From Candidatus Hodarchaeota archaeon (GTDB lineage Archaea; Asgardarchaeota; Lokiarchaeia; Sigyniarchaeales; SOKP01): a stretch of 64,000 nucleotides of DNA. The position numbers were made by a program, and so were the translations under genes. Shown piece after piece: positions 1 through 64,000 of this stretch. The stretch spans positions 199,532 through 263,531 of the forward strand of contig JBHLKM010000002.1 of the NCBI GenBank assembly GCA_048886685.1, in the 5' to 3' direction. The notes under the pieces are model-generated. The model was not told the DNA's origin, did no database searches, and was given only the letters and a program-made list of their open reading frames with translations. The first letter of the stretch is position 1. Each line of letters opens with the position of its first letter.

Positions 1-1
1 G

Positions 2-1123
2 TTTTATAGTAAGGAAAAAATTGCTTGTAAAGAACATGCCGAATTAGCCTTGAAGGCTGCGAGAAAGAGCATTGTCCTTTTAAAAAACAAAAATTCAATA
101 TTACCACTTAATAGAGACAAAATAAAACAAATTGTGATTTTTGGGGAGTTAGCAAACACCCCCAATGTTGGAGATTATGGAAGTAGCCGTGTTTATCCCC
201 CTTATGTAATAACTCCACTTGAAGGCATAAGAGATGTGAGGGGAAATGGCATAAATGTAGTATTCAATGAAGGAAAAGATCTTGAGATGGCTAAAAAATT
301 AGCTACTAACTCCGAAGTCTCTATTATTGTTGCAGGGTATACGCATCTAGATGAAGGAGAGAGATCAGGTACTAAAGAACGTACGGGAGATCGAGCATCT
401 TTAAGATTACATGAAAAAGATGAAAAATTGATATTGGAATTAGCTTCTGTAAACGAGAATTGTATCGTAGTATTAGAGGGAGGTGGACCAATAATCGTTG
501 AACCTTGGAAGAATAAAGTTTCCGCAATCTTGATGGCCTGGTATCCTGGAATGGAAGGTGGAACGGCACTTGCAGAAATATTATTTGGTGATATTAATCC
601 CAGTGCTAAAGTTCCTGCAGTATTCCCAAAATCAGAAGATCAACTTCCCTTCTTTGATGCTACTGTCACTCAAATTGAATATGGATATTATCATGGATAT
701 AAATTGATGGATAAAGAAGGATACGAACCTACTTTCCCTTTTGGATATGGTTTAAGTTATACAACGTTTTCATATGATAATCTTAGAATTGATAAAAACA
801 TAATAAATTCTGATGGTGAAATTCAAGTGAGCGTTGATGTTACTAATACTGGTAATGTGGTTGGTGAGGAAATTGTACAAATGTATGTTGGATATAAAAA
901 TCCATCTTTAGATCGACCTATTAAGGATCTTAAGGGTTTTACTAAAGTTTTACTTAATCCAGGTGAAATGAAAACTATTAATTTGAACTTAAAAGCGAAG
1001 GATCTGGCATACTATGATGTTGATAAGAAGGAATGGATCATAGAACAAATTGAATATACTATATATGTTGGGTCATCATCGCGTAAAGAAGATCTATTGA
1101 CAACAACCTTTACCATTTCCTAA
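2..1123 (+). CDS. GH3 beta-glucosidase, C-terminal part (5' end lies before the window)
   Basis: Frame is open from position 2 (FYSKEKIACKEHAELALKAARKSIVLLKN). GH3 C-domain motifs AWYPGMEGG, NPSAKVP and FPFGYGLSYTTF, then an Fn3-like domain (VTNTG...EIVQMY...LKGF). Confidence 0.92.
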   Translation, partial: FYSKEKIACKEHAELALKAARKSIVLLKNKNSILPLNRDKIKQIVIFGELANTPNVGDYGSSRVYPPYVITPLEGIRDVRGNGINVVFNEGKDLEMAKKLATNSEVSIIVAGYTHLDEGERSGTKERTGDRASLRLHEKDEKLILELASVNENCIVVLEGGGPIIVEPWKNKVSAILMAWYPGMEGGTALAEILFGDINPSAKVPAVFPKSEDQLPFFDATVTQIEYGYYHGYKLMDKEGYEPTFPFGYGLSYTTFSYDNLRIDKNIINSDGEIQVSVDVTNTGNVVGEEIVQMYVGYKNPSLDRPIKDLKGFTKVLLNPGEMKTINLNLKAKDLAYYDVDKKEWIIEQIEYTIYVGSSSRKEDLLTTTFTIS

Positions 1124-1167
1124 TTATTAATTTTTCCAACTAAAAAACTTGAACTTAAAAATGTTGT

Positions 1168-1938
1168 TTGGTGCCTATGACTTATTCTGATAATGATTGG
1201 AAAGATATCATTCCTCATGTCCCTCCTGGATACGATAAGAATCAACATAATGTTGTATTTGATCAGCATTCACATACGATACACAGCGATGGCGTACTTA
1301 CGATTAAACAAAATGTTGAATGGCATATTGCTATGGGTTATAATGCATTAGCTATAACAGATCATAATAATATGCATCATTTAAAAGAAATTGATAAAGT
1401 TAGAGAAGAATATTATGAAAGAGGTATCATAATTTTGAGTGGGATTGAAATAACTACCAATAGAATTCATTTAAATCTACTAGGTGTCTCAAATTGGACA
1501 AACAAGATCTCCTATAGAACATCAGATAAACTTATTATTGAAGCGATAAATAAAGCTCATGATGAAGAGGCTATTGTTGTATGTGATCATATTCCATGGA
1601 GTTTATATGAATTTAAAATGAAACACCATCCCTCTCGTGAGACTTTGTTAGAATGGGGGATAGATTACATTGAAATTATAAATGATGATTCTAAGCCTGA
1701 AAATGTGTATGATTATGAGTCATATGATTTTTGTATTAAACATAATAATAAAATAGGAATGATCACAGGAACAGATATGCATAGGCCAGATGGTTTAGTA
1801 AGTGGAGGAGTACATGGATGGACTCTTTTGAATATCAATGAGTTTACCGAAGAAGGTTTATTGGAAGAATTACGAAAGAAGCAAACCAATGTTATATACT
1901 CTAAAACTCCTTATTTGGATCCTGGGATTCATAAGTAA
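1168..1938 (+). CDS. PHP-domain metal-dependent phosphoesterase
   Basis: HSHTIHSDG, AITDHN, GIEIT, CDH and GTDMH motifs of the PHP family. Confidence 0.85.
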   Translation: MVPMTYSDNDWKDIIPHVPPGYDKNQHNVVFDQHSHTIHSDGVLTIKQNVEWHIAMGYNALAITDHNNMHHLKEIDKVREEYYERGIIILSGIEITTNRIHLNLLGVSNWTNKISYRTSDKLIIEAINKAHDEEAIVVCDHIPWSLYEFKMKHHPSRETLLEWGIDYIEIINDDSKPENVYDYESYDFCIKHNNKIGMITGTDMHRPDGLVSGGVHGWTLLNINEFTEEGLLEELRKKQTNVIYSKTPYLDPGIHK

Positions 1939-1946
1939 AAAATAAA

Positions 1947-3812
1947 TTAAAATTTATAATGTTGATTTTGAATATTTTCATAGATATCCTTTGTCAAAGG
2001 AGTAAATTCTGACTCATCTGGCAAAACAATATATATTGGATCATCAATTTTCTCAAGATCAAAGCCCTCCTTTTTCAATTTTACTTTTTTAAGTTTAAAA
2101 GTCGCCGTAATTGTCAATTCCGATTTTAACCTAAGAAAAATCGGAATCCCATAAAGAGGTAGATTTAGTTTTAAAACATCAGCCAGTTCCTTTAATTTAA
2201 AATCCTCAACTGAAGTATTGGGCACGATTGCGGCCATTCCTGCTCTTCCATCAGTACCGGGTATCTGAACACCATAGACAGTAGAAAATAAAACTTGATC
2301 AAATGTATTAATTATTTTCTCTACTTCAGTGGTAGATATATTATGTCCCTTCCAACGAAATGTATCTCCAAGGCGATCTACAAATTGAGCATGATTATTT
2401 CCAATATCTCTCATTAAATCTCCTGTATTGAACCATTTATCTCCCTTTTTAAAAACATTATGAAATATTTTTGATTCAGTTGCCTTCTTATCCGTATATC
2501 CCCTAAATACAGCTGTACCTGCAATCTCAAATAAAAGTAACCCAGATTCACCAGTTTTAACCCGTTTCATATATCCTTTCTCGTTTCTGACAGGTTTTTC
2601 TTCTTCATACTCGTATTTAACAATTGCATATGAAGTAAGACAATATCCTACAGTACAATCGAAATTTAAGAAATTGGCAAAAGCACCTACGGCTTCGGTT
2701 GCTGAGTAATATTCTCCGATTTTAGGGATATTGAATCGTTTTTTAAAATCCTTCCAAATTTCTGGGCGAAGCCCTGCCCCAATAACTGCTTTTACAGGAT
2801 TATCTGAATCTTCAGGTTTGGGAGGTTGATTCATTAGGTATCGACACACTTCTCCAATATAATTGAAAGCTGTGGCATTATATTTGCGAATATCATCCCA
2901 GAAACGGGTAACACTGAATTTGCGCCCTATAGATAGAGCAGCACCCCCACCAAAAGTTGTTGCACATCCTGCCCCTAGAGAATTAGAATGAAAGAGTGGA
3001 AGTGAAACATACATCGTATCATCAGGTGTTAATTCCAATATTACACCCCCAAATAAATAATAACAAGACACCATAGTAGAATGAGCAAAAATTGTAGCTT
3101 TAGGGAATCCTGTTGTTCCCGAGGTAAATATATAGGTAATAGGATCATTAGTTTTCACGTTTATTGTTGTTAAGGGATTTTCTACAGGAAAATTTTTGAC
3201 TTCTTGGGAAAGCTCAATAAAACCTTTGGGAATAGACATTAAGCTTTGGTCAACCAAAAAATATATCTTTTGAACATGTGAAAGATCAAGCTCTGATTTC
3301 ACTTTGATAAAAGTTTCATAACACTTTTCACCAACTATAATAAATTTTCCAGGAGTAAGCTTTAAACAATGAACTAAGGATAATTCCCGTAGATCAATAT
3401 TGATTAAGGATGTTATTGCTCCAATTTTGCCAATAGCAGTAATAATTATTAAATACTCTGGTCGATTGGTCATCATCAATTCCACGACATCTCCTTTTTT
3501 CAAACCCATTGAGATAAAATAATGGGCATAGCGGTTAACCCATTCATTAAACTCTTTATAAGTTAATGTGATATCCTCAAATTTTATAGCAATATTATCA
3601 GCATATATTTCTGCATTAGTTTCGACAAGTGTTCCCCATGAGATTTTATTTTCAGCGATTTTCACTGCAACTTCTTGAAATTTCTTTCCATATTTTCTGA
3701 AAAATACTGCACTTCTCTTTCTAAACTCATCATTAGGTATTAGATCTGGTTCGTTCAACTCTGGTTTTTCTAGCATATTAACCATATCTTTCTTTTTGAT
3801 TTTTTTTTGCAA
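1947..3812 (-). CDS. Long-chain acyl-CoA synthetase (FATP/VLACS type)
   Basis: YIFTSGTTGFPK AMP-binding motif, YIGEVCRYL, WFNTGDL, DRLGDTFRWKGHNIST. The true start may be the ATG at 3785 or 3776. Confidence 0.9.
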   Translation of the reverse strand: MQKKIKKKDMVNMLEKPELNEPDLIPNDEFRKRSAVFFRKYGKKFQEVAVKIAENKISWGTLVETNAEIYADNIAIKFEDITLTYKEFNEWVNRYAHYFISMGLKKGDVVELMMTNRPEYLIIITAIGKIGAITSLINIDLRELSLVHCLKLTPGKFIIVGEKCYETFIKVKSELDLSHVQKIYFLVDQSLMSIPKGFIELSQEVKNFPVENPLTTINVKTNDPITYIFTSGTTGFPKATIFAHSTMVSCYYLFGGVILELTPDDTMYVSLPLFHSNSLGAGCATTFGGGAALSIGRKFSVTRFWDDIRKYNATAFNYIGEVCRYLMNQPPKPEDSDNPVKAVIGAGLRPEIWKDFKKRFNIPKIGEYYSATEAVGAFANFLNFDCTVGYCLTSYAIVKYEYEEEKPVRNEKGYMKRVKTGESGLLLFEIAGTAVFRGYTDKKATESKIFHNVFKKGDKWFNTGDLMRDIGNNHAQFVDRLGDTFRWKGHNISTTEVEKIINTFDQVLFSTVYGVQIPGTDGRAGMAAIVPNTSVEDFKLKELADVLKLNLPLYGIPIFLRLKSELTITATFKLKKVKLKKEGFDLEKIDDPIYIVLPDESEFTPLTKDIYENIQNQHYKF

Positions 3813-4109
3813 TTAGAATCATTTTTTATCAAAAGAAATTCTGCGGAGTTTGGTTTTCAATAGTACTAATATAAGAACTAGATCTATTTATATATTTTGA
3901 GCTTTTAATATCATACTATTTAAAATACCTATTTTAGATGGTTTTACTATCAAAAGAACTAAAAATTAATAACTAATAAAAAATCTCTTATAAATTCCTT
4001 TAACGAATTAAGAATTCAGACTGTTTCTGCTTAAAATATAACGTGAACATTTAATTATTACATTTATGTTAGAAGGATTAAATAAATTGAAATTTAAAAG
4101 AAAGATGAT

Positions 4110-4655
4110 GTGAACATGAGTCTTGTATGTACCAATTGTGGAAGAAAAATAGAGACCGTACCTTTACAATGTGGACAAAGCATTACAATTAATAATGAGA
4201 CTAACAAATGGGAATGTGATATGGGAAGATGCGGAATAATTTCGTTTGATAAATTTCTTTGTGAGAATTGTTGTATCAATAGTAGTATAATGGAAGTCTT
4301 TTACGGATTTGAGCGCCTATCGGAAGAAAATTTAGAATTTCGTGAAGAATTGGATGCTTTAAAATTAAATGTTGTGCAAACAACATTAGGTGATCCAGAT
4401 TTTAAGTATTGGGTTAAATTTGGCAATGGTGAGTTTAAATGTGGCAAAGGAGAAATAGAGGGTGCAACAATCAATGTCAATTGTTCTAATAAAGTTATGA
4501 GCGATATTCTAGCAGGAAATAAATTTGTGTTTCGCGAATTTTTAGAGGGTAATCTCAAAATTGAAGGAGATCTTCAATATGCTGTTGTGTATTTTGATTT
4601 ACTGGGACTAGCTGCAGAAATTAATAATGAAGAGGTGGTATTATACAATGAATAA
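4110..4655 (+). CDS. Cys-rich (zinc-binding) N-terminal domain fused to an SCP2 sterol/lipid-transfer domain
   Basis: N-terminal CTNC..C..C..C..CENCC. C-terminal ATINV...DILAG..FVFREFLEGNLKIEGD resembles the SCP2 signature. Confidence 0.7.
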   Translation: MNMSLVCTNCGRKIETVPLQCGQSITINNETNKWECDMGRCGIISFDKFLCENCCINSSIMEVFYGFERLSEENLEFREELDALKLNVVQTTLGDPDFKYWVKFGNGEFKCGKGEIEGATINVNCSNKVMSDILAGNKFVFREFLEGNLKIEGDLQYAVVYFDLLGLAAEINNEEVVLYNE

Positions 4656-5400
4656 AACATTTATTTGGGGTCATAGGGGGGCTGGTTTCAATGGAGTGCA
4701 AAACAGTCTAACTTCATTCAAAAGAGCCATTGAGATGGGTGTTGATGGCTTCAAGACAGAAACACAATTATCCAAAGACCGCGAAATCTTTTTAACATTC
4801 CAACAAAAGTTGAAAATAAATGGCGAGGAAATACCTATCTATGAATTAAATAGTAATGAAATTAAAACGTTCAAATTAGATAATAATGAGCCAATCCTGA
4901 CACTTCCTGAATTGTTTAATGAATTTAAAAATTATAATCTCCGATATAATTTCGATATAAGAGCTCCCGATGTAGGAATAAGAGTGATAGAGATTGCTAA
5001 AGAGTTTAATTTACTCGATAAAATTGAGATCGCTAAAACATCAATCGATCCTTTTCCCTTGCCTGATATATTTTCTAAAATTAGAAATTTCGATAAAAAT
5101 GTAATGCTGATTAATACAATATTTCTAAAACATTCAGATATCAGAGAAGAGCATTTAGAATTAGAAAACATGAGAGAATTAAATATTCAAGGGGTTAATG
5201 TGAACTTCAACGTAGCAACCTTCGAACTATTCAAAATGGTTAAAGATCTTGGTTTTAAATTTTGTGTGTGGGGCTTACTCTTTAACAGATCCATTCAAAA
5301 ATTCTTAAGCATGAATTATAAAGGGCAATACATAGATGCAATGATGTCAAATTTTCCTGATAGACTCGTAAAACTAAGAAAAGAAATTCAAAATAACTAA
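4648..5400 (+). CDS. Glycerophosphodiester phosphodiesterase (GDPD)
   Basis: WGHRGA, NSLTSF..A..G.DG and SNFPD motifs. The ATG at 4648 follows an SD-like GAGGTGG and overlaps the upstream gene end. Confidence 0.85.
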   Translation: MNKTFIWGHRGAGFNGVQNSLTSFKRAIEMGVDGFKTETQLSKDREIFLTFQQKLKINGEEIPIYELNSNEIKTFKLDNNEPILTLPELFNEFKNYNLRYNFDIRAPDVGIRVIEIAKEFNLLDKIEIAKTSIDPFPLPDIFSKIRNFDKNVMLINTIFLKHSDIREEHLELENMRELNIQGVNVNFNVATFELFKMVKDLGFKFCVWGLLFNRSIQKFLSMNYKGQYIDAMMSNFPDRLVKLRKEIQNN

Positions 5401-5413
5401 AAAAATATTTTTT

Positions 5414-5917
5414 TTATAGAAATTTCTCCATAAACACTTCATTTTCATACACACCATTAATTAACACCTGATGCTCTAGTTCTCCTTTAAGAATAAAGCC
5501 TAAATTCTGATAAAATTTTATTGCCCGTTCATTTCCTTTTCGCACATAAATAACAATTTTATAATACCCATTAGCTTTGGCAATCTCAAATGTATGATTA
5601 GCTAAAATATAACTAATCCCTTTTCCTCTCCATTCTGGAAAAATAAAAGTCCCTATTGTACATACATGTTTGAAAGAATCAATGGCTTTAGACCAAAGAT
5701 CCAAACTCAGAAACCCAATGATCTTGTCATTAATTTCTGCTATAAAAATTCCTTCTCTTTCTGATAAAGAGGAGATATATTCACGTTCTTGTTGGGGAGT
5801 AAAGGGTGTGCTTACTGCTGAGTAAATTCTCTCGGCACATACAACCTCCCATATTTGGGATATACCTTCTGCATCATCCTGTGTGGCTTTCCGGATTTTT
5901 ACATCCAATAATTCCAC
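5414..5917 (-). CDS. GNAT family N-acetyltransferase
   Basis: PEWRGKGI acetyl-CoA loop and NERAIKFYQNLGF. Confidence 0.88.
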   Translation of the reverse strand: MELLDVKIRKATQDDAEGISQIWEVVCAERIYSAVSTPFTPQQEREYISSLSEREGIFIAEINDKIIGFLSLDLWSKAIDSFKHVCTIGTFIFPEWRGKGISYILANHTFEIAKANGYYKIVIYVRKGNERAIKFYQNLGFILKGELEHQVLINGVYENEVFMEKFL

Positions 5918-6010
5918 CTATATTTTTGAGATTAGATTACTAAAAATAAGACCTAATGGAAATCAATAATTGAAATTATATAAAAATAAAAAGAAATTTC
6001 AAAAAAAAAT

Positions 6011-8023
6011 TTAATCTTCATCCCAGTCGACATCAACGACTTTCTTTTTCTTTTCTTCTTCTTCTTTGTCAGATTTATAGGTAGCTCCGCCAGCACCTGT
6101 TTCACCTGCTCCTCCTGGAGGAGTTCCCCCCATTCCACCTGTAGGTGCCCCCCCCATACCACTAGCTGCTCGTTGGGCCTGTTCAGCCGCTTGTTGATAA
6201 ACTTGGTCTTGTTCTTGTGTTTGATATATTCTTTTTGAAAAGGAGTACATGGATTTTTGGAGATTTTCAATACCCATTTTAATTCGATTGGTATCATCAG
6301 ACTTGATATCCTCTTCTAATGATGCTATGGCCGCTTCAATTTCACTCTTCTCGTTTTCTTGAATCTTATCTTTATTATCTTCCATTAACTTTCTTGTTTG
6401 ATAAATCATGGAGTCAGCTGTGTTTTTTGCTTCTACTAGTTCTCTTACTTTCTTATCTTCTTCTTCAAATTGTGAAGCAGTTCTAACCTTTTCTTCAATC
6501 TCTTCAGGAGTTAAACCTTGGGCGCCAGTGACCGTTATACCTGTTTCTTTTCCTGTACCAAGATCTTTAGCAGTAACATGAACAATTCCATCAGCGTCAA
6601 TAGAAAACTTAACCTCTATTTGTGGTATACCTCTTGGAGCAGGAGGAATACCTGTCAGATGAAACATACCTAAAGAGATATTATCTTTTGCCATAGCTCG
6701 TTCTCCTTGGAGTACATTTATAGTCACTGCTGGTTGATTGTCTGCTGCCGTACTGAAAACCTGGCTTTTCTCTGTTGGGATTGTAGTATTCCTTTCTATT
6801 AGTTTTGTAAAAACCGCACCAAGAGTTTCAACTCCTAATGAAAGTGGAGTAACATCCAATAAGAGAAGGTCTTCTACATCCCCTGCAATAATTCCCCCTT
6901 GTATAGAAGCACCTATTGCGACACATTCCATAGGATCAACTGAATGTTCTGGCTCTCTTCCAAAGTACTTCTTAAATCTGTCTTGAACTGAAGGCATTCG
7001 AGTAGGTCCCCCTACTAGAATAATCTTATCTACTTCATTTACTGATAATTTTGCATCAGAAACGGCTCTTCTCATGATTGGATCCAACCTTCTAAGGGTA
7101 GGTTCAATTAGTGATTCTAATTTTGCTCTAGTGAGTTCCATCGTTAAATGTACAGGATTGCCTTCTTTTTGCGAAATATATGGTAAATTTATAGAAGTTG
7201 ATAAAGTTGTAGACAATTCTATTTTTGCCTTTTCAGCAGCATCTTTAATTCGTATCCAAGCTTTGCTATCACCTTTTAAATCAATCCCTTCTTTCTTCTG
7301 AAACTCTTCAGTTACCCAATCGATAATCGCGTTATCCATATCAGTACCACCCAATTGTGTATCGCCTGCGGTTGACATAACCTCAACAACACCCTCACCA
7401 TATTCCATAAGTGTTATATCAAAAGTCCCACCACCCAAATCGAGTACACAGATTTTCATTAGTTTATTTTTTGTATCTTTGTCTAAACCATAAGCCAAAC
7501 ATGCTGCTGTTGGTTCATTAATCATCCGGACAACTTCTAATCCTGCAATTTCACCAGCATTTTTAGTAGCAGTTCGTTGTGCGTCATTAAAATAAGCGGG
7601 AACAGTAATGACTGCCTTTTTAACTTCTTCTCCCAAATATGCTGATGCATCAGTTTTAATTTTTTTGAGAATCATTGCTGAAATTTCTTCAGGTGAGAAT
7701 TCTTGAGTCTTATCACCTACCTTTAATTTTGCTTTATAGGAAGTGCCCATCTTTCTCTTAATAGCTGTTACAGTTCCCTCGGGGTTAGAAACAGCCTGTC
7801 TTCGAGCGGGTTCTCCCACTATTTTGCGTCCATTCTCATCAAATGCAACATATGAAGGAAAGGCTTTACCACCTAAAGTTCGCCCTTCAGCCGCAGGGAT
7901 TATTTCAGGTTGACCAGTAGCGCTTAAAATTGCACATGCGCTATTGCTAGTCCCGAGATCTATTCCTACAATTTTTTCTTTTCTTGTTGTCTTTTTAGGT
8001 TCTTCTTTTTTTTCTTCACTCAT
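6011..8023 (-). CDS. dnaK: Molecular chaperone DnaK (Hsp70)
   Basis: [36 protein letters not shown]. Lacks the N-terminal insert of Gram-negative DnaK. Confidence 0.98.
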
Positions 8024-8106
8024 ACTTCAAACATCTCTTATTCTTAGAATTATGAGTATTACTAAATTTCAAAGGTTTTCGAATATTTAATAATTTAATG
8101 TTTATA

Positions 8107-8132
8107 AATTTGCAATTCTACTATTGCTAATT
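8107..8132. promoter_or_regulatory. Imperfect inverted repeat in the divergent dnaK/grpE promoter (candidate operator)
   Basis: AATTTGCAAT-tctact-ATTGCTAATT (9/10 complementary), abutting a TATA-like TTTATAAA at 8101-8108. Confidence 0.3.
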
Positions 8133-8246
8133 AAATATTAATTAAAATTGAGTTAAAAATTTTATTTATAAAGATCTCAATATCATAAAAAATAAAAAAT
8201 AAAATCAATTTTTAATCATATATTCATATTTCATTATTTAAAGGAA

Positions 8247-9083
8247 TTGAATATGACTGAAAATAGCAACAACGATACAAAAGAAACATCATCTGAAGAA
8301 ATGAAAAATATCTCTGAAAACGAAGATATACAAAGTAATTCTGATTCAAAAAGTGAAGTAAAACCTGAAGAGGTTAAACAACTTGAAGAAAAGGAACATT
8401 ATGAATTAGATTACTTTTCTAAAGAAGAAACTCTAGAAAAGGTTAAAAATTTAGAGAAGCAACTCACAGAAATTAAGGATAAAGCTCAAAAACTACAGAA
8501 AGAAAATAATGATTCTAAAAATAAATACATGCATTTACAAGCTGAATTTGAAAACGCTCAGAAGCGTTGGAATAAGTCTCGGGAGGATTTAAGAACTCAA
8601 TATACTGCCTCAGTCTTGAAGAGTTTCTTACCATTATATGACTCGTTTAAGAAAGCTGTTAGTAGCGCAAATGAAACTGAAAAAAATGTACTTAATGGAT
8701 TTTATGGTCAATTTATGAATATTTTCAAATCTTATGGAGCCGAACCCATTGAGGTTAAAATCAATGATGCTTTTGATTATAGCCTACATGAAGCATTAAC
8801 CTCAGTTGAAAAAGAAGATTTACCAGAGAATAGTGTTGTTGAAATCATTCAAGATGGATTTAAATATGGAAAGGAAGTTATACGTTATACTAAAGTTGTC
8901 ATCTCACGAAAACCTAAACCACCACCCAAACCAGAACCTCAAGAAGAAGCGGTAGAAGAAGTAGAAGCTGAAGAATCTGATTCAGAAGACCTTGAAATAG
9001 AAGAGGAATCTAAAGAAAAAAAAATTAAAGAGAAAAAATCAAAGAAGTCTAAAAAAGATAAGGAAAACGAAAAAACAGCTTAA
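8247..9083 (+). CDS. grpE: Nucleotide exchange factor GrpE
   Basis: LQAEFENAQKR, FLPLYDSF, FDYSLHEA, QDGF...VIRYTKVVIS. Acidic/basic low-complexity tail. Confidence 0.93.
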   Translation: MNMTENSNNDTKETSSEEMKNISENEDIQSNSDSKSEVKPEEVKQLEEKEHYELDYFSKEETLEKVKNLEKQLTEIKDKAQKLQKENNDSKNKYMHLQAEFENAQKRWNKSREDLRTQYTASVLKSFLPLYDSFKKAVSSANETEKNVLNGFYGQFMNIFKSYGAEPIEVKINDAFDYSLHEALTSVEKEDLPENSVVEIIQDGFKYGKEVIRYTKVVISRKPKPPPKPEPQEEAVEEVEAEESDSEDLEIEEESKEKKIKEKKSKKSKKDKENEKTA

Positions 9084-9243
9084 GCCATAATTGCCCTTAG
9101 TATTACAACTTTTTTTGAATTAAACCTAAAAGATTATTAATTTGATTTTTCTATAATACATAGATCCCAATTTAATAAATAATTGGGTGAATTTAACTAT
9201 AACAAATTTTAATAATTATAGGTGAAATAAAATAGGATTAAGA

Positions 9244-10944
9244 TTGGCTTCAGGAATGGCTATAACTGCCTTATTTGCACTTCTTTACGCAGTTGTTTTT
9301 GTTATCGGTGTCTGGTTCTTGCCATCTAACTTATTTGGCTTAGGATTAATGGTTGGTTTTACAATTCTAATCGTTTTGCTTCAATATGGAATTTCACCGT
9401 ATATAATTCAGTGGATTTATAGAATCGATTGGATTCCTTATGAAGAATTTTCTGCACGCTTTCCTCATATGGCAGATTCTCTTGATAGAGTAGTAGCATA
9501 TAACAATATAAAGATGCCTCGACTTGGGATAATTCATGATCTAAACCCAAATGCTTTTACTTTCGGTCATACAAAAAATAATGCAAGAGTTGTGATTACT
9601 GACGGAATATTAGAATATTTGAATAAAAAAGAGCAAAATGCAGTATTTTCACATGAATTAGGTCATGTAGTACACTCAGATTTCATCATAATGACGATTG
9701 TTTTTGCTATACCATTAATATTATTGACGATTGCTAGATGGGCTTATTACACAAGTGTTATTTCAGGAAGAAGACGTTCAAGTGATGACGAAGCTAACGC
9801 TATATATCTTCTATTACTTGCAGTCGCAGTGTTATCCTACCTTAGTTACTATTTAGGATATTTAATATCACTAATTGTAAGTAGGATTCGTGAATATTAT
9901 GCTGATCAACATAGTGCAGAAGTGTTAGAAGATCCGAATGCTTTATCAACAGGTCTAGTTAAAATTGCTTATGGATTACTAGTTGACAGAGATATTAACA
10001 TGGATGTTAAAGATAGAAATAAATCAAGAGTTCGAGCTCTTAGGGGATTAGGAATTTTTGATCCAAGTACAGCAAAAGGTTTAGGTATTATAAGTGTAAG
10101 CACCACAGGAGTGCTATCTATGGATGCGATTCAACTAGCGGCAGCATGGGATTTATATAACCCTTGGGCTAAATACTTCCAAATTTTCTCTACACATCCA
10201 TTACCCGCAAGAAGAATCCAACGTTTAAATGAACAGTGCGAATTTTACGGTAAAAAACCTGAGATTGATTTCTCTCAGGCAAAAGAATTAAAGGAACAAC
10301 AGGCAGGAAAAACATTGTGGGATCAATTTCTCTTTGATATATTTATGAAGGCATTTCCTACTTTGATCTTTCTTGCTCTACTCGGAGTAACAATTGCATG
10401 GCTCTTTAGCCTCGCTGAAATTATTACCATACCCTGGTTAGATGCGAAAATTATTTTATTTATGTGGGCTGTAGGATTCTATATTATTGGCTTCGGTTCA
10501 ATAATCAAAACAAACTTTATGTATAAGAGTGGTTTTGAAGCGAAAAGAGTAGTTGACCTTGTAACGAATGTGAAAGCAAGTCCAATGAGAGCAGTCCCTG
10601 CAATTATGGAGGGAAAGATTGTTGGAAGAGGTATCCCAGGATATTACTTTAGCGAAGATATGTATTTTCAGGATGAGACTGGCTTGATGTATGTTGATTA
10701 TCGGTTTGGCATTGGTCTTGTAGATTTGATCTTCTCCCTTAGAACCGTCAAAAGAATTGTAGGACAACGAGTTAGAATCAAAGGATGGTATAGAAGAGGA
10801 CCATCACCATATATTCAAGTAGATACTATTGAAACAGAACTCGGACGTCGACATAGAAATTATGCGAAGCATTTACGTTATTTCTGGGCAGTTTTGGCAT
10901 TTATAATAGGTCTAGTTTGCCTTTACTATTGGTTCATAATATAA
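9244..10944 (+). CDS. HtpX-like M48 membrane zinc metalloprotease with C-terminal extension
   Basis: PNAFTFG, HELGH, SRIREYYAD and FSTHP motifs, with multiple TM segments. Confidence 0.88.
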   Translation: MASGMAITALFALLYAVVFVIGVWFLPSNLFGLGLMVGFTILIVLLQYGISPYIIQWIYRIDWIPYEEFSARFPHMADSLDRVVAYNNIKMPRLGIIHDLNPNAFTFGHTKNNARVVITDGILEYLNKKEQNAVFSHELGHVVHSDFIIMTIVFAIPLILLTIARWAYYTSVISGRRRSSDDEANAIYLLLLAVAVLSYLSYYLGYLISLIVSRIREYYADQHSAEVLEDPNALSTGLVKIAYGLLVDRDINMDVKDRNKSRVRALRGLGIFDPSTAKGLGIISVSTTGVLSMDAIQLAAAWDLYNPWAKYFQIFSTHPLPARRIQRLNEQCEFYGKKPEIDFSQAKELKEQQAGKTLWDQFLFDIFMKAFPTLIFLALLGVTIAWLFSLAEIITIPWLDAKIILFMWAVGFYIIGFGSIIKTNFMYKSGFEAKRVVDLVTNVKASPMRAVPAIMEGKIVGRGIPGYYFSEDMYFQDETGLMYVDYRFGIGLVDLIFSLRTVKRIVGQRVRIKGWYRRGPSPYIQVDTIETELGRRHRNYAKHLRYFWAVLAFIIGLVCLYYWFII

Positions 10945-11151
10945 AATCATTCATTTTTTTCATTATTTTATATATCTATTTTTTTTGAGTAATTCTAATT
11001 TCCTTAAAAATAGATTTTAAAAGCCTGAAGGATTGTTTTTACTTATTTTTAGGTTTTAATATAAAAACTATTTCAAAAATATTACCACCTCAATGAATAA
11101 TATTTAAATATAGTCCTTCTAATATTGTAAAACTAGAGGTGATGAAATTAA

Positions 11152-12489
11152 ATGAATAAAATAAAACCAAAATTAGTTATGGTCTTAGTTGTTGTAGGAT
11201 TAATAATCACCGTTTTTCCTATGAGTGCTCTAGCTTGTAAACCTAAACGTAAATTAATGGCAGGAGCGTGTGTTTTACCGATAACACCTATGACAGACGA
11301 GTTTGGAGTCCCTAAAAACCCAGATGGTTCACCAGTTTTCTTAGCAGGATTTGGGGACCCGGGGGACAGACCTGCTCAAGCTGTTCACGATGATATATAT
11401 GCAAGGTGTTTGATCCTAGATTATCGTGGAACTACTTTAGTATTCGTTGCACTTGACTTGATCGGTTACATGATTGATCAAGTCGATTTAGTAAGAGGAA
11501 TAGTAGAGGTTCAATATGGGATTGATGCAGAAAATGTTATAATAGCTTGTACACACACACACTCGGGACCCGACACTTTAGGGCTCTGGACTCCTCCCTA
11601 TCCTGATCCAGGAGTTAACTGGGAGTATATGGAATTTGTAGCAAATCAAATCATAGAATGCATAGGTCAAGCTTATCAAAATATGGAAAAGGCTCGATTA
11701 TGGTTTGCCTCTAGCAGTGTTCCGGGATTAATGAAAAACTCCCGTGATCCAGGTAGAGTATATCCAGATTTGGAAGTAATGAAGGTTGTGGGAAGAAGAG
11801 GTAAAACAATTGCGACAATGATCAACTACGCGGGTCATCCAGAAGTCTTATGGTCAGACAATTTGGAATTAACATCAGACTATGTAGGTTACCTCTGCGA
11901 TAAAGTTGAAGAGGAGCTGGGAGGGATTGCGGTATTCTTCAATGGAGCTCTAGGAGGGATGATAACTCCCGATGTAGATGAACACACATTCGAAAAGGCA
12001 AAAGAACTTGGATATACGCTAGCTGATGCCACCATTAATGCTCTACGATGTCGCAGATTCTACCGTTGGGGTTCTTTTTTCCCCAGTTGGAAAAAAACCT
12101 TTAATTTGGAAAAACAGACTTTTGAAGTTCCGTTAGAAAACATACAATTTTATGGCGCTATGTTTTTAGGTATGCTTTATAGACCCGAACCATGGTATGT
12201 GGATTCTCCTGAATTGGGTACTATAATGTCGGAAGTCAACGTCATTAATATAGGAGCAGCTCAGATAATCACCATGCCTGGAGAGGTTCTACCTAGCATA
12301 GGATATCGCCTGAAAGAAGCTATGACGGGAAAGTACAATTTCCAAATAGGATTGGGCAATGATGAGTTAGGTTATATTATTCCCGAGGATGAATGGGATC
12401 CTTCACAATACGAGGAATCAATGTCAGTCGGCATGCAAACCGGGATCGTCATGGAAGCAATTCTTATGGAAATGTTAGAGGGAACTTAA
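11152..12489 (+). CDS. Secreted neutral/alkaline ceramidase-like hydrolase
   Basis: Signal peptide ending in ALA. Motifs HDDIYARCL, ACTHTHSGPD, NYAGHPE and PGEV, ending in YEESMS. Confidence 0.72.
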   Translation: MNKIKPKLVMVLVVVGLIITVFPMSALACKPKRKLMAGACVLPITPMTDEFGVPKNPDGSPVFLAGFGDPGDRPAQAVHDDIYARCLILDYRGTTLVFVALDLIGYMIDQVDLVRGIVEVQYGIDAENVIIACTHTHSGPDTLGLWTPPYPDPGVNWEYMEFVANQIIECIGQAYQNMEKARLWFASSSVPGLMKNSRDPGRVYPDLEVMKVVGRRGKTIATMINYAGHPEVLWSDNLELTSDYVGYLCDKVEEELGGIAVFFNGALGGMITPDVDEHTFEKAKELGYTLADATINALRCRRFYRWGSFFPSWKKTFNLEKQTFEVPLENIQFYGAMFLGMLYRPEPWYVDSPELGTIMSEVNVINIGAAQIITMPGEVLPSIGYRLKEAMTGKYNFQIGLGNDELGYIIPEDEWDPSQYEESMSVGMQTGIVMEAILMEMLEGT

Positions 12490-12648
12490 CTAAATTAAAA
12501 AAAATAAATTTTTAAGGGAATATTTCAATTCTTTAATCATTTTCTTTTTTTTTATTCATTATAAATTTATATATTTATGAATCAAATCTAAAAGATTATT
12601 AGGTTTGTTTTGCTTTATCACATAAAAAGTACTTAGGAAAGAAATAAG

Positions 12649-12903
12649 ATGGCTGAAGAACCACAACTTCCTCCGATTCCAGCAATTGGGGAGATTTTGG
12701 ACCGAAAGAAAAGGTTTATTGAGAAAAAGCATAGTATTGTAAAATGTGGGGCATGTCAAGCGGATTACTCTAGGTTGTTCAAAGCTGGAGATTTTGTATT
12801 TAAAAAACTCACAGAGGAGGAATGCGAAAAATGCCATAGGAGTAAATCTCTAACCATAATAGAAATTTATTCTGAATGGATTGATCCCAAAAAGAAATCT
12901 TAG
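12649..12903 (+). CDS. Small zinc-ribbon protein
   Basis: CGAC and CEKC pairs in an 84-aa ORF that fits the gap between genes. Confidence 0.7.
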   Translation: MAEEPQLPPIPAIGEILDRKKRFIEKKHSIVKCGACQADYSRLFKAGDFVFKKLTEEECEKCHRSKSLTIIEIYSEWIDPKKKS

Positions 12904-12915
12904 TTGTTCTATTTT

Positions 12916-13902
12916 TCAAAAAAAAAGTTTCAAAATTTCTCCTGCTAAAGAGTAAGGATCTAATGACTTTTTTATTGCTTTTTCAATGAATTCTTCAATT
13001 TTATCGTTAGTATTAATTAATTCCTCGACTTTTTTAGTTAATTTATGTTTTAAAATTTGGATTGTCTCTTTTTTAATTCGATTTTTCATATAATTTGAAA
13101 TAACTCCTGACTCTTCTAAAAATTGTTTATGATTATTTATAAGTTCAAGTAGATTATCAAAATTTTCTCCTGTTTTTGAGTTAACTTTCGTGATTTCTGG
13201 TGTCCACTGATCTATTTTTTCAAATTTGGTACCAATAGCCTTAGATTCATACTTATAATTTTTCTTAAATTCTAACATTTGCATGATTTCTGCCACTTTT
13301 TTATCTGCTCCAGGTAAATCCATCTTGTTAACAACAAAGATATCAGTAATTTCCATAATACCTGCTTTAATTGCTTGAATTTCATCTCCTAATCCGGGAA
13401 CTACTAATACCACCACAGTTTGAGCAGATTCAAAAATATCAACTTCAGATTGTCCAACGCCGACAGTTTCAACTATTACTATATCACATCCATAAGCATC
13501 CAATATTTTAATTGCGTCTTCAGTGGCTCTCGCCAAGCCACCTAATTGACCTCGATTGGCCATACTTCTAATAAAAACATTGTCAAGAGAAAAGTGTTGC
13601 TTCATACGTATTCTATCACCCAAAAGTGCTCCCCCAGTTAAAGGAGATGTTGGATCCACACATATTATCCCAACCTTATTACCTAAATCGATATAACTCT
13701 TAGTTAGCGTTGAAATAAAAGTAGATTTTCCTGTTCCAGGAGCACCCGTAATACCTATAATATAGGCTTTACCTGTGTGTTGGTAAATAGAATTTATGAT
13801 TTCTTCAGCAGCCTCAATATCATTTTCTACAATAGTTATTAATCTTGCTGCTGCGCGTGTATTGCCATTTATCAGTTTTCTGGTTAAATCAGAGTAATTC
13901 AT
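12916..13902 (-). CDS. meaB: MeaB/ArgK GTPase chaperone of B12 acyl-CoA mutases
   Basis: GITGAPGTGKST, VDPTSPLTGGALLGDRIRM, ETVGVGQSE, NKMD. Confidence 0.95.
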   Translation of the reverse strand: MNYSDLTRKLINGNTRAAARLITIVENDIEAAEEIINSIYQHTGKAYIIGITGAPGTGKSTFISTLTKSYIDLGNKVGIICVDPTSPLTGGALLGDRIRMKQHFSLDNVFIRSMANRGQLGGLARATEDAIKILDAYGCDIVIVETVGVGQSEVDIFESAQTVVVLVVPGLGDEIQAIKAGIMEITDIFVVNKMDLPGADKKVAEIMQMLEFKKNYKYESKAIGTKFEKIDQWTPEITKVNSKTGENFDNLLELINNHKQFLEESGVISNYMKNRIKKETIQILKHKLTKKVEELINTNDKIEEFIEKAIKKSLDPYSLAGEILKLFF

Positions 13903-13909
13903 TATTATG

Positions 13910-14311
13910 TTATCTTTTTAGATTGTTTTTCACAAATTCAACAATTGTGTTCAAATCAGTTCCTGGGCCATAAAATCCTTTTAATCCTTTCTCTTCCAAA
14001 AATAGTTTGTCTTCATCAGGTATAATTCCACCAACAGCAACGAGAACATCATCAATGCCTTGTTCTTCTAATTTTTCCATTATTACAGGACAAAGAGCAT
14101 TGTGAGCTCCAGATAGTATACTCAGCATAACAGCATCAGGGTCTTCCTGGACGACAGTATTAACAATATCATCAGGCGTTTGATGAATTCCTGTATATAT
14201 AACTTCCATTCCCGCATCTCTTAAAGCTCTAGCGAGAACTTTAGCACCTCTGTCATGTCCATCTAAACCGGGTTTGCATACAAGGACTTTTATTTTTCTA
14301 GCTTCTGACAT
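13910..14311 (-). CDS. Acyl-CoA mutase small subunit (cobalamin-binding)
   Basis: KPGLDGHDRGAK (DxHxxG motif), LSILSGAH, GGIIP. Confidence 0.95.
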   Translation of the reverse strand: MSEARKIKVLVCKPGLDGHDRGAKVLARALRDAGMEVIYTGIHQTPDDIVNTVVQEDPDAVMLSILSGAHNALCPVIMEKLEEQGIDDVLVAVGGIIPDEDKLFLEEKGLKGFYGPGTDLNTIVEFVKNNLKR

Positions 14312-14325
14312 TTAAAATCACCAAT

Positions 14326-15981
14326 TTAAAAAATAGAATCCTCATGATAGGTTCCGAATACTTCTTTTAATGTATTAATAATTTCTCCAATAGAGGCATA
14401 TACTCTTATGGCATCCATAATAAAAGGCATAAGATTTTCTGTTCCTTTTGCGGCTTCCTTCAATCTTTCAAGTTTATCTTTAACAGCATCATTATCTCGT
14501 TCTTGCTTTAATGTGTTTAATGTATTGACTTGCTCTTTCGCAACTTCCTCATCTATTTTCAATAGAGGTACTGTACATGGCTCTTTTTGCTGATATTGGT
14601 TCACTGCTACTATAGTTCTTTCTCGATTTTCAATCTCTTGTTGATATTTATAGGAAGCATTAGCTATTTCCTTTTGAAAGAAGTTAGCTTTTATTGCTGG
14701 AATAGCTCCTCCCAATTCATCGATCTGCTGAAAATAATTCTCAGCCTCTTCTTCCATCTTATTTGTAAGCCATTCTATATAATAAGAGCCTGCTAAAGGA
14801 TCTACCGTATCTGTGACTCCAGATTCATGTGCAATAATCTGTTGTGTCCTTAAGGCTATTTTTACAGCATTTTCAGTAGGAAGACATAACGCTTCATCAA
14901 AAGAATTCGTATGTAATGATTGAGTGCCACCCAACACAGCAGCTAAGCCCTGAAGTGTAACTCGTACTATATTATTTTCAGGTTCTTGGGCAGTTAAAGA
15001 AACTCCCGCTGTCTGTGTATGGAATCTTAGTCTCAGGGATTCTGGTTTTTTTGCTCCATATTTATTTTTCATATGTTTAGCCCAAATTCTTCTTGCAGCT
15101 CTATATTTACATATTTCTTCGAAGAAATTATTATGAGAATTAAAGAAAAATGATAACCGAGGTGCAAAATCATCAACATCTAAACCCCTCTCAATTCCAG
15201 CTTCAACATAAGCAAAACCATCAGCTAAAGTGAAGGCTAACTCTTGGACTGCAGTTGAACCTGCTTCTCGAATGTGATAGCCACTGATACTGATTGTATA
15301 CCATTGTGGAACATGTTTAGTACAATATTCTATTGTATCAACAATTAATCTCATTGATTCTTCAGGTGGAAAAATCCAAGATTTCTGTGCAATATATTCT
15401 TTTAAAATATCATTTTGAATGGTACCTCGCAATTGTTCAGGAGCATGACCTTGTTTTTCAGCAGTGACTATGTACATTGCTAGTAGGATAGATGCAGGAG
15501 CGTTAATAGTCATTGAAGTACTAATCCTTGACAGATCTATGCCATCAAATAAAGTTTCCATATCCTTAAGAGTATCAATGGCCACTCCTTCCTTTCCAAT
15601 CTCACCGAATGCCCTTTGATCTGTCGCTTCAATACCATAAATGGTGTGCAAACTAAAAGCAACACTTAAACCTGTTTGGCCATGTTCAATCAAAAACTTA
15701 TAGCGATTGTTAGTTTGCTCCGCAGTTCCAAAACCTGCAAATTGTCTCATCGTCCATAGTCGACCACGATACATATTAGGATAAGCCCCCCGTGTAAATG
15801 GATATTGACCAGGAAAACCTAAATCTAATTCATAATTTAGGTTCTTAATATCATTTGGAGTATAAAGACGTTTAATATCGATATCAGAAAGATTTCTAAA
15901 AGTTTTTCTTCGTTCTTTTTTATCTGGAAAGGAATTCTGCCATTCTTCCATATCTTCTTCAATTTTATCAAATTCGGTCAT
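14326..15981 (-). CDS. Acyl-CoA mutase large subunit (methylmalonyl-CoA mutase family) with isobutyryl-CoA mutase-type residues
   Basis: PFTRG, WTMRQFAGFG, GTIQNDILKEYIAQ, SISGYHIREAG, LGGTQSLHTNSFDE. Confidence 0.93.
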   Translation of the reverse strand: MTEFDKIEEDMEEWQNSFPDKKERRKTFRNLSDIDIKRLYTPNDIKNLNYELDLGFPGQYPFTRGAYPNMYRGRLWTMRQFAGFGTAEQTNNRYKFLIEHGQTGLSVAFSLHTIYGIEATDQRAFGEIGKEGVAIDTLKDMETLFDGIDLSRISTSMTINAPASILLAMYIVTAEKQGHAPEQLRGTIQNDILKEYIAQKSWIFPPEESMRLIVDTIEYCTKHVPQWYTISISGYHIREAGSTAVQELAFTLADGFAYVEAGIERGLDVDDFAPRLSFFFNSHNNFFEEICKYRAARRIWAKHMKNKYGAKKPESLRLRFHTQTAGVSLTAQEPENNIVRVTLQGLAAVLGGTQSLHTNSFDEALCLPTENAVKIALRTQQIIAHESGVTDTVDPLAGSYYIEWLTNKMEEEAENYFQQIDELGGAIPAIKANFFQKEIANASYKYQQEIENRERTIVAVNQYQQKEPCTVPLLKIDEEVAKEQVNTLNTLKQERDNDAVKDKLERLKEAAKGTENLMPFIMDAIRVYASIGEIINTLKEVFGTYHEDSIF

Positions 15982-16219
15982 AATGATCGTTTTACTGAAG
16001 TATTTTGATTTGTAAATAAAATTAGATCTTATTTATTAATCTCAAATAGATAAGCGTTTGTAATTATATTAATTTTTTTTCGAAGATTCAATCAATAATT
16101 AACTTATGAATTTAACAGAGGGTTAACCAGAAAATCAACTAAAAAGATTATATAATGAAATTCTTTCTAAAAGCTTCCTTAGGAACAAATCCTCTTTCAA
16201 CGAGAAATCTGATCACTAC

Positions 16220-17347
16220 TTATTTTAACATATTTTTAGTAAACACATCCATAGGATCTAAATCTCTTTCTTTAAGGAATCTTATTCCTTCCTCTCTAGG
16301 ATCTTTTGGAAAATCTTGTTCTCCCTCTCTATGCACTAGATATATTGCATTTTGTTTACATTTATGCACACAGACTCCACATCCTAAACATCGATCCGGA
16401 TGAAACAATACCTTTTTATCCTTAAGTTCAAGTGCATTCATAGGGCAACTTTTAACACATACACCACAACCAATACAGTTTTGCTCTTCGATTTCCCTTA
16501 TGTAATTTGATGGTTGGTGGCCTTTTGGTAAAATTCCAGGCACATTGACTACAGATTCTAAAAATAAGCAACAACATGAGCAACAGTTACATATTGTCTC
16601 CATTTTTTCTTTTGTATTATCAATACCATGGACAAGTCCGGAGTCTGCAGCTCTTTTTAAGATATCTAAAGTTTCTTCTTTTGATATTTCTCTGCCTAAT
16701 CCGTTTTCTACGCAATATCTCCCAAGATTATCAAAATGTAAACATCTCTCCAAGTCGTGTTTACACTCTTTAAAATCATGATCGAGATTATGTCTATGAC
16801 TACAAGGGCATGTGGATACAGAATAATATTCAAAATTATCTATAACTTTCAGTATATCTTCATATGGCATAACTTGACGCGTATCATGTATAGTTTCATT
16901 TATAGGAATTGCACGAAGACCTTGAGTTTCATGTCCAACAAATTCTTCAGCATAAGTTTCGATATAATATTTGTTCAAATAAGGCGAAATCTCACGATTT
17001 AATTTATCATTTTTACCTTTCCATCCAAGAGATCGGTAAAAGATAAACAAGCTGTCACAGAGCGAATATCTAACTTCTGATGGCCTTTCACTACGAAATA
17101 TAATCCCTGATTTTACTAAGTTATCTAATTTTTTTCTAAGTTTTTTAACAGGTATATCCAATTTTGAGGATATTTGTTCAGCAGTATGTCCTAAAAAAGG
17201 TATTTTAGAGAGTAATTTAGCGTCTTCAGGTGTGATTCTTAGTTTTAACATTGGCATGAGATGTTCAGAATCAGGCAACCTTAATACCCAATACCTTAAG
17301 TGTTCAATAAGATCCTCATAATATATATCTTCAGACATAAATTTCAT
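16220..17347 (-). CDS. Iron-sulfur protein: N-terminal wHTH, Cys-rich core and C-terminal 2x[4Fe-4S] ferredoxin
   Basis: CPC, ICNCCSCCC, CIGCGVCVKSCP and CLGCGVCVHKC. Confidence 0.8.
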   Translation of the reverse strand: MKFMSEDIYYEDLIEHLRYWVLRLPDSEHLMPMLKLRITPEDAKLLSKIPFLGHTAEQISSKLDIPVKKLRKKLDNLVKSGIIFRSERPSEVRYSLCDSLFIFYRSLGWKGKNDKLNREISPYLNKYYIETYAEEFVGHETQGLRAIPINETIHDTRQVMPYEDILKVIDNFEYYSVSTCPCSHRHNLDHDFKECKHDLERCLHFDNLGRYCVENGLGREISKEETLDILKRAADSGLVHGIDNTKEKMETICNCCSCCCLFLESVVNVPGILPKGHQPSNYIREIEEQNCIGCGVCVKSCPMNALELKDKKVLFHPDRCLGCGVCVHKCKQNAIYLVHREGEQDFPKDPREEGIRFLKERDLDPMDVFTKNMLK

Positions 17348-17470
17348 CTTTTTTTTGAAGTCTTAAATATTGAATGTTATATAAAAATCATTATTGATTC
17401 GTAAAATGATTGCATTTTAATTTTCTTCCATAAATTTAAGCTTAATAAATATTAAAAACAATAGATAATC

Positions 17471-18208
17471 ATGAGCAAACTAATCTATCTTGGATGCTTA
17501 AGCAATAGACTCTATGAATCAACATGCAAAAATGCCATAAAAGTTATCCAACTCTTAGACAGTGAATACAAAATAATAGAAGATCCTCCTTGCTGTGGTT
17601 CTTTAGCATATAATATCACTCCGGATGAAACTATGAGAAATCATGTGGAGTTTGTTAATAACTGGTTTAAAAAAAATAACATAACTGAACTTGTAACAAT
17701 CTGCGCGGGTTGTTATTCCTATTTTACTCGTTATTATAAAGAGTTTTTAGATTCTGAATTTACGGTTAAAATACAACATTTCCTCCAATTTTTAGCCGAA
17801 TCCCAAAATTTGGACAAGTTAAACCTAAAGAATACTGGAAAGGCCTTAAAAGTAAATTATCATGATGCATGTCATCTCAGAAATTCTTCTGTTCCAATAA
17901 TAAAAGAACCTAGAAAAATCTTGGACTCAATTGATAATGTAGAATTAGTCGAAATGGATCTTAATAAAACTAAAAGCATATGTTGTGGAGCGGGTGGAGG
18001 TGTTTATTCAATTTTTAAAGAGGTTAGTGATTATAATGCAAAGCTAATTTTTGATAATATGAAGAAAGGTAAAGCTCTTATTACTGCTTGCCCTTTCTGT
18101 TATACTGCTTTGAATCGAATAAAAGAAGAGAATAATATAAGAAAACCGGTTATCAAAATTGAAGATTTTATTGTTAAGCTAATGGAAGGAGGTGATCCTA
18201 TAAGTTGA
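17471..18208 (+). CDS. CCG-domain Fe-S protein (LutA/LldE-like)
   Basis: Two CCG domains (PPCCG, ICAGC, YHDAC, ICCG, TACPFC). Coupled to the LUD gene by a TTGA overlap. Confidence 0.8.
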   Translation: MSKLIYLGCLSNRLYESTCKNAIKVIQLLDSEYKIIEDPPCCGSLAYNITPDETMRNHVEFVNNWFKKNNITELVTICAGCYSYFTRYYKEFLDSEFTVKIQHFLQFLAESQNLDKLNLKNTGKALKVNYHDACHLRNSSVPIIKEPRKILDSIDNVELVEMDLNKTKSICCGAGGGVYSIFKEVSDYNAKLIFDNMKKGKALITACPFCYTALNRIKEENNIRKPVIKIEDFIVKLMEGGDPIS

Positions 18209-19509
18209 GTGATAAAGGTAAAGATTTATACGAGAAAGCAAAAGACAAAATAGCTATTTTGGATACTAAAGGAACTTGGGAAAATAAATTTGGGATGTTC
18301 TGGAAAATTGCGTGTGCTATAAAATCCAAACAACATGATTTAAGATATCTCTATGAGGATTCTAGTCGTGAATTCGTAGACAGGTATAAAGATCAACTTA
18401 TGGCAATGAGAGAGGAATTTGTAAACAATATTGATTATTACGTTGAAAAATGCATCAAAGTAATGCGAGAAGTAAATAACATGACTGTTCATTATGCAAA
18501 AACCAATAAGGAAGCTCAAGATATTTTTATGAAAGAACTTGGGGATGCTAAGGTAATTTATAAATCTAAGTCAAACGAAGCAAAAGATATTGGAATTATT
18601 GATGTATTAAAGAAAAATAATATTGAAATTAAGGAAACTGATTTAGGAGATGTTCTCGTTCAACTATTCGATTATAAATTACCTAAATTTGGAGTAGGCC
18701 CTGGAGCTCATTTTTCTAAAGAAGAAATTGTTGAGAAAATAAAGGAAGTTCATGGAGTAGAACTTGAGGCATCGGCGAGTGCAATTGTAGAATATTATAG
18801 AGAATCTTATCGTAAAGAATTACTTAATGATGTAAAAATATCGCTCACATCTGCTAATGTTATTTCTGCTGAAGATGGGACAATAGTATTAGGAGAAAAT
18901 GAAGGGAATATAAGTTTATTAACAAGAGCAACCGAAAAGCATATAGTTTTATGTGGAATTACTAAAATCGTACCTACAATTTTAGACGCTGTGCTAGTGG
19001 CAAAATTGCAAACCAGGATTAATAATGTGTCTTTTAACTATATTAATTTTATTTCAGGACCATCTGCAACTGCTGATATTCAAGGTGAAAAAGTTATTGG
19101 TATGTATGGTGCCAAAGAGGTTGTAGTGATTCTTGTAGATGACTGGAGGAAAAAAGCTATGAAAGAAAATCTATTATATAAAGATTTTTTGCGATGTATC
19201 GGTTGTAGAACGTGTAATTATATATGCACAGCTTCACGGGCATTTGGCAATATTTATGCATCAAAATATGGATTAGGCGCTGATGGAATTATTCGAGACT
19301 ATATTCATAATGGGATTGAAGCTGTTGTAGAAGATGGACTGTTCTTTTGTACGGGTTGTGAGAATTGTCGCCACTGGTGTCCTGTCTCTATAAATTTGGG
19401 TGAAATCATGAAATCAATAAAAAAAGAAGCAATAAAGGCAGATCTATGCCCACCTCCTTTAAAAGAGTATCAACAGAAAATACTTAAGGAGAAAAATCCC
19501 TTTATATAA
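18205..19509 (+). CDS. LUD-domain Fe-S protein (LutB/LldF-like lactate utilisation protein)
   Basis: KSKS, ETDLGD, ENEGNI, ISGPSATADI, then RCIGCRTC and CTGCENC..CP. Confidence 0.85.
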   Translation: MSDKGKDLYEKAKDKIAILDTKGTWENKFGMFWKIACAIKSKQHDLRYLYEDSSREFVDRYKDQLMAMREEFVNNIDYYVEKCIKVMREVNNMTVHYAKTNKEAQDIFMKELGDAKVIYKSKSNEAKDIGIIDVLKKNNIEIKETDLGDVLVQLFDYKLPKFGVGPGAHFSKEEIVEKIKEVHGVELEASASAIVEYYRESYRKELLNDVKISLTSANVISAEDGTIVLGENEGNISLLTRATEKHIVLCGITKIVPTILDAVLVAKLQTRINNVSFNYINFISGPSATADIQGEKVIGMYGAKEVVVILVDDWRKKAMKENLLYKDFLRCIGCRTCNYICTASRAFGNIYASKYGLGADGIIRDYIHNGIEAVVEDGLFFCTGCENCRHWCPVSINLGEIMKSIKKEAIKADLCPPPLKEYQQKILKEKNPFI

Positions 19510-19538
19510 TCATTTCTATTTTATTATTTTTAAGAAAC

Positions 19539-20432
19539 TTATTTTGAACGATCTAAAATAAATTCTCCTAGTTTTCCAAACTTCTTAATATTATTATATA
19601 AGTTTGGAGAATTTTCTTCTAAAAAACTCCTAAATACATCCCAATTCTCTTTTTTTTCTCTAGGTGCTTCCTTTATTATCATTTTCATAGCTTCAAAATC
19701 GCTGGGATATATCAACTCATCATTTACTTTATTTGCCATATCAGATAGAACAAACAAGTAATAATCATTTAAATCTTCAGGATCGAGTACACCTGGAGGT
19801 TTATTCCCATCACCAGCTCGTCTCCCGCGTAACATTTTTGTATCCACTTTTATAGGAAGTATCATGTTTACCAGAATATTTTCTCTTTTATATTCTGTAG
19901 CTAATTCTCTTTGTAATCCTACCACCCCGTATTTCGAAGCAGTATATGAGGAAAATCTACCCATCATTGAGGGATATACAGCGCTTCCAGTTATGATAAA
20001 CCTTGCTTTATTATCCTTATCATCTTTATCTAAATATGGATAAGCGGCTCTAAATGTGTAAAAAACACCTAAAATATTTGTATTAATAACCATTTCAAAT
20101 TTCTCTGGAGGTATTTCGTGAGCACTGGCCATCCAAGACGCACCCGCGTTGGCAATTACTCCGTTAAAATTCCCTAAATCACCATTGAATGTCATAAATG
20201 CCTCTAGAACTTCAGGTAATTTTGTAATATCTGCTGTTTTAATAACACATTTATTATCAATCCCTAGACCATCAATCTCCTCTTTTACCTCTTTTAGCTG
20301 ATCAAAGGTTCTTGAAGTTAATCCAAGATCTGCCCCTTCCTTAGCACATGCTATTGCTACAGCTCTTCCTATACCTCTCCCTGCACCTGTAATAACAATA
20401 CTTTTTCCTTTCAGTATCATTCTATTATTCAC
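19539..20432 (-). CDS. SDR family NAD(P)-dependent oxidoreductase
   Basis: TGAGRGIG, NAG and YTASK motifs. Confidence 0.9.
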   Translation of the reverse strand: MNNRMILKGKSIVITGAGRGIGRAVAIACAKEGADLGLTSRTFDQLKEVKEEIDGLGIDNKCVIKTADITKLPEVLEAFMTFNGDLGNFNGVIANAGASWMASAHEIPPEKFEMVINTNILGVFYTFRAAYPYLDKDDKDNKARFIITGSAVYPSMMGRFSSYTASKYGVVGLQRELATEYKRENILVNMILPIKVDTKMLRGRRAGDGNKPPGVLDPEDLNDYYLFVLSDMANKVNDELIYPSDFEAMKMIIKEAPREKKENWDVFRSFLEENSPNLYNNIKKFGKLGEFILDRSK

Positions 20433-20481
20433 AATTTTAAATGAAATTAATTTATTAAAAAAGCAAAACTAATTTTAAATT

Positions 20482-21621
20482 TTAAGATGCTTTAAATGCT
20501 TCATTAATAGCTGAGCAGCCTCCACAGCGAACACATCCCGCCTTATTTTTTAATGGATTAAGGCCATATTCTCTCATCAGTGCACCACTTCTTTGATACA
20601 TATCCAATAAATCATTGCAGTCGGTTAAGGGGAGACTATACTTCCCAGGAATAGATCTTACAGGAGTTATATATGGAATTACTCCAATTGAAACAAGTCT
20701 TTCTACATCTTTCAAAAAATTACCTTTTTCTTCCCCAAAACCAGTCAAAACATAACTGCTGACTTGATTATCCCCAAATACGCTAATAGCATGCTTCCAA
20801 TTTTCTTCAAATAGTTGATGAGATAGGTGAAATTTTCCAGGAGTAATATCTCTTCTTAAATTTTCATTAAGTACTTCAATATGAATTCCGATTGTGTCTG
20901 CGCCAGCTTCTTTCAATTTGTTAATATACTCCAGATCTTCTAATGCTTCAATTTGTACATGTAAAGGAATATCCGGATGATTTATTTTAACTCCTTTTAG
21001 TAATTCAATATAACGATTAGCGCCCTTATCAATTGTTTCATCTGTCCCACTCGTTAAGGTCATATGATTACACCTTCCTTCCTTTTTAGCAGCATCTATG
21101 ACTTCTGACATCTGTTTAGCATTTTTTTCTTCAATAGTAGAGTCATTTTGTAAACTGACTTCAATTCCACAGAATGAGCATGCTTCACCACATCCCCAAT
21201 ATACACACTTCTGATAGATAGTACTTGCGAGACAATCGATTCCATGAACTAAAGCAATTTTTTTCATCGGTATTCCATCTGAAGTTTTGAATTCAGGATT
21301 ATAGAATCGAGGATTCCGGATTAGTTTTAAACGAGCAAAAAATTCATTTCTTTTATCATTATAGACCTCGAAATAATCTTCTTTATTCTCTTGTAAGAAT
21401 AATTCTGTTCTTTTAGGATCATTCCATAAGGCTACATTTGTCAAAGTAAGCCCATCTTCTAATAAAAAATATCTCCCTCCAGAGGGTCCAGCTCCTCCTT
21501 TTCTCCCATAATCAATATTTATTCCTTGATCTTTATAATGTTCAATTAATCTCTCATCTAGATATAAACCTTTACAAAGTAATTCCGTCTTAATCTTTAA
21601 CGCTTGTCGAATGTTTATCAT
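20482..21621 (-). CDS. Radical SAM protein (MSMEG_0568-like family)
   Basis: GRKGGAGPS, IALVHGIDCLAST, CVYWGCGEACSFC and C-terminal AGCVRCGGCS. Confidence 0.8.
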   Translation of the reverse strand: MINIRQALKIKTELLCKGLYLDERLIEHYKDQGINIDYGRKGGAGPSGGRYFLLEDGLTLTNVALWNDPKRTELFLQENKEDYFEVYNDKRNEFFARLKLIRNPRFYNPEFKTSDGIPMKKIALVHGIDCLASTIYQKCVYWGCGEACSFCGIEVSLQNDSTIEEKNAKQMSEVIDAAKKEGRCNHMTLTSGTDETIDKGANRYIELLKGVKINHPDIPLHVQIEALEDLEYINKLKEAGADTIGIHIEVLNENLRRDITPGKFHLSHQLFEENWKHAISVFGDNQVSSYVLTGFGEEKGNFLKDVERLVSIGVIPYITPVRSIPGKYSLPLTDCNDLLDMYQRSGALMREYGLNPLKNKAGCVRCGGCSAINEAFKAS

Positions 21622-21791
21622 TATTTTTGATTAAAATAATAATTATTAGAGGACTGCGGGAGAAATGTTTTAAAAATATTAATATTAATAAAATTTTTTA
21701 ATTATTCTTCATGGAATTTAAATATCTAACTTATTTAACTTTAAGTTTTATTATAAATAAATTTAAATAAATCAACACGAGTAGGTTAAAA

Positions 21792-22424
21792 ATGGCCACT
21801 AAGAGGCCCTGGCATTGTTACAATCGCTGGACAAGGAGACCTTATCAGCACAAGAGATCTGCTAATCATCGAAGGGAATATGCTCGCGGAGGTTCTCAAT
21901 CTAAGATTGTACGCTACTGGGGTGGGAATAAAAGTATTGATTGGCAAGATTGGGAACTTGTTGTAGGGCTTAAAGTTGACAGACAGATTCAAATCTCTTC
22001 TAATACCCTCGAAGCAATTAGGATTACAATTAACGGTGTTCTTCAGCGTAAATTAGGAAGACAAAATTTCCGATTACGAGTACGGCCTAAACCATTTCAA
22101 AAAATTCGAGAGAATCGTATGTTAGCCTTTGCAGGTGCAGATAGAGTGCAATCAGGCATGAGAAATTCTTTTGGTCGGTCAATGGGCGTAGCTGCCAGAG
22201 TTAAGGCAGGACAAGTTATAGTCGATGTTGGAACTCACATTAGAAATCTCCCATTAGTAAGAGATCGACTTCGTGTTGCTTCCATGAAAATATCAGGTCC
22301 CTGTCAAATTGTTATTCTAAATTACAAAACTCCTGAACTTTTGAAACGATCAGGACTACCTTTGTATGATGCTAAGAAAAGAAAAGAAATACCTCTTTAT
22401 GAAATGGAATTTGCAACCACTTAA
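21792..22424 (+). CDS. rpl10e: Ribosomal protein uL16 (archaeal/eukaryotic L10e)
   Basis: RPWHCY, QISSNTLEAIRI, IRENRMLAFAGADRVQSGMRNSFG..G.AARV. Confidence 0.95.
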   Translation: MATKRPWHCYNRWTRRPYQHKRSANHRREYARGGSQSKIVRYWGGNKSIDWQDWELVVGLKVDRQIQISSNTLEAIRITINGVLQRKLGRQNFRLRVRPKPFQKIRENRMLAFAGADRVQSGMRNSFGRSMGVAARVKAGQVIVDVGTHIRNLPLVRDRLRVASMKISGPCQIVILNYKTPELLKRSGLPLYDAKKRKEIPLYEMEFATT

Positions 22425-22591
22425 AATAAAACTTTGATTAGATATGTTCTGTTTTCACCTTTTTTTTTGTTCTTTAGAAACAAATTACATTCATTTCCAC
22501 TGAATTAAATTCATGAAATTTATTATAAATTTAGGTAAGAATAAAATTCAGTCACCACAACTTTCTTATTTCAACCCAGGTGTATTCATAA

Positions 22592-22918
22592 ATGGAAGCG
22601 AATAAAAGTAAGAAAAATAGCAATAAAACTAAATCTATGGATAATATTACTGATAGTGGTGTTTTAAAAAAGAAATCAACTATTTCCACTATCCATGTAT
22701 TCGAATCTGATACACGATCAACTCCAATATTTAAAATAGCAAGGAAAAAGAGTTCAAAAAAAAATAAATTTAGAACGGGAAAAACCAAACTGCGTCTATT
22801 AGCAAATAAGGAAACAGATAAAAGTTCCTGGACTCCTGAAATGCGACTTGGATATTGTAAACATTCAATGAGAAAATTTGTCTCTCCCAGAGAATTACAA
22901 AATCCATGGGACTCTTAG
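22592..22918 (+). CDS. Hypothetical basic protein
   Basis: 108-aa Lys-rich ORF with an ATG start and a downstream T-tract. No recognisable motif. Confidence 0.45.
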   Translation: MEANKSKKNSNKTKSMDNITDSGVLKKKSTISTIHVFESDTRSTPIFKIARKKSSKKNKFRTGKTKLRLLANKETDKSSWTPEMRLGYCKHSMRKFVSPRELQNPWDS

Positions 22919-23056
22919 TTTCTTATTCTTTTTTTATTTCAATCTTCAAAAGTCTTATTAAATATACTCGTTGAATTTATAAGTTGAATTATAAACTATA
23001 ATAAATTTTGTATATTCTTAAAATTAATAAATATTAAAACAATTTGGATATTAAAC

Positions 23057-24406
23057 TTGAAAAATCTCGAGCCTTTCTTTAATCCTAAAAGCATTCTAAT
23101 AGTTGGGGCATCTAGAAAAGCCTATACATTTAGTTATACCATCCTGAAAAATCTATTAGAGATATTTTACAGGGGCAAACTGTTTATTTTAAATCCTAAT
23201 GCTGATGAGATTTTGGGGATAAAATCCTATCATTCAATAGAGCAATTACCAGAAATCCCAGAACTCGCTGTTATTGTTCTAGGTAAAGAAATACCTCATG
23301 TATTTGAGAAGTTAGCGAAATTTGGGATCAAAAATATAGCAATTGAATCTGAATTAAGGATAGACACCACCGATCCAGATTTGATTGAAAAATTGACTCG
23401 AATTAGTAAAGAATATGGAGTTTCATATATGGGGCCCTCTATGCTTGGTATCATTAATTTTATAAACAATTTTACTACTTCAATCATCCCGGTAAGACAA
23501 TATCTTATGCAAAAACATCGAAAGGTAAAAGGAGGAGTAAGTCTTATAGCTCAATCTGGGGGATTAGCTGGTGCGATGGGATGGTGGAACCCTTCACAAG
23601 ACTTGCCTATATCTAAAGTGATTCATTTAGGATATGGATTTGATATTAATGACGCTGATATACTCGATTATTTTAAAGAAGATAATACAACGAAGGTTAT
23701 TTCTCTCTTTCTTAGGGAAATTACAGAAGGAATAATTAAATCTGTGAAAGAATTAGCATCCCTTAAACCAGTATTATTCTTCTACGTTGGAAGAGAGGAA
23801 CAAAAGGAGCAGGAATTAATAAAAGCAGGTGGAATTGCTGTTACCAATTATATCGAATTATTTGAATTCGCAAAGATTTTTCTATGGTGTCCGGAACCTA
23901 AAAGTCCTAATCTAGGCATTATAGGACCAAGTTCGGGTGCCATCTATCTTATTATTAAAGAAATGCGGAAACAAGGTTTATCTTTAGCGAAACTAACTAA
24001 TGATCATAAAAATATAATTCTTGAGAAGGTTGGAGGATCTACTTGTGATTTAGGAAATCCGGTTGATTACTGGCCTCCTGAAAGGTTTGTAGGTACTAAG
24101 ATTTGTGAAATTTATAACACTTCTTCTAAAATATTATTAAATGATGATGCTGTTGACGGTTTAATTTTAGCTTTAGAATTTTTTACAGAAATTGAGTTTG
24201 ATTTTAATATTTTTAAGAATATAAAAAATTCAAATCCAGATAAACCAATTATTACTATCTTAATTCAAGCGGAACATGAAGGAGTAAAAAGAGTTATTAA
24301 AACTGCCTCAGAATTAAAAATACCTGTATTCGAAAACGAAGTTGAACGAGCAGTAAGAGGATTTAAAATACTCTATGAATGGTATTCAAAAATAAAAAGG
24401 AAATAA
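23057..24406 (+). CDS. Acyl-CoA synthetase (NDP-forming) alpha-subunit-like CoA-binding protein, catalytic His loop missing
   Basis: FFNPKSILIVGAS, GPS.LG, IAQSGG and NPVD are present. The SHTG segment is absent. Confidence 0.8.
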   Translation: MKNLEPFFNPKSILIVGASRKAYTFSYTILKNLLEIFYRGKLFILNPNADEILGIKSYHSIEQLPEIPELAVIVLGKEIPHVFEKLAKFGIKNIAIESELRIDTTDPDLIEKLTRISKEYGVSYMGPSMLGIINFINNFTTSIIPVRQYLMQKHRKVKGGVSLIAQSGGLAGAMGWWNPSQDLPISKVIHLGYGFDINDADILDYFKEDNTTKVISLFLREITEGIIKSVKELASLKPVLFFYVGREEQKEQELIKAGGIAVTNYIELFEFAKIFLWCPEPKSPNLGIIGPSSGAIYLIIKEMRKQGLSLAKLTNDHKNIILEKVGGSTCDLGNPVDYWPPERFVGTKICEIYNTSSKILLNDDAVDGLILALEFFTEIEFDFNIFKNIKNSNPDKPIITILIQAEHEGVKRVIKTASELKIPVFENEVERAVRGFKILYEWYSKIKRK

Positions 24407-24416
24407 AAATTATTCT

Positions 24417-25664
24417 TTAGAAAATATCTTTAAATTCTTCCGGAATTTCTGTGGATTCATCCATAAGTGAAAGGGCATAAACAGATTCTTCACATTTGCA
24501 CTTCTTTGCTTCAAACAAATAAAATTTAAACTGATTTCTCCAATTACAGATTTGAACATTATCAATTTCAGCAATTTCGCCACAAACACAGTAAATTGCC
24601 ATTGTTTCTGAATAATTGGGGATGATAGTCTTAAAATCATTAGGAGCTTTACTAAACTCACACTCATTTAAGAGCTTATTAATTTTGTCAGCAAATAAAT
24701 CTTTAAGTGTAGGAACAAAATATTCAATAACTCCATCTTTCCCTTTCATTTCTGTAAGGGCGACGAAATTTTTTTCAGGTTTTTGCGCTTTTTTCCCAGG
24801 AATTATTGGTTGTTGATATTGTTGTAGGTTCTCTGGTATCGGGAATGGTTCCATTCCTGGAGGATATTCAAACGTGAAAAAGTATTGCATAAACCCTCGA
24901 ACAGCTCTCTGGTTTATTAGGTTCAAATTTTCATAATCTCTACTGAAAAGTGTAAATTTGATTAATTGAAGAGGTACTTCTAATTCCAACAGTCGAGATC
25001 TAATATTGTTCAATAGCTCTCTAGCAAAACTTTTTAAGACCATTATATCATCTCGGGTTTCTACATAGATCTCATTCTTGTTTTCTTCTTTAAATAGGAA
25101 CCATTTTTTTACTACGCTTCCTCTTATTAATTGAGGCATTAAGCATATAAAACACAAGATAGGAAAGAAGATAAAGTAAAGGTTAGCAAAAATAGGGAAA
25201 ATTGTTAACACTGTTAGCAAAGCAAATAATGGTAATGTAATATATAAAGATAATCTTCGTAAACGTTTATTTACATTAGATTTGATACCTTTACTCGCAG
25301 CTATTGATTCTGTTTTATTCTTAACATTTTGGATTATACCAATTATATTTTTTGAATCAAATGATTGTTTTAATAATTTTTCTTCCTCTCTCTCCAGTTG
25401 TAGTGAGTTCATATATGTCGTCATTCGTTCCAGGTTTTGTTCCACGATACGATCCTTAAAAATAAATTCTAATGTATCTTCAGAAAAGAAATCAAGAAAG
25501 CGAACTATGAAAAGTTTTTTCTCAACCTCTTCGATGTCCTTGGGATTTAAACCTAAGGCTTCTTGAACAATTTGACCTTGTGTCCTTTTTCTAGGCTTCT
25601 CACTCTGACGCCTCTTCTTCAAATTCTCTTCTTTGTTATTCTCCTCGTTTTCAAGTTCATTCAT
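24417..25664 (-). CDS. Hypothetical membrane protein (2 TM) with C-terminal Cys cluster
   Basis: Hydrophobic hairpin at about aa 140-180. C-terminal CVCG...C...CKC. Confidence 0.65.
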   Translation of the reverse strand: MNELENEENNKEENLKKRRQSEKPRKRTQGQIVQEALGLNPKDIEEVEKKLFIVRFLDFFSEDTLEFIFKDRIVEQNLERMTTYMNSLQLEREEEKLLKQSFDSKNIIGIIQNVKNKTESIAASKGIKSNVNKRLRRLSLYITLPLFALLTVLTIFPIFANLYFIFFPILCFICLMPQLIRGSVVKKWFLFKEENKNEIYVETRDDIMVLKSFARELLNNIRSRLLELEVPLQLIKFTLFSRDYENLNLINQRAVRGFMQYFFTFEYPPGMEPFPIPENLQQYQQPIIPGKKAQKPEKNFVALTEMKGKDGVIEYFVPTLKDLFADKINKLLNECEFSKAPNDFKTIIPNYSETMAIYCVCGEIAEIDNVQICNWRNQFKFYLFEAKKCKCEESVYALSLMDESTEIPEEFKDIF

Positions 25665-25928
25665 AATTTTTACAAAATTTCAATTTTATAATATAATGTA
25701 TGTAATAAATTACAGATAATTAACTTTTTTAAAATATTTTAGAAATAAGGATCTTTGCTAATATATTCTAAAATATTACTACCACTTTGGTAATAAAATA
25801 AAATCATCCCTTTCTTCTATGTAGTAAAAATATTTTGAGTAAAGATTAATAAAATATAAAAACAACTCTTTAAAAGATAGTTATTCTTTTTCATATTAAA
25901 GAATATAAAATAGTTAAGTGTAGAGATT

Positions 25929-26159
25929 ATGGATAAAGAAAAAATTAAAACTGTAATTGAAAAAATTCGACCACAACTCCAGATGGACGGTGGAGACGTT
26001 GAATTGGTTGATATTTCTGACGATGGAATCGTTAAAGTTCGACTAATGGGACATTGTGCGGGATGTCCAATGTCTCAGCAAACAGTAAAATTCGGAATTG
26101 AACGCGCCTTAAAAACACACATCCCAGAAGTTAAAGAAGTCGTCAGTGTTCCATTTTAA
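25929..26159 (+). CDS. Nfu/NifU C-terminal domain Fe-S carrier
   Basis: IRPQLQMDGGDVELV and GHCAGCPMS. Confidence 0.93.
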   Translation: MDKEKIKTVIEKIRPQLQMDGGDVELVDISDDGIVKVRLMGHCAGCPMSQQTVKFGIERALKTHIPEVKEVVSVPF

Positions 26160-26240
26160 AGAATTTTAAATAATTCTTTTTTATTTTCTCCTTTTTTAAT
26201 TATAGTTAAAGAAACTTAAAAATACAGTTCATGAATAATC

Positions 26241-26633
26241 ATGAATCATGAAGATTTCCTTGAAAAATTGAATAGCGCACGGGAGTTAATGTCTCAAGAG
26301 AAGTATTTTGAAGCAATAAAAATTCTGGATAACTTGAAAAATATAGAAAAAATCAGTGGAATCGACTACAACTACAATTTAATACATCAACTATATCAAT
26401 TAGATTCTAACTGTAATTCAGCTTTTAATCAACAAATAATTCTCGAACAAATTAGAAAACTTTCAAGTAAAAAGACATCGATATCTTTTAAGGAGCTTAA
26501 TCTAGTATTAAGAGAGAAAAGTGAAGTAAATATTAATGAAGAAATTTTAAAAAGGGAAATTGAACTACTAATTTTAAGGAATCTTTTGAAGTGTGAATTA
26601 AAAGGAAACCAGCTTATCTTTTCTTCCCCTTGA
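26241..26633 (+). CDS. Hypothetical protein: helical hairpin plus PCI-like winged helix
   Basis: C-terminal SISFKEL...EIELLILRNLLKCELKGNQLIF resembles the PCI winged-helix pattern by eye. Confidence 0.55.
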   Translation: MNHEDFLEKLNSARELMSQEKYFEAIKILDNLKNIEKISGIDYNYNLIHQLYQLDSNCNSAFNQQIILEQIRKLSSKKTSISFKELNLVLREKSEVNINEEILKREIELLILRNLLKCELKGNQLIFSSP

Positions 26634-26746
26634 TTGAAATCACATGAAAATAGTTTTCTCTTAATTATAAATAAACTAAAAAAACCTCGGTTTTTAAAAA
26701 GCTATTTTTAAAGTTGAAAGTAAACATGTTTTAAGTTGAGCTATAC

Positions 26747-27340
26747 TTGATTATTGACCATGTTGATAAAACAATAAGTATTAAAATAGTTTATTTTGGA
26801 CCAGCACTCTCAGGGAAGACTACCTCAATTAAGACCTTATTCTCTCATTTTGGGAAAGAAGATAAGATCCTTAGTATAGAAAGTACAATAAATCGAACTT
26901 TATTTTTTGATTACGGTATAGTTTCTTTTCAGAACCAGGATTGGATTCTTAAAATTAGTGTCTATACAACAACCGGTCAAAATTTCTACTTAATAACTAG
27001 ACCAATTACTTTAAAAGCGGTCGATGGTATTATATTCGTCCTTGACTCGCAAAGAGATGTCTATGAACGTAATATGATTTCATGGAGGGAATTAATCTCT
27101 TATTTTGGGGATTCACTGGATGAATTACCAATTTTAGTTGCTTTTAATAAACAAGATTTACCAAATAAATTTACCTCAACACGATTCCTAAAAGACATTG
27201 ATTTTCATAAATATCGTAATATAGACTCAAGGTATACTATTGCTATAAGCGGAGAAGGTGTTTTGGAATGTTTCGAAGATATTTTAAGATTAATACTGAA
27301 AAAATATTACGATCATAAATTAATTTCTGCGATAAATTAA
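26747..27340 (+). CDS. MglA-like small GTPase
   Basis: IKIVYFGPALSGKTT, RTLFFDYG, TTTGQ, DGIIFVLDS, NKQD. Confidence 0.88.
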   Translation: MIIDHVDKTISIKIVYFGPALSGKTTSIKTLFSHFGKEDKILSIESTINRTLFFDYGIVSFQNQDWILKISVYTTTGQNFYLITRPITLKAVDGIIFVLDSQRDVYERNMISWRELISYFGDSLDELPILVAFNKQDLPNKFTSTRFLKDIDFHKYRNIDSRYTIAISGEGVLECFEDILRLILKKYYDHKLISAIN

Positions 27341-27358
27341 TCTATTTTATTAAAATTT

Positions 27359-28573
27359 TTAGAAAAAGCTTGTAGTTGACACAGGTGATTGAATTCTAAT
27401 ACTCTGTTGGGTATTGTCTTCAATTATTGAAATAAGAGCTGAGATATCTTGTTTTATCTCATAAACTATTTCTTTCTCTTCACCTTTTTCCCAAGTATTA
27501 AATCCAGTTAAGTTTGGTGATGTTTCAAATAATCCCTCCTGTAATCCTAATACCTTAACTGTTACTCCATGAAGAACCTCTTTAGAGATATTTTTAATCT
27601 TTAATTTATATTTATCGATGTCAGAATCAATCGAAATTACCTTATAGGTTTTTTGAAACTTGGAAGAAACACCCTCAAATAAAGATGATGCTCCAGCAGT
27701 TCCACTAGCAAACAAATCCACCCCTACCTTTTCTTCAACCAAAGGAGTAGACGCTATATATATAGGGACTTCAAACTTTATCGGTTCCATGCCATATTCT
27801 GGTTTCTTTTTTCCAATGAATAATAGTTTCCATTGTGTATACGCTCCGTATCTAAAACCGAATTGTTCTTTTTCGGAGGGGGAATAAATAAAATTATAGG
27901 ATGGTTCAGCAATCTCGGGAACTTTCAGTAATAGAAATTCTTTTTCAAAATTTGTGGTTCGAACATCTCCAGCGATAGCAGGAGGTAATTCATCAACTTT
28001 GCTACAAGTTTGTCCATATGCCTCGCAATAGCAAACAATATTTGCATCTTGCAATAACCTTACTTCAAAATCTTTCAGTTCTTCTGAAGAAAAGTTAATT
28101 TTAATCGTTTCTCCAGGTTTAAATACATCCTTACTTAGCAAAATATTTAATCCTGATATAGAAAATGAGATCGGTTTTGGAATTTTTGCTTGGAAGCCGG
28201 AATCTTTTGCTTTTATCTCTATATCATGAGATTTATTAATTACTAAATCATCTTCTGGGTTGAGAGGATTAGGTTGTCTTAATATCAATTTTAAATAATA
28301 ATTTAATTTTCTGTTTTTAATAGTCGGTACAACGTTAGTTTTAATTAAAATAGATTTCTCTCTAATATATTCTCCTGCTTCAAAGCTTCCTTTTGAAAAT
28401 ATTTCTTCTTTTGAGACTTGTACTTCTTTTTGGCAAGGAGGATTTGTAATTAATCTAATGCCACTCCATAAAATATCAGTGTCTTCTTCAAAATTGAATT
28501 GAGTTCTGATATTTAATTTGTCCCCAATAAATACGGACCCATTATTCAAATCAGTTAACTGTAAATTTACCAA
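27359..28573 (-). CDS. Arrestin/Vps26/SpoOM-like beta-sandwich protein with an extra C-terminal domain
   Basis: Arrestin-N-like pattern (VFIGD.L...GIRL...FEAGEY....I...VVPT.....YYLKLILRQP) and arrestin-C-like pattern (LNILLSKDVFKPGETIKI). The fold assignment is by eye. Confidence 0.6.
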   Translation of the reverse strand: MVNLQLTDLNNGSVFIGDKLNIRTQFNFEEDTDILWSGIRLITNPPCQKEVQVSKEEIFSKGSFEAGEYIREKSILIKTNVVPTIKNRKLNYYLKLILRQPNPLNPEDDLVINKSHDIEIKAKDSGFQAKIPKPISFSISGLNILLSKDVFKPGETIKINFSSEELKDFEVRLLQDANIVCYCEAYGQTCSKVDELPPAIAGDVRTTNFEKEFLLLKVPEIAEPSYNFIYSPSEKEQFGFRYGAYTQWKLLFIGKKKPEYGMEPIKFEVPIYIASTPLVEEKVGVDLFASGTAGASSLFEGVSSKFQKTYKVISIDSDIDKYKLKIKNISKEVLHGVTVKVLGLQEGLFETSPNLTGFNTWEKGEEKEIVYEIKQDISALISIIEDNTQQSIRIQSPVSTTSFF

Positions 28574-28906
28574 GTCTAAAAAGATTTTAAGTAATTTTTT
28601 ATATTAATTTTATAAAAAGATAGATTTTTATAAAAACTTTTTATTATCATTTGTTAAGATTTGACGATATAAGTAAATCCTTTTTTCATTTAGGATTTTT
28701 AACCAAATTTGTGAACTTTTCTATCTATTTTCGTCAATTGCATACTTCTACAAATTGATTTTTTTAGATAACTATAATGTAAATAGGTTAACTTCCTATT
28801 TAGAATTAATATAACAAAAGATCATTTGATATTATTAGATAGTGAAGTGGTCTTCAAAAATGCACTAATTAAATAGATTTTATTTAAGGGAAAACAAAAT
28901 TTAGTG

Positions 28907-29092
28907 TCATTCTTCTTTAGTAACTTCAGCAACTTTCTAAGTATACTGAACTTTACTCATGTTATAAATTGGATACCGATTTTCTATTAATATTTTAGCT
29001 AAGCATTTGGCACATTAATATACTTCTTTAGCTCTATCCGTAAAAAAGTACATAAACAAATTCTCTTATTTTAAACAGCCCTCACATCTCAT
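28907..29092 (-). pseudogene. Degraded small zinc-finger gene (CxxC...CxxC)
   Basis: Reads MRCEGCLK*ENLFMYFFTDRAKEVY*CAKCLAKILIENRYPIYNMSKVQYT*KVAEVTKEE* in one frame, with three internal stops (TAA, TAA, TAG). Confidence 0.4.
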
Positions 29093-29294
29093 ATAATCAT
29101 TTTACCTTATAATTAAACTGAATAAAGACTTTTTGATTAAATTCTCAATAAACGAGTGTCTAAATTTTACTTCAAGATTTATTACATAAAAGTTAAGATT
29201 AAATACAAATTCTATTATATTTTTCTTTAAAATAACTTAATTTAAATCTGTTCAAATTTTATATTTACACTAATCTATTAGGTGATGATATTAC

Positions 29295-30143
29295 ATGCAT
29301 GAGCTTATATACTTCAGTATGTTTTTATTAACATTAATAAGAGTAATTGGATTTATTGTCTCTGTGAATTTTTACTACGAATCAAAATCTTATACATACA
29401 TTTATTTTACTATTGGTTGGTGTCTTTGGATTCTAGCAGGGATTGTTGCCTTACTTTCTGCCGTTGTTAAAAATCAAGTACAAGAAGATGTTTTTCTTTT
29501 GATTAATTATATTCTGGGACCTCTAGCAATATTTTTTTTAGGATCTGGCCTAAGCTCCTATTATATTAATATCTCTTCTAATAAAATTAAATTAATCTCT
29601 GCGGTTCTATTAATTTTTCCATTAATCATTAATTTCTCTTTGGGAATGAATCCTGTCGCTATATATGCCCGGATCTTTCAGTTTTTTGGAATAATCCAAA
29701 TGTTTTCATTACCTTTTTTAAAGTATAATACTTTTAAGGAAAAGATTGGAAAAAGCATTAGATGGTATTATCTGACTTGCCTTTCAATAATTCTCTATAT
29801 ACCATTAGCAATTTTAAGCATGTTAATTTCTTTAAATTCTGGCTCATTTCAAAGTCAAGATATTACTATGATCGTTGGAGCTTATACCTCCATTATTATA
29901 ATGACTATTTTAGTGATAGCTTTTATAATTCATTTAGAATACACTATATCTAATAAACAACAGAATCAATTGAAAGATAAATATTCTCACAACTTGGGCA
30001 ATATCATGCAAGTAATTTATAGTTCTGCCGATCTTTTTAAAAGGATTACCAAGTTAGATAAAATTGATAAAGATAAATTGGATTTAATTGAAAGAAAATG
30101 TAAAGAAGCTTCCGAGTTAATTAAGGAGATAAGAAAAATTTAA
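29295..30143 (+). CDS. 7TM membrane protein with C-terminal HisKA-like (H-box) helices and no HATPase domain
   Basis: Seven hydrophobic segments, then KDKYSHNLGNIMQVIYSS. SD AGGTGA upstream. Confidence 0.7.
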   Translation: MHELIYFSMFLLTLIRVIGFIVSVNFYYESKSYTYIYFTIGWCLWILAGIVALLSAVVKNQVQEDVFLLINYILGPLAIFFLGSGLSSYYINISSNKIKLISAVLLIFPLIINFSLGMNPVAIYARIFQFFGIIQMFSLPFLKYNTFKEKIGKSIRWYYLTCLSIILYIPLAILSMLISLNSGSFQSQDITMIVGAYTSIIIMTILVIAFIIHLEYTISNKQQNQLKDKYSHNLGNIMQVIYSSADLFKRITKLDKIDKDKLDLIERKCKEASELIKEIRKI

Positions 30144-30172
30144 GATACATCATCTCAATAAAAATTAATGGT

Positions 30173-30559
30173 GTGAAAATAATAGCTAAAATCTTAATAG
30201 TTGACGATGATAGAGATATCATGGATCTTTTTGAACAATTCTTGACTCTGGGGGGACATAATATTGCAGCTAGGGCTTTTAATGGTGTGGAAGCAATTAA
30301 TATTTTCAAAAATCTGCAAAATAAACCAGATATTGTTATAATGGACCACCGAATGCCCTTAAAGAATGGACTAGAAACTACAAAGGAACTAATAAAAATA
30401 AATCCTGAAAGCAAGATAATTTTTGTAAGTGCGGATTATACGGTAAGAAATGAAGCTTTTGAAGTAGGTGCTATTGATTTTTTAGAGAAACCTATAGATT
30501 TTAATACTTTGAATGCTATGATTGAGAAATATTCTTCAATCAAAAATGAAGCTATTTAA
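30173..30559 (+). CDS. Stand-alone response regulator receiver protein
   Basis: ILIVDDD, PDIVIMDHRMP..NG, IIFVSA, FLEKP. Confidence 0.92.
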   Translation: MKIIAKILIVDDDRDIMDLFEQFLTLGGHNIAARAFNGVEAINIFKNLQNKPDIVIMDHRMPLKNGLETTKELIKINPESKIIFVSADYTVRNEAFEVGAIDFLEKPIDFNTLNAMIEKYSSIKNEAI

Positions 30560-31145
30560 TATTAGCTTTGGTTTTTATAATTTGATTTATTTCTGCATAC
30601 CTAAAACAATCACTTATATGATCATTTGTCAATCCTACTGCCTGCATAAAACTATAAATAATAGTTGGACCAACAAATTTGAATCCTCGCTTCTTTAGAT
30701 CTTTACTAATCAACTCCGATTGTTCTGTTTTAGAGGGCAATTCTTTTAAAGTTTTAAATCTATTAATTATAGGCTTATCATCAACGAATTTCCATATATA
30801 ATTACTGAAAGAACCAAACTCATCTTGAATTTTTAACAAAGCCTGAGCATTAGCAATTGCAGCCTCAATTTTAAGCTTGTTTCTTATAATGCCTGCATTA
30901 TTAAGTAATTCTTCTACTTTTTTCTCATTGAATTTTGCTATTTTTTTATAATCAAATTCATCAAAGGCTCTTCTGAAATTTTCACGCTTTTGCAGAATTG
31001 TATTCCAACTTAAACCTGCTTGAGCTCCTTCCAATATTAAGAACTCAAAAAGAATTTGATCATCGTGAACTGGTGTTCCCCATTCTTTATCATGATACTC
31101 TTTCATAAGATCGTTATAATTAGCCCAACTACACCTAATTACCAT
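30552..31145 (-). CDS. tag: DNA-3-methyladenine glycosylase I
   Basis: RCSW, YHDKEWG.P, LEGAQAGLSW, IIRNKLKI, GFKFVGPT, NDH..C. Confidence 0.95.
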   Translation of the reverse strand: MVIRCSWANYNDLMKEYHDKEWGTPVHDDQILFEFLILEGAQAGLSWNTILQKRENFRRAFDEFDYKKIAKFNEKKVEELLNNAGIIRNKLKIEAAIANAQALLKIQDEFGSFSNYIWKFVDDKPIINRFKTLKELPSKTEQSELISKDLKKRGFKFVGPTIIYSFMQAVGLTNDHISDCFRYAEINQIIKTKANIK

Positions 31146-31287
31146 TATAAACCTTCTTCCAATAAAATTAGAATTTTAGCTATTAAAAGTCATAATTTCA
31201 ATAATGACTATTAAATAATTTTATTAAGATTTACATAAAAAAAAAGAATTTATTTTATTATATGATAATAAAAGATTCATATTTTAA

Positions 31288-31665
31288 TCAACCTTTATCT
31301 TTACGTAATGCCCAGAATGTCCAAATTGCCGCTGCGAGATCGATAGCACCAAAAACAATTATAAGAGCACTCACCAAGTCCAATATGACAAAAAAAATCA
31401 AGATTACAATGACCAACGCTCGTGTATGTACAGTCCACATAAAAAATTTTGTCATTCCTTCTTCATCAAGAGAGGCTCGGAGATAATAATAAGTTAAAAT
31501 TAATAAAGCGACTCCAAGAACACGGGAAGCAATATCAGGATCTGTTGGAACTGTTACTATTGTAAAAATTATTTCTGGAAAGAATAAAAATGTTATTCCT
31601 AAAAATAACACATATATACCGAATATGAAGAGAGATAAAGCAGCTCTACTCATTTCTTTAAACAT
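31288..31665 (-). CDS. Hypothetical 4-TM membrane protein
   Basis: Four hydrophobic segments. SD-like GGGTGA upstream on the minus strand. Confidence 0.7.
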   Translation of the reverse strand: MFKEMSRAALSLFIFGIYVLFLGITFLFFPEIIFTIVTVPTDPDIASRVLGVALLILTYYYLRASLDEEGMTKFFMWTVHTRALVIVILIFFVILDLVSALIIVFGAIDLAAAIWTFWALRKDKG

Positions 31666-31852
31666 TTATAGTTTCACCCTTTATTTATTGTTGTTTACAG
31701 TAATCATATGGTTCAAAATGGATTTCATTTACAAAAACGTAAATTTCCTTCTTTTATTAATTTATCTATAAAATAAAAAACAGATTAGTATTGTGTTGAA
31801 ACTTAAAAAAATAGAGAAAGAGTAAAAAATGTATTTGTTTGTTTGATTTATC

Positions 31853-32761
31853 TCAATCTGTATGAGCTGAAATAATTAGATCAGCGAATAGTTTCATATC
31901 ATTTAATAACAAATTCAATTTATCTTGAGAATCCCTGTCTAAATCTCCAGATTTCATTACAAGCACTGAAATGATGTATTTAAAGATATGAAGTTCAATT
32001 TCTTTACCGTCTGCGTCTCGACCACCGAACCTAGCGGAATCTGACATAAAAATGTTTTCTCTCACAGTATTACAAGCATTGATGAAATCTCTTAAATCTC
32101 CTCTTAAGGTTAAACCACTGCTTACTCCCTGTACGTTATGGACTATTACATTACCCGATATATCAGCAATAATTACTTTCGCTTTAATTTCATCAAGTTG
32201 TTTCTCTGCTTTTTCTACATGATCTTTCAATTCCGCATATTGAGATATTAAGATATCTCTAAATACTTTTGTTAACTTGTCTTCTTCATAGATGCTTGTA
32301 AGCATAAAATCGAAATCATAATCTTTAAACATGTCCAGAAATATTTCTTTTGCATTCTTCACATTGGTATCGAGAAGTTCTTTCTGGTAATTCTCTGTAT
32401 CATACTTATGGAGAAATAAGAAAATTTTAGGCTTTTCATTATTTTTTCGATAAAGATCTAATAAATCTATAAAATAATCCTTGGCTTGGTTAAAATTTGC
32501 TGGATCGTGTAGATCAACAATGGGAATAAGAATATCAGTTCCTTTAAATATTTCTGGCTTTTCCATGTATTCCTTTCGAAATTGTTCTTGACCTCCAAAA
32601 TCAAAGATTCCAACTTGTAAACCTAAGAAAGGATGTCTTCTAGTTTCATAGAGAATCGTTGGACTTAAACCTTTAGTGTCTTCTGGGCTTTTAGCAGCAA
32701 AAGCCACCGAATATACGCTTGTTTTACCGCAACCTGATAAACCTACGAGTGAAATTTTCAA
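31853..32761 (-). CDS. Rag/Gtr-like small GTPase with C-terminal roadblock/longin-like domain
   Basis: GLSGCGKTS, T..LSPTI, FDFGGQ, HKYD and TSIYE (Rag-type G4/G5). About 120-aa C-terminal domain containing VIIADISGNVI. Confidence 0.8.
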   Translation of the reverse strand: MKISLVGLSGCGKTSVYSVAFAAKSPEDTKGLSPTILYETRRHPFLGLQVGIFDFGGQEQFRKEYMEKPEIFKGTDILIPIVDLHDPANFNQAKDYFIDLLDLYRKNNEKPKIFLFLHKYDTENYQKELLDTNVKNAKEIFLDMFKDYDFDFMLTSIYEEDKLTKVFRDILISQYAELKDHVEKAEKQLDEIKAKVIIADISGNVIVHNVQGVSSGLTLRGDLRDFINACNTVRENIFMSDSARFGGRDADGKEIELHIFKYIISVLVMKSGDLDRDSQDKLNLLLNDMKLFADLIISAHTD

Positions 32762-32857
32762 TTTACTTCTACTCCTTTATTTTTACCTTAACGATCTAAT
32801 AATTTTTTATAATATTTTATTTCATTTAACTTTTTTAATAAAAATTTATTTAATTTT

Positions 32858-34348
32858 TTATTCTGTTGGTGCGATTTTAAATGTTCTGGAAAATATCTTG
32901 CCAAAAGTTTCAGTTGACGCTTCCACTAAAATATTTGCCATGAATGGTTCACTTTCCTTTATTTCTATAGGATATCCTATTTCGATTGTTTCGAATGGGA
33001 ATAATTCCCTTATAGTTGTAATCCAGGGTCTTTTCTCAAAGAGTTCTTCAACAGTAACAACACGAATTTTTAGATCCTCTAACACATAACCTATTGTGTT
33101 TGTAAGGGAGAGAGCTAATATCTTATCCTCTTCATTTAAAGTCTTTGAAGCACTGAGAAATTTTCTTGTTCCAAGTGGAGGTTTAACAGATATTTGTTCT
33201 GTTTCTGGTTTAGTTTCAATTCGTGGTTCTTCAATTTCCTCGGAATCTCTTACGATGAAGACTTTTCTTTTTTGTATAGTGTACTGTGATACTTTTTTGA
33301 GTTTTGCCAAAAATAACACAGCATTCAAATTGATAGCATTAAACGTTTCTATTTTAAGATAACCTTTCTCAGCAGCATCTTCTATGATTTCAGTACCTAT
33401 TCCACTTCGCGCAAAAACAGTATTTTTATTTGCACCAGAACCTACACTGCCTACGCTAATGTCAGCATTCTCTGCAGTTAAATCGGTACAGAAATTACAG
33501 CTCGAGGATTTAAATTTATCCAATTGCCTAATAGTGTATGATTTCACCGGGTCTTCCTGTGGATCATAATAAAGATGAAATTTTCCCTTATTAATATCCA
33601 TTTTTTGAACTTTTGACAAATCTATACCTTCCTTCTCAAAAAATGGATAGATAGCTTCGGGGGCAAAAGAATCCATACAAAATAACCCAATTTTAAGTAC
33701 ATGACATCTCATGAAATACTTTAGCATGCCGGTTGGACTGTCGAACATCTTTGTAACCGCATCAATATTGCATGGGGTTCCAACAAATGCAATCGATCGA
33801 AAATCTTGCCTAACAGCATCCATTAATGCTTCAACAGTTTGGGAATGACTATAAATAGAACCTGAAGCTTTAATCGCATCCTCTTTATTCGTAATAATTT
33901 GAGCAACTGGATGCCACGGTTTACTAGGATCTTTCATTGTTACAATTGCAGCATCAATTAAATGTTCATCAAACAAATAACAAAGTAAACTTGTTACTGT
34001 TCCCCCATCCTGGCCACCGATTACTTCTGGAATATTAGTATTTGCAACATATCCGGTTTTGAACACCCCCATTAATATGTATGGGTCAGTAATTGTTCGA
34101 GGACATTGATTATAACATATTCCACAACCTGTACATTTGCCTGTAAGTTTTGGTTGTCCTGCGATATCATCCCATTCCAAGACTGGACAGACTGCAGCAC
34201 AAGTTCCACATTCTGTACAAATTCCTGTACGAACAATCTCTTTCATCAACATTCCAAACGAATCTTTCTTGCCTTCAAGCTTCTTCTGGATGTACTCAAA
34301 GGAATAATCATATTGAGTTTCAGTTTTTTCTGTATTATTTTCTGTCAT
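32858..34348 (-). CDS. FrhB/FdhB-family (F420 hydrogenase/dehydrogenase beta-like) protein with ferredoxin and an extra C-terminal domain
   Basis: CTECGTCAAVCP, CTGCGICYNQCP, GQDGGTVT, VGTPC, IGLFCM, CNFCTD..A..ADISVGSVG. Confidence 0.88.
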   Translation of the reverse strand: MTENNTEKTETQYDYSFEYIQKKLEGKKDSFGMLMKEIVRTGICTECGTCAAVCPVLEWDDIAGQPKLTGKCTGCGICYNQCPRTITDPYILMGVFKTGYVANTNIPEVIGGQDGGTVTSLLCYLFDEHLIDAAIVTMKDPSKPWHPVAQIITNKEDAIKASGSIYSHSQTVEALMDAVRQDFRSIAFVGTPCNIDAVTKMFDSPTGMLKYFMRCHVLKIGLFCMDSFAPEAIYPFFEKEGIDLSKVQKMDINKGKFHLYYDPQEDPVKSYTIRQLDKFKSSSCNFCTDLTAENADISVGSVGSGANKNTVFARSGIGTEIIEDAAEKGYLKIETFNAINLNAVLFLAKLKKVSQYTIQKRKVFIVRDSEEIEEPRIETKPETEQISVKPPLGTRKFLSASKTLNEEDKILALSLTNTIGYVLEDLKIRVVTVEELFEKRPWITTIRELFPFETIEIGYPIEIKESEPFMANILVEASTETFGKIFSRTFKIAPTE

Positions 34349-34499
34349 TTTATTTTCCAGTAATCTCTATATTGTATTTAATTTATAGTTAATAGGCTAT
34401 GAAATAGAATGGATTTTTGTAAAAAAAGATTATTAATTAAACGATTATGAAGTTTGTTTTTTGAAATTTTAGTCAAAAAAGGTAATTTCAGACTTGATT

Positions 34500-36095
34500 T
34501 CAATTATCTAATTCTAACCTTTCTTCAATTTTTTTAATGGCATTAGATGCCCGGATTCTAACAACTCTGTGAAAATCATTAACCCTTTTAAGCAAAGCGC
34601 TTAAGGCAAGGTCATTTCCATATGTTTCTAATATTTTTATTAAACTAATTTTTACTTTAAAGTTTTCATCTGCCTCATTTCCTAGATGGTCAATAAGTAT
34701 CGCAATATTTTTGTTTAATAATCTCTTTACGTCTTCCTCATCGTCTTTTTTCTGATACCAATTATTTTGAAATATATTATAAATTGCATCAACAGTTACT
34801 TTTTTAATGAGCCAATATGAATCCTTATCTTCCAGAAGCCTAATCAAATTTTCCAGAGAATCCAGATTTCCTATTTTTCCCAAAGCGATAATAGTATTTT
34901 TTCTAACGTCCAAATTTTTTATGCTGAGCAATTTAACCAATGGTTGGACAAATTCTTCATTCCCTAACTCTCCTAGGATAAATGCAACACTTTCTCGTAT
35001 TGTATTATTCTCTCTTTCCAGACAAGAATATAGATAATCATATGAAGCATCCTGATTACTTGAATAAATTTTTTTTATAGCATCTAAGATGTATAGCTTC
35101 ATATCTAAATCGGTATATTCAAAACTTATGTCTTCGATATCTAAAATATCTAAAAGTTCTGGTACTGCAGAAAGATCTCCAATTTCACCTAAGGCTTCAA
35201 TCGATGCGATACTAACTTCATTATAAATGTTGTCTAAATTAGTAATGAGAAAATCTACAGCATTCTTAATTTTTAATTTGCCGCTTAAAATAATAGCATT
35301 TTTCCTAACAATGAAATCATCAATTAATAATAATTTTATTATTTCTCTCGCAATCTCTTCTCCCATTAATTTTAAAATTGTAATAATGGAGTTTAACAAC
35401 TCTAAATCTTCTTCTTTTAAAATCAGTGTAATAACATCAAGTAAAACATCTTTATTTTGAATTAAATTAGTTATAATCTCTGGATATTTTACTTCCATAT
35501 AACTTATATCTTCATAAGAAATGTTAATACTTGATAATTCATATCCAATTAATTTTATTAATTCCGCTTTATGCTTATTCGAAAGATATTTATTTTTTAA
35601 TGAATCTAATAATCCACTTATGAGATGTTCGGGGTTCAGGCTTAATAATTGGATTGTAATGAAATCCTTTATTGCATTGAAATTACAATCTAATTCATTA
35701 ATAAAAAGTTTGATTTCTGGTTCCTTAAATCTAATTTGCCGTATTGCTTTGAACACTGACAACTTTAATTCGTTATCGACTTGTTTCTGTTCTAATATCC
35801 ACTTTAATGGTTTTAATCCCTTTTCATGTTTTATTCTTCCTATGGCTTTCGCAGCTTCGCATTTTATCTCTACTTTTTCCTCAGAAATTAATAAATTCTC
35901 AAATATTGTAAAGCAATTATCTTTAATTTCCATAGAATTGTTGCTTATTAATGCCAAATATTTAATTGCTTCTTTTCTCTTATTGCCATCCACATCTGAT
36001 TCTATTATTTCCGTTAGCATATTTACTGAATTTTTTACCCCTAATTCTTTTCTCCTTTCAAAAATTTCTCGTGGATGGATCTTAGTTCCTAGCAT
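34500..36095 (-). CDS. HEAT-repeat (PBS-lyase type) protein
   Basis: Repeated A..ALGEIG / R..AI..LG.IG units. Confidence 0.85.
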   Translation of the reverse strand: MLGTKIHPREIFERRKELGVKNSVNMLTEIIESDVDGNKRKEAIKYLALISNNSMEIKDNCFTIFENLLISEEKVEIKCEAAKAIGRIKHEKGLKPLKWILEQKQVDNELKLSVFKAIRQIRFKEPEIKLFINELDCNFNAIKDFITIQLLSLNPEHLISGLLDSLKNKYLSNKHKAELIKLIGYELSSINISYEDISYMEVKYPEIITNLIQNKDVLLDVITLILKEEDLELLNSIITILKLMGEEIAREIIKLLLIDDFIVRKNAIILSGKLKIKNAVDFLITNLDNIYNEVSIASIEALGEIGDLSAVPELLDILDIEDISFEYTDLDMKLYILDAIKKIYSSNQDASYDYLYSCLERENNTIRESVAFILGELGNEEFVQPLVKLLSIKNLDVRKNTIIALGKIGNLDSLENLIRLLEDKDSYWLIKKVTVDAIYNIFQNNWYQKKDDEEDVKRLLNKNIAILIDHLGNEADENFKVKISLIKILETYGNDLALSALLKRVNDFHRVVRIRASNAIKKIEERLELDN

Positions 36096-36371
36096 TTAAT
36101 AAGCCTTTAAATATTTGAAAATCTGTTATTTTTTTCTTTAACTATTATCAAATTAGATCATATATCTATAAAAATCTTTTCTAAATGCGACAGAAATACA
36201 GATCCTAACTACCAAACTCGAAAAAACTAATGAATCCCAAAATAATAATAATAAAACTGTTATAACATGAAAAACATTTGTGGTTTTTAATAATGAAATC
36301 ATAACAATTCTAATGAAAATTAAATTTTTTCTTACTTTATCAATTACCAATATCTTTAAAATAAATAAATT

Positions 36372-37109
36372 ATGAAAATCAATATGTCATTTCGTCAATC
36401 AATAAATAATGCTAGAGCAAGATTTTATAGTTTTATAACAGATTTCAATGTTGTCAAATTTTCTGCGATTACTGTAATGATTGGGTATATCTGTTTGCTT
36501 ATAGTGGGAGTCATCACAGCTACTTTACTTGATCCAGACAGTTATACGATTTGGGATAATTGGATTTCTGATCTTGGTTCTGATGATCATACTCCTGCTC
36601 CAATTTTATACGATATTGCATGTATCATAGCAGGATCTATGACTATTCCACTCACTTTCTATCTAGAAAAAATATTAGCTCCATTACCTATAAAAACCAA
36701 ATTAGGCGAGCAGCATTATTCTCGATTACGTTTCCGACTAAGCAGTTTTGCTTTCTTATTCAGTATAATCGGGAATTTCGGATATATTGGTGTAGGGATC
36801 TTTTCTTCTGACCGTGATTACGAATGCTTATCTATTTTAGGAGAGGGACCCCATAACATTATGTCATATCTAGCTTTTGGTGGATTTACTTTTGGTGCTT
36901 TCTTTATGGGGTGGTTAATCATTTTATATGATACTAAAATTCCAAAAATTCTGGGAATCTATGGAATAATTGGGCCAATAACTATCTCGATTCTGAATTT
37001 AATTGATAGTACTCCATTATTAGAATGGTTACTACTCTTCTCAATACTAATTTGGATAATCCCACTTTCAATAATTATGCTAAGGAAACCGGAATTAAAC
37101 CTAAGATAG
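36372..37109 (+). CDS. DUF998-like membrane protein
   Basis: NWISDLG, GVGIF and H...S..AF motifs with about 6 TM segments. Confidence 0.7.
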   Translation: MKINMSFRQSINNARARFYSFITDFNVVKFSAITVMIGYICLLIVGVITATLLDPDSYTIWDNWISDLGSDDHTPAPILYDIACIIAGSMTIPLTFYLEKILAPLPIKTKLGEQHYSRLRFRLSSFAFLFSIIGNFGYIGVGIFSSDRDYECLSILGEGPHNIMSYLAFGGFTFGAFFMGWLIILYDTKIPKILGIYGIIGPITISILNLIDSTPLLEWLLLFSILIWIIPLSIIMLRKPELNLR

Positions 37110-37260
37110 AATAACAATAAATTTGTAATTTGAATAATTAAAAAATTAACCAGTTATTAATAATATTCCTAAATCAAAATTATTCTTTTAGAGTACCTCT
37201 ATTTTCGTGTCTTTACCTATTTTTCTAAAAACTATAAATATTAATATTTATTCCGCAATT

Positions 37261-37281
37261 TGATATATCTAGATTTGATAT
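37261..37281. promoter_or_regulatory. Candidate PadR operator (ATATC-N7-GATAT), copy 1
   Basis: TGATATATCTAGATTTGATAT just upstream of the PadR gene, 18/21 identical to 38251-38271. Confidence 0.55.
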
Positions 37282-37313
37282 TTTAACTCTTTATTATTAA
37301 TGGTTAAATTGAA

Positions 37314-37898
37314 ATGAGCCAAAAAACAAAAAATTCAGAAAAAATTGATACAATTGCCGATGCTATTGAACAATCAATGAAAAAAGGGCATATTAGCACT
37401 TTAATACTATTAGCTTTAGAGAAAGGACCGTCTCATGGATATAACTTAATGCAAGTTATTAAAGACGATACTTATGGAGTATGGAATCCAACTGCTTCTT
37501 CGCTCTATCCACATTTATCATCATTAACAGAAAAGGGTCTAATAGAGTTTACAACTGAAATGGAAGGAAAAAGGGAACGAAAAGTTTATGATATTACCCA
37601 AAAAGGGAAAAAAACGTTGAAAATGCTTATTGAAAGACAACAGAATATGCGAAAATCACTCTTATCTATGATAATGTCAACTATAGGGATAACTGATTCG
37701 AACATTCCTGATGATTTTGAAAGTTTATTTGGTCCTGAATTACTTGAAGATACAAGTTTAGTTGGCAAAACCAATTATGAAAAACTCGAAATTCTCTCTA
37801 AACGAAAAATGGTTATATCAAAAATTGTAGATAAACTCAAAAATCTAACAAATGAAATTGACCAAAGAATTGAGAGTTTAAAATTTAATGGAAATTAA
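37314..37898 (+). CDS. PadR family transcriptional regulator
   Basis: LILLAL..GPSHGYNL, SSLYPHL..L...GLI, RKVYDITQKG. Confidence 0.93.
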   Translation: MSQKTKNSEKIDTIADAIEQSMKKGHISTLILLALEKGPSHGYNLMQVIKDDTYGVWNPTASSLYPHLSSLTEKGLIEFTTEMEGKRERKVYDITQKGKKTLKMLIERQQNMRKSLLSMIMSTIGITDSNIPDDFESLFGPELLEDTSLVGKTNYEKLEILSKRKMVISKIVDKLKNLTNEIDQRIESLKFNGN

Positions 37899-37915
37899 TA
37901 AAATCTAAGTGATTA

Positions 37916-38020
37916 TTAGGCCACTATACCAAGAAGTATTAATAAAACAATCCCTAATGCAGCCAGACCTGAGATTCCAATAATACCCATTAAAATCTCA
38001 TATATCACTTTAGCATTCAT
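37916..38020 (-). CDS. Small single-TM membrane peptide (34 aa), absent from the ORF track
   Basis: MNAKVIYEILMGIIGISGLAALGIVLLILLGIVA*, with SD-like GGGGTGA upstream on the minus strand. Confidence 0.55.
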   Translation of the reverse strand: MNAKVIYEILMGIIGISGLAALGIVLLILLGIVA

Positions 38021-38250
38021 TTTTTTTGCTTCCTTTCACCCCTAATATTTTTTTAATTTCCTATTAATAGTATATAAAACTATATATTTAAAAGTTGTGA
38101 TTATATCTGTTTTTAAAATATTTTACCACAGCTTGTTTTTTTAATTTAATAATAATATATATTTATATATATTCTATGTAATGTAATTTTTGGTTTATTA
38201 TCTTACTTTTTCAAAACATTTATATATCCATAATATATATATTAAGTAAC

Positions 38251-38271
38251 TGATATATCCAGGCTTGATAT
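38251..38271. promoter_or_regulatory. Candidate PadR operator (ATATC-N7-GATAT), copy 2
   Basis: TGATATATCCAGGCTTGATAT, 30 nt upstream of the epimerase start. Confidence 0.55.
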
Positions 38272-38301
38272 ATCCCGATTGCATAACAAGTGTAGTTAAT
38301 T

Positions 38302-39294
38302 TTGAAAATATTATTAACAGGGGCTTTTGGGAATGTTGGATTAAGTACATTGAAAGAATTAATTAAACGAAACTATGACATAAGAGTTTTTGATATAAAA
38401 AACAAAAAAAATCGTAGGATTTCTCATAAATATAAAGATCAGATTGAGCTAATTTGGGGAGATTTACGAAATTTTAAGGATGTAGAGAAAGCAGTTTCTG
38501 GTTGTGATGTTATTATTCATGTTGCTGCCATAATTCCTCCACTTGCCGATAGAAAACCTAAATTTGCTGAAGCTGTAAATGTTGGGGGAACCTCAAATAT
38601 AATCGAAGCTATGAAAACACAATCGCAAAAACCAAAGCTTATATTCACCTCTTCAATAGCAATATATGGTGATAGAACTAAAAATCCATTAATTCGAACA
38701 ACTGATCCCCTGAAGCCTAATGATGATGATGAATATGCTAAACAAAAAGTAAAGTGTGAAGAGCTTATCAAAAACTCAGGATTAGAGTGGGTAATATGTC
38801 GTTTAACCTATATTGTTTCTATCAATAAGCTTCAACTGGATCCTCTCATGTTTGAAATGCCCTTAAACACTTGTATTGAAATTTGTGATACGAAAGATGT
38901 TGGCTTTGCTTTAGCTAAGGCTGTTGAAAACAAAGAGATTTGGGGCGAAATCTTACATATTGCAGGTGGACCAAAGTGTCGGATTTCATATAGAGAATAT
39001 CTTAGAGAGATGTTAGATATTTTTGGAATTGGGGCAGATGAGTTGCCTTCTGAAGCATTTAGCACAAAAGGTTTTCATTGTGGATTTATGACAACTGATA
39101 AAAGCCAAGCATTATTACAATATCAACGGCATACAATTGATGATCACTTCAATGCTGTTAGAAAAAAAGTAGCAGTTTCACGAATATTCATGATAATGGT
39201 TAGACCTTTTGCGCGAAAATACCTTTTAAGTAAATCTCATTATTATAAAGAATATTCTCACCGCAGTCATCTTGGTTATCAAAAACTCAGTTAG
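38302..39294 (+). CDS. NAD-dependent epimerase/dehydratase (extended SDR)
   Basis: TGAFGNVG, IHVAA, FTSS.A.YG and YAKQK. Confidence 0.9.
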   Translation: MKILLTGAFGNVGLSTLKELIKRNYDIRVFDIKNKKNRRISHKYKDQIELIWGDLRNFKDVEKAVSGCDVIIHVAAIIPPLADRKPKFAEAVNVGGTSNIIEAMKTQSQKPKLIFTSSIAIYGDRTKNPLIRTTDPLKPNDDDEYAKQKVKCEELIKNSGLEWVICRLTYIVSINKLQLDPLMFEMPLNTCIEICDTKDVGFALAKAVENKEIWGEILHIAGGPKCRISYREYLREMLDIFGIGADELPSEAFSTKGFHCGFMTTDKSQALLQYQRHTIDDHFNAVRKKVAVSRIFMIMVRPFARKYLLSKSHYYKEYSHRSHLGYQKLS

Positions 39295-39562
39295 ATATTT
39301 AATTAAAGGGTTTATTTAAACAACGCATTTTATAATTTTCATATATAATTTTCGATCTCAATGAAATAATTCTAATATAAAATGTTTGAGATCGATCACA
39401 AATCTCTTTCTTCTTGTCATTTTCTAAAACCCAATAATAGAAAATCCTCAGTTTGGATAAAAATGTTTTAATGTTATGATTCCTTTGGAAAAAATTGCCT
39501 ATCTCTATAAACAGAAAGAATTAAAAATATTGAAAATGAATAAATTTTAAAAAAAAACATTT

Positions 39563-39592
39563 AATATTGATCTTGACAAAAAGATCTATATT
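39563..39592. promoter_or_regulatory. Inverted repeat upstream of the seleno-hdrA operon (candidate operator)
   Basis: AATATTGATCTT-gacaaa-AAGATCTATATT (11/12 complementary). Confidence 0.35.
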
Positions 39593-39680
39593 GCAACTTA
39601 AAAATCATTCAATAAACATCTAACAGTTTCAAAAACATACAGTTTTGTATAAAAATTAAGAGGTGGATGTGTAAAAGTAG

Positions 39681-41624
39681 ATGAATAATAAAGAAAATCA
39701 TCGGATTGGATACTATGCTTGTCAATGAGGTGTAAATATAAGAACTAAGGTAGATTGCGATGAATTAACTAATTATGTTAAGAGTCTTGGAGATGAAATT
39801 ATAATTTCGAAGAAAAACCCATTTCTATGAACTGATAATGCTCAAAATGAAATTATAGAGGACATCAAAGAAAAGAATTTAAATAGAATTGTAGCGTCCG
39901 CTTGAACTCCGCGTACACATGAGGTGATTTATAGAGGTACTATTGCTAAAACGGATTTAAATCCTTATTATTTTCAAATGGTAAATGTTCGGGAACATTG
40001 TTCTTGGTGTACAGATACTAAAGAAGAAGCTACAGAAAAGGCAAAAGTTTTAGTAAAAAGTGGCATTGAAAGAGCCAAGCGATTGGAACCTGTTCCTATT
40101 AAAACTGTTCCCGTCACTAAAGCCACTTTAGTTGTTGGAGGTGGGATAGGAGGTATGAATGCAGCTCTAGATTTAGCGAACCAAGGTATTAAAGTTTACT
40201 TAGTCGATATTAAAACAACAATCGGAGGAAGAATGGCTCAATTGGACAGAACCTTTCCAACAGACGACTGTGCGATATGAATCTGCGGTCCAAAAATGCT
40301 TGAAGTTAATAGAAATGAGAATATAGAATTATTAACATATTCTGAAGTAAAAAAAATTGAAGGATACGTTGGTAATTATAAGGTAACTATTGAGAAGAAA
40401 CCACGATACACAACTGATGAATGTAATGGTTGTGGTGCTTGCGCTGAAGTCTGTCCAGTTTATACAACGAATTATTTTGATGAGCATCTAGGTGCACGAA
40501 GAGCAATAGATATTCCATTTGGTCAGGCAGTCCCGTTTCTATATGATATTGATCGAAATGCATGTGTTGAGTGTTTTTCATGTGTAGACGCTTGTGAATT
40601 GGATGCTATTGATTTTAGCCAGGAACCTACAGAACTTAATGTTGAGGTTGGTACAATCATTATAGCGACTGGTTGGGATATACATGAACCTTTTGGCGAA
40701 TACGGATATGGAGAATTCGAAAATGTGATTACTCAAGCTCAACTAGAACGAATTTTAGCTCCAAACGGACCACTTGAAGGCCACGTACATCGAATTTCGG
40801 ATAATAAGAAACCTAAGGAAATTGTTTTCATTCAATGTGTCGGTAGTAGAGAAGAGGATAGGACTTACTGCAGCGGAGTGTGTTGCATGCTTGCTTTAAA
40901 GAATGGACGATTGCTTTTAGAAGAATTTCCTGATGCAAACATTACAATCTGTTATATTGACATAAGAACTCCTGAAAAAGGATTTGAAGAATACTATGAA
41001 CGAGCTAAAGATGCTGGTATTAGATTGATACGAGGGAAAGTAGGTGAAATTTCTGAAGATCCAGAAACAAAGAACGTGAAAGTTCGAGTATATTCAACAT
41101 TAACAGATAAAATTGTAAAAATTGATGCTGATTTAGTTGTGTTATCCACAGCAGCAATCCCTTCAAAAGGTACTCAACAGATTGTAGAACTTTTAAATCT
41201 TGATACTAATACTTATGGCTTTCTAACAGAATCACATTTCGGATTAATGCCCCAAGAAACTAAGTCAAAAGGCATTTTTATAGCTGGATTTGCTCAAGGA
41301 CCGAAAAATATTTCTTATTCCGTTTCTCAAGCTAGAGCCGCTGCTAGTAAAGTAGCGGAATTAACATCACCTGGAGAAATAGATATTGAACTAATTACTG
41401 CTGAAGTTGATAGCGATTTTTGTATCTCCTGTCGACGATGCGAAAAAGAATGCCCTAAAAATGCCATCAAGATTGAAGAAGACATCGGAGCGTTCATTGA
41501 TGAGATAAATTGCGATGGATGCGGTATCTGTGCTACATGCTGTCCTACTCAGGCAATTGATATAAGGTATTATCGAGATCATCAATTATTTGCAGAAATT
41601 GATGGAATTTTAGGAGGTGGTTAA
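39681..41624 (+). CDS. hdrA: Selenocysteine-containing heterodisulfide reductase subunit A (647 aa; Sec at codons 16, 50, 75 and 200)
   Basis: One frame from ATG 39681 to TAA 41624 with TGA at 39726, 39828, 39903 and 40278. Contexts CQUG, FLUT, SAUTPRTHE and DCAIUICGPK match CHCG, YSCS, ASCTPRTHE and DCSLCILAPK in the Cys paralogues of this window. Joins ORF-track fragments 39924-40280 and 40296-41624. Confidence 0.93.
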
Positions 41625-41627
41625 ACA

Positions 41628-42101
41628 ATGGACAACTATAATTATAAAATTGTTGCTTTTGCTTGTTTAAAATGAGGTTATAGCGCAGCGGATTTAGCAG
41701 GTGTTTCACGAATGAAATACCCTTCTTCCATAAAAATAATTAAAGTTCGTTGTACAGGAAGAGTAGATTTGAAACATATACTTTATAGCATTAAATCTGG
41801 GGCGGATGGTGTAATGCTTGCTGGTTGAAGACCCAGTGAATGCCAGTATAAAAACGGTAATTTCACGGCTAATAAACATGTCGAATTCGCAAATAGAATT
41901 TTAGAATCTAGAGGCTTCGGAAATCAAAGAATTAACATGTATTGGTTAAGTGGAGCAGAGTCAGAAAAATTTGTAAGAAGTGTAGAAGATGCTTTAGAAA
42001 AGGTAAAATCTGTTGGACCAAGCCCAATTAATTTAGTAAAACAAGAAGCAGAAATAGAAGCTAAAGAAACAAAACAAGCTATAACTACCCCTGCAGAATG
42101 A
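41628..42101 (+). CDS. vhuD: Selenocysteine-containing MvhD/VhuD [2Fe-2S] subunit (157 aa; Sec at codons 16 and 67)
   Basis: MDNYNYKIVAFACLKUGYSAADLAGVSRMKYP...VRCTGRVD...GVMLAGURPSECQY. TGA at 41673 and 41826 align with Cys of FLCNWCSY and LGCHPGDC in the MvhD paralogues. SD GGAGGTGG upstream. Missing from the ORF track. Confidence 0.93.
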
Positions 42102-42146
42102 ATCTTATAAAAAACTTTAGTTATAGGATGACTTACCTTGCGAGGG
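42088..42146 (+). ncRNA. Eukaryote-like SECIS element (cis-acting mRNA structure)
   Basis: Lower stem CCCUGCAG / CUUGCGAGGG. Core AUGA (42098-42101) opposite UGA (42129-42131). Upper stem AUCUUAUAA / UUAUAGGAU. A-rich apical loop AAAACUUUAG. Confidence 0.85.
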
Positions 42147-42184
42147 AAGGGGTCTTAAAATAGTATTCAATTAAAATAAAAAAT

Positions 42185-43714
42185 TTGTTAAATGGAAAAA
42201 TCCAAAAGGATGAGAATATGGTTCAAATTTCAAATAATGTATCTTTCAATGGAATATCCCCAAAAAATCTAATGGATGCAACATATAAAGCCATTAAAAA
42301 TTTTCAAATTCGAGCGTTCTTCGAAGCTAAAGATGAAATTTTAGAAATAGGTAAATATTCTGAAGAAGAATTTTATAAAATATTAGATGCCATGATAGAT
42401 GCTGAAACAGAGCGTAAATTAGTACTGGAGTCTTTAAGGGGTAAGGAACCGTTATTTTTAGAGGAAATTGCAAAAATTCTAAAAGACTTTCCGGCAGAAC
42501 ATGTAATTCGTGATATAATTTACCTAAAAGAACAGGGATATATTGAAGAACATATTGAAATAAAAACTAAAATAGTTATCAAGAAAATAAAGGGAGAAGA
42601 AAAAGAAGTCGAGGAACAAGAATATTTCTACAGATATCAAGTAAAAGATATACCCGAGGATTTCATTGAACATTTTTTTGAACCTGTCTCTATTGTCTTC
42701 GATTCTGAAGTATGCTGTCAATGTGGTTGGTGTTCATCTATTTGTCCTGTAAATGCCATTACAGTCACAGCAGATACTTTAGAGATCGATGATGAGACTT
42801 GTATGAAATGTGGGATCTGTTATTCTGTTTGCCCGAGATCATTTTCAATTGAACAAGCGGGTAAAAGCATAAATAAGCTTGATAAATCTTTAAAATTCTC
42901 AGAAAAAATTAATGGTTATATTAATACCTATTCTGCCTCCACCACTAAAAATGAAATTAAAAAAGTTCGACAAGATGGGGGAATTGTTACTTCTTTACTT
43001 GAATACTTACTCAAGAATAAATTAGTTGATGCAATTATAGCTGTAAAACATTCAAAGGACCTATGGAAACCAGAGCCAGTAATAGTAGAAGATGTTAAAG
43101 ATTTATACAAAACAAGTGGTACTAAATACGCTAATGCCTCAACTTTAAATATCATTGATGAAACGAAAAAGTACGAAAACATAGCAGTCGTAGGAGTTCC
43201 TTGTATGATGAATGCATTAAAAAAAGGGTATTTATTTCCAAGCGGACAACCTTTTTTCAAAAACATTAGCTATAGAATAGGGCTTTTCTGCATGGAATCT
43301 TTTCCCTATGAAGGAGTGCTTAAATTAATTAAAGATCAATTTGATAAAGATTTTAATAAAGTTACTAAAATGGATATAAGTGGGGGTAAATTTATTATAT
43401 ATTTAGATTCGGGTGAGGATTTAAGAGTACCCTTAAACGATGTTAAATCCTATGCACGCCATAATTGTCATTTTTGTGAGGATTTGACTGCCGATTATGC
43501 TGATATTTCTGTAGGATCGATTGGGTCTCCTAGTGGTTGGTCTACAGTAATTACGCGAAATGAAAAAGGTGATAAAATCTATAAAGACGCAATTAAAGCA
43601 GGATTAATTGAATCTAAAAGCTTAAAGGAGGTAAAACCAGGACAACCCTTATTAGAAAGGATTGCTGGTACAAAAAGAAAAAATTGTAAACCCATTAAAT
43701 TGGGACAAGAATAA
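42185..43714 (+). CDS. FrhB-family protein with N-terminal helical/wHTH module and ferredoxin domain
   Basis: CCQCGWCSSICP, CMKCGICYSVCP, QDGGIVT, VGVPC, IGLFCME, CHFCED...ADISVGSIG. The start may be the ATG at 42218. Confidence 0.88.
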   Translation: MLNGKIQKDENMVQISNNVSFNGISPKNLMDATYKAIKNFQIRAFFEAKDEILEIGKYSEEEFYKILDAMIDAETERKLVLESLRGKEPLFLEEIAKILKDFPAEHVIRDIIYLKEQGYIEEHIEIKTKIVIKKIKGEEKEVEEQEYFYRYQVKDIPEDFIEHFFEPVSIVFDSEVCCQCGWCSSICPVNAITVTADTLEIDDETCMKCGICYSVCPRSFSIEQAGKSINKLDKSLKFSEKINGYINTYSASTTKNEIKKVRQDGGIVTSLLEYLLKNKLVDAIIAVKHSKDLWKPEPVIVEDVKDLYKTSGTKYANASTLNIIDETKKYENIAVVGVPCMMNALKKGYLFPSGQPFFKNISYRIGLFCMESFPYEGVLKLIKDQFDKDFNKVTKMDISGGKFIIYLDSGEDLRVPLNDVKSYARHNCHFCEDLTADYADISVGSIGSPSGWSTVITRNEKGDKIYKDAIKAGLIESKSLKEVKPGQPLLERIAGTKRKNCKPIKLGQE

Positions 43715-43732
43715 TAATAACAAAGAATTATT

Positions 43733-44833
43733 ATGAGTGTAAAATCTTTTCAAAATTTAATAAAAGAAGTTCATGAGAAAGGAATTTGTCAAGAATGCGG
43801 AGGTTGCGTAAGTTTTTGTAGTTCGGTTGATTATAATGTTATAGGATTTAAAGAACCTTACTCACCTCCAGAATATATTAATAAAGATGCGTGTCTTGAA
43901 TGTGGTATTTGTTATTATCTATGTCCTCAAACTCACATATTAGACGATGAACTTAATAAAACTTATAAATTTATAGATTTTAAATCAATGCCACTTGGTT
44001 ATTTCGAAGACATATATTCTTGCCAATCCACTGATCCTGATTTTCTAAAATATGGAACTGATGGTGGAGTAGTGAATTCAATAATTAATTATATGTTAGA
44101 AAAGAAATTAATTGATGGAGCAATAGTTGCTAAAATTCAGGGTCCTTTTTCAAAAGAAGCTATGTTTGCTGGTGATAAAAAAGATTTAATTAAAGGTTCT
44201 GGGACAAAACTTGAAATATCGACACAGTTAGATGAGATACAGAATTTTTGTACGTATACTCGCTCCATCCCAGAATTAAACCGTTACAAATTTAAAAAAT
44301 TAGCAATAGTAGGGACGCCCTGTCAAATTTATACCATCAGGTGTATGCAAAATTTAGGGGTTACTCCTTCAGAATATATAGAAATATGTTTAGGATTATT
44401 TTGTTATCATAATTTCCTTTTTGATAAAGCTCAAATAGAAAAATTTGAAAAAGACTTTGATGTAAAATTTGAAGATATCACAAAAATAAACATTAAGGAA
44501 GATCTTATTTTAAAAATTGGCACAGATGGGAGAGTAGTACATATTCCCTTCGATAAAATAGTAGATTATGTACGTCCCGCTTGCTTTAGTTGTGCTGATT
44601 TCACCAATGTGTATTCAGACATTTCTTTTGGAGGACTTGGATCTCCAGATAAGTATACTACAGTAATTCCCCGTACTGAAAAAGGACGTAAATTATTTCA
44701 TAAAGTTCTGGATGATCAACTTATCAAAAAATTAGTACTTGATGCTCCTGAAAAAAGTAAAATGAAAGAACGAATAACAAAATTCTCTCATTCGAAAATG
44801 GAGAGGGAACTAAGTTTTGTAAAAAATTTATAG
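43733..44833 (+). CDS. FrhB/FdhB-family protein with N-terminal ferredoxin
   Basis: CQECGGCVSFC, CLECGICYYLCP, TDGGVV, VGTPCQ, LGLFC, CFSCADF...SDISFG. Confidence 0.88.
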   Translation: MSVKSFQNLIKEVHEKGICQECGGCVSFCSSVDYNVIGFKEPYSPPEYINKDACLECGICYYLCPQTHILDDELNKTYKFIDFKSMPLGYFEDIYSCQSTDPDFLKYGTDGGVVNSIINYMLEKKLIDGAIVAKIQGPFSKEAMFAGDKKDLIKGSGTKLEISTQLDEIQNFCTYTRSIPELNRYKFKKLAIVGTPCQIYTIRCMQNLGVTPSEYIEICLGLFCYHNFLFDKAQIEKFEKDFDVKFEDITKINIKEDLILKIGTDGRVVHIPFDKIVDYVRPACFSCADFTNVYSDISFGGLGSPDKYTTVIPRTEKGRKLFHKVLDDQLIKKLVLDAPEKSKMKERITKFSHSKMERELSFVKNL

Positions 44834-44840
44834 TAAGGGT

Positions 44841-46097
44841 GTGAGATATCTGACCGAGTTGAAACAACCCAGTAAAAGTGATCAAGAAACTGATGAAATT
44901 CAAGTTTTTTTAGATAAAATATATGAAACTGATTTAAGACATTTATTGAAAAAATGTTATCAATGCGCACGATGCTCAGGTGTATGTCAAATTAGTAAGG
45001 TTCAGAAATTTACACCTAGTAGGATCATCCAAATGATTTTGGAGGGATTTGAAGACGAAATAATTGATAATGGAGTATTATGGGAATGTTTGACCTGTAA
45101 TAGTTGTCTCCAAGACTGTCCTAAAAATATAAATTTTGCAGATATTGCTCGGATTCTAAGATATAAAATGAGAAATAAGGGTATTCATAACCTTGAGAGA
45201 GCGGTTGCTCATAAAGGAATTTATCCTACAATGGGTGAATTGATGAGTCAAGATTATATTAATATCAATCGTCCTTTAGATTGGATCCCTAAAGGTTGTA
45301 AGATTGCAGATAAAGGTGAAATCTTATATTACGTTGGATGTTTGCCATTTTTCGATTATGATTTTCAGAATCTCAAGCCTATCTCATCAAGTACTTTAAA
45401 AACTATATGTAAAATTGAAAATGAACCAATTGTCGTACTTAAAGAAGAGACTTGTTGTGGACATGATTTATATTGGGGGCAAGGAAAATTTGAAGTTTTT
45501 ATTGAGTTAGCTAAGAAAAATCGAGAAAAATTTGAAAAAGCAGGCATATCAACAATAATTACTGCTTGTGCGGAATGCTACAGAACATTCAAGGTTGATT
45601 ATGCGAATTTATTTGATGATTTCAATAAAAGGTTTGATGTTCAACATATTATTGAATATGTATATGATAAGTGGAAACAAGGGAAGATCGATTTTAAAAA
45701 ACCTAATGAAAAATATAAGAAAACCACTTTTACGTTTCACGATCCCTGTAGATTAAGTAGATTTTTACCAACAGAAAACAACCTGGTAAAGAATTTAAGA
45801 GAAATTTTTAATTATCTACAGAATTTGGGGTATAATTTTAAAGAAATGAAACATAATCAAGAAAATTCCCTATGCTGCGGAGTTAGTTCTTGGTTAAATT
45901 GTAATGAGCGCTCTAAAGCATTGCGATACACCCGAATCTTAGAGGCAAAAGAGGTTGCTACTCAAGTATATACATCTTGTCCTAAATGTAACGTTCATTT
46001 GAATTGTATTAAAAAAGATTATGAGGATATTTCTTCGGTAGAAATTTCAGATCTTTCAGAATTTCTCGCAGATATAATAAAAATTGTAAAAAGTTAG
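44841..46097 (+). CDS. HdrD-like Fe-S oxidoreductase (HdrC-like 2x[4Fe-4S] plus two CCG domains)
   Basis: CYQCARCSGVC, CLTCNSCLQDCP, YYVGC, ETCCG, TACAEC, HDPC, LCCG, TSCPKC. Confidence 0.88.
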   Translation: MRYLTELKQPSKSDQETDEIQVFLDKIYETDLRHLLKKCYQCARCSGVCQISKVQKFTPSRIIQMILEGFEDEIIDNGVLWECLTCNSCLQDCPKNINFADIARILRYKMRNKGIHNLERAVAHKGIYPTMGELMSQDYININRPLDWIPKGCKIADKGEILYYVGCLPFFDYDFQNLKPISSSTLKTICKIENEPIVVLKEETCCGHDLYWGQGKFEVFIELAKKNREKFEKAGISTIITACAECYRTFKVDYANLFDDFNKRFDVQHIIEYVYDKWKQGKIDFKKPNEKYKKTTFTFHDPCRLSRFLPTENNLVKNLREIFNYLQNLGYNFKEMKHNQENSLCCGVSSWLNCNERSKALRYTRILEAKEVATQVYTSCPKCNVHLNCIKKDYEDISSVEISDLSEFLADIIKIVKS

Positions 46098-46120
46098 AAA
46101 ATTGAGGAGATAATAAAATC

Positions 46121-49100
46121 ATGGAAGGATCTGTGTTAGTAATTGGAGGAGGTATTGCAGGGATCCAAGCTTCTTTAGATTTAACGGAGATGGGATTTAA
46201 AGTTTATCTAGTAGAAAAAACTCCTTCTATTGGAGGTAGAATGGCTCAACTCGATAAAACATTTCCTACTTTAGATTGTAGTTTATGCATATTGGCACCT
46301 AAAATGGTTGAAGTTTTCAGAAATCCTAATATCGAACTAATGACTTATCATGAAGTTAAAGAGGTTACTGGTAAAGCTGGAGATTTTAAGGTTACTGTTC
46401 TTAAGAGACCTCGTTTTGTTGATGAGACAAAATGCAAAGGATGTGGGGATTGTACCACTAGATGCCCAAAGATCGAAGCCCCAAATATTTTTGACATGAA
46501 TCTGGGAAAAAGAAAATCAATATACATCCCATTTCCTCAAGCAGTTCCACCAGTTTATTTGATTGATCCTGATATGTGTTTAAAATTGACGAGGGATGTA
46601 TGTGGTGTCTGTGAAAAAGTTTGTGAAGCAAAAGCTATAGATTTCACACAAAAAACTCAAGAAATTCAAATAAGTGTTGGAGCGATAGTAGTTGCTACTG
46701 GATTTGATATGGCTAGAGATGGTTTATCATCAAGATGGGGCATTGATTATGATAATGTAGTGACTGCATTAGAGTATGAAAGAATTCTATGTGCTTCTGG
46801 ACCATTTGGGGGGCATGTTTTACGCCCGAGTGATAAGGAAGAGCCAGAAAAGATAGCATTTATTCAATGTGCTGGATCAAGAGACTTGCATGAAAGAATT
46901 CCCTATTGTTCCAGCGTATGTTGTATGTATACGAGTAAAGAAGCCATAATCACTAAGGAACACTCTGATCAGTCACAATGTTTTGTTTTTAGACATGATA
47001 TTAGAGCCTATGGGAAAAATTTCTATGAATTTACCCAGAGAGCCCAAAATGAATATGGTGTGAATTATTTTCACACTAAAATTAGTAAGATTAAAGAAGA
47101 TCCTGAGAATAATGATCTGATTATACACTATGAAGATTTACAATCAGGTTTACTTAATAATTTTCGAGCAAATTTAGTCGTCTTGGCAACACCCTTGGTC
47201 CCTTCTAAGGGAACTGAAGAATTAGCAAAGATTTTAGATATCGAATTAGATGACTATAACTTTTTTAAGGAGAAATCACATTTTACTAAATCGAGATCCT
47301 CGAAAAAAGGTATTTTTTTAGCAGGATTTTGCCAAGGACCTATGGATATACCTGAAACTGTGGCTGATGCCAGTGGAGTGGCTTCCCAAGTAGCAGTTCT
47401 ACTTAGTTCCGTTAAATTTACTGAGACCAAAGAAAAAATAATAGAAGTGCCAGAAAAAGAGGTAAAAATAACAGATGACCCGAGAATTGGGGTACTAATT
47501 TGTCATTGTGGAATTAACATAGGAAAATATATCGATATTCCAAAAGTTATTGAATATATAAAGAATTTGCCTAATGTGGTTTTTTGTGAAGATAATTTGT
47601 ATTCTTGCAGTTCCGATTCTCAAGAAAGAATTAAGGAAGTAATAAACGAATTTAATTTAAATAGGTTTGTTGTAGCATCGTGTACTCCACGAACTCATGA
47701 ATCCTTATTCCAAGAGACCTGTCAAGAAGCAGGATTGAATAAATACTTGTTTCAAATGGCTAACATTAGGGACCAGTGTTCTTGGGTTCATATGGAACAA
47801 CCAGAAGAAGCTACGCAAAAAGCAAAAGATCTAATTGAAATGGCTGTTGCTAAATCCAGATTATTTAAACCCCAAGAAGAACAGACATTATCCATGACTC
47901 CCAAAGCATTAATTATTGGTGGGGGTATATCTGGAATGACTGCCGCGTTAAATATTGCTAATCAAGGATTTAATGTCTACCTTATAGAAAAAGAGAACAG
48001 GTTAGGGGGATTATTAAATGATTTATATCTCTTATATCCCACTCAAGAAGATTCTTCAACATTTTTAAAGAGGATAATAGAAGATACTACCAAAAATAAA
48101 AACATCCAGATATGTTTAGAATCAAAAGTAAAAGATGTTAAAGGATATATAGGTAATTATGATATCTCCATTGTTAACTCCAAAAAAGAAATTACCGAAT
48201 TTAAAGTGGGTGTTATTATTGTTGCTACTGGGGGAAAAGAATTAAAACCTATTGGATATCCGCAATATAATGATAAAAATCAAAATGTAATAACTCAATT
48301 AGAACTGGAACGGAAATTAAAAGCTGAAGATTTATCATGGCTTGACAAGATCAAACGCATTACGACTATCTTGTGTGTTAGAGCTAGAGAAGTAAAAGGA
48401 ATTACATATTGTTCAAATGTGTGTTGTGCAATATCTATTAAAAACTTAAATATTCTTAAGGAATTAAAGCCAGATCTTGAAATAATTGTTCTTTACAGAG
48501 ATTTTCAAATGGCCAAAAAAGAATTTGAAGAATATTTCTTTGATAGAAGGAAGGATGCAATTCTTCTGAGATATAATTTAAATAAACCACCAGATATTAA
48601 AAAAATTGGTAATAAACCCGAGAAATATGGAATAAAGGTATTCGATACTAATTTACAAGATGATATCAATTTTGAAACAGATATGATTATCTTATCTCCT
48701 CCTATGAGTCCTCCAGAAAATTCAGAAGAATTAGCAAAAATGCTTAAAGTACCTTTAGACCATCAAGGCTTTTTCTTAGAAGCTCATGCTAAATTAAGAC
48801 CTGTAGATTTCGCAACAGATGGAGTATTTTTATGTGGATGTGCCCATTGGCCAAAACATATTCAAGAATCAATTACTCAGGCAAATGGAGCAGCAGGAAG
48901 AGCAAGCAGATTTTTGAGTTCAGAAGATATTATTGCATCGGGTTTAGTATCAGAGGTGGATGATGAATTATGTATCGGATGTGGTGTTTGCGTGAAACTT
49001 TGTCCTTATAATGCAATATCGAAGAATGAACAAGAGGTAGCGGTTGTTAACAAACTCATGTGCAAAGGATGTGGAGTTTGTGGTGCTAGTTGTCCTGAAA

Positions 49101-49171
49101 ATGCGATAACTGTACATCATTTTACAGACGACCAAATCTTATCAGAAATTATTGTATACGGAGGAGATTAA
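46121..49171 (+). CDS. hdrA: Large HdrA-family flavoprotein (two FAD-binding modules, Cys form)
   Basis: GGGIAG, LDKTFPTLDCSLC, QCAGSR...CSSVCC, ICHCGINIG, SCTPRTHE, second GGGISG, EAHAKLRPVDF and a terminal ferredoxin. Confidence 0.92.
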   Translation: MEGSVLVIGGGIAGIQASLDLTEMGFKVYLVEKTPSIGGRMAQLDKTFPTLDCSLCILAPKMVEVFRNPNIELMTYHEVKEVTGKAGDFKVTVLKRPRFVDETKCKGCGDCTTRCPKIEAPNIFDMNLGKRKSIYIPFPQAVPPVYLIDPDMCLKLTRDVCGVCEKVCEAKAIDFTQKTQEIQISVGAIVVATGFDMARDGLSSRWGIDYDNVVTALEYERILCASGPFGGHVLRPSDKEEPEKIAFIQCAGSRDLHERIPYCSSVCCMYTSKEAIITKEHSDQSQCFVFRHDIRAYGKNFYEFTQRAQNEYGVNYFHTKISKIKEDPENNDLIIHYEDLQSGLLNNFRANLVVLATPLVPSKGTEELAKILDIELDDYNFFKEKSHFTKSRSSKKGIFLAGFCQGPMDIPETVADASGVASQVAVLLSSVKFTETKEKIIEVPEKEVKITDDPRIGVLICHCGINIGKYIDIPKVIEYIKNLPNVVFCEDNLYSCSSDSQERIKEVINEFNLNRFVVASCTPRTHESLFQETCQEAGLNKYLFQMANIRDQCSWVHMEQPEEATQKAKDLIEMAVAKSRLFKPQEEQTLSMTPKALIIGGGISGMTAALNIANQGFNVYLIEKENRLGGLLNDLYLLYPTQEDSSTFLKRIIEDTTKNKNIQICLESKVKDVKGYIGNYDISIVNSKKEITEFKVGVIIVATGGKELKPIGYPQYNDKNQNVITQLELERKLKAEDLSWLDKIKRITTILCVRAREVKGITYCSNVCCAISIKNLNILKELKPDLEIIVLYRDFQMAKKEFEEYFFDRRKDAILLRYNLNKPPDIKKIGNKPEKYGIKVFDTNLQDDINFETDMIILSPPMSPPENSEELAKMLKVPLDHQGFFLEAHAKLRPVDFATDGVFLCGCAHWPKHIQESITQANGAAGRASRFLSSEDIIASGLVSEVDDELCIGCGVCVKLCPYNAISKNEQEVAVVNKLMCKGCGVCGASCPENAITVHHFTDDQILSEIIVYGGD

Positions 49172-49175
49172 TTAT

Positions 49176-49949
49176 ATGAATTTCACCCCAAAAATTTTAG
49201 GATTTTTATGTAATTGGTGCTCTTATGCTGGAGCAGATCTTGCTGGGGTAAGTCGAATTCAATACTCTCCTAATATTAGGATAGTAAGGGTTATGTGCAG
49301 TGGAAGAGTTGATCCTATATTTATTGCTGAAGCACTCTCAAGAAATATTGATGGAGTACTTGTTTTAGGATGTCATCCTGGAGACTGCCATTATATCAGC
49401 GGTAATTATGAAGCAGAGATAAAAATGAAGATGCTAACTAAATTATTGAAAATAATTGGGTTTTCTGAACGTTTAAGGTTGGATTGGGTTTCTGCTGCTG
49501 AAGGAAATAGATTTGCTCAACTAGTAAATGAATTTACTGAGCATATTAAAAATTTGGGTCCAAATCTGGTTAGAGACAAAAAATTAAAAAATAAATTAAT
49601 ATCCGATTTTGATGCTATAAAATCTGTATTGAAAGATTCAAGACTTAGAATTCTAGTTGGTAGAGAAAGAAAAATCATTAATGAAGGTAATGCATATAAC
49701 GAGAAAATCCCATTAGAGAAATTTGAACAAATTCTTGACGATGCCATTCAGAATGAATTTGAACGTCATAAAATATTACAAATAATTTCTGAAAATGGTA
49801 AATCCGTACCAGAAATCTCTAAAGAAGTTCAACTTCCCCCAAATAATGTGCTAAATCATATTGTTTCCTTAAGACAAAGAGGGTTGGTCGATTTACACGA
49901 GCTGAATGAAGAAATACCCCTATTTATATCAATTAACGAGGGCAAATAA
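49176..49949 (+). CDS. mvhD: MvhD-family subunit (Cys form) with C-terminal helical/wHTH extension
   Basis: GFLCNWCSYAGADLAG, VMCSGRVD, GCHPGDCHY, WVSAAEG. The ATG at 49176 follows SD GGAGG. Confidence 0.9.
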   Translation: MNFTPKILGFLCNWCSYAGADLAGVSRIQYSPNIRIVRVMCSGRVDPIFIAEALSRNIDGVLVLGCHPGDCHYISGNYEAEIKMKMLTKLLKIIGFSERLRLDWVSAAEGNRFAQLVNEFTEHIKNLGPNLVRDKKLKNKLISDFDAIKSVLKDSRLRILVGRERKIINEGNAYNEKIPLEKFEQILDDAIQNEFERHKILQIISENGKSVPEISKEVQLPPNNVLNHIVSLRQRGLVDLHELNEEIPLFISINEGK

Positions 49950-52900
49950 TGGAAAAAGTTGGTGCAGTACTGGTTGTTGGTGGAGGCATAGCAGGTATTC
50001 AAGCATCCATTGATTTGGCAGATTCAGGTTATAAAGTATATATAGTAGAATCGTCTATGAGTATCGGTGGGGTTATGTCACAGCTAGATAAAACCTTTCC
50101 TACTAATGATTGTGCTATATGTATCCTTGCCCCAAAATTAGTGCTTACGGGTCGTCATGAAAATATAGAAATAATAATAAATTCATCTATAGAAAAAATC
50201 GAAGGAGAACCAGGAAATTTTAATGTGGATATTATCCAAAAATCGCTTTATTTAGATCAAAATAAATGTACTGGATGTGGTGTGTGTGCCCAAAAATGCC
50301 CCATTGAAGCTATTGATTTCTTCAATGAAGGATTTTCTAAAAAATCAGCAATATCTGTAAAATTTCCACAAGCAGTTCCATTAGTTTTCTCAATAGATAA
50401 AGAAAAATGTATAGGATGTGAAGTTTGTAAAGAAATTTGTAAAGCAAATGCCATAGATTATGAGCTTAGAGATAAGAAAATAAATCTCAAGGTAGGAGCA
50501 GTAATTTTAGCAATTGGTTTTGATGAATTTGAACCTTCTCCTTTAATAAATATTGGCTACGATAAATACTTGAATGTCATAACGAGTATTGAATTTGAAC
50601 GTACGTTAAGTGCTAGCGGACCTCACTCAGGTTTAATTCTCCGTCCTTCTGATGGAATTATTCCAAAAAAAATAGCTTTCTTACAATGCATCGGTTCAAG
50701 GGATAAAAGTATTAATGCTGAATATTGTTCTTCAGTATGTTGTATGTATACCACAAAAGAAGCAGTAATTGCAAAAGAACATGTGAATTTTATAGAACCT
50801 ACGATCTTTGCAATGGATATAAGAGCATATGGTAAAGATTTTGATAAATATATTGAACGGGCAAAGAATGAACATGGCATACGATATATTAGAAGAAGGA
50901 TTTCAACTATTAGTGAAATTCCAGATTCAAAAGATTTAAAGATTCGATATGAAACAGATGATGGGAAAGTCATTGAAGAAATTTTTAATTTAGTTGTTCT
51001 TGCTGTAGGAGCACAATCTAATAAGAGTTCTATAGAATTAGCTCAAAAGTTAAATATAGAGTTAAATGAATATGGTTTCTGCAAAACAAAAAGTTTTAAT
51101 CCGGTAGAAACATCAAAACCTGGAATCTATGTATGTGGAATGTTTGCCTCACCTAAGGATATCCCAGAAACTGTCATCGAAGCTAGTGCTGCTGCTGGAT
51201 GCGTTAATGTTTTGCTAACAGAAGTAAGAAATACATTAATCTCAAAGAAAGAACTCCCAGAAGAAATTGATGTGAGTGAACAGCCACCAAAAATAGGGGT
51301 CTTTATATGTCATTGTGGAATTAATATTGGGGGGGTTGTTAACGTTCCTGAGATTGTCGAATATGTAAAAACATTACCTAATGTAGTATATGCTGAACAT
51401 AATCTATACACTTGTTCCGCTGATACTCAAACGAATATTAAAGAAAAAATAACAGAAAATCAGCTTAATAGAGTAATAGTTGCTTCATGTACTCCAAGAA
51501 CGCACGAACCCTTATTTCAAGCAACAATACAGGAGGTAGGATTGAATAAGTATCTTTTTGAGATGGTGAATATCAGAGATCAATGCTCTTGGGTTCATAT
51601 GCATGAAGCTGAAAATGCAACATCAAAAGCAAAAGATTTACTAAGAATGTCAGTAGCTAAAGCTGCACAGTTAATTCCATTACAAGAACAAGAAATTGAT
51701 GTAATCGACAAAAGTTTAGTCATTGGTGGGGGTGTATCTGGAATGATTTCAGCTTTAAATTTGGCTTCTCAAGGTTTTGAAGTATTCTTAATTGAAAAAG
51801 AAGATTCTCTAGGAGGATTTGTCAAGAATATTTTCCAAACCCTTGAAAATGACGATATTCAAGAATTTATTATCAACCTAATACAAGAGGTTGAAAATAA
51901 TCAGTTAATTCAAGTATTTAAAAAAGCTCAAATTAATTCAATTTCAGGATACATCGGCAATTTCACCACAAATATATCTTATGGGAAAAATAATAAAATT
52001 ATTGATCTTGAACACGGAATAATTATTGTGGCTACAGGCGCAAAAGAATACCAACCAAATGAATACAATTATGGACAAGATCAGAGAATTATATCTCAAG
52101 TTGAATTTGAAAAAACCCTTTTTACTACAAATGAAGTAAAAAAATTGAATTTAATCACAATGATACAATGTATTGGTTCTAGAAATGAAGATCATCCCTA
52201 TTGTAGCAGAATATGTTGTTCTGAAGCCATAAAGAATGCATTAAAAGCAAAAGAAATCAACCCAAATCTTGAAATAATTATTTTATATCGTGATATTCGT
52301 ACATATGGATTCAAGGAGAAATATTACAATCTGGCTAGAGAAAAAGGAGTCATTTTCATTAGATTTGATGAAAATAAACCCCCAGAATTAAAAATAAAAA
52401 ATGAAAAGTTAAATCTTTTAGTTGAAAGACCCGATATAGGTAAATTGGAAATAAATCCAGAATTAATCGTTTTAAGTACAGGACTCGTAGCACCTATAAA
52501 AGAAAATGAAGATCTAGCAAAAATGCTAAAAGTTCCTCTTAATGAGGATAAATTCTTTCTCGAAGCTCATGTAAAATTAAGACCAATTGACTTTGCAACA
52601 GATGGTATCTTTTTATGTGGTTGTGCACACTCACCTAAAAATATTAGGGAATCTATTGCTCAAGCTAATGGAGCCGCTGCCCAAGCAGTTAAAGTTTTGG
52701 GTGCTAAAAAAATTGTAACATCCGGTCTTGTTGCTACTGTAATAGAAGATAATTGTATTGGATGTGGAAATTGTGTTGAAGTTTGCCAATTTAATGCAAT
52801 AGAATTAGTAGAACAACAAAAAGAGTTCGAAGATTGCACAATTACAATAAAAAAATCTCATGTTAATTCAGCATTATGTAAAGGTTGCGGGACATGTGGA

Positions 52901-52984
52901 GCTCAATGCCCAAATTCTACAATTATTATAAAACATTTTGGATTCGAGCAAATAAGTGCCATGATTTCTGCTCTTTTAGTCTAA
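49949..52984 (+). CDS. hdrA: Large HdrA-family flavoprotein (Cys form)
   Basis: Same double-FAD architecture as 46121-49171. TAATG stop/start coupling with the upstream mvhD. Confidence 0.92.
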   Translation: MEKVGAVLVVGGGIAGIQASIDLADSGYKVYIVESSMSIGGVMSQLDKTFPTNDCAICILAPKLVLTGRHENIEIIINSSIEKIEGEPGNFNVDIIQKSLYLDQNKCTGCGVCAQKCPIEAIDFFNEGFSKKSAISVKFPQAVPLVFSIDKEKCIGCEVCKEICKANAIDYELRDKKINLKVGAVILAIGFDEFEPSPLINIGYDKYLNVITSIEFERTLSASGPHSGLILRPSDGIIPKKIAFLQCIGSRDKSINAEYCSSVCCMYTTKEAVIAKEHVNFIEPTIFAMDIRAYGKDFDKYIERAKNEHGIRYIRRRISTISEIPDSKDLKIRYETDDGKVIEEIFNLVVLAVGAQSNKSSIELAQKLNIELNEYGFCKTKSFNPVETSKPGIYVCGMFASPKDIPETVIEASAAAGCVNVLLTEVRNTLISKKELPEEIDVSEQPPKIGVFICHCGINIGGVVNVPEIVEYVKTLPNVVYAEHNLYTCSADTQTNIKEKITENQLNRVIVASCTPRTHEPLFQATIQEVGLNKYLFEMVNIRDQCSWVHMHEAENATSKAKDLLRMSVAKAAQLIPLQEQEIDVIDKSLVIGGGVSGMISALNLASQGFEVFLIEKEDSLGGFVKNIFQTLENDDIQEFIINLIQEVENNQLIQVFKKAQINSISGYIGNFTTNISYGKNNKIIDLEHGIIIVATGAKEYQPNEYNYGQDQRIISQVEFEKTLFTTNEVKKLNLITMIQCIGSRNEDHPYCSRICCSEAIKNALKAKEINPNLEIIILYRDIRTYGFKEKYYNLAREKGVIFIRFDENKPPELKIKNEKLNLLVERPDIGKLEINPELIVLSTGLVAPIKENEDLAKMLKVPLNEDKFFLEAHVKLRPIDFATDGIFLCGCAHSPKNIRESIAQANGAAAQAVKVLGAKKIVTSGLVATVIEDNCIGCGNCVEVCQFNAIELVEQQKEFEDCTITIKKSHVNSALCKGCGTCGAQCPNSTIIIKHFGFEQISAMISALLV

Positions 52985-53019
52985 TATTAAATTGTAATTA
53001 ATGAAAAAAATGAGGAATA

Positions 53020-53451
53020 TTGATAAGTCAAGAAAAAAAAGGAAAAAATGTAGAATTTACTCCCAATATTTTATGTTTTTGCTGTAATTGGTGTAGTTAT
53101 GCAGGAGCAGATTTAGCTGGAGTATCACGTTTTCAATATCCCCCGACCATAAAAATAGTAAGAGTAATGTGTTCTGGTAGAGTAGATCCCGCTTTCGTTT
53201 TAGAGGCATTTAAAGAGGGTATTGATGGAGTCATTGTGACAGGGTGCCATATCGGTGATTGCCATTACCTTAAAGGAAATGAATTTGCAAAAGAAAGATT
53301 TGAACGTTTTAGAGAAACTATAAAAATATTTAACCTCGAGAAGAGATTTCGACTTGAATGGGTAAGTGCATCTGAAGGTAAACGATTCGCTGAAGTTATC
53401 ACTGAATTTACTAATCAAATTAAAAAATTAGGCCCATTACTCACAATTTAA
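53020..53451 (+). CDS. mvhD: MvhD-family subunit (Cys form)
   Basis: CFCCNWCSYAGADLAG, VMCSGRVD, GCHIGDCHY, WVSASEG. Confidence 0.93.
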   Translation: MISQEKKGKNVEFTPNILCFCCNWCSYAGADLAGVSRFQYPPTIKIVRVMCSGRVDPAFVLEAFKEGIDGVIVTGCHIGDCHYLKGNEFAKERFERFRETIKIFNLEKRFRLEWVSASEGKRFAEVITEFTNQIKKLGPLLTI

Positions 53452-53541
53452 CAATTTAAAATATTATAAATTCTTTTCTTTTTACCATTAAAACATATAG
53501 TTCTCTTGAAATGTATGAAATGGTAAATTCAGAATCTGATT

Positions 53542-53682
53542 TCAATCAAATTTATTAAATATCAATTCATCTTCTACGGCAATTCCCACTGCAAATCCAG
53601 GAATTTCCTTAATGTATGCTTGATAATCTAACCAATTATCAATTAAATGTAGGGCTGATTTTATTAATTCCTTATCAACCAT
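53542..53682 (-). pseudogene. Truncated N-terminal remnant of a serine hydrolase (beta-lactamase class C-like)
   Basis: MVDKELIKSALHLIDNWLDYQAYIKEIPGFAVGIAVEDELIFNKFD*. The IPG.AVGI..D.LIF.K pattern is typical of these N-termini, but the ORF ends before any SxxK. Confidence 0.5.
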
Positions 53683-53763
53683 AGTAAGTTCTCTTGATCC
53701 TATAATGAATTTAAGGTTTTTCTTTTAAAGTTTTTTAGCTAACCAGTTTCTATAGTAAAATTA

Positions 53764-53798
53764 TTATTTTAAACAACTTTTATTTTAAACAACTTTTA
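53764..53798. repeat. 16-bp tandem duplication
   Basis: TTATTTTAAACAACTT occurs twice, followed by TTA. Confidence 0.7.
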
Positions 53799-53844
53799 AG
53801 AATCTAGGTATTGAAAATCTTGGAATAGAGAAAGGTGAAATAAA

Positions 53845-55398
53845 ATATCTGTTAAAAATCTTCCATTAACAAGAGAAAACATACCGTTTGAAAGACTATT
53901 TAATCCACGTGCGATAGTAATAATTGGTGTTTCAAAATTAAAACCAATGGGAGCAACCCAATATGTTTTTGCATTGAAATCTTCTCAATTTCAGAATCCC
54001 ATTTACCTCGTAAACCCGAAATATGCTGATAAGAAATTGCAAGGATATAAATTTTATGATTCTATCTCTTCAATACCAGATGAACCACCAGTTGATCTCG
54101 CTATAATAGCTGTACCTGCACAAATTACTCCTTCAATTATTGAAGAACTAGGTAAAAAAGGAGTTTCATTTGCACACATTTTTAGTAGTGGATTTTCTGA
54201 ATTAGACTCTGAATTTGATAAAAGAGGTAAAATACTAGAGGATGAATTAATCAAAATTGCTTCGAATTATGGAATACGTATCCTCGGTCCCAATTGTATG
54301 GGCGTGTTCGCACCAAAATCAAGACTCACTTTTTTAATGCCCATGAGAGAAATGCAAAGATTAAATGATGCAAATAAAGAAAAAGAATCAGAAAATTTTG
54401 AAGATTTAGAAGATATCGGAAATTTAACAAGTACTGGGCAAGTAGCTTTTATATCACAGAGTGGAGGGATTGCATTCAGCCATGGAATGCTTTCACAGTC
54501 ATTAGGTTATAGTTTTTCAAAAATGGTCTCCCTTGGTAATCAAATTGATTTGGATTTAATTGATTTTCTACGGTATTTTAAAGATGATCCAGAAACAAAA
54601 ATAATAGCAATGTATATTGAAAATATAAAACGAGACGGGAATGAGTTTGTTCGATTGCTAAAAGAGACGACGACAAAGAAACCTGTAATCATATGGAAAG
54701 GCGGTATATTTCAAACTGGTCATCAAGCAGTTATGAGTCATACGGGAGGCTTAGCAGGTAATTACAAAATGTGGGAATCAATGGCAAATCAAACTGGAGT
54801 AATTCTGGTAAATAATTTTTTGGAATTAACAGATATGGTGCAAACATGTCTTACTTATCCTTTTCCACAAACTTTAGGAACTGCTGTACTATCAATGAGC
54901 GGGGGTACAGCGGTGGAAAGTACTGATGAAGTTGAACGGAATGGTTTAATTATGCCCCTTTTATCGCAAGGATTAACACAAAAAATCAGCCAATTTATCC
55001 CAGAAATTAACTCTAATTTAAAAAATCCATTAGAATTTGGCGGAAAGAACAGTTTAGAACATACTATTAAAATAATTGGGATGTTGGCTGAGGAACCTCA
55101 ATTCTCTTCTATAATTATGGCAAGTTCTCCAGAATTTCTTATTTTCCGAAGAGCAAATAGTTTGGATGATTATATTAAAGCAATTTCTAATGCTTTACCC
55201 CCTAATTCGGGTAAATTATTATTATGTGTTGGCAACGAGATAAATATGTTTGAGCAAGGGATAAAAATGAATCTTGAATTTCGTTCCAGATCTCTACCCA
55301 ATGGATTTGTAGCATATCGATCTACAGCAGCAGCAGCAAAATCTTGTTATCGCTGGTGGAAATACGGAAAGTATTTAGAAAAAAGAAAAAATACTTAA
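53845..55398 (+). CDS. Acyl-CoA synthetase (NDP-forming) alpha-subunit-like protein
   Basis: GPNCMG, ISQSGG, SLGNQID, MYIE and catalytic SHTG. The frame extends upstream of ATG 53947 through the conserved FERLFNPRAIVIIGVS to an ATA at 53845 behind SD AGGTGA. Confidence 0.85.
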   Translation: MSVKNLPLTRENIPFERLFNPRAIVIIGVSKLKPMGATQYVFALKSSQFQNPIYLVNPKYADKKLQGYKFYDSISSIPDEPPVDLAIIAVPAQITPSIIEELGKKGVSFAHIFSSGFSELDSEFDKRGKILEDELIKIASNYGIRILGPNCMGVFAPKSRLTFLMPMREMQRLNDANKEKESENFEDLEDIGNLTSTGQVAFISQSGGIAFSHGMLSQSLGYSFSKMVSLGNQIDLDLIDFLRYFKDDPETKIIAMYIENIKRDGNEFVRLLKETTTKKPVIIWKGGIFQTGHQAVMSHTGGLAGNYKMWESMANQTGVILVNNFLELTDMVQTCLTYPFPQTLGTAVLSMSGGTAVESTDEVERNGLIMPLLSQGLTQKISQFIPEINSNLKNPLEFGGKNSLEHTIKIIGMLAEEPQFSSIIMASSPEFLIFRRANSLDDYIKAISNALPPNSGKLLLCVGNEINMFEQGIKMNLEFRSRSLPNGFVAYRSTAAAAKSCYRWWKYGKYLEKRKNT

Positions 55399-55432
55399 TA
55401 AAAAAGCCAACTTATTAAAAAAACTTTCTTTC

Positions 55433-56875
55433 TTATAGATCTTTGACAATACCTAAAACTGAATGGATTAACTTATCAAAATCTTCATTTTTGGATCTAT
55501 AATTCACAATTGCTACTCTAATTGCGAAATTTCCATTAATAGTTGTACTAGAAGGGACAGCAATTCCTTTTTCTTGTAATTGGTATAATATTTCTTCATT
55601 TAGTTTATTGAGAGTATTTGCATTACTTTTTCCGTCATTATACCTGAAATTAACTATGTTCAAGGTAGTAGGAGCAAGTAATTCTAAAGAATACTCCTTT
55701 TCTATTAATTTTGTAAGATATCGAGCTTGTTTAATATTTTGGTATATAAGACGCCCATATTTATTAATACCATGCTCTTTAATACTCATCCATATCTTAA
55801 GTGCTCTAAATCCCCGAGAAAGTTGAGGCCCATAGAATCCATACCATATATCACCACTCCCAACCCCTCTATCTTGATGAGCAATGTAATCTGCTGTTAA
55901 ATTAAATGTTTCAAAATGATCTTCTCTATTCCTTATAAGAACGCAACCTGCCTCAAAATTCATATACATCCACTTGTGAAAATCAAAAGCAATACTATCT
56001 GCTCGTTCAATTCCCTCAACAATGTCCCCGATCTCAGGAGAGAGTTTACACCAGGCGCCAAAAGCACCATCTATGTGGAACCACATATCAAACTCTCTAG
56101 CTAGATCAGCTAAATTATCCAAATTATCAACGGCACCGGTATTTATAGTTCCAGCACATCCAATAATGCATATAGGCTTAAAACCAGCTTTGATATCTGC
56201 TTCTATGGTTTCTTTAAGCTTTTCAATTCTTATCTCATAATTATCGTTAACTGGTATTTTTTTGAGAGAATTAATTCCGAAACCTAACAAATGTATTGCT
56301 TTATCAATAGAATTATGCATTTCTTCGGATCCATAGATCAAGAGTTCTTTATTGCTTTTTCTTAAACCTTCTTTTTTAATGTCATAACCTGCCTTCTTAT
56401 TTCGAGCAACAGCTAATCCAATATAATTGGCAATACTACCTCCTGATACAAGTATACCAGAAGCATTTGGCCCATAACCAAACACATCTTTAGCCCATTC
56501 AATCACTTGATTTTCAACATAATTCGCTATATGCTCTCCTCCACCAAGATTTGGATTCATAGTCGCAGCAAGCATTTCTGCTAGTACTCCAAATGGAGTG
56601 CCATTACCTACTGCCCAACCCCAAAAGCAAGGATGAGCATTTCCCAATGGATATGGAAAGATATTCTCCTTGAATTCTTTATAAATCTTTTCTCTATCTT
56701 GTCCTTCCTTTGGTAAAGGTGCTCGGAATTTTAATTTTATTTCTTTTGGGATCGGTTGCCAAACTGGTTGGTCTCTAATATCTCTAAGATAATCTAACAT
56801 ATCATCAAGCATTTTATGCCCCAAGATCCTTAGATTTTCCCAATTTTCAGGATCAAGACTTTCTTCGGATGCCAT
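55433..56875 (-). CDS. Group II PLP-dependent amino acid decarboxylase (aromatic L-amino acid decarboxylase-like)
   Basis: SGGSIAN, HNSIDKA, GTINTGAVD, WFHIDGAFG, DFHKW (PLP Lys), QLSRGFRALKIW. Confidence 0.92.
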   Translation of the reverse strand: MASEESLDPENWENLRILGHKMLDDMLDYLRDIRDQPVWQPIPKEIKLKFRAPLPKEGQDREKIYKEFKENIFPYPLGNAHPCFWGWAVGNGTPFGVLAEMLAATMNPNLGGGEHIANYVENQVIEWAKDVFGYGPNASGILVSGGSIANYIGLAVARNKKAGYDIKKEGLRKSNKELLIYGSEEMHNSIDKAIHLLGFGINSLKKIPVNDNYEIRIEKLKETIEADIKAGFKPICIIGCAGTINTGAVDNLDNLADLAREFDMWFHIDGAFGAWCKLSPEIGDIVEGIERADSIAFDFHKWMYMNFEAGCVLIRNREDHFETFNLTADYIAHQDRGVGSGDIWYGFYGPQLSRGFRALKIWMSIKEHGINKYGRLIYQNIKQARYLTKLIEKEYSLELLAPTTLNIVNFRYNDGKSNANTLNKLNEEILYQLQEKGIAVPSSTTINGNFAIRVAIVNYRSKNEDFDKLIHSVLGIVKDL

Positions 56876-57097
56876 ACCTAAAAGTAAAATAATTTACATA
56901 AAAAATGTTGTCTTTCTTTTACATATCTTGCTCAGATCAATGATATTGAAGGTAACTTACTAAATCTTTGGGAAGATAAAATATAATAGATATTATCAAA
57001 ATTATTTCTATAATTTTGAGTAATTTATAATATCGAAAAAACTATTTTTTTGGTATAGTTATTTACTTTAACTTAAAAATATCGTATGAATATGTGA

Positions 57098-57664
57098 ATG
57101 ATTATTATTTTAAATCAGTTAAAAGTGAGTGGTAGATTCAGAACTAATTGTTATCTTTTTGGGGATGAAAGTACAAAAGAAATTGCTATAATTGATCCTG
57201 GGATTGAATCAAATAATGTTATAAATGTTGTTAATAGCGAAGGATATAAACCGGTTTATTTAATAGGTACACATGCACACCATGACCATATTCAATGCGC
57301 CATTGATATCATGGATTATTTTAATATTCCATTATTAATCAATGGTTTTGGGAAAGGAGCACTTGAAAATATAAATTTTATCAAAGAGAATGATGTAATC
57401 GAAATAGGTGCAGAATATCTTCATGTAATTGAAACACCAGGTCACACTAACAATGACGTAATGCTGATAGATTATAAAAACATGCTTATCTTTACCGGAG
57501 ATACTCTATTACGTGGCAGACTCCCAAGACAGCTTATAAATTATAATAATTTGTTGGCTAGTATAAGAAAAATATTATATTATCCTCAAATTTCGGGTGA
57601 GTTCAAAATATACCCCGGGCATGGTAGTCATTCTACAATAGGCAAAGAAAGGTTGAGATACTAA
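57098..57664 (+). CDS. MBL-fold metallo-hydrolase (glyoxalase II-like)
   Basis: NCYL, IDPG, THAHHDH, TPGHT, FTGDTL, PGHG. Confidence 0.9.
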   Translation: MIIILNQLKVSGRFRTNCYLFGDESTKEIAIIDPGIESNNVINVVNSEGYKPVYLIGTHAHHDHIQCAIDIMDYFNIPLLINGFGKGALENINFIKENDVIEIGAEYLHVIETPGHTNNDVMLIDYKNMLIFTGDTLLRGRLPRQLINYNNLLASIRKILYYPQISGEFKIYPGHGSHSTIGKERLRY

Positions 57665-57852
57665 ATTTTGATATTTAAAAATTGTGTTAAAATTTATTCC
57701 ATTTTCCTATAGAATTGGAATGGAAAAGCAAATGCAGAGTCTGATTTTCATAAATATTCTATGGGATATATAATATATAAGTTAGAATAAAAAAATTAGT
57801 GTAATGTATTAGAGAACTTAGGAAACATTATTGATCTTTATAATGTGGGGAT

Positions 57853-58145
57853 GTCATACATAATGCCGAAATTGACCAGATACTCATATATTTCATGTTT
57901 GAAAAGTATATTTTCAATGAACAATACTTCCCTTATTGATCATAATTTATGATATCGATAACTGAAAAAGATAATACTGTCCCAAGTCATGCATAATGCC
58001 AAAATTGACCAATCCCTCGCATATTTCATGTTTGAAAAGGATATTCTCAATAAACAATACTTCCCTTATTGATCATAATTTATGATATCGATAACTGAGG
58101 AAGATAAAACCGTCCCAAATCGTGCATAATGTCGAGAATAACCAA
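57853..58145. repeat. Intergenic tandem repeat, 133-bp unit, about 2.2 copies
   Basis: CATAATG anchors at 57859, 57992 and 58125 (period 133). Copies 1 and 2 share the exact block AACAATACTTCCCTTATTGATCATAATTTATGATATCGATAACTGA. Confidence 0.9.
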
Positions 58146-58329
58146 TATTTCATAATTTGACTGCATGACTCCAATAATTCAAACGAATTTCACCATTGGA
58201 ATCCGATCATTTCAAAGTGATTCATGTCGAAAAGCGATAATTTTTCATAATAATGTTTATATAATTAAATTTCTTTTTTTTTTACTCAGTTAAAAAAAAT
58301 TTGAAACTAAAATCTTAAAGTGTTAAATA

Positions 58330-61300
58330 ATGGAAGGTTCTGTATTAGTTATTGGAGGAGGGATTGCTGGAATACAAACTTCTTTAGATTTAACTGAATT
58401 GGGTTTTAAAGTATATTTAGTGGAAAAAACTCCTTCTATTGGAGGGAGAATGGCTCAACTTGATAAAACCTTTCCTACTAACGATTGTAGTCTATGCATT
58501 CTTGCTCCTAAGATGGTAGAAGTATTCAGAAATCCTAATATTGAGTTAATGACATATCATGAAGTCCAAAAGGTCACTGGAAAACCTGGAAATTTTATTG
58601 TCTCAGTATTAAAGAAGCCTCGTTATGTTGATGAGACTAAATGTAAAGGTTGTGGGGATTGTGCTTCCAAATGCCCGAAGATCGAAACGCCTAATATCTT
58701 TGATATGAACTTAGGTAAGAGAAAATCAGTTTATATTCCATTTCCTCAAGCTGTTCCCCCTGTTTATATAATCGATCCTGATTTGTGTTTATTTTTAAAC
58801 AAAGGAGTTTGCGGTGTTTGTAAAAAAACATGTGAAGCAGATGCAATAGATTTTGAACAGAAGTCATTAGAAATTGAATTAAATGTTGGAGCCATTGTTG
58901 TGGCGACTGGTTATGATATACTTGGTGAGGAGTTATCTTCAAGATGGGGTTATAATTATAAGAATGTAGTCAATGCTTTAGAATACGAAAGAATGTTATC
59001 TGCTTCAGGCCCTTTTGGAGGGCATATTTTACGTCCGAGCGATGAGAAAGAGCCAGAAAAAATAGCATTCATTCAATGTGCTGGCTCAAGAGACCTACAT
59101 GAAGGAGTTCCCTATTGTTCCAGCGTATGTTGTATGTATACGAGTAAAGAAGCCATAATCACTAAGGAGCACTCTGACCATTCCCAATGCTTTGTTTTTA
59201 GACATGATATTAGAGCATTTGGAAAGAATTTTTATGAATTCACTCAAAGGGCTCAAGAAGAATATGGTGTAAAATATTTTCAGACCAAAGTGAATAGAAT
59301 CTTAGAAGATCCAGAAACAAATGATCTAATTATTCATTATGAAGACCTAAAAACTGGAGAATTTAAGGACTTTAAAGCAAATTTGGTAGTATTAGCTTCA
59401 CCATTAGTCCCCTCAAATGGAACCAGAAAATTAGCTGAAATTTTAGATATTGAATTAGATGATTATAGCTTCTTCAAAGAAAAAACTTACTTCAACAAAT
59501 CTTTATCTTCGAGAGAAGGTATCTTCTTAGCTGGATTTTGTCAAGGCCCAATGGATATACCAGAGACTGTCGCTGATGCTAGTGGTGTAGCTTCGCAGAT
59601 CGCAACTTTACTAAATCCCTCCAAATTTACAGAAATTGAAGAAAAGATATTTGAGATTCCCGAGAAAGAAGTAAAGACTACAGATGATCGGAGAATTGGT
59701 GTACTTATTTGCCATTGTGGAATTAATATTGGAAAATATATCAATATTCCTGAAGTCATCGAACATATAAAGACATTGCCTAATGTAGTCTTTTGTGAAG
59801 ATAATCTTTATTCTTGTAGTTCTGATTCTCAACAACGAATTAAGGAAGTAATTGCGGAATATAACTTAAATAGATTTATTGTAGCATCTTGTACACCGCG
59901 AACCCATGAATCTCTATTTCAAGAAACATGTCAAGAAGCAGGGCTAAATAAATATCTCTTTGAGATGGTTAATATTCGAGATCAGTGTTCTTGGGTTCAT
60001 ATGACAGAAAAAGAAAAAGCTACCGAAAAGGCAAAGGATCTAATAAGAATGGGAGTTGCAAAGTCAAGGTTATTAAGACCTCAATCAGAGGAAAAACTGC
60101 AAATCACTCAAACTGCTTTGGTAATTGGTGGCGGTGTATCTGGGATGAGTGCCGCCTTAAATATTGCTAACCAAGGATTCATAGTTTATCTTGTAGAAAA
60201 AGAGAAATTTCTAGGTGGAAATCTCAAAAACTTAAATGTATTATATCCAACTCAAGAAGATGCTTCAATCTTACTAAATGAAATTATAGAAAAGGTTATG
60301 AAAAATAGGAATATTCAACTTCTCCTAAGCTCTCAATTGAAAGATGTTAATGGTTATATTGGAAATTACAACGTTACTGTCGTCGATTCAGAAAATGAAA
60401 GCCACGATTTAAAAATTGGCACTATAATAGTTGCTACTGGAGGACAAGAACTAAAACCTAAAGAAGTTTTTCAATATAAACTTAAGAACCATAATGTAAT
60501 TACGCAATTAGAATTAGAACAGAAATTGAAAAGTGAAGATGTGTCTTGGCTTGATAAGATTAATCGTATTACATCAATGTTATGTGTCAACGCAAGGCAA
60601 AAAGAAGGAATTACATACTGTTCTAATATATGTTGTGGAAGCGCTATTAAGAACATTAATATTTTAAAAGAATTGAAAAATGACCTCGAATTAGTAGTTC
60701 TTTATCGAGATCTCCAAATGGCAAAAAAACAATTTGAGGAATATTATCGCGATCGGAGAAAAGATGCGATATTCTTAAGATATGATTTAGATAAACCCCC
60801 ATTCATTAGTACGAAGAATGGCAAATCGGAAAAGTACGAAATTAAAGTATTTGATACTAATTTACAAGATTACCTCACATTTGAAACAGATTTAATAGTA
60901 TTATCAACTCCTATGATCCCAGCTAGTAATTTAGAAGAACTAGCAAAAATGCTCAAAGTTCCTCTAGATAAAAATGGTTTTTTCTTAGAGGCTCATGTCA
61001 AATTAAGACCATTAGATTTTGCCACAGATGGGATTTTCTTATGCGGATGTGCTCAGTGGCCAAAAAATATTCAAGATTCTATATCACAAGCAAATGGTGC
61101 TGCAGGAAGAGCAAGTAGATTCTTAAGTGCAAAAGAAATTACAACTTCTGGTTTAGTAGCAGAAGTAGATCAAGATATGTGCATTGGATGTGGAACCTGT
61201 GAAGATGTTTGTGCTTATAATGCAGTAGAACTAACCGAAATAATAAAAGAATTTGAAGATGTGAGTTTAGTCATAAAAAAATCTTCCATCAATCCAAATT

Positions 61301-61410
61301 TATGTAAAGGGTGTGGAACTTGTGCCGCAAATTGTCCAATTGGGGCAATTTCTGTAAAACACTACGACTTTGAGCAAATTAATGCTTTAATTAGGGCATT
61401 AGTAATTTAA
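58330..61410 (+). CDS. hdrA: Large HdrA-family flavoprotein (Cys form), close paralogue of 46121-49171
   Basis: Same motifs, with long near-identical protein stretches shared with 46121-49171. Confidence 0.92.
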   Translation: MEGSVLVIGGGIAGIQTSLDLTELGFKVYLVEKTPSIGGRMAQLDKTFPTNDCSLCILAPKMVEVFRNPNIELMTYHEVQKVTGKPGNFIVSVLKKPRYVDETKCKGCGDCASKCPKIETPNIFDMNLGKRKSVYIPFPQAVPPVYIIDPDLCLFLNKGVCGVCKKTCEADAIDFEQKSLEIELNVGAIVVATGYDILGEELSSRWGYNYKNVVNALEYERMLSASGPFGGHILRPSDEKEPEKIAFIQCAGSRDLHEGVPYCSSVCCMYTSKEAIITKEHSDHSQCFVFRHDIRAFGKNFYEFTQRAQEEYGVKYFQTKVNRILEDPETNDLIIHYEDLKTGEFKDFKANLVVLASPLVPSNGTRKLAEILDIELDDYSFFKEKTYFNKSLSSREGIFLAGFCQGPMDIPETVADASGVASQIATLLNPSKFTEIEEKIFEIPEKEVKTTDDRRIGVLICHCGINIGKYINIPEVIEHIKTLPNVVFCEDNLYSCSSDSQQRIKEVIAEYNLNRFIVASCTPRTHESLFQETCQEAGLNKYLFEMVNIRDQCSWVHMTEKEKATEKAKDLIRMGVAKSRLLRPQSEEKLQITQTALVIGGGVSGMSAALNIANQGFIVYLVEKEKFLGGNLKNLNVLYPTQEDASILLNEIIEKVMKNRNIQLLLSSQLKDVNGYIGNYNVTVVDSENESHDLKIGTIIVATGGQELKPKEVFQYKLKNHNVITQLELEQKLKSEDVSWLDKINRITSMLCVNARQKEGITYCSNICCGSAIKNINILKELKNDLELVVLYRDLQMAKKQFEEYYRDRRKDAIFLRYDLDKPPFISTKNGKSEKYEIKVFDTNLQDYLTFETDLIVLSTPMIPASNLEELAKMLKVPLDKNGFFLEAHVKLRPLDFATDGIFLCGCAQWPKNIQDSISQANGAAGRASRFLSAKEITTSGLVAEVDQDMCIGCGTCEDVCAYNAVELTEIIKEFEDVSLVIKKSSINPNLCKGCGTCAANCPIGAISVKHYDFEQINALIRALVI

Positions 61411-61571
61411 AAAGTGATTAAAGAAAGAAAAAAGAAATTCTAATTTTTTATACATATTCTTTCTTATTTGACAATAGAGTTATGAAAACTAATCAGAAAA
61501 AATAAATGTTTTCTATTTTTTTCCTATACAATATAGGTTCAAATTACTAAATCTCATATAAACTAATAAAA

Positions 61572-62852
61572 GTGAATGTTATTACTGAGATTGAAAAATT
61601 AGATGATTCAAAAGAACCGAGCAGTGATTATAGTTCTTATCTTGAAAAAATTTATGAGCCTGATATAAGAAAATTATTATATCGATGTTATCAATGTGTT
61701 CGTTGTAGTGGTGTATGTCAACTTAGTCGGGTTCAAAGTTTTGAACCAAGTAAAATAATCCAAATGATTTTGGAGGGTTTTGAAGATAAAATTATTGATA
61801 GTGGTATATTGTGGGATTGTCTTACATGTAACGCTTGCCTTCAGAACTGTCCTGAGGGAATAAATTTCGCGGATATTGTAAGAATGGCAAAATACAAAAT
61901 GAGAACTTCTAAAGGGCAAAACTCTGATGAGTATATAGCTCATAAAGGAGTATATACAACTATTTCAGAAATTATGAGTGAACCACATATAAAGCCTGAA
62001 AGATCTCTTGAATGGGTTCCTAAGGAATGCAAAACGTCAGATCGGGGAAATATTTTATATTATGTGGGGTGTTTACCATACTTTAATTTTGAGTTCGAAA
62101 ATTCAGATACTATAGCAGAAAGCACTTTAAAAATTCTATGTCAAATTGAAAAAGAACCCATAGTAGTTCTTAAAGATGAAATTTGTTGCGGGCATGATTT
62201 ATATTGGGGTCAAGGTAAACTGAATGCTTTCATTGATTTAGCAAAAAAGAATGTTAAAAGAATTGAGGAAACTGGAGCTAAAACGATTATTACTGCTTGT
62301 GCTGAATGCTACCGAACATTTAAAGTAGATTATCAAGATTTATTTGAAGATTTTAATCAAAAATTCGTTGTCAAACATTTAATTGAATATATTTATGAGA
62401 ATTGGAAAAATAACAAAATTGAATTCAAGAATCCAACTATGCAAGAAGAACCAATTCCTTTTACATATCACGATCCTTGTCGGTTAAGTAGGTTTTTACC
62501 TAAAGACAGTAATATTATTGAAAATGTACGTGAAATTTTTTCACATTTAAGAAAATTGGGATATAAGTTTAATGAAATGGCACATAATAAAACCGATGCT
62601 TTATGCTGTGGTGTAAGTTCTTGGATGAACTGTAATGATCGCTCGAAAGCCTTACGATATAAAAGACTCTTAGAAGCTAAAGATGCGGGTGAAATAATGG
62701 TCACATCGTGCCCAAAGTGTAAAATACATTTATCTTGTTTACAAAATGACTATGAAGATATTTCTTCAATTGAAATTGTAGATTTTTCAGAATTCTTAGT
62801 GAATCTAATAAGTATTATAGAATCTAATAAAAAAGAGGAGGAAGACAAATAA
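61572..62852 (+). CDS. HdrD-like Fe-S oxidoreductase, paralogue of 44841-46097
   Basis: CYQCVRCSGVC, CLTCNACLQNCP, EICCGHDLYWGQG, YHDPC, LCCG, TSCPKC. Confidence 0.88.
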   Translation: MNVITEIEKLDDSKEPSSDYSSYLEKIYEPDIRKLLYRCYQCVRCSGVCQLSRVQSFEPSKIIQMILEGFEDKIIDSGILWDCLTCNACLQNCPEGINFADIVRMAKYKMRTSKGQNSDEYIAHKGVYTTISEIMSEPHIKPERSLEWVPKECKTSDRGNILYYVGCLPYFNFEFENSDTIAESTLKILCQIEKEPIVVLKDEICCGHDLYWGQGKLNAFIDLAKKNVKRIEETGAKTIITACAECYRTFKVDYQDLFEDFNQKFVVKHLIEYIYENWKNNKIEFKNPTMQEEPIPFTYHDPCRLSRFLPKDSNIIENVREIFSHLRKLGYKFNEMAHNKTDALCCGVSSWMNCNDRSKALRYKRLLEAKDAGEIMVTSCPKCKIHLSCLQNDYEDISSIEIVDFSEFLVNLISIIESNKKEEEDK

Positions 62853-64000
62853 TGGAAGGTTCGGTTCTAGTAATTGGTGGAGGAATAGCAGGAATTCAAA
62901 TCTCCCTTGATCTAACAGAATTAGGCTTTAAAGTCTATTTAGTAGAAAAGTCCCCTTCTATTGGGGGAAGAATGGCTCAGCTTGATAAAACTTTCCCAAC
63001 CTTAGATTGTTCATTATGCATCCTTGCTCCTAAAATGGTTGAGGTCTTTCGTAATCCTAATATCGAATTGATGACATATCATGAAGTTCTTCAAGTTGAT
63101 GGTCAACCAGGAAATTTTACCGCAAAAATTTTGAAAAAACCTCGATATATTGATGAGGAAAAATGTAAAGGATGTGGAGAATGTGCTAATAAATGCCCCA
63201 AAATTATGGCCCCTAATCCTTTCGAAATGAATATTGGGAGAATAAAATCGGTATATATTCCTTTTCCTCAAGCAGTACCTCCTGTTTATTTAATTGATTC
63301 AGAAAGGTGTTTATATTTACAAAAAGGTGTATGTCAAGTATGTAAAAAAGCTTGTCCCGCTGATGCAATAGATTTTGAACAGAAACTTGAAGAATTTGAA
63401 ATTAATGTTGGAGCTTTAGTAGTCGCAACAGGCTATGAAATGCCTGTTGAAGAATTATCTTCCAGATGGGGTTATCGATTCGAAAATGTTGTAAGTGCAC
63501 TTGAATATGAAAGAATATTATGTGCATCTGGACCATTTAGCGGTCATGTTATGCGATTAAGCGATGAGAAAGAACCTGAAGTAATCGCTTTCGTTCAATG
63601 TGCTGGTTCTAGAGATCTTCATGAGAACGTTCCTTTTTGTTCAAGTGTCTGTTGTACTTATACTGCTAAACAAGCTATTATCACTCAAGAACATTCTGAA
63701 AACTCTAAATGTTATGTGTTTCGACACGATATACGGGCTTATGGCAAGAATTTCTATGAATTCACACAAAGAGCTCAAAAAGAATATGGAGTTCAATATT
63801 TTCAATCTAAGATAAGTATTATTGAAGAAGATCCTGAAACTAATGATCTAATTATCCATTATGAAGATCTTAAAACTGGTGAATTTAAGGATTTTCGAGC
63901 AAACCTAGTTGTTTTAGCTTCACCCTTAGTTCCATCAAAAGGAGTTAAAGATTTAGGAGGAGTTTTAGATATCGAATTAGATAAATACAATTTCTTCCAA
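62852..64000 (+). CDS. hdrA: Large HdrA-family flavoprotein, 5' part (runs off the window end; not in the ORF track)
   Basis: ATG 62852 (TAATG overlap) reads MEGSVLVIGGGIAGIQISLDLTELGFKVYLVEKSPSIGGRMAQLDKTFPTLDCSLCILAPK... and stays open to 64000. Confidence 0.92.
   Translation, partial: MEGSVLVIGGGIAGIQISLDLTELGFKVYLVEKSPSIGGRMAQLDKTFPTLDCSLCILAPKMVEVFRNPNIELMTYHEVLQVDGQPGNFTAKILKKPRYIDEEKCKGCGECANKCPKIMAPNPFEMNIGRIKSVYIPFPQAVPPVYLIDSERCLYLQKGVCQVCKKACPADAIDFEQKLEEFEINVGALVVATGYEMPVEELSSRWGYRFENVVSALEYERILCASGPFSGHVMRLSDEKEPEVIAFVQCAGSRDLHENVPFCSSVCCTYTAKQAIITQEHSENSKCYVFRHDIRAYGKNFYEFTQRAQKEYGVQYFQSKISIIEEDPETNDLIIHYEDLKTGEFKDFRANLVVLASPLVPSKGVKDLGGVLDIELDKYNFFQ

Follow-up and report, generated by a model that had tools for sequence, protein, structure and literature searches.

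The window, a stretch of 64,000 nucleotides from a Candidatus Hodarchaeota archaeon, encodes two proteins that end in a similar C-terminal tail: an FrhB-family iron-sulfur flavoprotein paralogue (496 aa; 32858-34348, minus strand) and an arrestin/Vps26-fold protein (404 aa; 27359-28573, minus strand). Directly downstream of the FrhB-like gene is the gene for a Rag/Gtr1-like GTPase (302 aa; 31853-32761, minus strand), which scores 89.1 bits (3.7e-25) against the Pfam Gtr1_RagA model (cut-off 22 bits). Its sequence contains a P-loop (GLSGCGKTS), DFGGQ and HKYD motifs, and about 100 residues C-terminal to the G domain; the HKxD motif is typical of Rag GTPases. An inserted block of three genes (29295-31665) lies between the Rag-like and arrestin-like genes and comprises a 125-aa ORF (31288-31665, minus strand), a 3-methyladenine glycosylase (30552-31145, minus strand; Pfam Adenine_glyco, 1.4e-85) and a 282-aa ORF (29295-30143, plus strand). 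Convergent with the arrestin-like gene is the gene for an Arf/Ras-like small GTPase (197 aa; 26747-27340, plus strand; Pfam Arf, 4.1e-8); the two genes are side by side in most loci from the same genus and family. A 531-aa HEAT-repeat protein (34500-36095, minus strand; Pfam HEAT_2, 7.5e-33) is encoded upstream of the FrhB-like gene.

The initial annotation had described the two tailed proteins as arrestin-like and FrhB-like, and both assignments were borne out, the first by structure comparison (Foldseek and VIA) and the second by Pfam matches to FrhB_N and FrhB_C. In the arrestin-like protein, whose complete AF2 model has a pLDDT of 83.5, residues 1-278 form two arrestin lobes, residues 279-306 a disordered linker, and residues 310-397 the tail. 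Foldseek matched this model to VPS26C (1.1e-10) and Vps26 (4.2e-10), and VIA to Spo0M (Z 14.8), Vps26 (Z 14.1 over 243 residues) and Rgp1 (Z 13.4). Pfam searches at E≤1 gave no Arrestin_N, Arrestin_C or Vps26 match for this protein or for a distant orthologue; its sole Pfam listing was DUF7436 (E 0.06; 13.7 bits, cut-off 34.2). A total of 423 homologues were found at E≤1e-3, and the best 120 of these 423 are 74-96% identical. Residues 1-278 share the two-lobed fold of Vps26, alpha-arrestins and Spo0M, but an additional Ig-like domain at the C-terminus (the tail) and four invariant cysteines set the protein apart from all three, and it has no evident Vps35 or Vps29 partners.

The FrhB-like protein consists of two [4Fe-4S] ferredoxin motifs, FrhB_N and FrhB_C (residues 36-362), followed by a linker and the tail. 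Pfam identified FrhB_FdhB_C (1.4e-39) and FrhB_FdhB_N (1.1e-20), with scores above the cut-offs of PF04422 (73.9 versus 22 bits) and PF04432 (135.8 versus 23.3 bits). The N-terminal iron-sulfur motifs, FrhB_N and FrhB_C are intact, as in the F420-dependent iron-sulfur flavoproteins of the FrhB, FpoF and HdrA2 type. Unlike true FrhB and FpoF, however, the protein scores below the NCBIfam equivalog cut-offs (161.7 versus 331.5 bits for FrhB, TIGR03289; 115.8 versus 475 for FpoF, NF040616), carries the tail, and is encoded with a GTPase rather than with hydrogenase subunits; it also falls under the cut-off of PRK09325 (209 versus 269 bits). The genome has 15 FrhB_C matches, only one of which bears a tail.

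The similarity between the tails had been drawn from residues 320-373 of the arrestin-like protein (window positions 27455-27616) and residues 409-461 of the FrhB-like protein (32966-33124). Both segments have the coordinates and sequences given by the initial annotation, and we reproduced its alignment, with 16 identities in 54 columns and one gap. Whole-protein BLASTP returned the same register at an E value of 0.34; a Smith-Waterman score of 51 was reached in 2 of 2000 shuffles (z 4.5); hhalign with shallow orthologue profiles gave a P value of 0.04 and a probability of 1.3%; and single-sequence searches of the genome with either tail did not recover the other at E≤10. These pairwise statistics are only suggestive of homology, and the BLASTP and hhalign values would fit a similarity that arose by chance or from composition in an AT-rich genome. 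Since BLASTP, shallow hhalign and single-sequence searches are insufficient alone, profiles that include distant orthologues were needed. An HMM of arrestin-like tails and two tails of a third carrier family (described below), built without FrhB-like sequences, detected the FrhB-like tail among 11,660 ORFs at an i-E of 3.2e-6, and an HMM from arrestin-like orthologues alone detected it at 1.6e-3. Reciprocally, an HMM from FrhB-like tails alone detected distant arrestin-like tails at 5.7e-6 to 2.5e-4. The same HMMs gave zero matches in reversed and shuffled databases. In a relative belonging to the Freyarchaeia (genome G038), BLASTP aligned the FrhB-like tail with the arrestin-like tail at E 9e-9 and with the third-family tail at 41% identity and E 5e-28. 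With reciprocal profile matches at about 1e-6, the two segments do recover each other, contrary to the outcome that the initial annotation had named as fatal to its proposal, and the explanation by chance or composition is refuted, its probability being close to nil. We regard the profile evidence as decisive: both segments represent one and the same domain.

This domain is predicted to be a seven-strand Ig-like β-sandwich of about 90 residues. It spans residues 310-397 of the arrestin-like protein (27383-27646, minus strand; HMM match i-E 1e-42; seven β-strands in the model; a member of alignment A1) and residues ~398-492 of the FrhB-like protein (32873-33157, minus strand; AF2 pLDDT 79, seven strands), where it is kept in 144 FrhB-like orthologues. 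The tail is strongly conserved inside each carrier family, and alignment A1 revealed a signature, N-x-S...L...ELFE...W-x-x-x-EE, in which N and ELFE hardly vary between families. An LFE motif in the linker preceding the tail was considered as a general ligand motif and rejected, being kept in the arrestin-like and some other families and not in the FrhB-like one. With every Pfam and NCBIfam model the tail stays below the cut-off, in keeping with the initial description of the shared segment as small, Ig-like and undescribed. DUF7436 was rejected as its identity (E 0.006, one member only). At E≤1e-3 the tail matched 124 of 1.84 billion (1.84e9) representative proteins, namely arrestin-like, FrhB-like and third-family proteins and fragments; large repeat proteins were matched in part only. 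It therefore does not behave as a generic, unlinked CARDB-like domain, the second outcome that had been held to undo the proposal: it is rare, its carriers are syntenic, and it is restricted to Asgard archaea, in few architectures.

Tails of the arrestin-like and FrhB-like proteins find the same Ig-like structural neighbours (3bga, 7kzp_P and 6ddu). With the tail as query, Foldseek returned nothing at E≤1e-3, a profile search of solved structures gave one chance-level match only (E 0.1), and a search of named ESM Atlas clusters gave nothing useful (best score 0.82). The alternative description as appendage-like was not established, as sequence matches lie below cut-off and the fold score is not distinctive. 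The tail is a seven-strand sandwich like the Ig-like ear and repeat domains of the GAE, ASH, CARDB and DUF11 families, but it has its own signature and no member reaches any Pfam cut-off. Its scores against the GAE ears of BBS1 (Z 9.7) and GGA2 (Z 9.1) and the alpha-adaptin appendage (Z 8.9) are no better than those against Ig domains of glycosidases, transglutaminases and macroglobulins, and many unrelated Ig-like domains score Z 9-11.6. GAE_BBS1 matched 5 of 26 tail members weakly (best E 0.0027, none above the 27-bit cut-off); such matches are common to CARDB/ASH-type repeat proteins, and we did not adopt a GAE-ear reading. No A1 member matched CARDB (PF07705) at E≤1; the distant repeat proteins reached by partial or remote profile matches are CARDB, ASH, Cep192 or DUF7507 proteins. 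Because the Ig-like sandwich is common and has no specific structural neighbour here, the fold is uninformative as to a partner.

Other fold neighbours include the cytoplasmic domain of Kir channels, RhoGDI and the luminal domain of TMEM106B, and the Rag, Arf and arrestin systems are membrane-acting in eukaryotes. Both points would suit a tail that, in the manner of RhoGDI and other E-set domains or of C2-like sandwiches, targets its carriers to a common non-protein site (a membrane, lipid or cofactor), so that they would be co-localised without binding one another. We consider this improbable: the sequence has an acidic conserved motif (E-E-L-F-E), neither a basic nor a hydrophobic patch is evident in it, and Pfam predicts a membrane domain in none of the carriers.

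The third tail-carrying Asgard family, which the initial annotation had missed, consists of proteins of about 340 residues with the tail at their C-terminal end. In the present genome its gene is 45 kb away, outside the window, and across the same taxonomic family it lies 45-70 kb from the core genes. The family may be a longin-type regulator. The lead is an ESM Atlas cluster with NPR2, found for 19% of members (score 0.89); no longin or NPR2 match was obtained by Pfam on 36 members, by profile search of the PDB, or with PF06218 on the present genome. A third-family protein fused to CBS also exists. In one lineage the tail stands at the end of an NfnB/GltD-like subunit in a NuoE/F/G-like operon, adjoining genes for a CBS protein, two third-family proteins and a Rag-like GTPase.

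Comparison across Asgard lineages showed that the Rag-like gene, whose place between the two carriers had, like the third family, escaped notice, is the conserved centre of an operon. The order FrhB-like, Rag-like, arrestin-like is conserved over the range from Promethearchaeia (Lokiarchaeia) to Jordarchaeia and Freyarchaeia, and in each of 12 distant loci the arrestin-like gene directly follows the Rag-like gene. Among the loci designated L053-L059, whose lineages include Freyarchaeota, Jordarchaeia and Helarchaeota, the full order of third-family, variable, FrhB-like, Rag-like and arrestin-like genes occurs in L053, L054, L055 and L058, and the core order of the last three in L056 and L059; in these six loci the intervening Rag-like orthologues are 54-62% identical. 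At the variable position upstream of the FrhB-like gene, L053 and L054 have a C25 peptidase, L055 has a CBS protein and L059, like the window, a HEAT-repeat protein. Arrestin-like and FrhB-like genes are 0.2-6.2 kb apart in all 17 genomes for which both were listed. The spacing of about 5 kb noted initially holds for the window, but it is the product of a genus-level insertion, also overlooked at first, and elsewhere the distance is about 2.2 kb: the three inserted genes are absent from the operon in L053-L059, the full insert was seen in the window, and in loci of the same genus pieces of one or two of these genes turn up in the flanks. The tail was found in 112 of 300 sampled Asgard genomes, most commonly in three copies, and the present genome has exactly three. 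Together, these results show that FrhB-like, arrestin-like and third-family genes are co-inherited, with one Rag/Gtr1-type GTPase gene at their centre.

Shared ancestry might nevertheless imply no shared partner, if the tail were a passive Ig-like add-on (a spacer or solubility element) spread by local duplication. Two of its carriers are encoded by adjacent genes, which would favour such duplication, its fold is generic, and remote sequence links lead only to the broad CARDB, ASH and DUF11 Ig repeat families. In the tail-domain tree, however, arrestin-like tails form one strongly supported clade (100/99) and tails sort, by and large, with their carrier family and not with their genome, which indicates that the sharing is old, although the tree does not resolve either the FrhB-like or the third-family tails as a single clade. 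Moreover, the same three carriers have retained the tail in lineages between which arrestin-like orthologues share only ~30% identity, N and ELFE of the signature are nearly invariant, only one of the 15 FrhB paralogues is tailed, and a different redox enzyme has gained a tail in the same gene context. We consider a passive add-on unlikely.

We lean, by a modest degree, towards the tail being a common docking or assembly handle that ties redox enzyme, adaptor and regulator to one hub. Three unrelated proteins end in one rare tail and are syntenic with a Rag-like gene; the tail is on a single FrhB paralogue, and only one of ~16 strong Rag-like paralogues in the genome is in the FrhB-like/arrestin-like row; and the tailed NfnB/GltD-like subunit beside CBS, third-family and Rag-like genes, as well as the third-family-CBS fusion, point the same way. 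The tail would attach the three carriers to a single hub, with the co-encoded Rag-like GTPase as the likeliest candidate, or to one another; redox enzyme, adaptor and regulator would be brought into one GTPase-controlled complex, and redox or energy state would then be read by, or act through, the GTPase switch. The initial annotation had proposed a physical link or common partner coupling redox to signalling, and we infer such a coupling from gene order and domain sharing only. Several observations weigh against a docking handle: the distance of the third carrier from the core in the present taxonomic family, the variable gene between third-family and FrhB-like genes, the interruption of the operon in this genus, and the capacity of local domain duplication between neighbours to produce sharing without a shared partner.

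A bolder version, which we advance tentatively and consider rather doubtful, is that the tail physically tethers an archaeal Rag-GTPase sensing complex. One Rag-like GTPase would serve as the docking site for an arrestin-fold adaptor, a longin-type regulator with a GAP-like role and redox enzymes (FrhB-like or, in one lineage, NfnB/GltD-like), and would read redox or energy state. The eukaryotic Rag/Gtr hub (GATOR1 Nprl2/Nprl3, FLCN-FNIP, Ragulator/EGO) likewise combines a Gtr1/RagA-family GTPase bearing HKxD with dedicated accessory proteins, here encoded together. Its longin regulators have a possible counterpart in the third carrier family, with its weak NPR2-like lead, and CBS energy-sensor domains are found in the Asgard gene row or fused to the third-family protein. 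In contrast, the putative partners in this candidate complex are an FrhB-type flavoenzyme and an arrestin-fold protein, and the private tail was not found in eukaryotic-type families. In the operons examined, we saw no second Rag-like partner, Ragulator-like or TOR-kinase gene.

NPRL2-like longins have been reported to be abundant in Asgard archaea, and a conserved Asgard operon encoding a LAMTOR1-like roadblock protein, a Rab-like GTPase and a DENN protein has been described (Liu et al., bioRxiv 10.1101/2020.10.19.343400). Both that operon and the present one place an Asgard small-GTPase gene in a conserved neighbourhood with putative regulators, but GTPase family and partners differ, and the main text of that study makes no mention of arrestin, Vps26 or FrhB. 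In MK-D1, small GTPase genes are generally not in operons with roadblock, longin or TRAPPC3 genes, and gene order rarely helps to pair Asgard GTPases with regulators (PMC10933270). The literature searched (Asgard and arrestin with appendage, GAE or Rag) yielded no description of a module of tail, Rag-like, arrestin-like and FrhB-like proteins.

Among the dozens of eukaryote-like small GTPases encoded by Asgard genomes, one Rag-like GTPase now has a set of candidate partners that is defined, conserved and domain-tagged, comprising an arrestin-fold protein, a redox enzyme and what may be a longin regulator, which makes the role of an archaeal Rag GTPase directly testable. The tail also defines a new family of small domains that could be deposited, and the module points to a eukaryote-type switch linked with redox metabolism. 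If the tail does tether a Rag-GTPase sensing complex, the module would be a prokaryotic precursor of nutrient sensing by Rag GTPases, connected to energy metabolism and not to amino acids.

The AT-rich window (~31% G+C), whose proteins have their closest relatives in MAGs of Promethearchaeota (Lokiarchaeia), encodes an arrestin-like protein (27359-28573, minus strand, 404 residues) and an FrhB-like protein (32858-34348, minus strand, 496 residues). The initial annotation proposed that residues 320-373 of the former and 409-461 of the latter share an undescribed C-terminal domain; its coordinates, sequences and identity count (16 in 54 columns) were all exact on recheck. Taken by itself, this pair of sequences is only suggestive of homology: BLASTP between the two proteins gave E 0.34, the Smith-Waterman score of the tail pair was matched by 2 of 2000 shuffles, hhalign with shallow orthologue profiles gave P 0.04, and neither tail recovered the other in single-sequence searches of the organism's own genome.

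Profile searches provided a firmer basis. With the arrestin-like protein as query, 300 Asgard genomes yielded full-length orthologues down to ~30% identity, plus two tail-only matches in unrelated proteins; at one locus with such a match, three adjacent genes all end in the tail segment. An HMM built from the tails found in this search, without any FrhB-like sequence, had three strong matches in the own genome, namely the arrestin-like protein, a protein of 347 residues and the FrhB-like protein (tail i-E 3.2e-6; next match 0.012). An HMM limited to arrestin-like orthologues reached the FrhB-like tail (1.6e-3). Reciprocally, a profile of FrhB-like tails only recovered distant arrestin-like tails (5.7e-6 to 2.5e-4) and the tail of a GltD-like protein (2.6e-4), and reversed and shuffled databases yielded zero matches to the tail profiles. 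BLASTP within one genome labelled Freyarchaeota (G038) agrees, aligning the FrhB-like tail with a third-family tail (41% identity, E 5e-28) and with the arrestin-like tail (E 9e-9). These reciprocal recoveries establish the homology of the tails and bear out the proposed shared domain; judged by sequence, the FrhB-like tail of the window is a diverged copy of it.

The initial identification of both carriers was also sound. Residues 1-278 of the arrestin-like protein adopt an arrestin fold; Foldseek matches them to VPS26C (1.1e-10) and Vps26 (4.2e-10), VIA to Vps26 (Z 14.1 across 243 residues). The FrhB-like protein has intact FrhB_N and FrhB_C domains and two ferredoxin-type cluster motifs, though its NCBIfam scores for true FrhB stay under the cut-offs. 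The genome has 15 FrhB_C matches, this protein among them. Across 33 arrestin-like orthologues down to 28% identity, Cys47, Cys181, Cys183 and Cys190 (PPC...CxCx6C) are invariant, a sequence pattern that may represent a metal or redox-active site bridging both lobes. One distant orthologue has a weak SWIM zinc-finger match. Two others (G182:C85:84733-85920 and G197:C12:4554-5750) each contain one in-frame TAA, which could be a sequencing error or mark a broken gene. A short (L/I)F(E/D) motif lies in the disordered linker immediately N-terminal of the tail (27656-27739, minus strand, and orthologues); it occurs in all six arrestin-like sequences inspected, in the GltD-like protein and in part of the third family, and is absent from FrhB-like proteins.

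An alignment of 26 tails has an invariant Asn and Phe within the signature N-x-S...L..V.V.V...E-L-F-E...W...E-E. AF2 models the FrhB-like tail as a sandwich of seven strands (pLDDT 79), and the identical set of seven strands appears in the tail of the full-length arrestin-like model, in keeping with the small Ig-like fold originally suggested for the segment. Foldseek with the tail model found nothing at E≤1e-3. VIA neighbours (Z 9-11.6) were generically Ig-like: transglutaminase, GH2, ApaG and macroglobulin domains. The GAE ears of BBS1 (9.7) and GGA2 (9.1) fall within that range, so their fold scores are similar to those of unrelated Ig-like domains, and GAE_BBS1, the commonest Pfam match (5 of 26 members), is below cut-off. 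No Pfam model reached cut-off in any of the 26, and an NCBIfam scan of the arrestin-like and FrhB-like tails found none. Of 1.84 billion representative proteins, just 124 matched the tail profile at E≤1e-3: members of the arrestin-like, FrhB-like and third families, fragments, and large repeat proteins whose CARDB, ASH, Cep192 or DUF7507 repeats align with only part of the profile. The fold class and rarity of the tail are clear and, given its generic neighbours, its lack of Pfam and NCBIfam models and its few matches, it is a small family of its own among the wide range of Ig-like E-set domains.

Tail profile matches occurred in 112 of the 300 genomes, most frequently three per genome. Wherever a genome listed both, the arrestin-like and FrhB-like genes lay 0.2-6.2 kb apart (17/17). 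The clusters examined show this order, on one strand and with short gaps: third family, a variable gene, FrhB-like, a Rag/Gtr1-like GTPase, arrestin-like. At the variable position the window has a HEAT protein gene; records labelled Jordarchaeia and Freyarchaeia have one for a C25 peptidase, and another family has one for a CBS protein. Of all members of the row, the Rag-like protein is best conserved (54-62% identity), and in 12 of 12 distant loci its gene is immediately upstream of the one for the arrestin-like protein. Between these two genes the window has an ORF of 125 residues, a methyladenine glycosylase gene and an ORF of 282 residues; one or two of the three appear in the flanks of same-genus loci. 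The Rag-like protein of the window (31853-32761, minus strand) has the motifs GLSGCGKTS, DFGGQ and HKYD, and is one of ~16 strong Rag-like paralogues in its genome. Together, these loci define the set of carriers and a conserved operon. In a tree of the domain, copies cluster broadly by carrier and not by genome; arrestin-like tails form a single clade (100/99), while FrhB-like and third-family tails did not each resolve as one. Because copies cluster by carrier, sharing of the tail is older than the split of these lineages.

The own-genome member of the third family is the 347-residue protein (L052:6013-7056, equivalent to G000:C2:276984-278036), encoded outside the window. Its gene adjoins a GNAT acetyltransferase gene, 45 kb downstream of the one for the FrhB-like protein. 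Pfam and PDB searches with the N-terminal ~230 residues of the family gave no match; an ESM Atlas cluster containing NPR2 provided a lead. NPRL2-like longins have been reported in Asgard archaea (10.1101/2020.10.19.343400), and such an identity would fit this lead. P0290, a 641-residue protein labelled Helarchaeota and annotated at source as a CBS-domain protein, belongs to the third family, carries its tail internally (residues 239-333) and is apparently a third-family/CBS fusion; unlike P0290, locus L055 has a CBS gene as a separate neighbour. Elsewhere (L047:3-1821, G108:C104), a third-family gene is immediately 3' of a gene whose product ends in ...DPCISCATH, resembling the end of a [NiFe]-hydrogenase large subunit.

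Redox genes recur beside the module. In another Asgard family (L057:3-9918, G183:C129), the tail is carried by an NfnB/GltD-like subunit closing a NuoE/NuoF/NuoG-like operon: Rag-like, NuoE-like, NuoF-like, NuoG/molybdopterin-like, NfnA-like and tailed NfnB-like genes, then CBS and two third-family paralogues. The window contains HdrA, VhuD and FrhB-paralogue genes (39924-43714, plus strand), and homologues adjoin the Rag module at L054:448-4586, L056:820-4872, L055:787-2739 and L059:11471-13001, loci labelled Jordarchaeia plus other Asgard. The module thus accompanies a heterodisulfide-reductase-type redox operon.

A module of Rag, arrestin-like and FrhB-like proteins sharing a tail was undescribed in the literature searched; one paper (PMC10933270) reports that in MK-D1 small GTPase genes are generally not found in an operon with genes for roadblock, longin or TRAPPC3 proteins. 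As to the role of the tail, rival readings are that it is a passive, duplicated add-on, or that it binds a non-protein target common to the carriers. We infer that it serves the carriers as a shared handle for docking or assembly, through which a redox enzyme, an adaptor of arrestin fold and a regulator would be joined to the Rag-like GTPase encoded with them.

Follow-up and report, generated by a model that had tools for sequence, protein, structure and literature searches.

We found that hdrA, an HdrA-family gene at 39681..41624 (+ strand) of the 64,000-nt stretch of archaeal DNA analysed here (the window), is very probably a working selenoprotein gene rather than a pseudogene. It would form a translationally coupled selenocysteine (Sec) pair with the adjacent vhuD, sharing one lokiSECIS element, and its product would most likely belong to a bifurcating complex. 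The analysis shows how the gene is built, that it is conserved and under selection, that the genome encodes Sec machinery and that the SECIS covaries; selenium insertion itself, the use of one SECIS by both cistrons and Se-Fe ligation are inferred.

Translation of 39681-41624 on the forward strand with TGA read as Sec (U) yielded a single frame of 647 codons, with four in-frame TGA, a final TAA and no further stop. This bears out the frame that a sequence-only reading of this DNA had claimed, with TGA at 39726, 39828, 39903 and 40278. A Shine-Dalgarno-like GAGGTGG, read from the sequence, lies 14 nt 5' of the hdrA ATG (39660..39666, + strand), and the start codon is matched by ten orthologues, each opening M-x-x-x-(E/Q)-N-H-R-I-G-Y-Y. 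The four UGA codons, all on the + strand, are Sec16 (39726..39728) in the context C-Q-U-G, Sec50 (39828..39830) in F-L-U-T, Sec75 (39903..39905) in S-A-U-T-P-R-T-H-E, and Sec200 (40278..40280) in D-D-C-A-I-U. Sec16 takes the place of the second Cys of the C-x-C-G motif in the N-terminal HA3 domain, and Sec200 is the canonical HdrA Sec, whose counterparts are Cys197 in M. wolfeii and Sec197 in M. maripaludis. The sequence-only reading had placed each TGA at a Cys position of the paralogues in the window, and the motifs that it quoted (CHCG, YSCS/YTCS, ASCTPRTHE and DCSLCI/DCAICI) are indeed present in three fused HdrA proteins (46121-49171, 49949-52984 and 58330-61410). It had also called four random nonsense hits at Cys implausible. 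Our chance estimates agree, with P ~6e-6 for four random positions all falling on Cys columns and P ~1e-4 for four single-base nonsense changes all at Cys codons.

Aligned to its homologues, the read-through protein proved to be a full-length HdrA, an outcome in line with the same reading. The alignments run end to end with solved HdrA (9sfi, E 2.5e-202, residues 7-645; 5odc, E 1.1e-193), and those to 9sfi, 5odc, 8rvu and 7bkb (E 1e-160 to 2.5e-202) recover the four-domain HdrA architecture: an N-terminal MvhD-like Fe-S domain, an FAD-binding thioredoxin-reductase domain, an inserted ferredoxin and a C-terminal ferredoxin. Pfam matches consisted of Pyr_redox_2 and two Fer4 diclusters. The FAD-binding Rossmann fold spans residues 149-241, and the C-x-x-C/U pair next to FAD is present as D-D-C197-A-I-U200. 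In five solved HdrA structures the four TGA codons correspond to Cys columns, of which the fourth is a Sec (X) in M. maripaludis HdrA (9sfi), the DCxxU position at which the sequence-only reading had placed the Sec of methanococcal HdrA. Positions 14, 16, 50 and 75 were Cys or Sec in every homologue compared. Despite strong matches, the protein missed the NCBIfam equivalog cut-offs (NF040770, 774 vs 1100 bits; NF041778, 614 vs 1400 bits), both models being ~770 positions long and covered by the match only to about position 650. Identity with the methanogen CoB-CoM enzyme is thus not established, and we assign the protein to the HdrA family, not to proven CoB-CoM reductases.

The sequence-only reading had further pointed to the fate of the TGA codons in related genomes and to the Sec machinery as decisive, and both favour a selenoprotein. 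Orthologues of hdrA occur in 16 other genomes of the same genus, with 88-93% protein identity and four TGA each (five in one genome). TGA stands at exactly codons 16, 50, 75 and 200 in all ten intact orthologous loci, which have no frameshifts and no other stops, and whose hdrA stop is invariably TAA or TAG. Among these ten orthologues codons 1-199 gave a dN/dS of 0.055, with dS of ~1.2 indicating that synonymous sites are saturated, and codons 201-647 one of 0.040. The in-frame UGA of hdrA stand at Cys columns and are kept as UGA in orthologues under purifying selection, as expected of a selenoprotein gene. No hdrA TGA varied in the contigs of three sediment-metagenome runs, which belong to a single study and are probably the source sample rather than independent data. 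Among the public runs listed for this stretch, none was an RNA run. In a set of 40 sampled Sec-type paralogues from related genomes, five from this genome and nine further orthologues, position 200 was always Sec and positions 14 and 197 never were, and positions 16, 50 and 75 were Sec in varying combinations.

These data bear on two readings in which no selenoprotein of full length is made. Standard gene calling splits hdrA, calling only the ORFs 39924-40280 and 40296-41624, as would be expected if four nonsense mutations had inactivated a former Cys-type hdrA. Such decay is so improbable as to be negligible: all four TGA are invariant in ten orthologues despite a dS of ~1.2, the codons before the last TGA are under strong constraint with neither frameshifts nor other stops, and both the complete set of Sec genes and a conserved SECIS are present. 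The orthologue invariance and the purifying selection refute the pseudogene. Alternatively, only the 442-residue C-terminal ORF (40296-41624, from Met206) might be made, the upstream part being an untranslated leader. This ORF begins with ATG, and HdrA classes without the N-terminal domain exist. A product of this kind is nevertheless extremely improbable, and we rejected it, since codons 1-199 are selected like the rest, a ribosome-binding site lies 5' of codon 1, and a start at Met206 would cut the Rossmann fold and lose the C-x-x-U pair.

Genes for a predicted complete Sec machinery were found in the genome, comprising tRNA-Sec, a PSTK-like kinase, SepSecS, SelD and archaeal SelB (aSelB). 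SepSecS scored 482.8 bits, above its cut-off, and is located ~200 nt from the tRNA-Sec gene. Two Sec-type SelD genes are present, with one TGA in each. The PSTK-like kinase reached 136 bits against a cut-off of 290 for TIGR03574, yet displayed the KTI12/PSTK fold at E 2.3e-39. The SelB matched 4ac9 at E 5.5e-90 and includes the aSelB_III domain. Stop-codon recoding has reportedly been discussed for some Asgard lineages in one study, which counts in favour of near-cognate decoding or local recoding that would place Cys or Trp, both standard amino acids, at the UGA here. We consider this highly improbable. TGA is an ordinary stop in 6 of the 48 window ORFs of at least 100 aa, including those at 18208 and 26633 that the sequence-only reading had cited against genome-wide recoding, and it terminates vhuD itself; a general recoding is therefore rejected. 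Moreover, the genome has dedicated Sec genes, every hdrA locus with UGA is followed by a conserved SECIS, and the UGA are confined to Cys columns, which is the classic signature of Sec/Cys exchange.

The second gene of the selenoprotein pair is vhuD/mvhD (PF02662 FlpD; 41628..42101, + strand), which has 157 codons and ends in a UGA stop at 42099-42101. Only 3 nt separate the hdrA stop from the vhuD ATG, and a ribosome-binding site, GGAGGTG (41613..41619, + strand), lies within the hdrA 3' end, 8 nt before that ATG. VhuD matched PF02662 at E 9.6e-44 and displayed the conserved five-Cys FlpD pattern. Its two in-frame UGA on the + strand, Sec16 (41673-41675) and Sec67 (41826-41828), align with both Sec residues (X) in VhuD from M. 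maripaludis (9sfi_K). The gene is kept in the orthologous loci, and standard gene calling missed it entirely. Neither this co-translated gene with two Sec nor the shared SECIS figured in the sequence-only reading. Downstream of vhuD on the + strand are a ferredoxin-FrhB fusion (42218-43714), an FrhB-like gene (43733-44833) and a gene for a fused HdrC/HdrB-like CCG protein (44841-46097). These same-strand genes in 42218..46097 are likely candidate partners of HdrA-VhuD.

A eukaryote-like lokiSECIS is located at 42098..42131 (+ strand), identified by recurrence and covariation. On that strand it consists of an AUGA core (42098-42101) that contains the vhuD stop, a 9-bp stem (42102-42110 paired with 42121-42129), an A-rich apical loop of 10 nt (42111-42120) that reads AAAACUUUAG, and a 3' GA (42130-42131). 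It agrees with the lokiSECIS of Mariotti (2016), which has AUGA, a 9-bp stem, an apical loop of ~11 nt that begins with a run of A and a 3' GA (or AA), near the end of the coding sequence, and the element is single and found only after vhuD. From 30 nt before vhuD to ~400 nt past it, our scan returned this one perfect-stem SECIS and two weak one-mismatch matches further downstream. The vhuD stop is UGA inside AUGA in all nine loci that reach the vhuD end, and the lokiSECIS of orthologues have apical loops of 10-11 nt. The motif recurs downstream of each of the five Sec-type hdrA loci in the genome, and a genome-wide search for the exact motif gave six matches, compared to 0-2 in shuffled sequences. 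The lokiSECIS of the C11 locus has, by eye, a one-base bulge in its 3' arm, and the strict motif scan misses it. Seven of the nine stem pairs displayed compensatory changes, and 96.6% of stem cells were paired against 43-62% in slid controls, a level reached by none of 500 shuffles. Meanwhile, the hairpin alone was no more stable than shuffles (-5.2 kcal/mol, z -0.8), and when 42095-42185 was folded whole the motif sat in a larger, insignificant structure. As the folding energy is unremarkable, support for the lokiSECIS comes from recurrence and covariation. No Rfam SECIS family was matched, either in the whole window at gathering thresholds or in 41600-42300 at E up to 10; two weak Rfam matches were unrelated sRNAs. 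The literature searched held no experimental test of lokiSECIS function; PMC9622424 cites Mariotti and contains no reporter test of the Loki SECIS in M. maripaludis.

Based on these findings, we postulate that hdrA and vhuD are expressed as a translationally coupled selenoprotein pair, in which six UGA (four in HdrA and two in VhuD) spread over 2.1 kb would be decoded by Sec-tRNA(Sec) via the archaeal SelB, whose gene lies at another place in the genome. One eukaryote-like SECIS, 272 to 2372 nt 3' of the six UGA, would signal for both cistrons. The UGA stop of vhuD would escape recoding by being too near the SECIS, and a UAA/UAG stop would spare hdrA from read-through. The full-length HdrA flavoprotein would most likely act in a flavin-based electron-bifurcating/confurcating complex together with VhuD and the FrhB-like and HdrBC-like neighbours. 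Within it, Sec200 would be the second residue of the C-x-x-C/U pair adjoining FAD, and Sec16, Sec50 and Sec75 would fill all but one of the four invariant Cys positions in the domain that carries HA3, the mobile [4Fe-4S] shuttle cluster. This placement suggests that both the shuttle cluster and the flavin docking site may be largely selenium-based.

A multi-Sec HdrA-VhuD arrangement is already known in kind. According to Mariotti et al. 2016 (PMC4989117), HdrA of Lokiarchaeota can have as many as four Sec, among which the canonical one near position 200 is never missing, and each HdrA-VhuD pair has six UGA and one SECIS. This settles, as to kind, the question raised by the sequence-only reading of whether a four-Sec pattern had been described. 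The Lokiarchaeota pairs of that paper share with ours Sec at conserved Cys columns, a two-Sec VhuD directly downstream on the same strand, an AUGA/9-bp stem/A-rich loop/GA SECIS solely after vhuD, a UGA span of ~2 kb, an hdrA stop that is always UAA/UAG, and a vhuD that may end in UGA. Nothing essential differs from the pairs as there described, the comparison covering features other than the exact set {16, 50, 75, 200}. The apical loop has 10 nt here, against 11 in the paper and in most orthologues, and the overlap of AUGA with the stop concerns vhuD here, whereas the paper is explicit about it only for VhuU.1. Asgard archaea have also been surveyed by Huang et al. 2024 (PMC11227280).

Outside this group, HdrA-VhuD of M. 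maripaludis (9sfi) has the same domain architecture, the same D-D-C-x-x-U Sec and the same two VhuD Sec positions. Methanococcal HdrA differs in its single Sec, with Cys at 16, 50 and 75, in its methanogen-type SECIS and in its known substrate, CoM-S-S-CoB. The HdrABC-MvhAGD complexes of Methanothermococcus (5odc) and Methanothermobacter marburgensis (8rvu, 9sw2) share every cofactor-binding Cys column, positions 14/16/50/75 and the 197/200 pair; unlike our protein, these enzymes are all-Cys and free of selenium, and they serve as the structural reference for Sec placement. The arrangement is also reminiscent of eukaryotic selenoprotein P, in which, as compared by Mariotti et al. 2016 (PMC4989117), several far-upstream UGA are decoded with a 3' AUGA/GA SECIS of the kink-turn type. 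Selenoprotein P, however, is a single cistron with two SECIS and needs SBP2, whereas here one SECIS would serve two cistrons; according to the same paper, no SBP2 is known in Lokiarchaeota.

The sequence-only reading had suggested that the three extra Sec of the N-terminal Fe-S domain might ligate its cluster, and this is plausible: by homologue comparison, the only invariant Cys of this domain are those at 14, 16, 50 and 75, and the extra Sec take up the last three. In our alignment, the M. wolfeii residues at these positions are Cys11, Cys13, Cys46 and Cys71, with Cys46 and Cys71 matching Sec50 and Sec75, and Cys197' matches Sec200'. The HA3 cluster was reportedly revealed by the 2017 structure (Wagner et al., 5ODC). 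We regard the chances as about even that the mobile HA3 [4Fe-4S] cluster is held mostly by selenolates, namely Sec16, Sec50, Sec75 and Sec200' of the partner protomer. For this we took the ligand set from the secondary literature (PMC9012536) and from conservation, not from coordinates. Cys197 is reported in the structural literature as a ligand of the N-terminal cluster, i.e. the fourth HA3 ligand, while the cryo-EM study of M. maripaludis assigned Sec197 to a Cys-Sec selenylsulfide relay and not to the cluster ligands. The latter agrees with a different role, in which the extra Sec would be free redox-active selenols instead of Fe-S ligands, connecting the mobile arm with FAD through selenylsulfide or diselenide relays. 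This we hold to be possible but rather unlikely. It draws on the selenylsulfide-like density at U197 of M. maripaludis HdrA, on the description of Cys202/Cys205 and MvhD Cys16 as 'additional' non-ligand cysteines, and on homology, as VhuD Sec16 here equals MvhD Cys16 and HdrA position 16 is homologous to it in the MvhD-like N-terminal domain. Mariotti et al. 2016 (PMC4989117) likewise described the extra Sec positions as non-ligands and proposed 'multiple catalytic Cys'. That statement, however, is older than the 2017 structure, and HA3 requires three or four protein ligands in a domain whose invariant Cys positions number only four, with Sec at three of them in our protein. Even with position 16 as a free relay residue, HA3 must therefore have two or more Sec among its ligands. 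Selenolate ligation and relay can hold together, with 16 and 200 as relay and 50 and 75 as ligands.

As a gene, this locus adds little, being a textbook Lokiarchaeota example of a multi-Sec HdrA-VhuD with a shared eukaryote-like SECIS. Since gene calling splits hdrA and misses vhuD, a full bifurcating module is lost when such MAGs are annotated and their metabolism is reconstructed. The structures obtained since 2016 change the non-ligand reading, as the extra Sec coincide with the HA3 domain, the Cys197/Cys200-type pair and MvhD Cys16. The part that these residues play as electrons pass from the hydrogenase arm to the flavin of bifurcation was still open in 2026, and cryo-EM papers of that year call the electron step from the MvhD/HA3 arm to FAD unresolved. 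The Se-ligated HA3 may be a new angle on a known gene arrangement; if true, nature would here have built a [4Fe-4S] cluster on three or more Se ligands. We also give roughly equal odds for and against the Sec/Cys pattern marking those residues by which the MvhD/HA3 arm and FAD dock with each other or exchange or relay electrons. The natural pattern of Sec/Cys substitution in this family offers comparative evidence on which of its residues are chemically active.

Translated with TGA read as selenocysteine (Sec, U), positions 39681-41624 (+) form a single unbroken frame of 647 residues that ends in TAA. The four in-frame TGA codons of this hdrA gene are codons 16, 50, 75 and 200 (39726, 39828, 39903 and 40278, + strand), and retranslation agreed in all details with the sequence-only reading that had proposed a four-Sec HdrA here. 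Under the standard code, only the fragments 39924-40280 and 40296-41624 are called. TGA terminates 6 of the 48 larger ORFs in the window (18208 and 26633 among them), bearing out its description as an ordinary stop, and the Cys-type motifs cited from paralogues were found in the window's three fused HdrA proteins. The probability that four random positions all fall on Cys columns is ~6e-6; for four nonsense changes all at Cys codons it is ~1e-4, a figure that allows for Cys codons being a single change away from TGA.

The read-through product aligned end to end with HdrA subunits of known structure, namely 9sfi (M. maripaludis, E 2.5e-202), 5odc (E 1.1e-193), 8rvu and 7bkb. As had been anticipated, the U columns of this full-length alignment hold Cys or Sec: Cys-type structures display Cys opposite all four U, and U200 is aligned to X (Sec) in the M. 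maripaludis chain of 9sfi. Pfam identified a FAD/Rossmann region and two ferredoxin diclusters. Because the NCBIfam HdrA and HdrA2 models scored under their equivalog cut-offs (E 1e-184 to 1e-232), the product is by its sequence an HdrA-family flavoprotein, not a proven CoB-CoM heterodisulfide reductase.

Among the 40 related genomes searched, 16 others of the same genus carry an hdrA orthologue (88-93% protein identity), each with four TGA codons, or five in one case; other stops occur only in one damaged copy. In the ten intact orthologous loci, TGA is invariant at codons 16, 50, 75 and 200, adjacent codons vary synonymously, and the hdrA stop is always TAA or TAG. Orthologue identity is ~82% for DNA against ~92% for protein, and codons 1-199 and 201-647 gave dN/dS values of 0.055 and 0.040, respectively (dS ~1.1-1.2). 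Since TGA is conserved and dN/dS is low, the region 5′ of the last UGA is translated and constrained. The signs of decay named in the sequence-only reading, other stops and relaxed dN/dS, were not seen in the intact loci. A pseudogene is ruled out by the invariant TGAs and the dN/dS of codons 1-199, and the constraint on these same codons rules out a product starting at Met206. One orthologue (L029, G009:C38) displayed a fifth in-frame TGA at codon 614, in the C-terminal ferredoxin motif, possibly the "fifth position" described by Mariotti et al. 2016. Another (L025, G018:C91) has TAA at codon 108 and ~40 additional bases in the alignment, which could reflect decay of this copy or an error in assembly.

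The follow-up also identified two elements absent from the original finding. Three bases past the hdrA stop, and with a GGAGGTG site ahead, lies vhuD (mvhD; 41628-42101, +; 157 codons; PF02662, E 9.6e-44), whose in-frame TGA codons 16 and 67 correspond to both Sec positions of M. maripaludis VhuD. Its stop is TGA, the UGA within the AUGA of a SECIS element, as in all nine orthologous loci whose sequence covers the 3′ end of vhuD. This element (42098-42131, +) consists of AUGA, directly followed by a perfect 9-bp stem with a 10-nt loop starting AAAA, and then GA, the motif layout of a eukaryote-like "lokiSECIS". No Rfam family matched it, and in folding the stability of the hairpin by itself was not unusual. 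Aligning 13 copies, orthologues and paralogues together, showed two-sided changes in 7 of the 9 stem pairs, and 96.6% of stem cells are paired versus 43-62% with a slid partner (0 of 500 shuffles as high). The motif lies 3′ of all five Sec-type hdrA loci of the genome, with a one-base bulge on contig C11, and a strict descriptor found six copies genome-wide versus 0-2 in shuffled sequence.

Directly 3′ of the stem, a block (G/A)A-C-(U/A)-(A/G/U)-A-C-C (42130-42137) is kept in 13 of 13 elements, paralogous ones included; A40, C41, C45 and C46 of the SECIS alignment (A1) are invariant and lie outside the published AUGA/GA core. This block might form a lower helix or be contacted by a protein. 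Two more perfect motifs of this type, at G000:C2:362283 (-) and G000:C13:55615 (+), probably mark other selenoprotein genes.

The genome (4.4 Mb, 47 contigs, 31% GC, from sediment metagenomes) encodes the Sec machinery that the four-Sec proposal called for. A tRNA-Sec gene lies ~200 nt from SepSecS (482.8 bits, above cut-off), and archaeal SelB, with an aSelB_III domain and 4ac9 as best match (E 5.5e-90), lies 4 kb beyond, all within 7 kb (G000:C1:219573-226340). A PSTK/KTI12-type kinase and two tandem selD genes with one in-frame TGA apiece (G000:C13:56676-58803) are also present. Collectively, the conserved TGAs, purifying selection and Sec machinery support the selenoprotein interpretation.

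In Mariotti et al. 2016 (PMC4989117), which describes the Lokiarchaeota hdrA-vhuD arrangement, vhuD is always directly downstream of hdrA, UGA is never the hdrA stop, and one lokiSECIS (9-bp stem, 11-nt loop, AUGA/GA core), only 3′ of vhuD, serves up to 6 UGA codons over ~2 kb. By that description, the present locus has the same arrangement, although its apical loop has 10 nt and not 11. Huang et al. 2024 (PMC11227280) extended the arrangement to 1439 Asgard selenoprotein sequences. Since these two studies already cover such loci, ours is a genuine selenoprotein locus that is known in kind, and its main interest lies in reinterpreting its Sec positions in the light of post-2017 structures.

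On the same strand, 3′ of the locus, are a ferredoxin-FrhB fusion, a second FrhB-like gene and a fused HdrC/HdrB-like CCG protein, and beyond these, three fused double-HdrA genes (46121-49171, 49949-52984 and 58330-61410; ~1010-1026 aa), each followed by an MvhD gene. In the encoded proteins, the C-x-x-C pair is in the first thioredoxin-reductase module, which lacks the N-terminal Fe-S domain, and the second module has the N-terminal domain (Cys 14, 16, 50, 75) without the C197/C200 pair, the same complementarity as in ANME HdrA3/HdrA4 (PMC9012536). Elsewhere in the genome, a second four-Sec HdrA paralogue (G000:C2:317948-319996, -; Sec 17, 201, 260, 297) has its own lokiSECIS (L030:55-105, -), with the stop codon provided by the AUGA, and is not followed by vhuD. 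Because Sec260 (C-x-x-C-x-x-C-x-x-x-U-P) and Sec297 (U-x-x-C-x-x-C-x-x-x-C-P) occupy canonical ferredoxin-motif positions, they should ligate one [4Fe-4S] cluster of an inserted ferredoxin domain; orthologues (80-84% identity) have Cys at both. Two HdrA paralogues from related genomes (L039 and L040; G021, G023) carry a single extra TGA, at columns 111 and 402, outside the five published Sec positions; column 402 lies at the Y-C-S-x-V-C-C Cys motif in the thioredoxin-reductase domain.

PMC4989117, which predates the HdrABC-MvhAGD structure, states that the additional Sec positions are not cluster ligands. According to PMC9012536, the N-terminal domain binds a [4Fe-4S] cluster, HA3, with ligands from both its own Cys residues and Cys197 of the partner HdrA, the latter being U200 in our alignment, and cryo-EM studies of 2026 describe HA3 as a mobile shuttle cluster. 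When five HdrA proteins of known structure are compared with every HdrA module of the genome that bears the N-terminal domain, only Cys positions 14, 16, 50 and 75 of this domain are invariant, while 26, 107 and 110 vary. The three extra Sec that the sequence-only reading placed in this Fe-S domain are thus three of its four invariant positions (16, 50, 75). Hence, whichever three or four of these bind HA3, at least two of its N-terminal ligands must, by alignment, be Sec, and U200 of the partner protomer would bring the selenolate ligands of the cluster to about three.

Related genomes supplied a sample of 40 more Sec-type paralogues, and every one of them has Sec at position 200 and Cys at positions 14 and 197. 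Meanwhile, positions 16, 50 and 75 are Sec in changing combinations, most frequently {16, 200}, the others being {16, 50, 200}, {16, 75, 200}, {50, 75, 200}, {50, 200}, {75, 200} and {200}. A free-selenol relay formed by positions 16 and 200 is a live alternative to cluster ligation. For the Sec positions together, we infer that selenium occupies the sites where the shuttle cluster is ligated or docks at the flavin, and this reading of them as HA3 ligand or docking residues is the one point that possibly goes beyond the literature.

Follow-up and report, generated by a model that had tools for sequence, protein, structure and literature searches.

The hairpin that begins within the last codons of vhuD is very probably a type-I lokiSECIS at the 3' end of a co-transcribed hdrA–vhuD gene pair. 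There it would direct selenocysteine (Sec) insertion at six in-frame UGA codons distributed over two cistrons, and the UGA within its own AUGA core would serve as the stop codon of vhuD. The locus is part of the window, that is, the whole stretch of 64,000 nucleotides that was analysed, and coordinates refer to the window unless a contig is named. The window comes from a Promethearchaeota MAG (Loki-type Asgard) of 4.4 Mb and 31% GC, in which the Sec machinery is clustered within 7 kb (219573-226340 of contig C1):

Contig C1, 219573-220874: SepSecS (482.8 bits)
Contig C1, 221073-221165, complement: tRNA-Sec, next to SepSecS
Contig C1, 225153-226340: EFsec-like GTPase (237.4 bits, just below the bacterial SelB cut-off)

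The gene pair and the motif at its junction are arranged in the window as follows:

39681-41624, plus strand: hdrA selenoprotein gene, 647 codons, identified by its translation, Pfam domains and a match to PDB 9sfi
41613-41619, plus strand: Shine-Dalgarno-like GGAGGUG inside the 3' end of hdrA, 8 nt before the vhuD AUG
41628-42101, plus strand: vhuD (MvhD/FlpD) selenoprotein gene, 157 codons plus stop (Pfam FlpD, 9.5e-44)

The hdrA product carries Pfam Fer4/Pyr_redox domains, and its best match among solved HdrA chains is PDB 9sfi (2.5e-202). Four in-frame UGAs at 39726, 39828, 39903 and 40278 (codons 16, 50, 75 and 200) precede the TAA at 41622-41624 that ends the gene. U16, U50 and U75 are aligned on Cys of PDB 9sfi and U200 on X (Sec), and the two UGAs of vhuD at 41673 and 41826 both fall on X (Sec) of chain K of this structure. 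By this alignment to Cys or Sec, all six UGAs are assigned as Sec codons. The hdrA orthologues contain 4-5 UGAs each and stop at TAA/TAG. In a table 11 ORF list hdrA appears in fragments and vhuD as a 54-aa stub; the locus illustrates how standard annotation breaks such genes. The earlier note had placed the two genes 3 nt apart, and this is indeed the distance between the hdrA TAA, which ends at 41624, and the vhuD ATG at 41628. A GGAGG motif is also found at the hdrA–vhuD junction in most orthologues, and the GGAGGUG here suggests that the two genes may undergo coupled translation from one mRNA. The 3' end of hdrA (41493-41604) also gives a sub-threshold match to the C/D-box snoRNA model Afu_514 (27 bits, E 0.034), which is probably due to chance.

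The homology of VhuD to solved MvhD stops near residue 135, and a C-terminal extension of about 22 residues carries the reading frame from there into the hairpin. This extension (42032-42098) is variable among orthologues except for its last residues, (I/L)-T-T-P-(A/V)-E. Because these residues are encoded by the 5' strand of the SECIS lower helix, their conservation may reflect a constraint on the RNA rather than on the peptide. The parts of the element, including its coding 5' side, are arranged in this order:

42087-42092, plus strand: 5' strand of the outer lower helix, ACCCCU, coding (Thr-Pro codons), pairs with 42148-42153
42093-42097, plus strand: 5' side of the internal loop, GCAGA, of which GCAG may pair with UUGC at 42138-42141
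42098-42101, plus strand: AUGA SECIS core, invariant in 33/33 aligned orthologues and in all 4 paralogous elements
42102-42129, plus strand: helix II of 9 bp, with 5' arm AUCUUAUAA (42102-42110) and 3' arm UUAUAGGAU (42121-42129), and its 10-nt apical loop AAAACUUUAG (42111-42120)
42130-42137, plus strand: 3' core GA (42130-42131), then C-N3-CC (CUUACC, 42132-42137)
42148-42153, plus strand: 3' strand of the outer lower helix, AGGGGU, pairs with 42087-42092
42154-42217, plus strand: remainder of the 116-nt intergenic gap before an FrhB-like gene (ATG at 42218)

The two-stem hairpin with an AUGA/GA core and an A-rich loop is present where the earlier note had drawn it and is kept in orthologues; a 5' run given there as CCC has to be corrected to CCCC. 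The 3' GA is the partner of the GA in AUGA in a K-turn-like quartet. It reads GA in 31/33 orthologues and AA in 2/33, and the A, the following C and the CC show no variation among orthologues and paralogues. The apical loop starts with AAAA, ends with an invariant G, and is one nucleotide shorter than in most orthologues. The minimum free energy is -15.3 kcal/mol with a z score of -0.8. This energy is unremarkable, and the z score is uninformative because the stem is short and AU-rich.

The comparative evidence carries more weight. The orthologue set comprises 35 loci from three genera of one Promethearchaeota family, in which VhuD is 68-96% identical, and the alignment contains 33 distinct sequences, all of which keep the element. 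In this alignment helix II is 97.3% paired, six of its nine pairs show compensatory changes, and none of 500 shuffles reaches its score. The codon that follows the vhuD UGA specifies I, Y, F, L, C, V or T among orthologues, and its bases covary with the 3' arm. Such free codon change combined with covariation indicates that the constraint acts at the RNA level and not on a peptide. The alignment thus confirms that the predicted hairpin is more than a chance fold.

The lower part of the element had been drawn as a stem of CCCUGCAG with CUUGCGAGGG. This stem is partly supported: only 85% of its cells are paired, many are broken in orthologues, and it is the least supported of the three pairings compared. 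In the outer helix ACCCCU/AGGGGU 93% of cells are paired and compensatory changes occur; in 7 sequences the pair that involves the third base of the Pro codon has changed from U-A to C-G. The outer helix matches the comparative data better than the stem drawn earlier. Inside it, GCAG and UUGC may form a weak 4-bp inner helix (90% paired, mostly by one-sided changes), which is mutually exclusive with a mini-hairpin CCU/GGG (42136-42138 with 42144-42146, 98% paired). The comparative data fit both, and the inner part of the lower helix may take either pairing. In both cases the lower helix draws its 5' strand from coding sequence, as the earlier note had it.

Downstream of the element, the stretch 42154-42217 contains in most orthologues a U5 run and then a conserved AAAUAGUAUUCAAU; these might act as an archaeal terminator, as a TATA box of the FrhB-like gene, or as both. 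The genes from 39681 to 53451 form one same-strand cluster with short gaps, which starts with the Sec-hdrA and Sec-vhuD genes and also includes two FrhB-like genes, two Cys-type MvhD genes, one gene for an HdrB/C-like CCG protein and two for HdrA-like proteins of about 1010 aa. Within this cluster vhuD alone stops at a TGA, that of the core; the other genes end with TAA/TAG.

A single element appears to be available to the six Sec codons. A covariance model, R1, was built on the orthologues and four paralogues; with filters off it scored the hairpin at 65.4 bits in the 64-kb window, whose own sequence is among the training sequences, and the next best match there reached 13.7 bits. R1 found no plus-strand element in or upstream of hdrA within the window. 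Pattern scans of 39300-42200 agree with this: the generic AUGA-stem-GA (K-turn) pattern gave 2 matches, as compared with 2.6 expected by chance, the GAA_A (Methanococcus-type) pattern gave none, and no further SECIS was retained. A pattern match at 39725-39781, at the first Sec codon, has a folding energy of only about -3 kcal/mol, and in 4 orthologues its closing AA and several of its pairs are missing; it was rejected because of this weak fold and its lack of conservation. It was also the sole candidate for a bacterial-type hairpin right 3' of a Sec UGA, and a conserved hairpin of this kind was found behind none of the six. The proposal that one SECIS serves six UGAs up to about 2.4 kb away is therefore supported, no second element having emerged from the model and pattern scans. 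The six codons lie between 270 and 2372 nt upstream of the AUGA, the first hdrA UGA (39726) being the most distant.

A search of the whole genome with R1 bears on the same question. It scored 150 of about 14,000 prefilter candidates, and SelD-type (type II) and VhuU elements may be missed by it. At least six sites were found, in each case either overlapping the end of an ORF that contains in-frame UGA or at most 21 nt behind it. The sites listed belong to three vhuD genes, one solo Sec-hdrA and two small unannotated ORFs. Each of the three vhuD genes is preceded by a Sec-containing hdrA that ends with TAA/TAG, and these three hdrA genes have no element of their own, whereas the solo Sec-hdrA has one. 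This contrast is the best internal support for sharing of the element within a pair. The solo HdrA-like gene (contig C2, about 317906-319996, minus strand; L041:249-2297:-) contains four internal UGAs and has no vhuD behind it; its own lokiSECIS scores 50.8 bits, and here, too, the AUGA supplies the in-frame stop. At 27/27 readable orthologue junctions hdrA ends with TAA/TAG. This regularity, like the TAA/TAG stops of the other cluster genes, is weak evidence for sharing, because TGA stops are rare genome-wide, terminating only about 14% of long ORFs, and because the orthologues are related.

The AUGA core had been said to contain the vhuD stop codon. The UGA at 42099-42101 is in frame (...TTPAE-UGA), and GAAUGA with its UGA as the in-frame vhuD stop is present in 35/35 orthologous loci. 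The next in-frame stop is the UAA at 42108-42110, inside the stem. Twenty more distant Sec-vhuD loci from the class were used as a specificity set. In 16 of the 20, R1 matches at or near the gene end with 17.0-62.7 bits; in L068 the sole match is a 15.4-bit partial one, and L056, L059 and L064 have no match. The vhuD stop was resolved in 13 of these 16 loci (excluding L065, L066 and L062). Eleven of the 13 stops are TAA/TAG that begin 4-22 nt upstream of the first base of AUGA, two are UGA immediately before AUGA, starting 3 nt upstream, and the core UGA is the vhuD stop in none of the 13. The occurrence in 35/35 orthologues as compared with 0/13 distant loci marks the overlap as a fixed trait of this orthologue group. 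Most simply, the overlap would have arisen when the frame ran through the extension until it met the core UGA.

We infer a single hdrA–vhuD transcript, action of the element on the distant UGAs of hdrA, and the following reason for termination at the core UGA; PMC4989117 had put forward the same model for Lokiarchaeota. The folded AUGA/GA kink-turn-like core and the A-rich loop would recruit the Sec-specific elongation factor, directly or via an adaptor. The factor would be delivered to ribosomes paused at the two vhuD UGAs and, across the 3-nt boundary, at the four hdrA UGAs. The core supplies the seventh in-frame UGA. A ribosome that arrives there would already have opened the lower helix, whose 5' strand is coding, and, with the core UGA in its A site, would hold the 5' arm of helix II in the mRNA channel. 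Because the ribosome would thereby melt or occupy the element, no SECIS would be left in cis, and a release factor would take the core UGA as a stop. One and the same triplet, UGA, would thus be read as Sec while the SECIS can fold and as stop when it cannot. Since the SECIS core lies in the last codon of the message, each ribosome completing vhuD would melt the element, and the overlap could act as a translation-coupled gate on upstream Sec decoding. In that case Sec decoding in hdrA and vhuD would pause until the element refolds, ribosome traffic would be paced, and the output of HdrA and VhuD would be tied, which goes beyond the published notion that such a stop is too close to be recoded. 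We regard a gate of this kind as rather unlikely.

Other explanations of the hairpin are less likely. It may serve vhuD only, the hdrA UGAs being decoded through an unrecognised signal in hdrA, a trans-acting factor or SECIS-independent decoding. Sharing would require recoding past a cistron boundary over 2.4 kb, and the scans covered type-I lokiSECIS, generic AUGA-stem-GA and GAA_A patterns, both of which leave some room for such a division. However, neither a second element nor a conserved fold at 39725-39781 was found, an RNAz analysis (PMC4989117) revealed no other conserved structure, and the solo Sec-hdrA has a lokiSECIS at its stop, which the three vhuD-paired hdrA genes lack. These observations make a vhuD-only role unlikely. 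Still further from the data is a general K-turn (L7Ae-binding) or transcript-end element unrelated to Sec. The AUGA/GA core is K-turn-like and a U-run follows the element in orthologues, as such a role would have it, but every R1 site in the genome (at least six) stands behind an ORF with in-frame UGA and nowhere else among the candidates scored, and the matches at or near the gene end in 16/20 distant Sec-vhuD loci tell the same way. We consider this very improbable.

It is also conceivable that the core UGA itself is decoded as Sec to an appreciable extent, so that VhuD ends ...TTPAE-Sec-Ile-Leu at the UAA 42108-42110 and gains a third, C-terminal Sec as in thioredoxin reductases. An in-frame UAA stands 2-3 codons past the UGA in every orthologue, and read-through would therefore be short and harmless. 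This UAA, however, belongs to the invariant A-U/A-U top of the stem, and stops are common at 31% GC. The amino acid after the UGA is not conserved, and the bases of its codon follow the 3' arm. Moreover, the element would be unable to fold with its own core in the A site, and other vhuD subfamilies, which end with TAA/TAG 4-22 nt before AUGA, have no such tail. Sec at the core UGA is accordingly quite improbable, less so than an element unrelated to Sec but more so than one that serves vhuD only.

The two small unannotated ORFs among the R1 sites deserve a description of their own. One of them (contig C14, 111739-112215, minus strand; L049:1548-2024:-) has 159 codons and no Pfam family. It contains a tandem in-frame UGA-UGA at codons 119-120 (...VVHAD-U-U-ADVMKERL...), followed by a conserved 39-residue tail, and a lokiSECIS-like hairpin begins 8 nt past its stop. 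Its database homologues either end at the first UGA (118 aa) or have WW at that position. The ORF recurs in 58/67 sampled genomes of the same taxonomic family. All full-length matches there have 2-3 internal TGA, and the sole TGA-free match covers just 79 N-terminal residues and lies at the end of a contig. A sample of 232 genomes from the phylum's other families gave no match. R1 matches directly behind the ORF in 12/12 loci, and 7/9 pairs are compensatory in the model-fitted alignment. It is a candidate for a new selenoprotein family in which a Sec-Sec pair is obligate; methods that rely on Sec/Cys pairs would miss it. PMC11227280 lists seven Asgard selenoprotein families without it, and a limited literature search found nothing on it. 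The other ORF (contig C2, 362305-362535, minus strand; L043:406-636:-) has 77 codons, an N-terminal membrane helix and one UGA (GGGUVCAI). Its stop is followed at 21 nt by a strong lokiSECIS (55.8 bits), and the ORF has no convincing Pfam match. Of 47 sampled genomes of the genus, 9 have the ORF, and in each of them the UGA is kept.

In eukaryotic SECIS_1 elements, helix II spans about 12-15 bp between the core and the apical A's. The element described here has in common with the eukaryotic type I SECIS (Rfam RF00031) the AUGA...GA non-Watson-Crick core, the unpaired apical A's, two helices around an internal loop and, as proposed here, action on distant upstream UGAs. It differs from RF00031 in that its helix II is shorter (9 bp), in that it overlaps coding sequence, and in that it is part of an operon. 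The Rfam SECIS models do not recognise the hairpin either at the gathering threshold or at E<=10, and give only weak chance matches. The vhuD SECIS of Methanococcales and Methanopyrus belongs to the same gene in the same hdrA–vhuD synteny, and an AUGA motif has been reported there (PMC4989117); the element here has neither the GAA_A bulge nor the GC-rich stems. The earlier note had set the element apart from bacterial and methanococcal SECIS, and the tests bear this out, since both the GAA_A type and a conserved UGA-adjacent hairpin are absent. A lokiarchaeal SECIS was inactive in Methanococcus maripaludis (PMC11881835), and SBP2 was not detected in Lokiarchaeota and is not known from Asgard archaea (PMC4989117).

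The lokiSECIS was defined by Mariotti et al. 2016 (PMC4989117) as an AUGA, a 9-bp stem with a loop that starts with A and ends with G, and a GA thereafter. The eukaryote-type layout seen in Lokiarchaeota, which the earlier note had recognised here, matches this definition, the likeness being one of layout only. The hairpin has an AUGA next to the stem, a covarying stem of 9 bp, a loop with the A start and G end, and a GA 3' of the stem. It stands at the end of a gene with in-frame UGAs at Cys/Sec positions, in a genome with Sec machinery. In PMC4989117, HdrA–VhuD pairs share a single element after vhuD with none near hdrA, HdrA contains up to four Sec, a pair has up to six UGAs over about 2 kb, and the HdrA stop is never UGA. 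The lokiSECIS of the HdrA–VhuD pairs in Lokiarchaeum GC14_75 and related metagenomes has the same core, stem, loop ends and GA, and Lokiarchaeum GC14_75 likewise has a very short or overlapping hdrA–vhuD junction, a multi-Sec HdrA and a non-UGA hdrA stop. The loop is of 10 nt here and of 11 there, and here, as compared with Lokiarchaeum GC14_75, the vhuD frame enters the element and the core UGA is the stop. The solo HdrA-like gene with a lokiSECIS of its own is unlike the published statement that Loki HdrA always precedes VhuD.

Overlap of SECIS and stop codon also has precedents. According to PMC4989117, a lokiSECIS may partly overlap coding sequence, and UGA stops near a SECIS escape recoding, for which a minimal distance or structural constraints were inferred. 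In VhuU.1 the AUGA contains the stop. VhuD stops are diverse, UGA included, and AUGA as stop is named in that paper for VhuU.1 only. The VhuU.1 lokiSECIS has the same core-UGA terminator and coding 5' part as the element here, but the gene differs, being here vhuD, the downstream member of a gene pair. According to Huang et al. 2024 (PMC11227280), an overlap with an AUGA motif is frequent among Lokiarchaeial UGA stops, and hdrA and frhD/vhuD have one eSECIS-like structure in common. As compared with the VhuU.1 case and this statement, the overlap here is fixed in 35 orthologues of three genera. The eukaryote-like layout, the shared SECIS, the escape of the stop from recoding and AUGA as a stop are thus already published (PMC4989117, PMC11227280), and because each interpretive point is contained in these two papers, the novelty claimed for the locus in the earlier note does not hold. 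What is new is the fixation of the overlap in a vhuD orthologue group, an outer lower helix that has better support and covaries at the third base of a codon, and the contrast, in one and the same genome, between the solo hdrA and the paired ones. The locus is a clear and well-conserved example of a prokaryotic operon with a eukaryote-like SECIS, which apparently serves the six UGAs of two cistrons, and with 35 orthologues and clear covariation it provides a good template for work on lokiSECIS binding, recoding and C-terminal proteomics.
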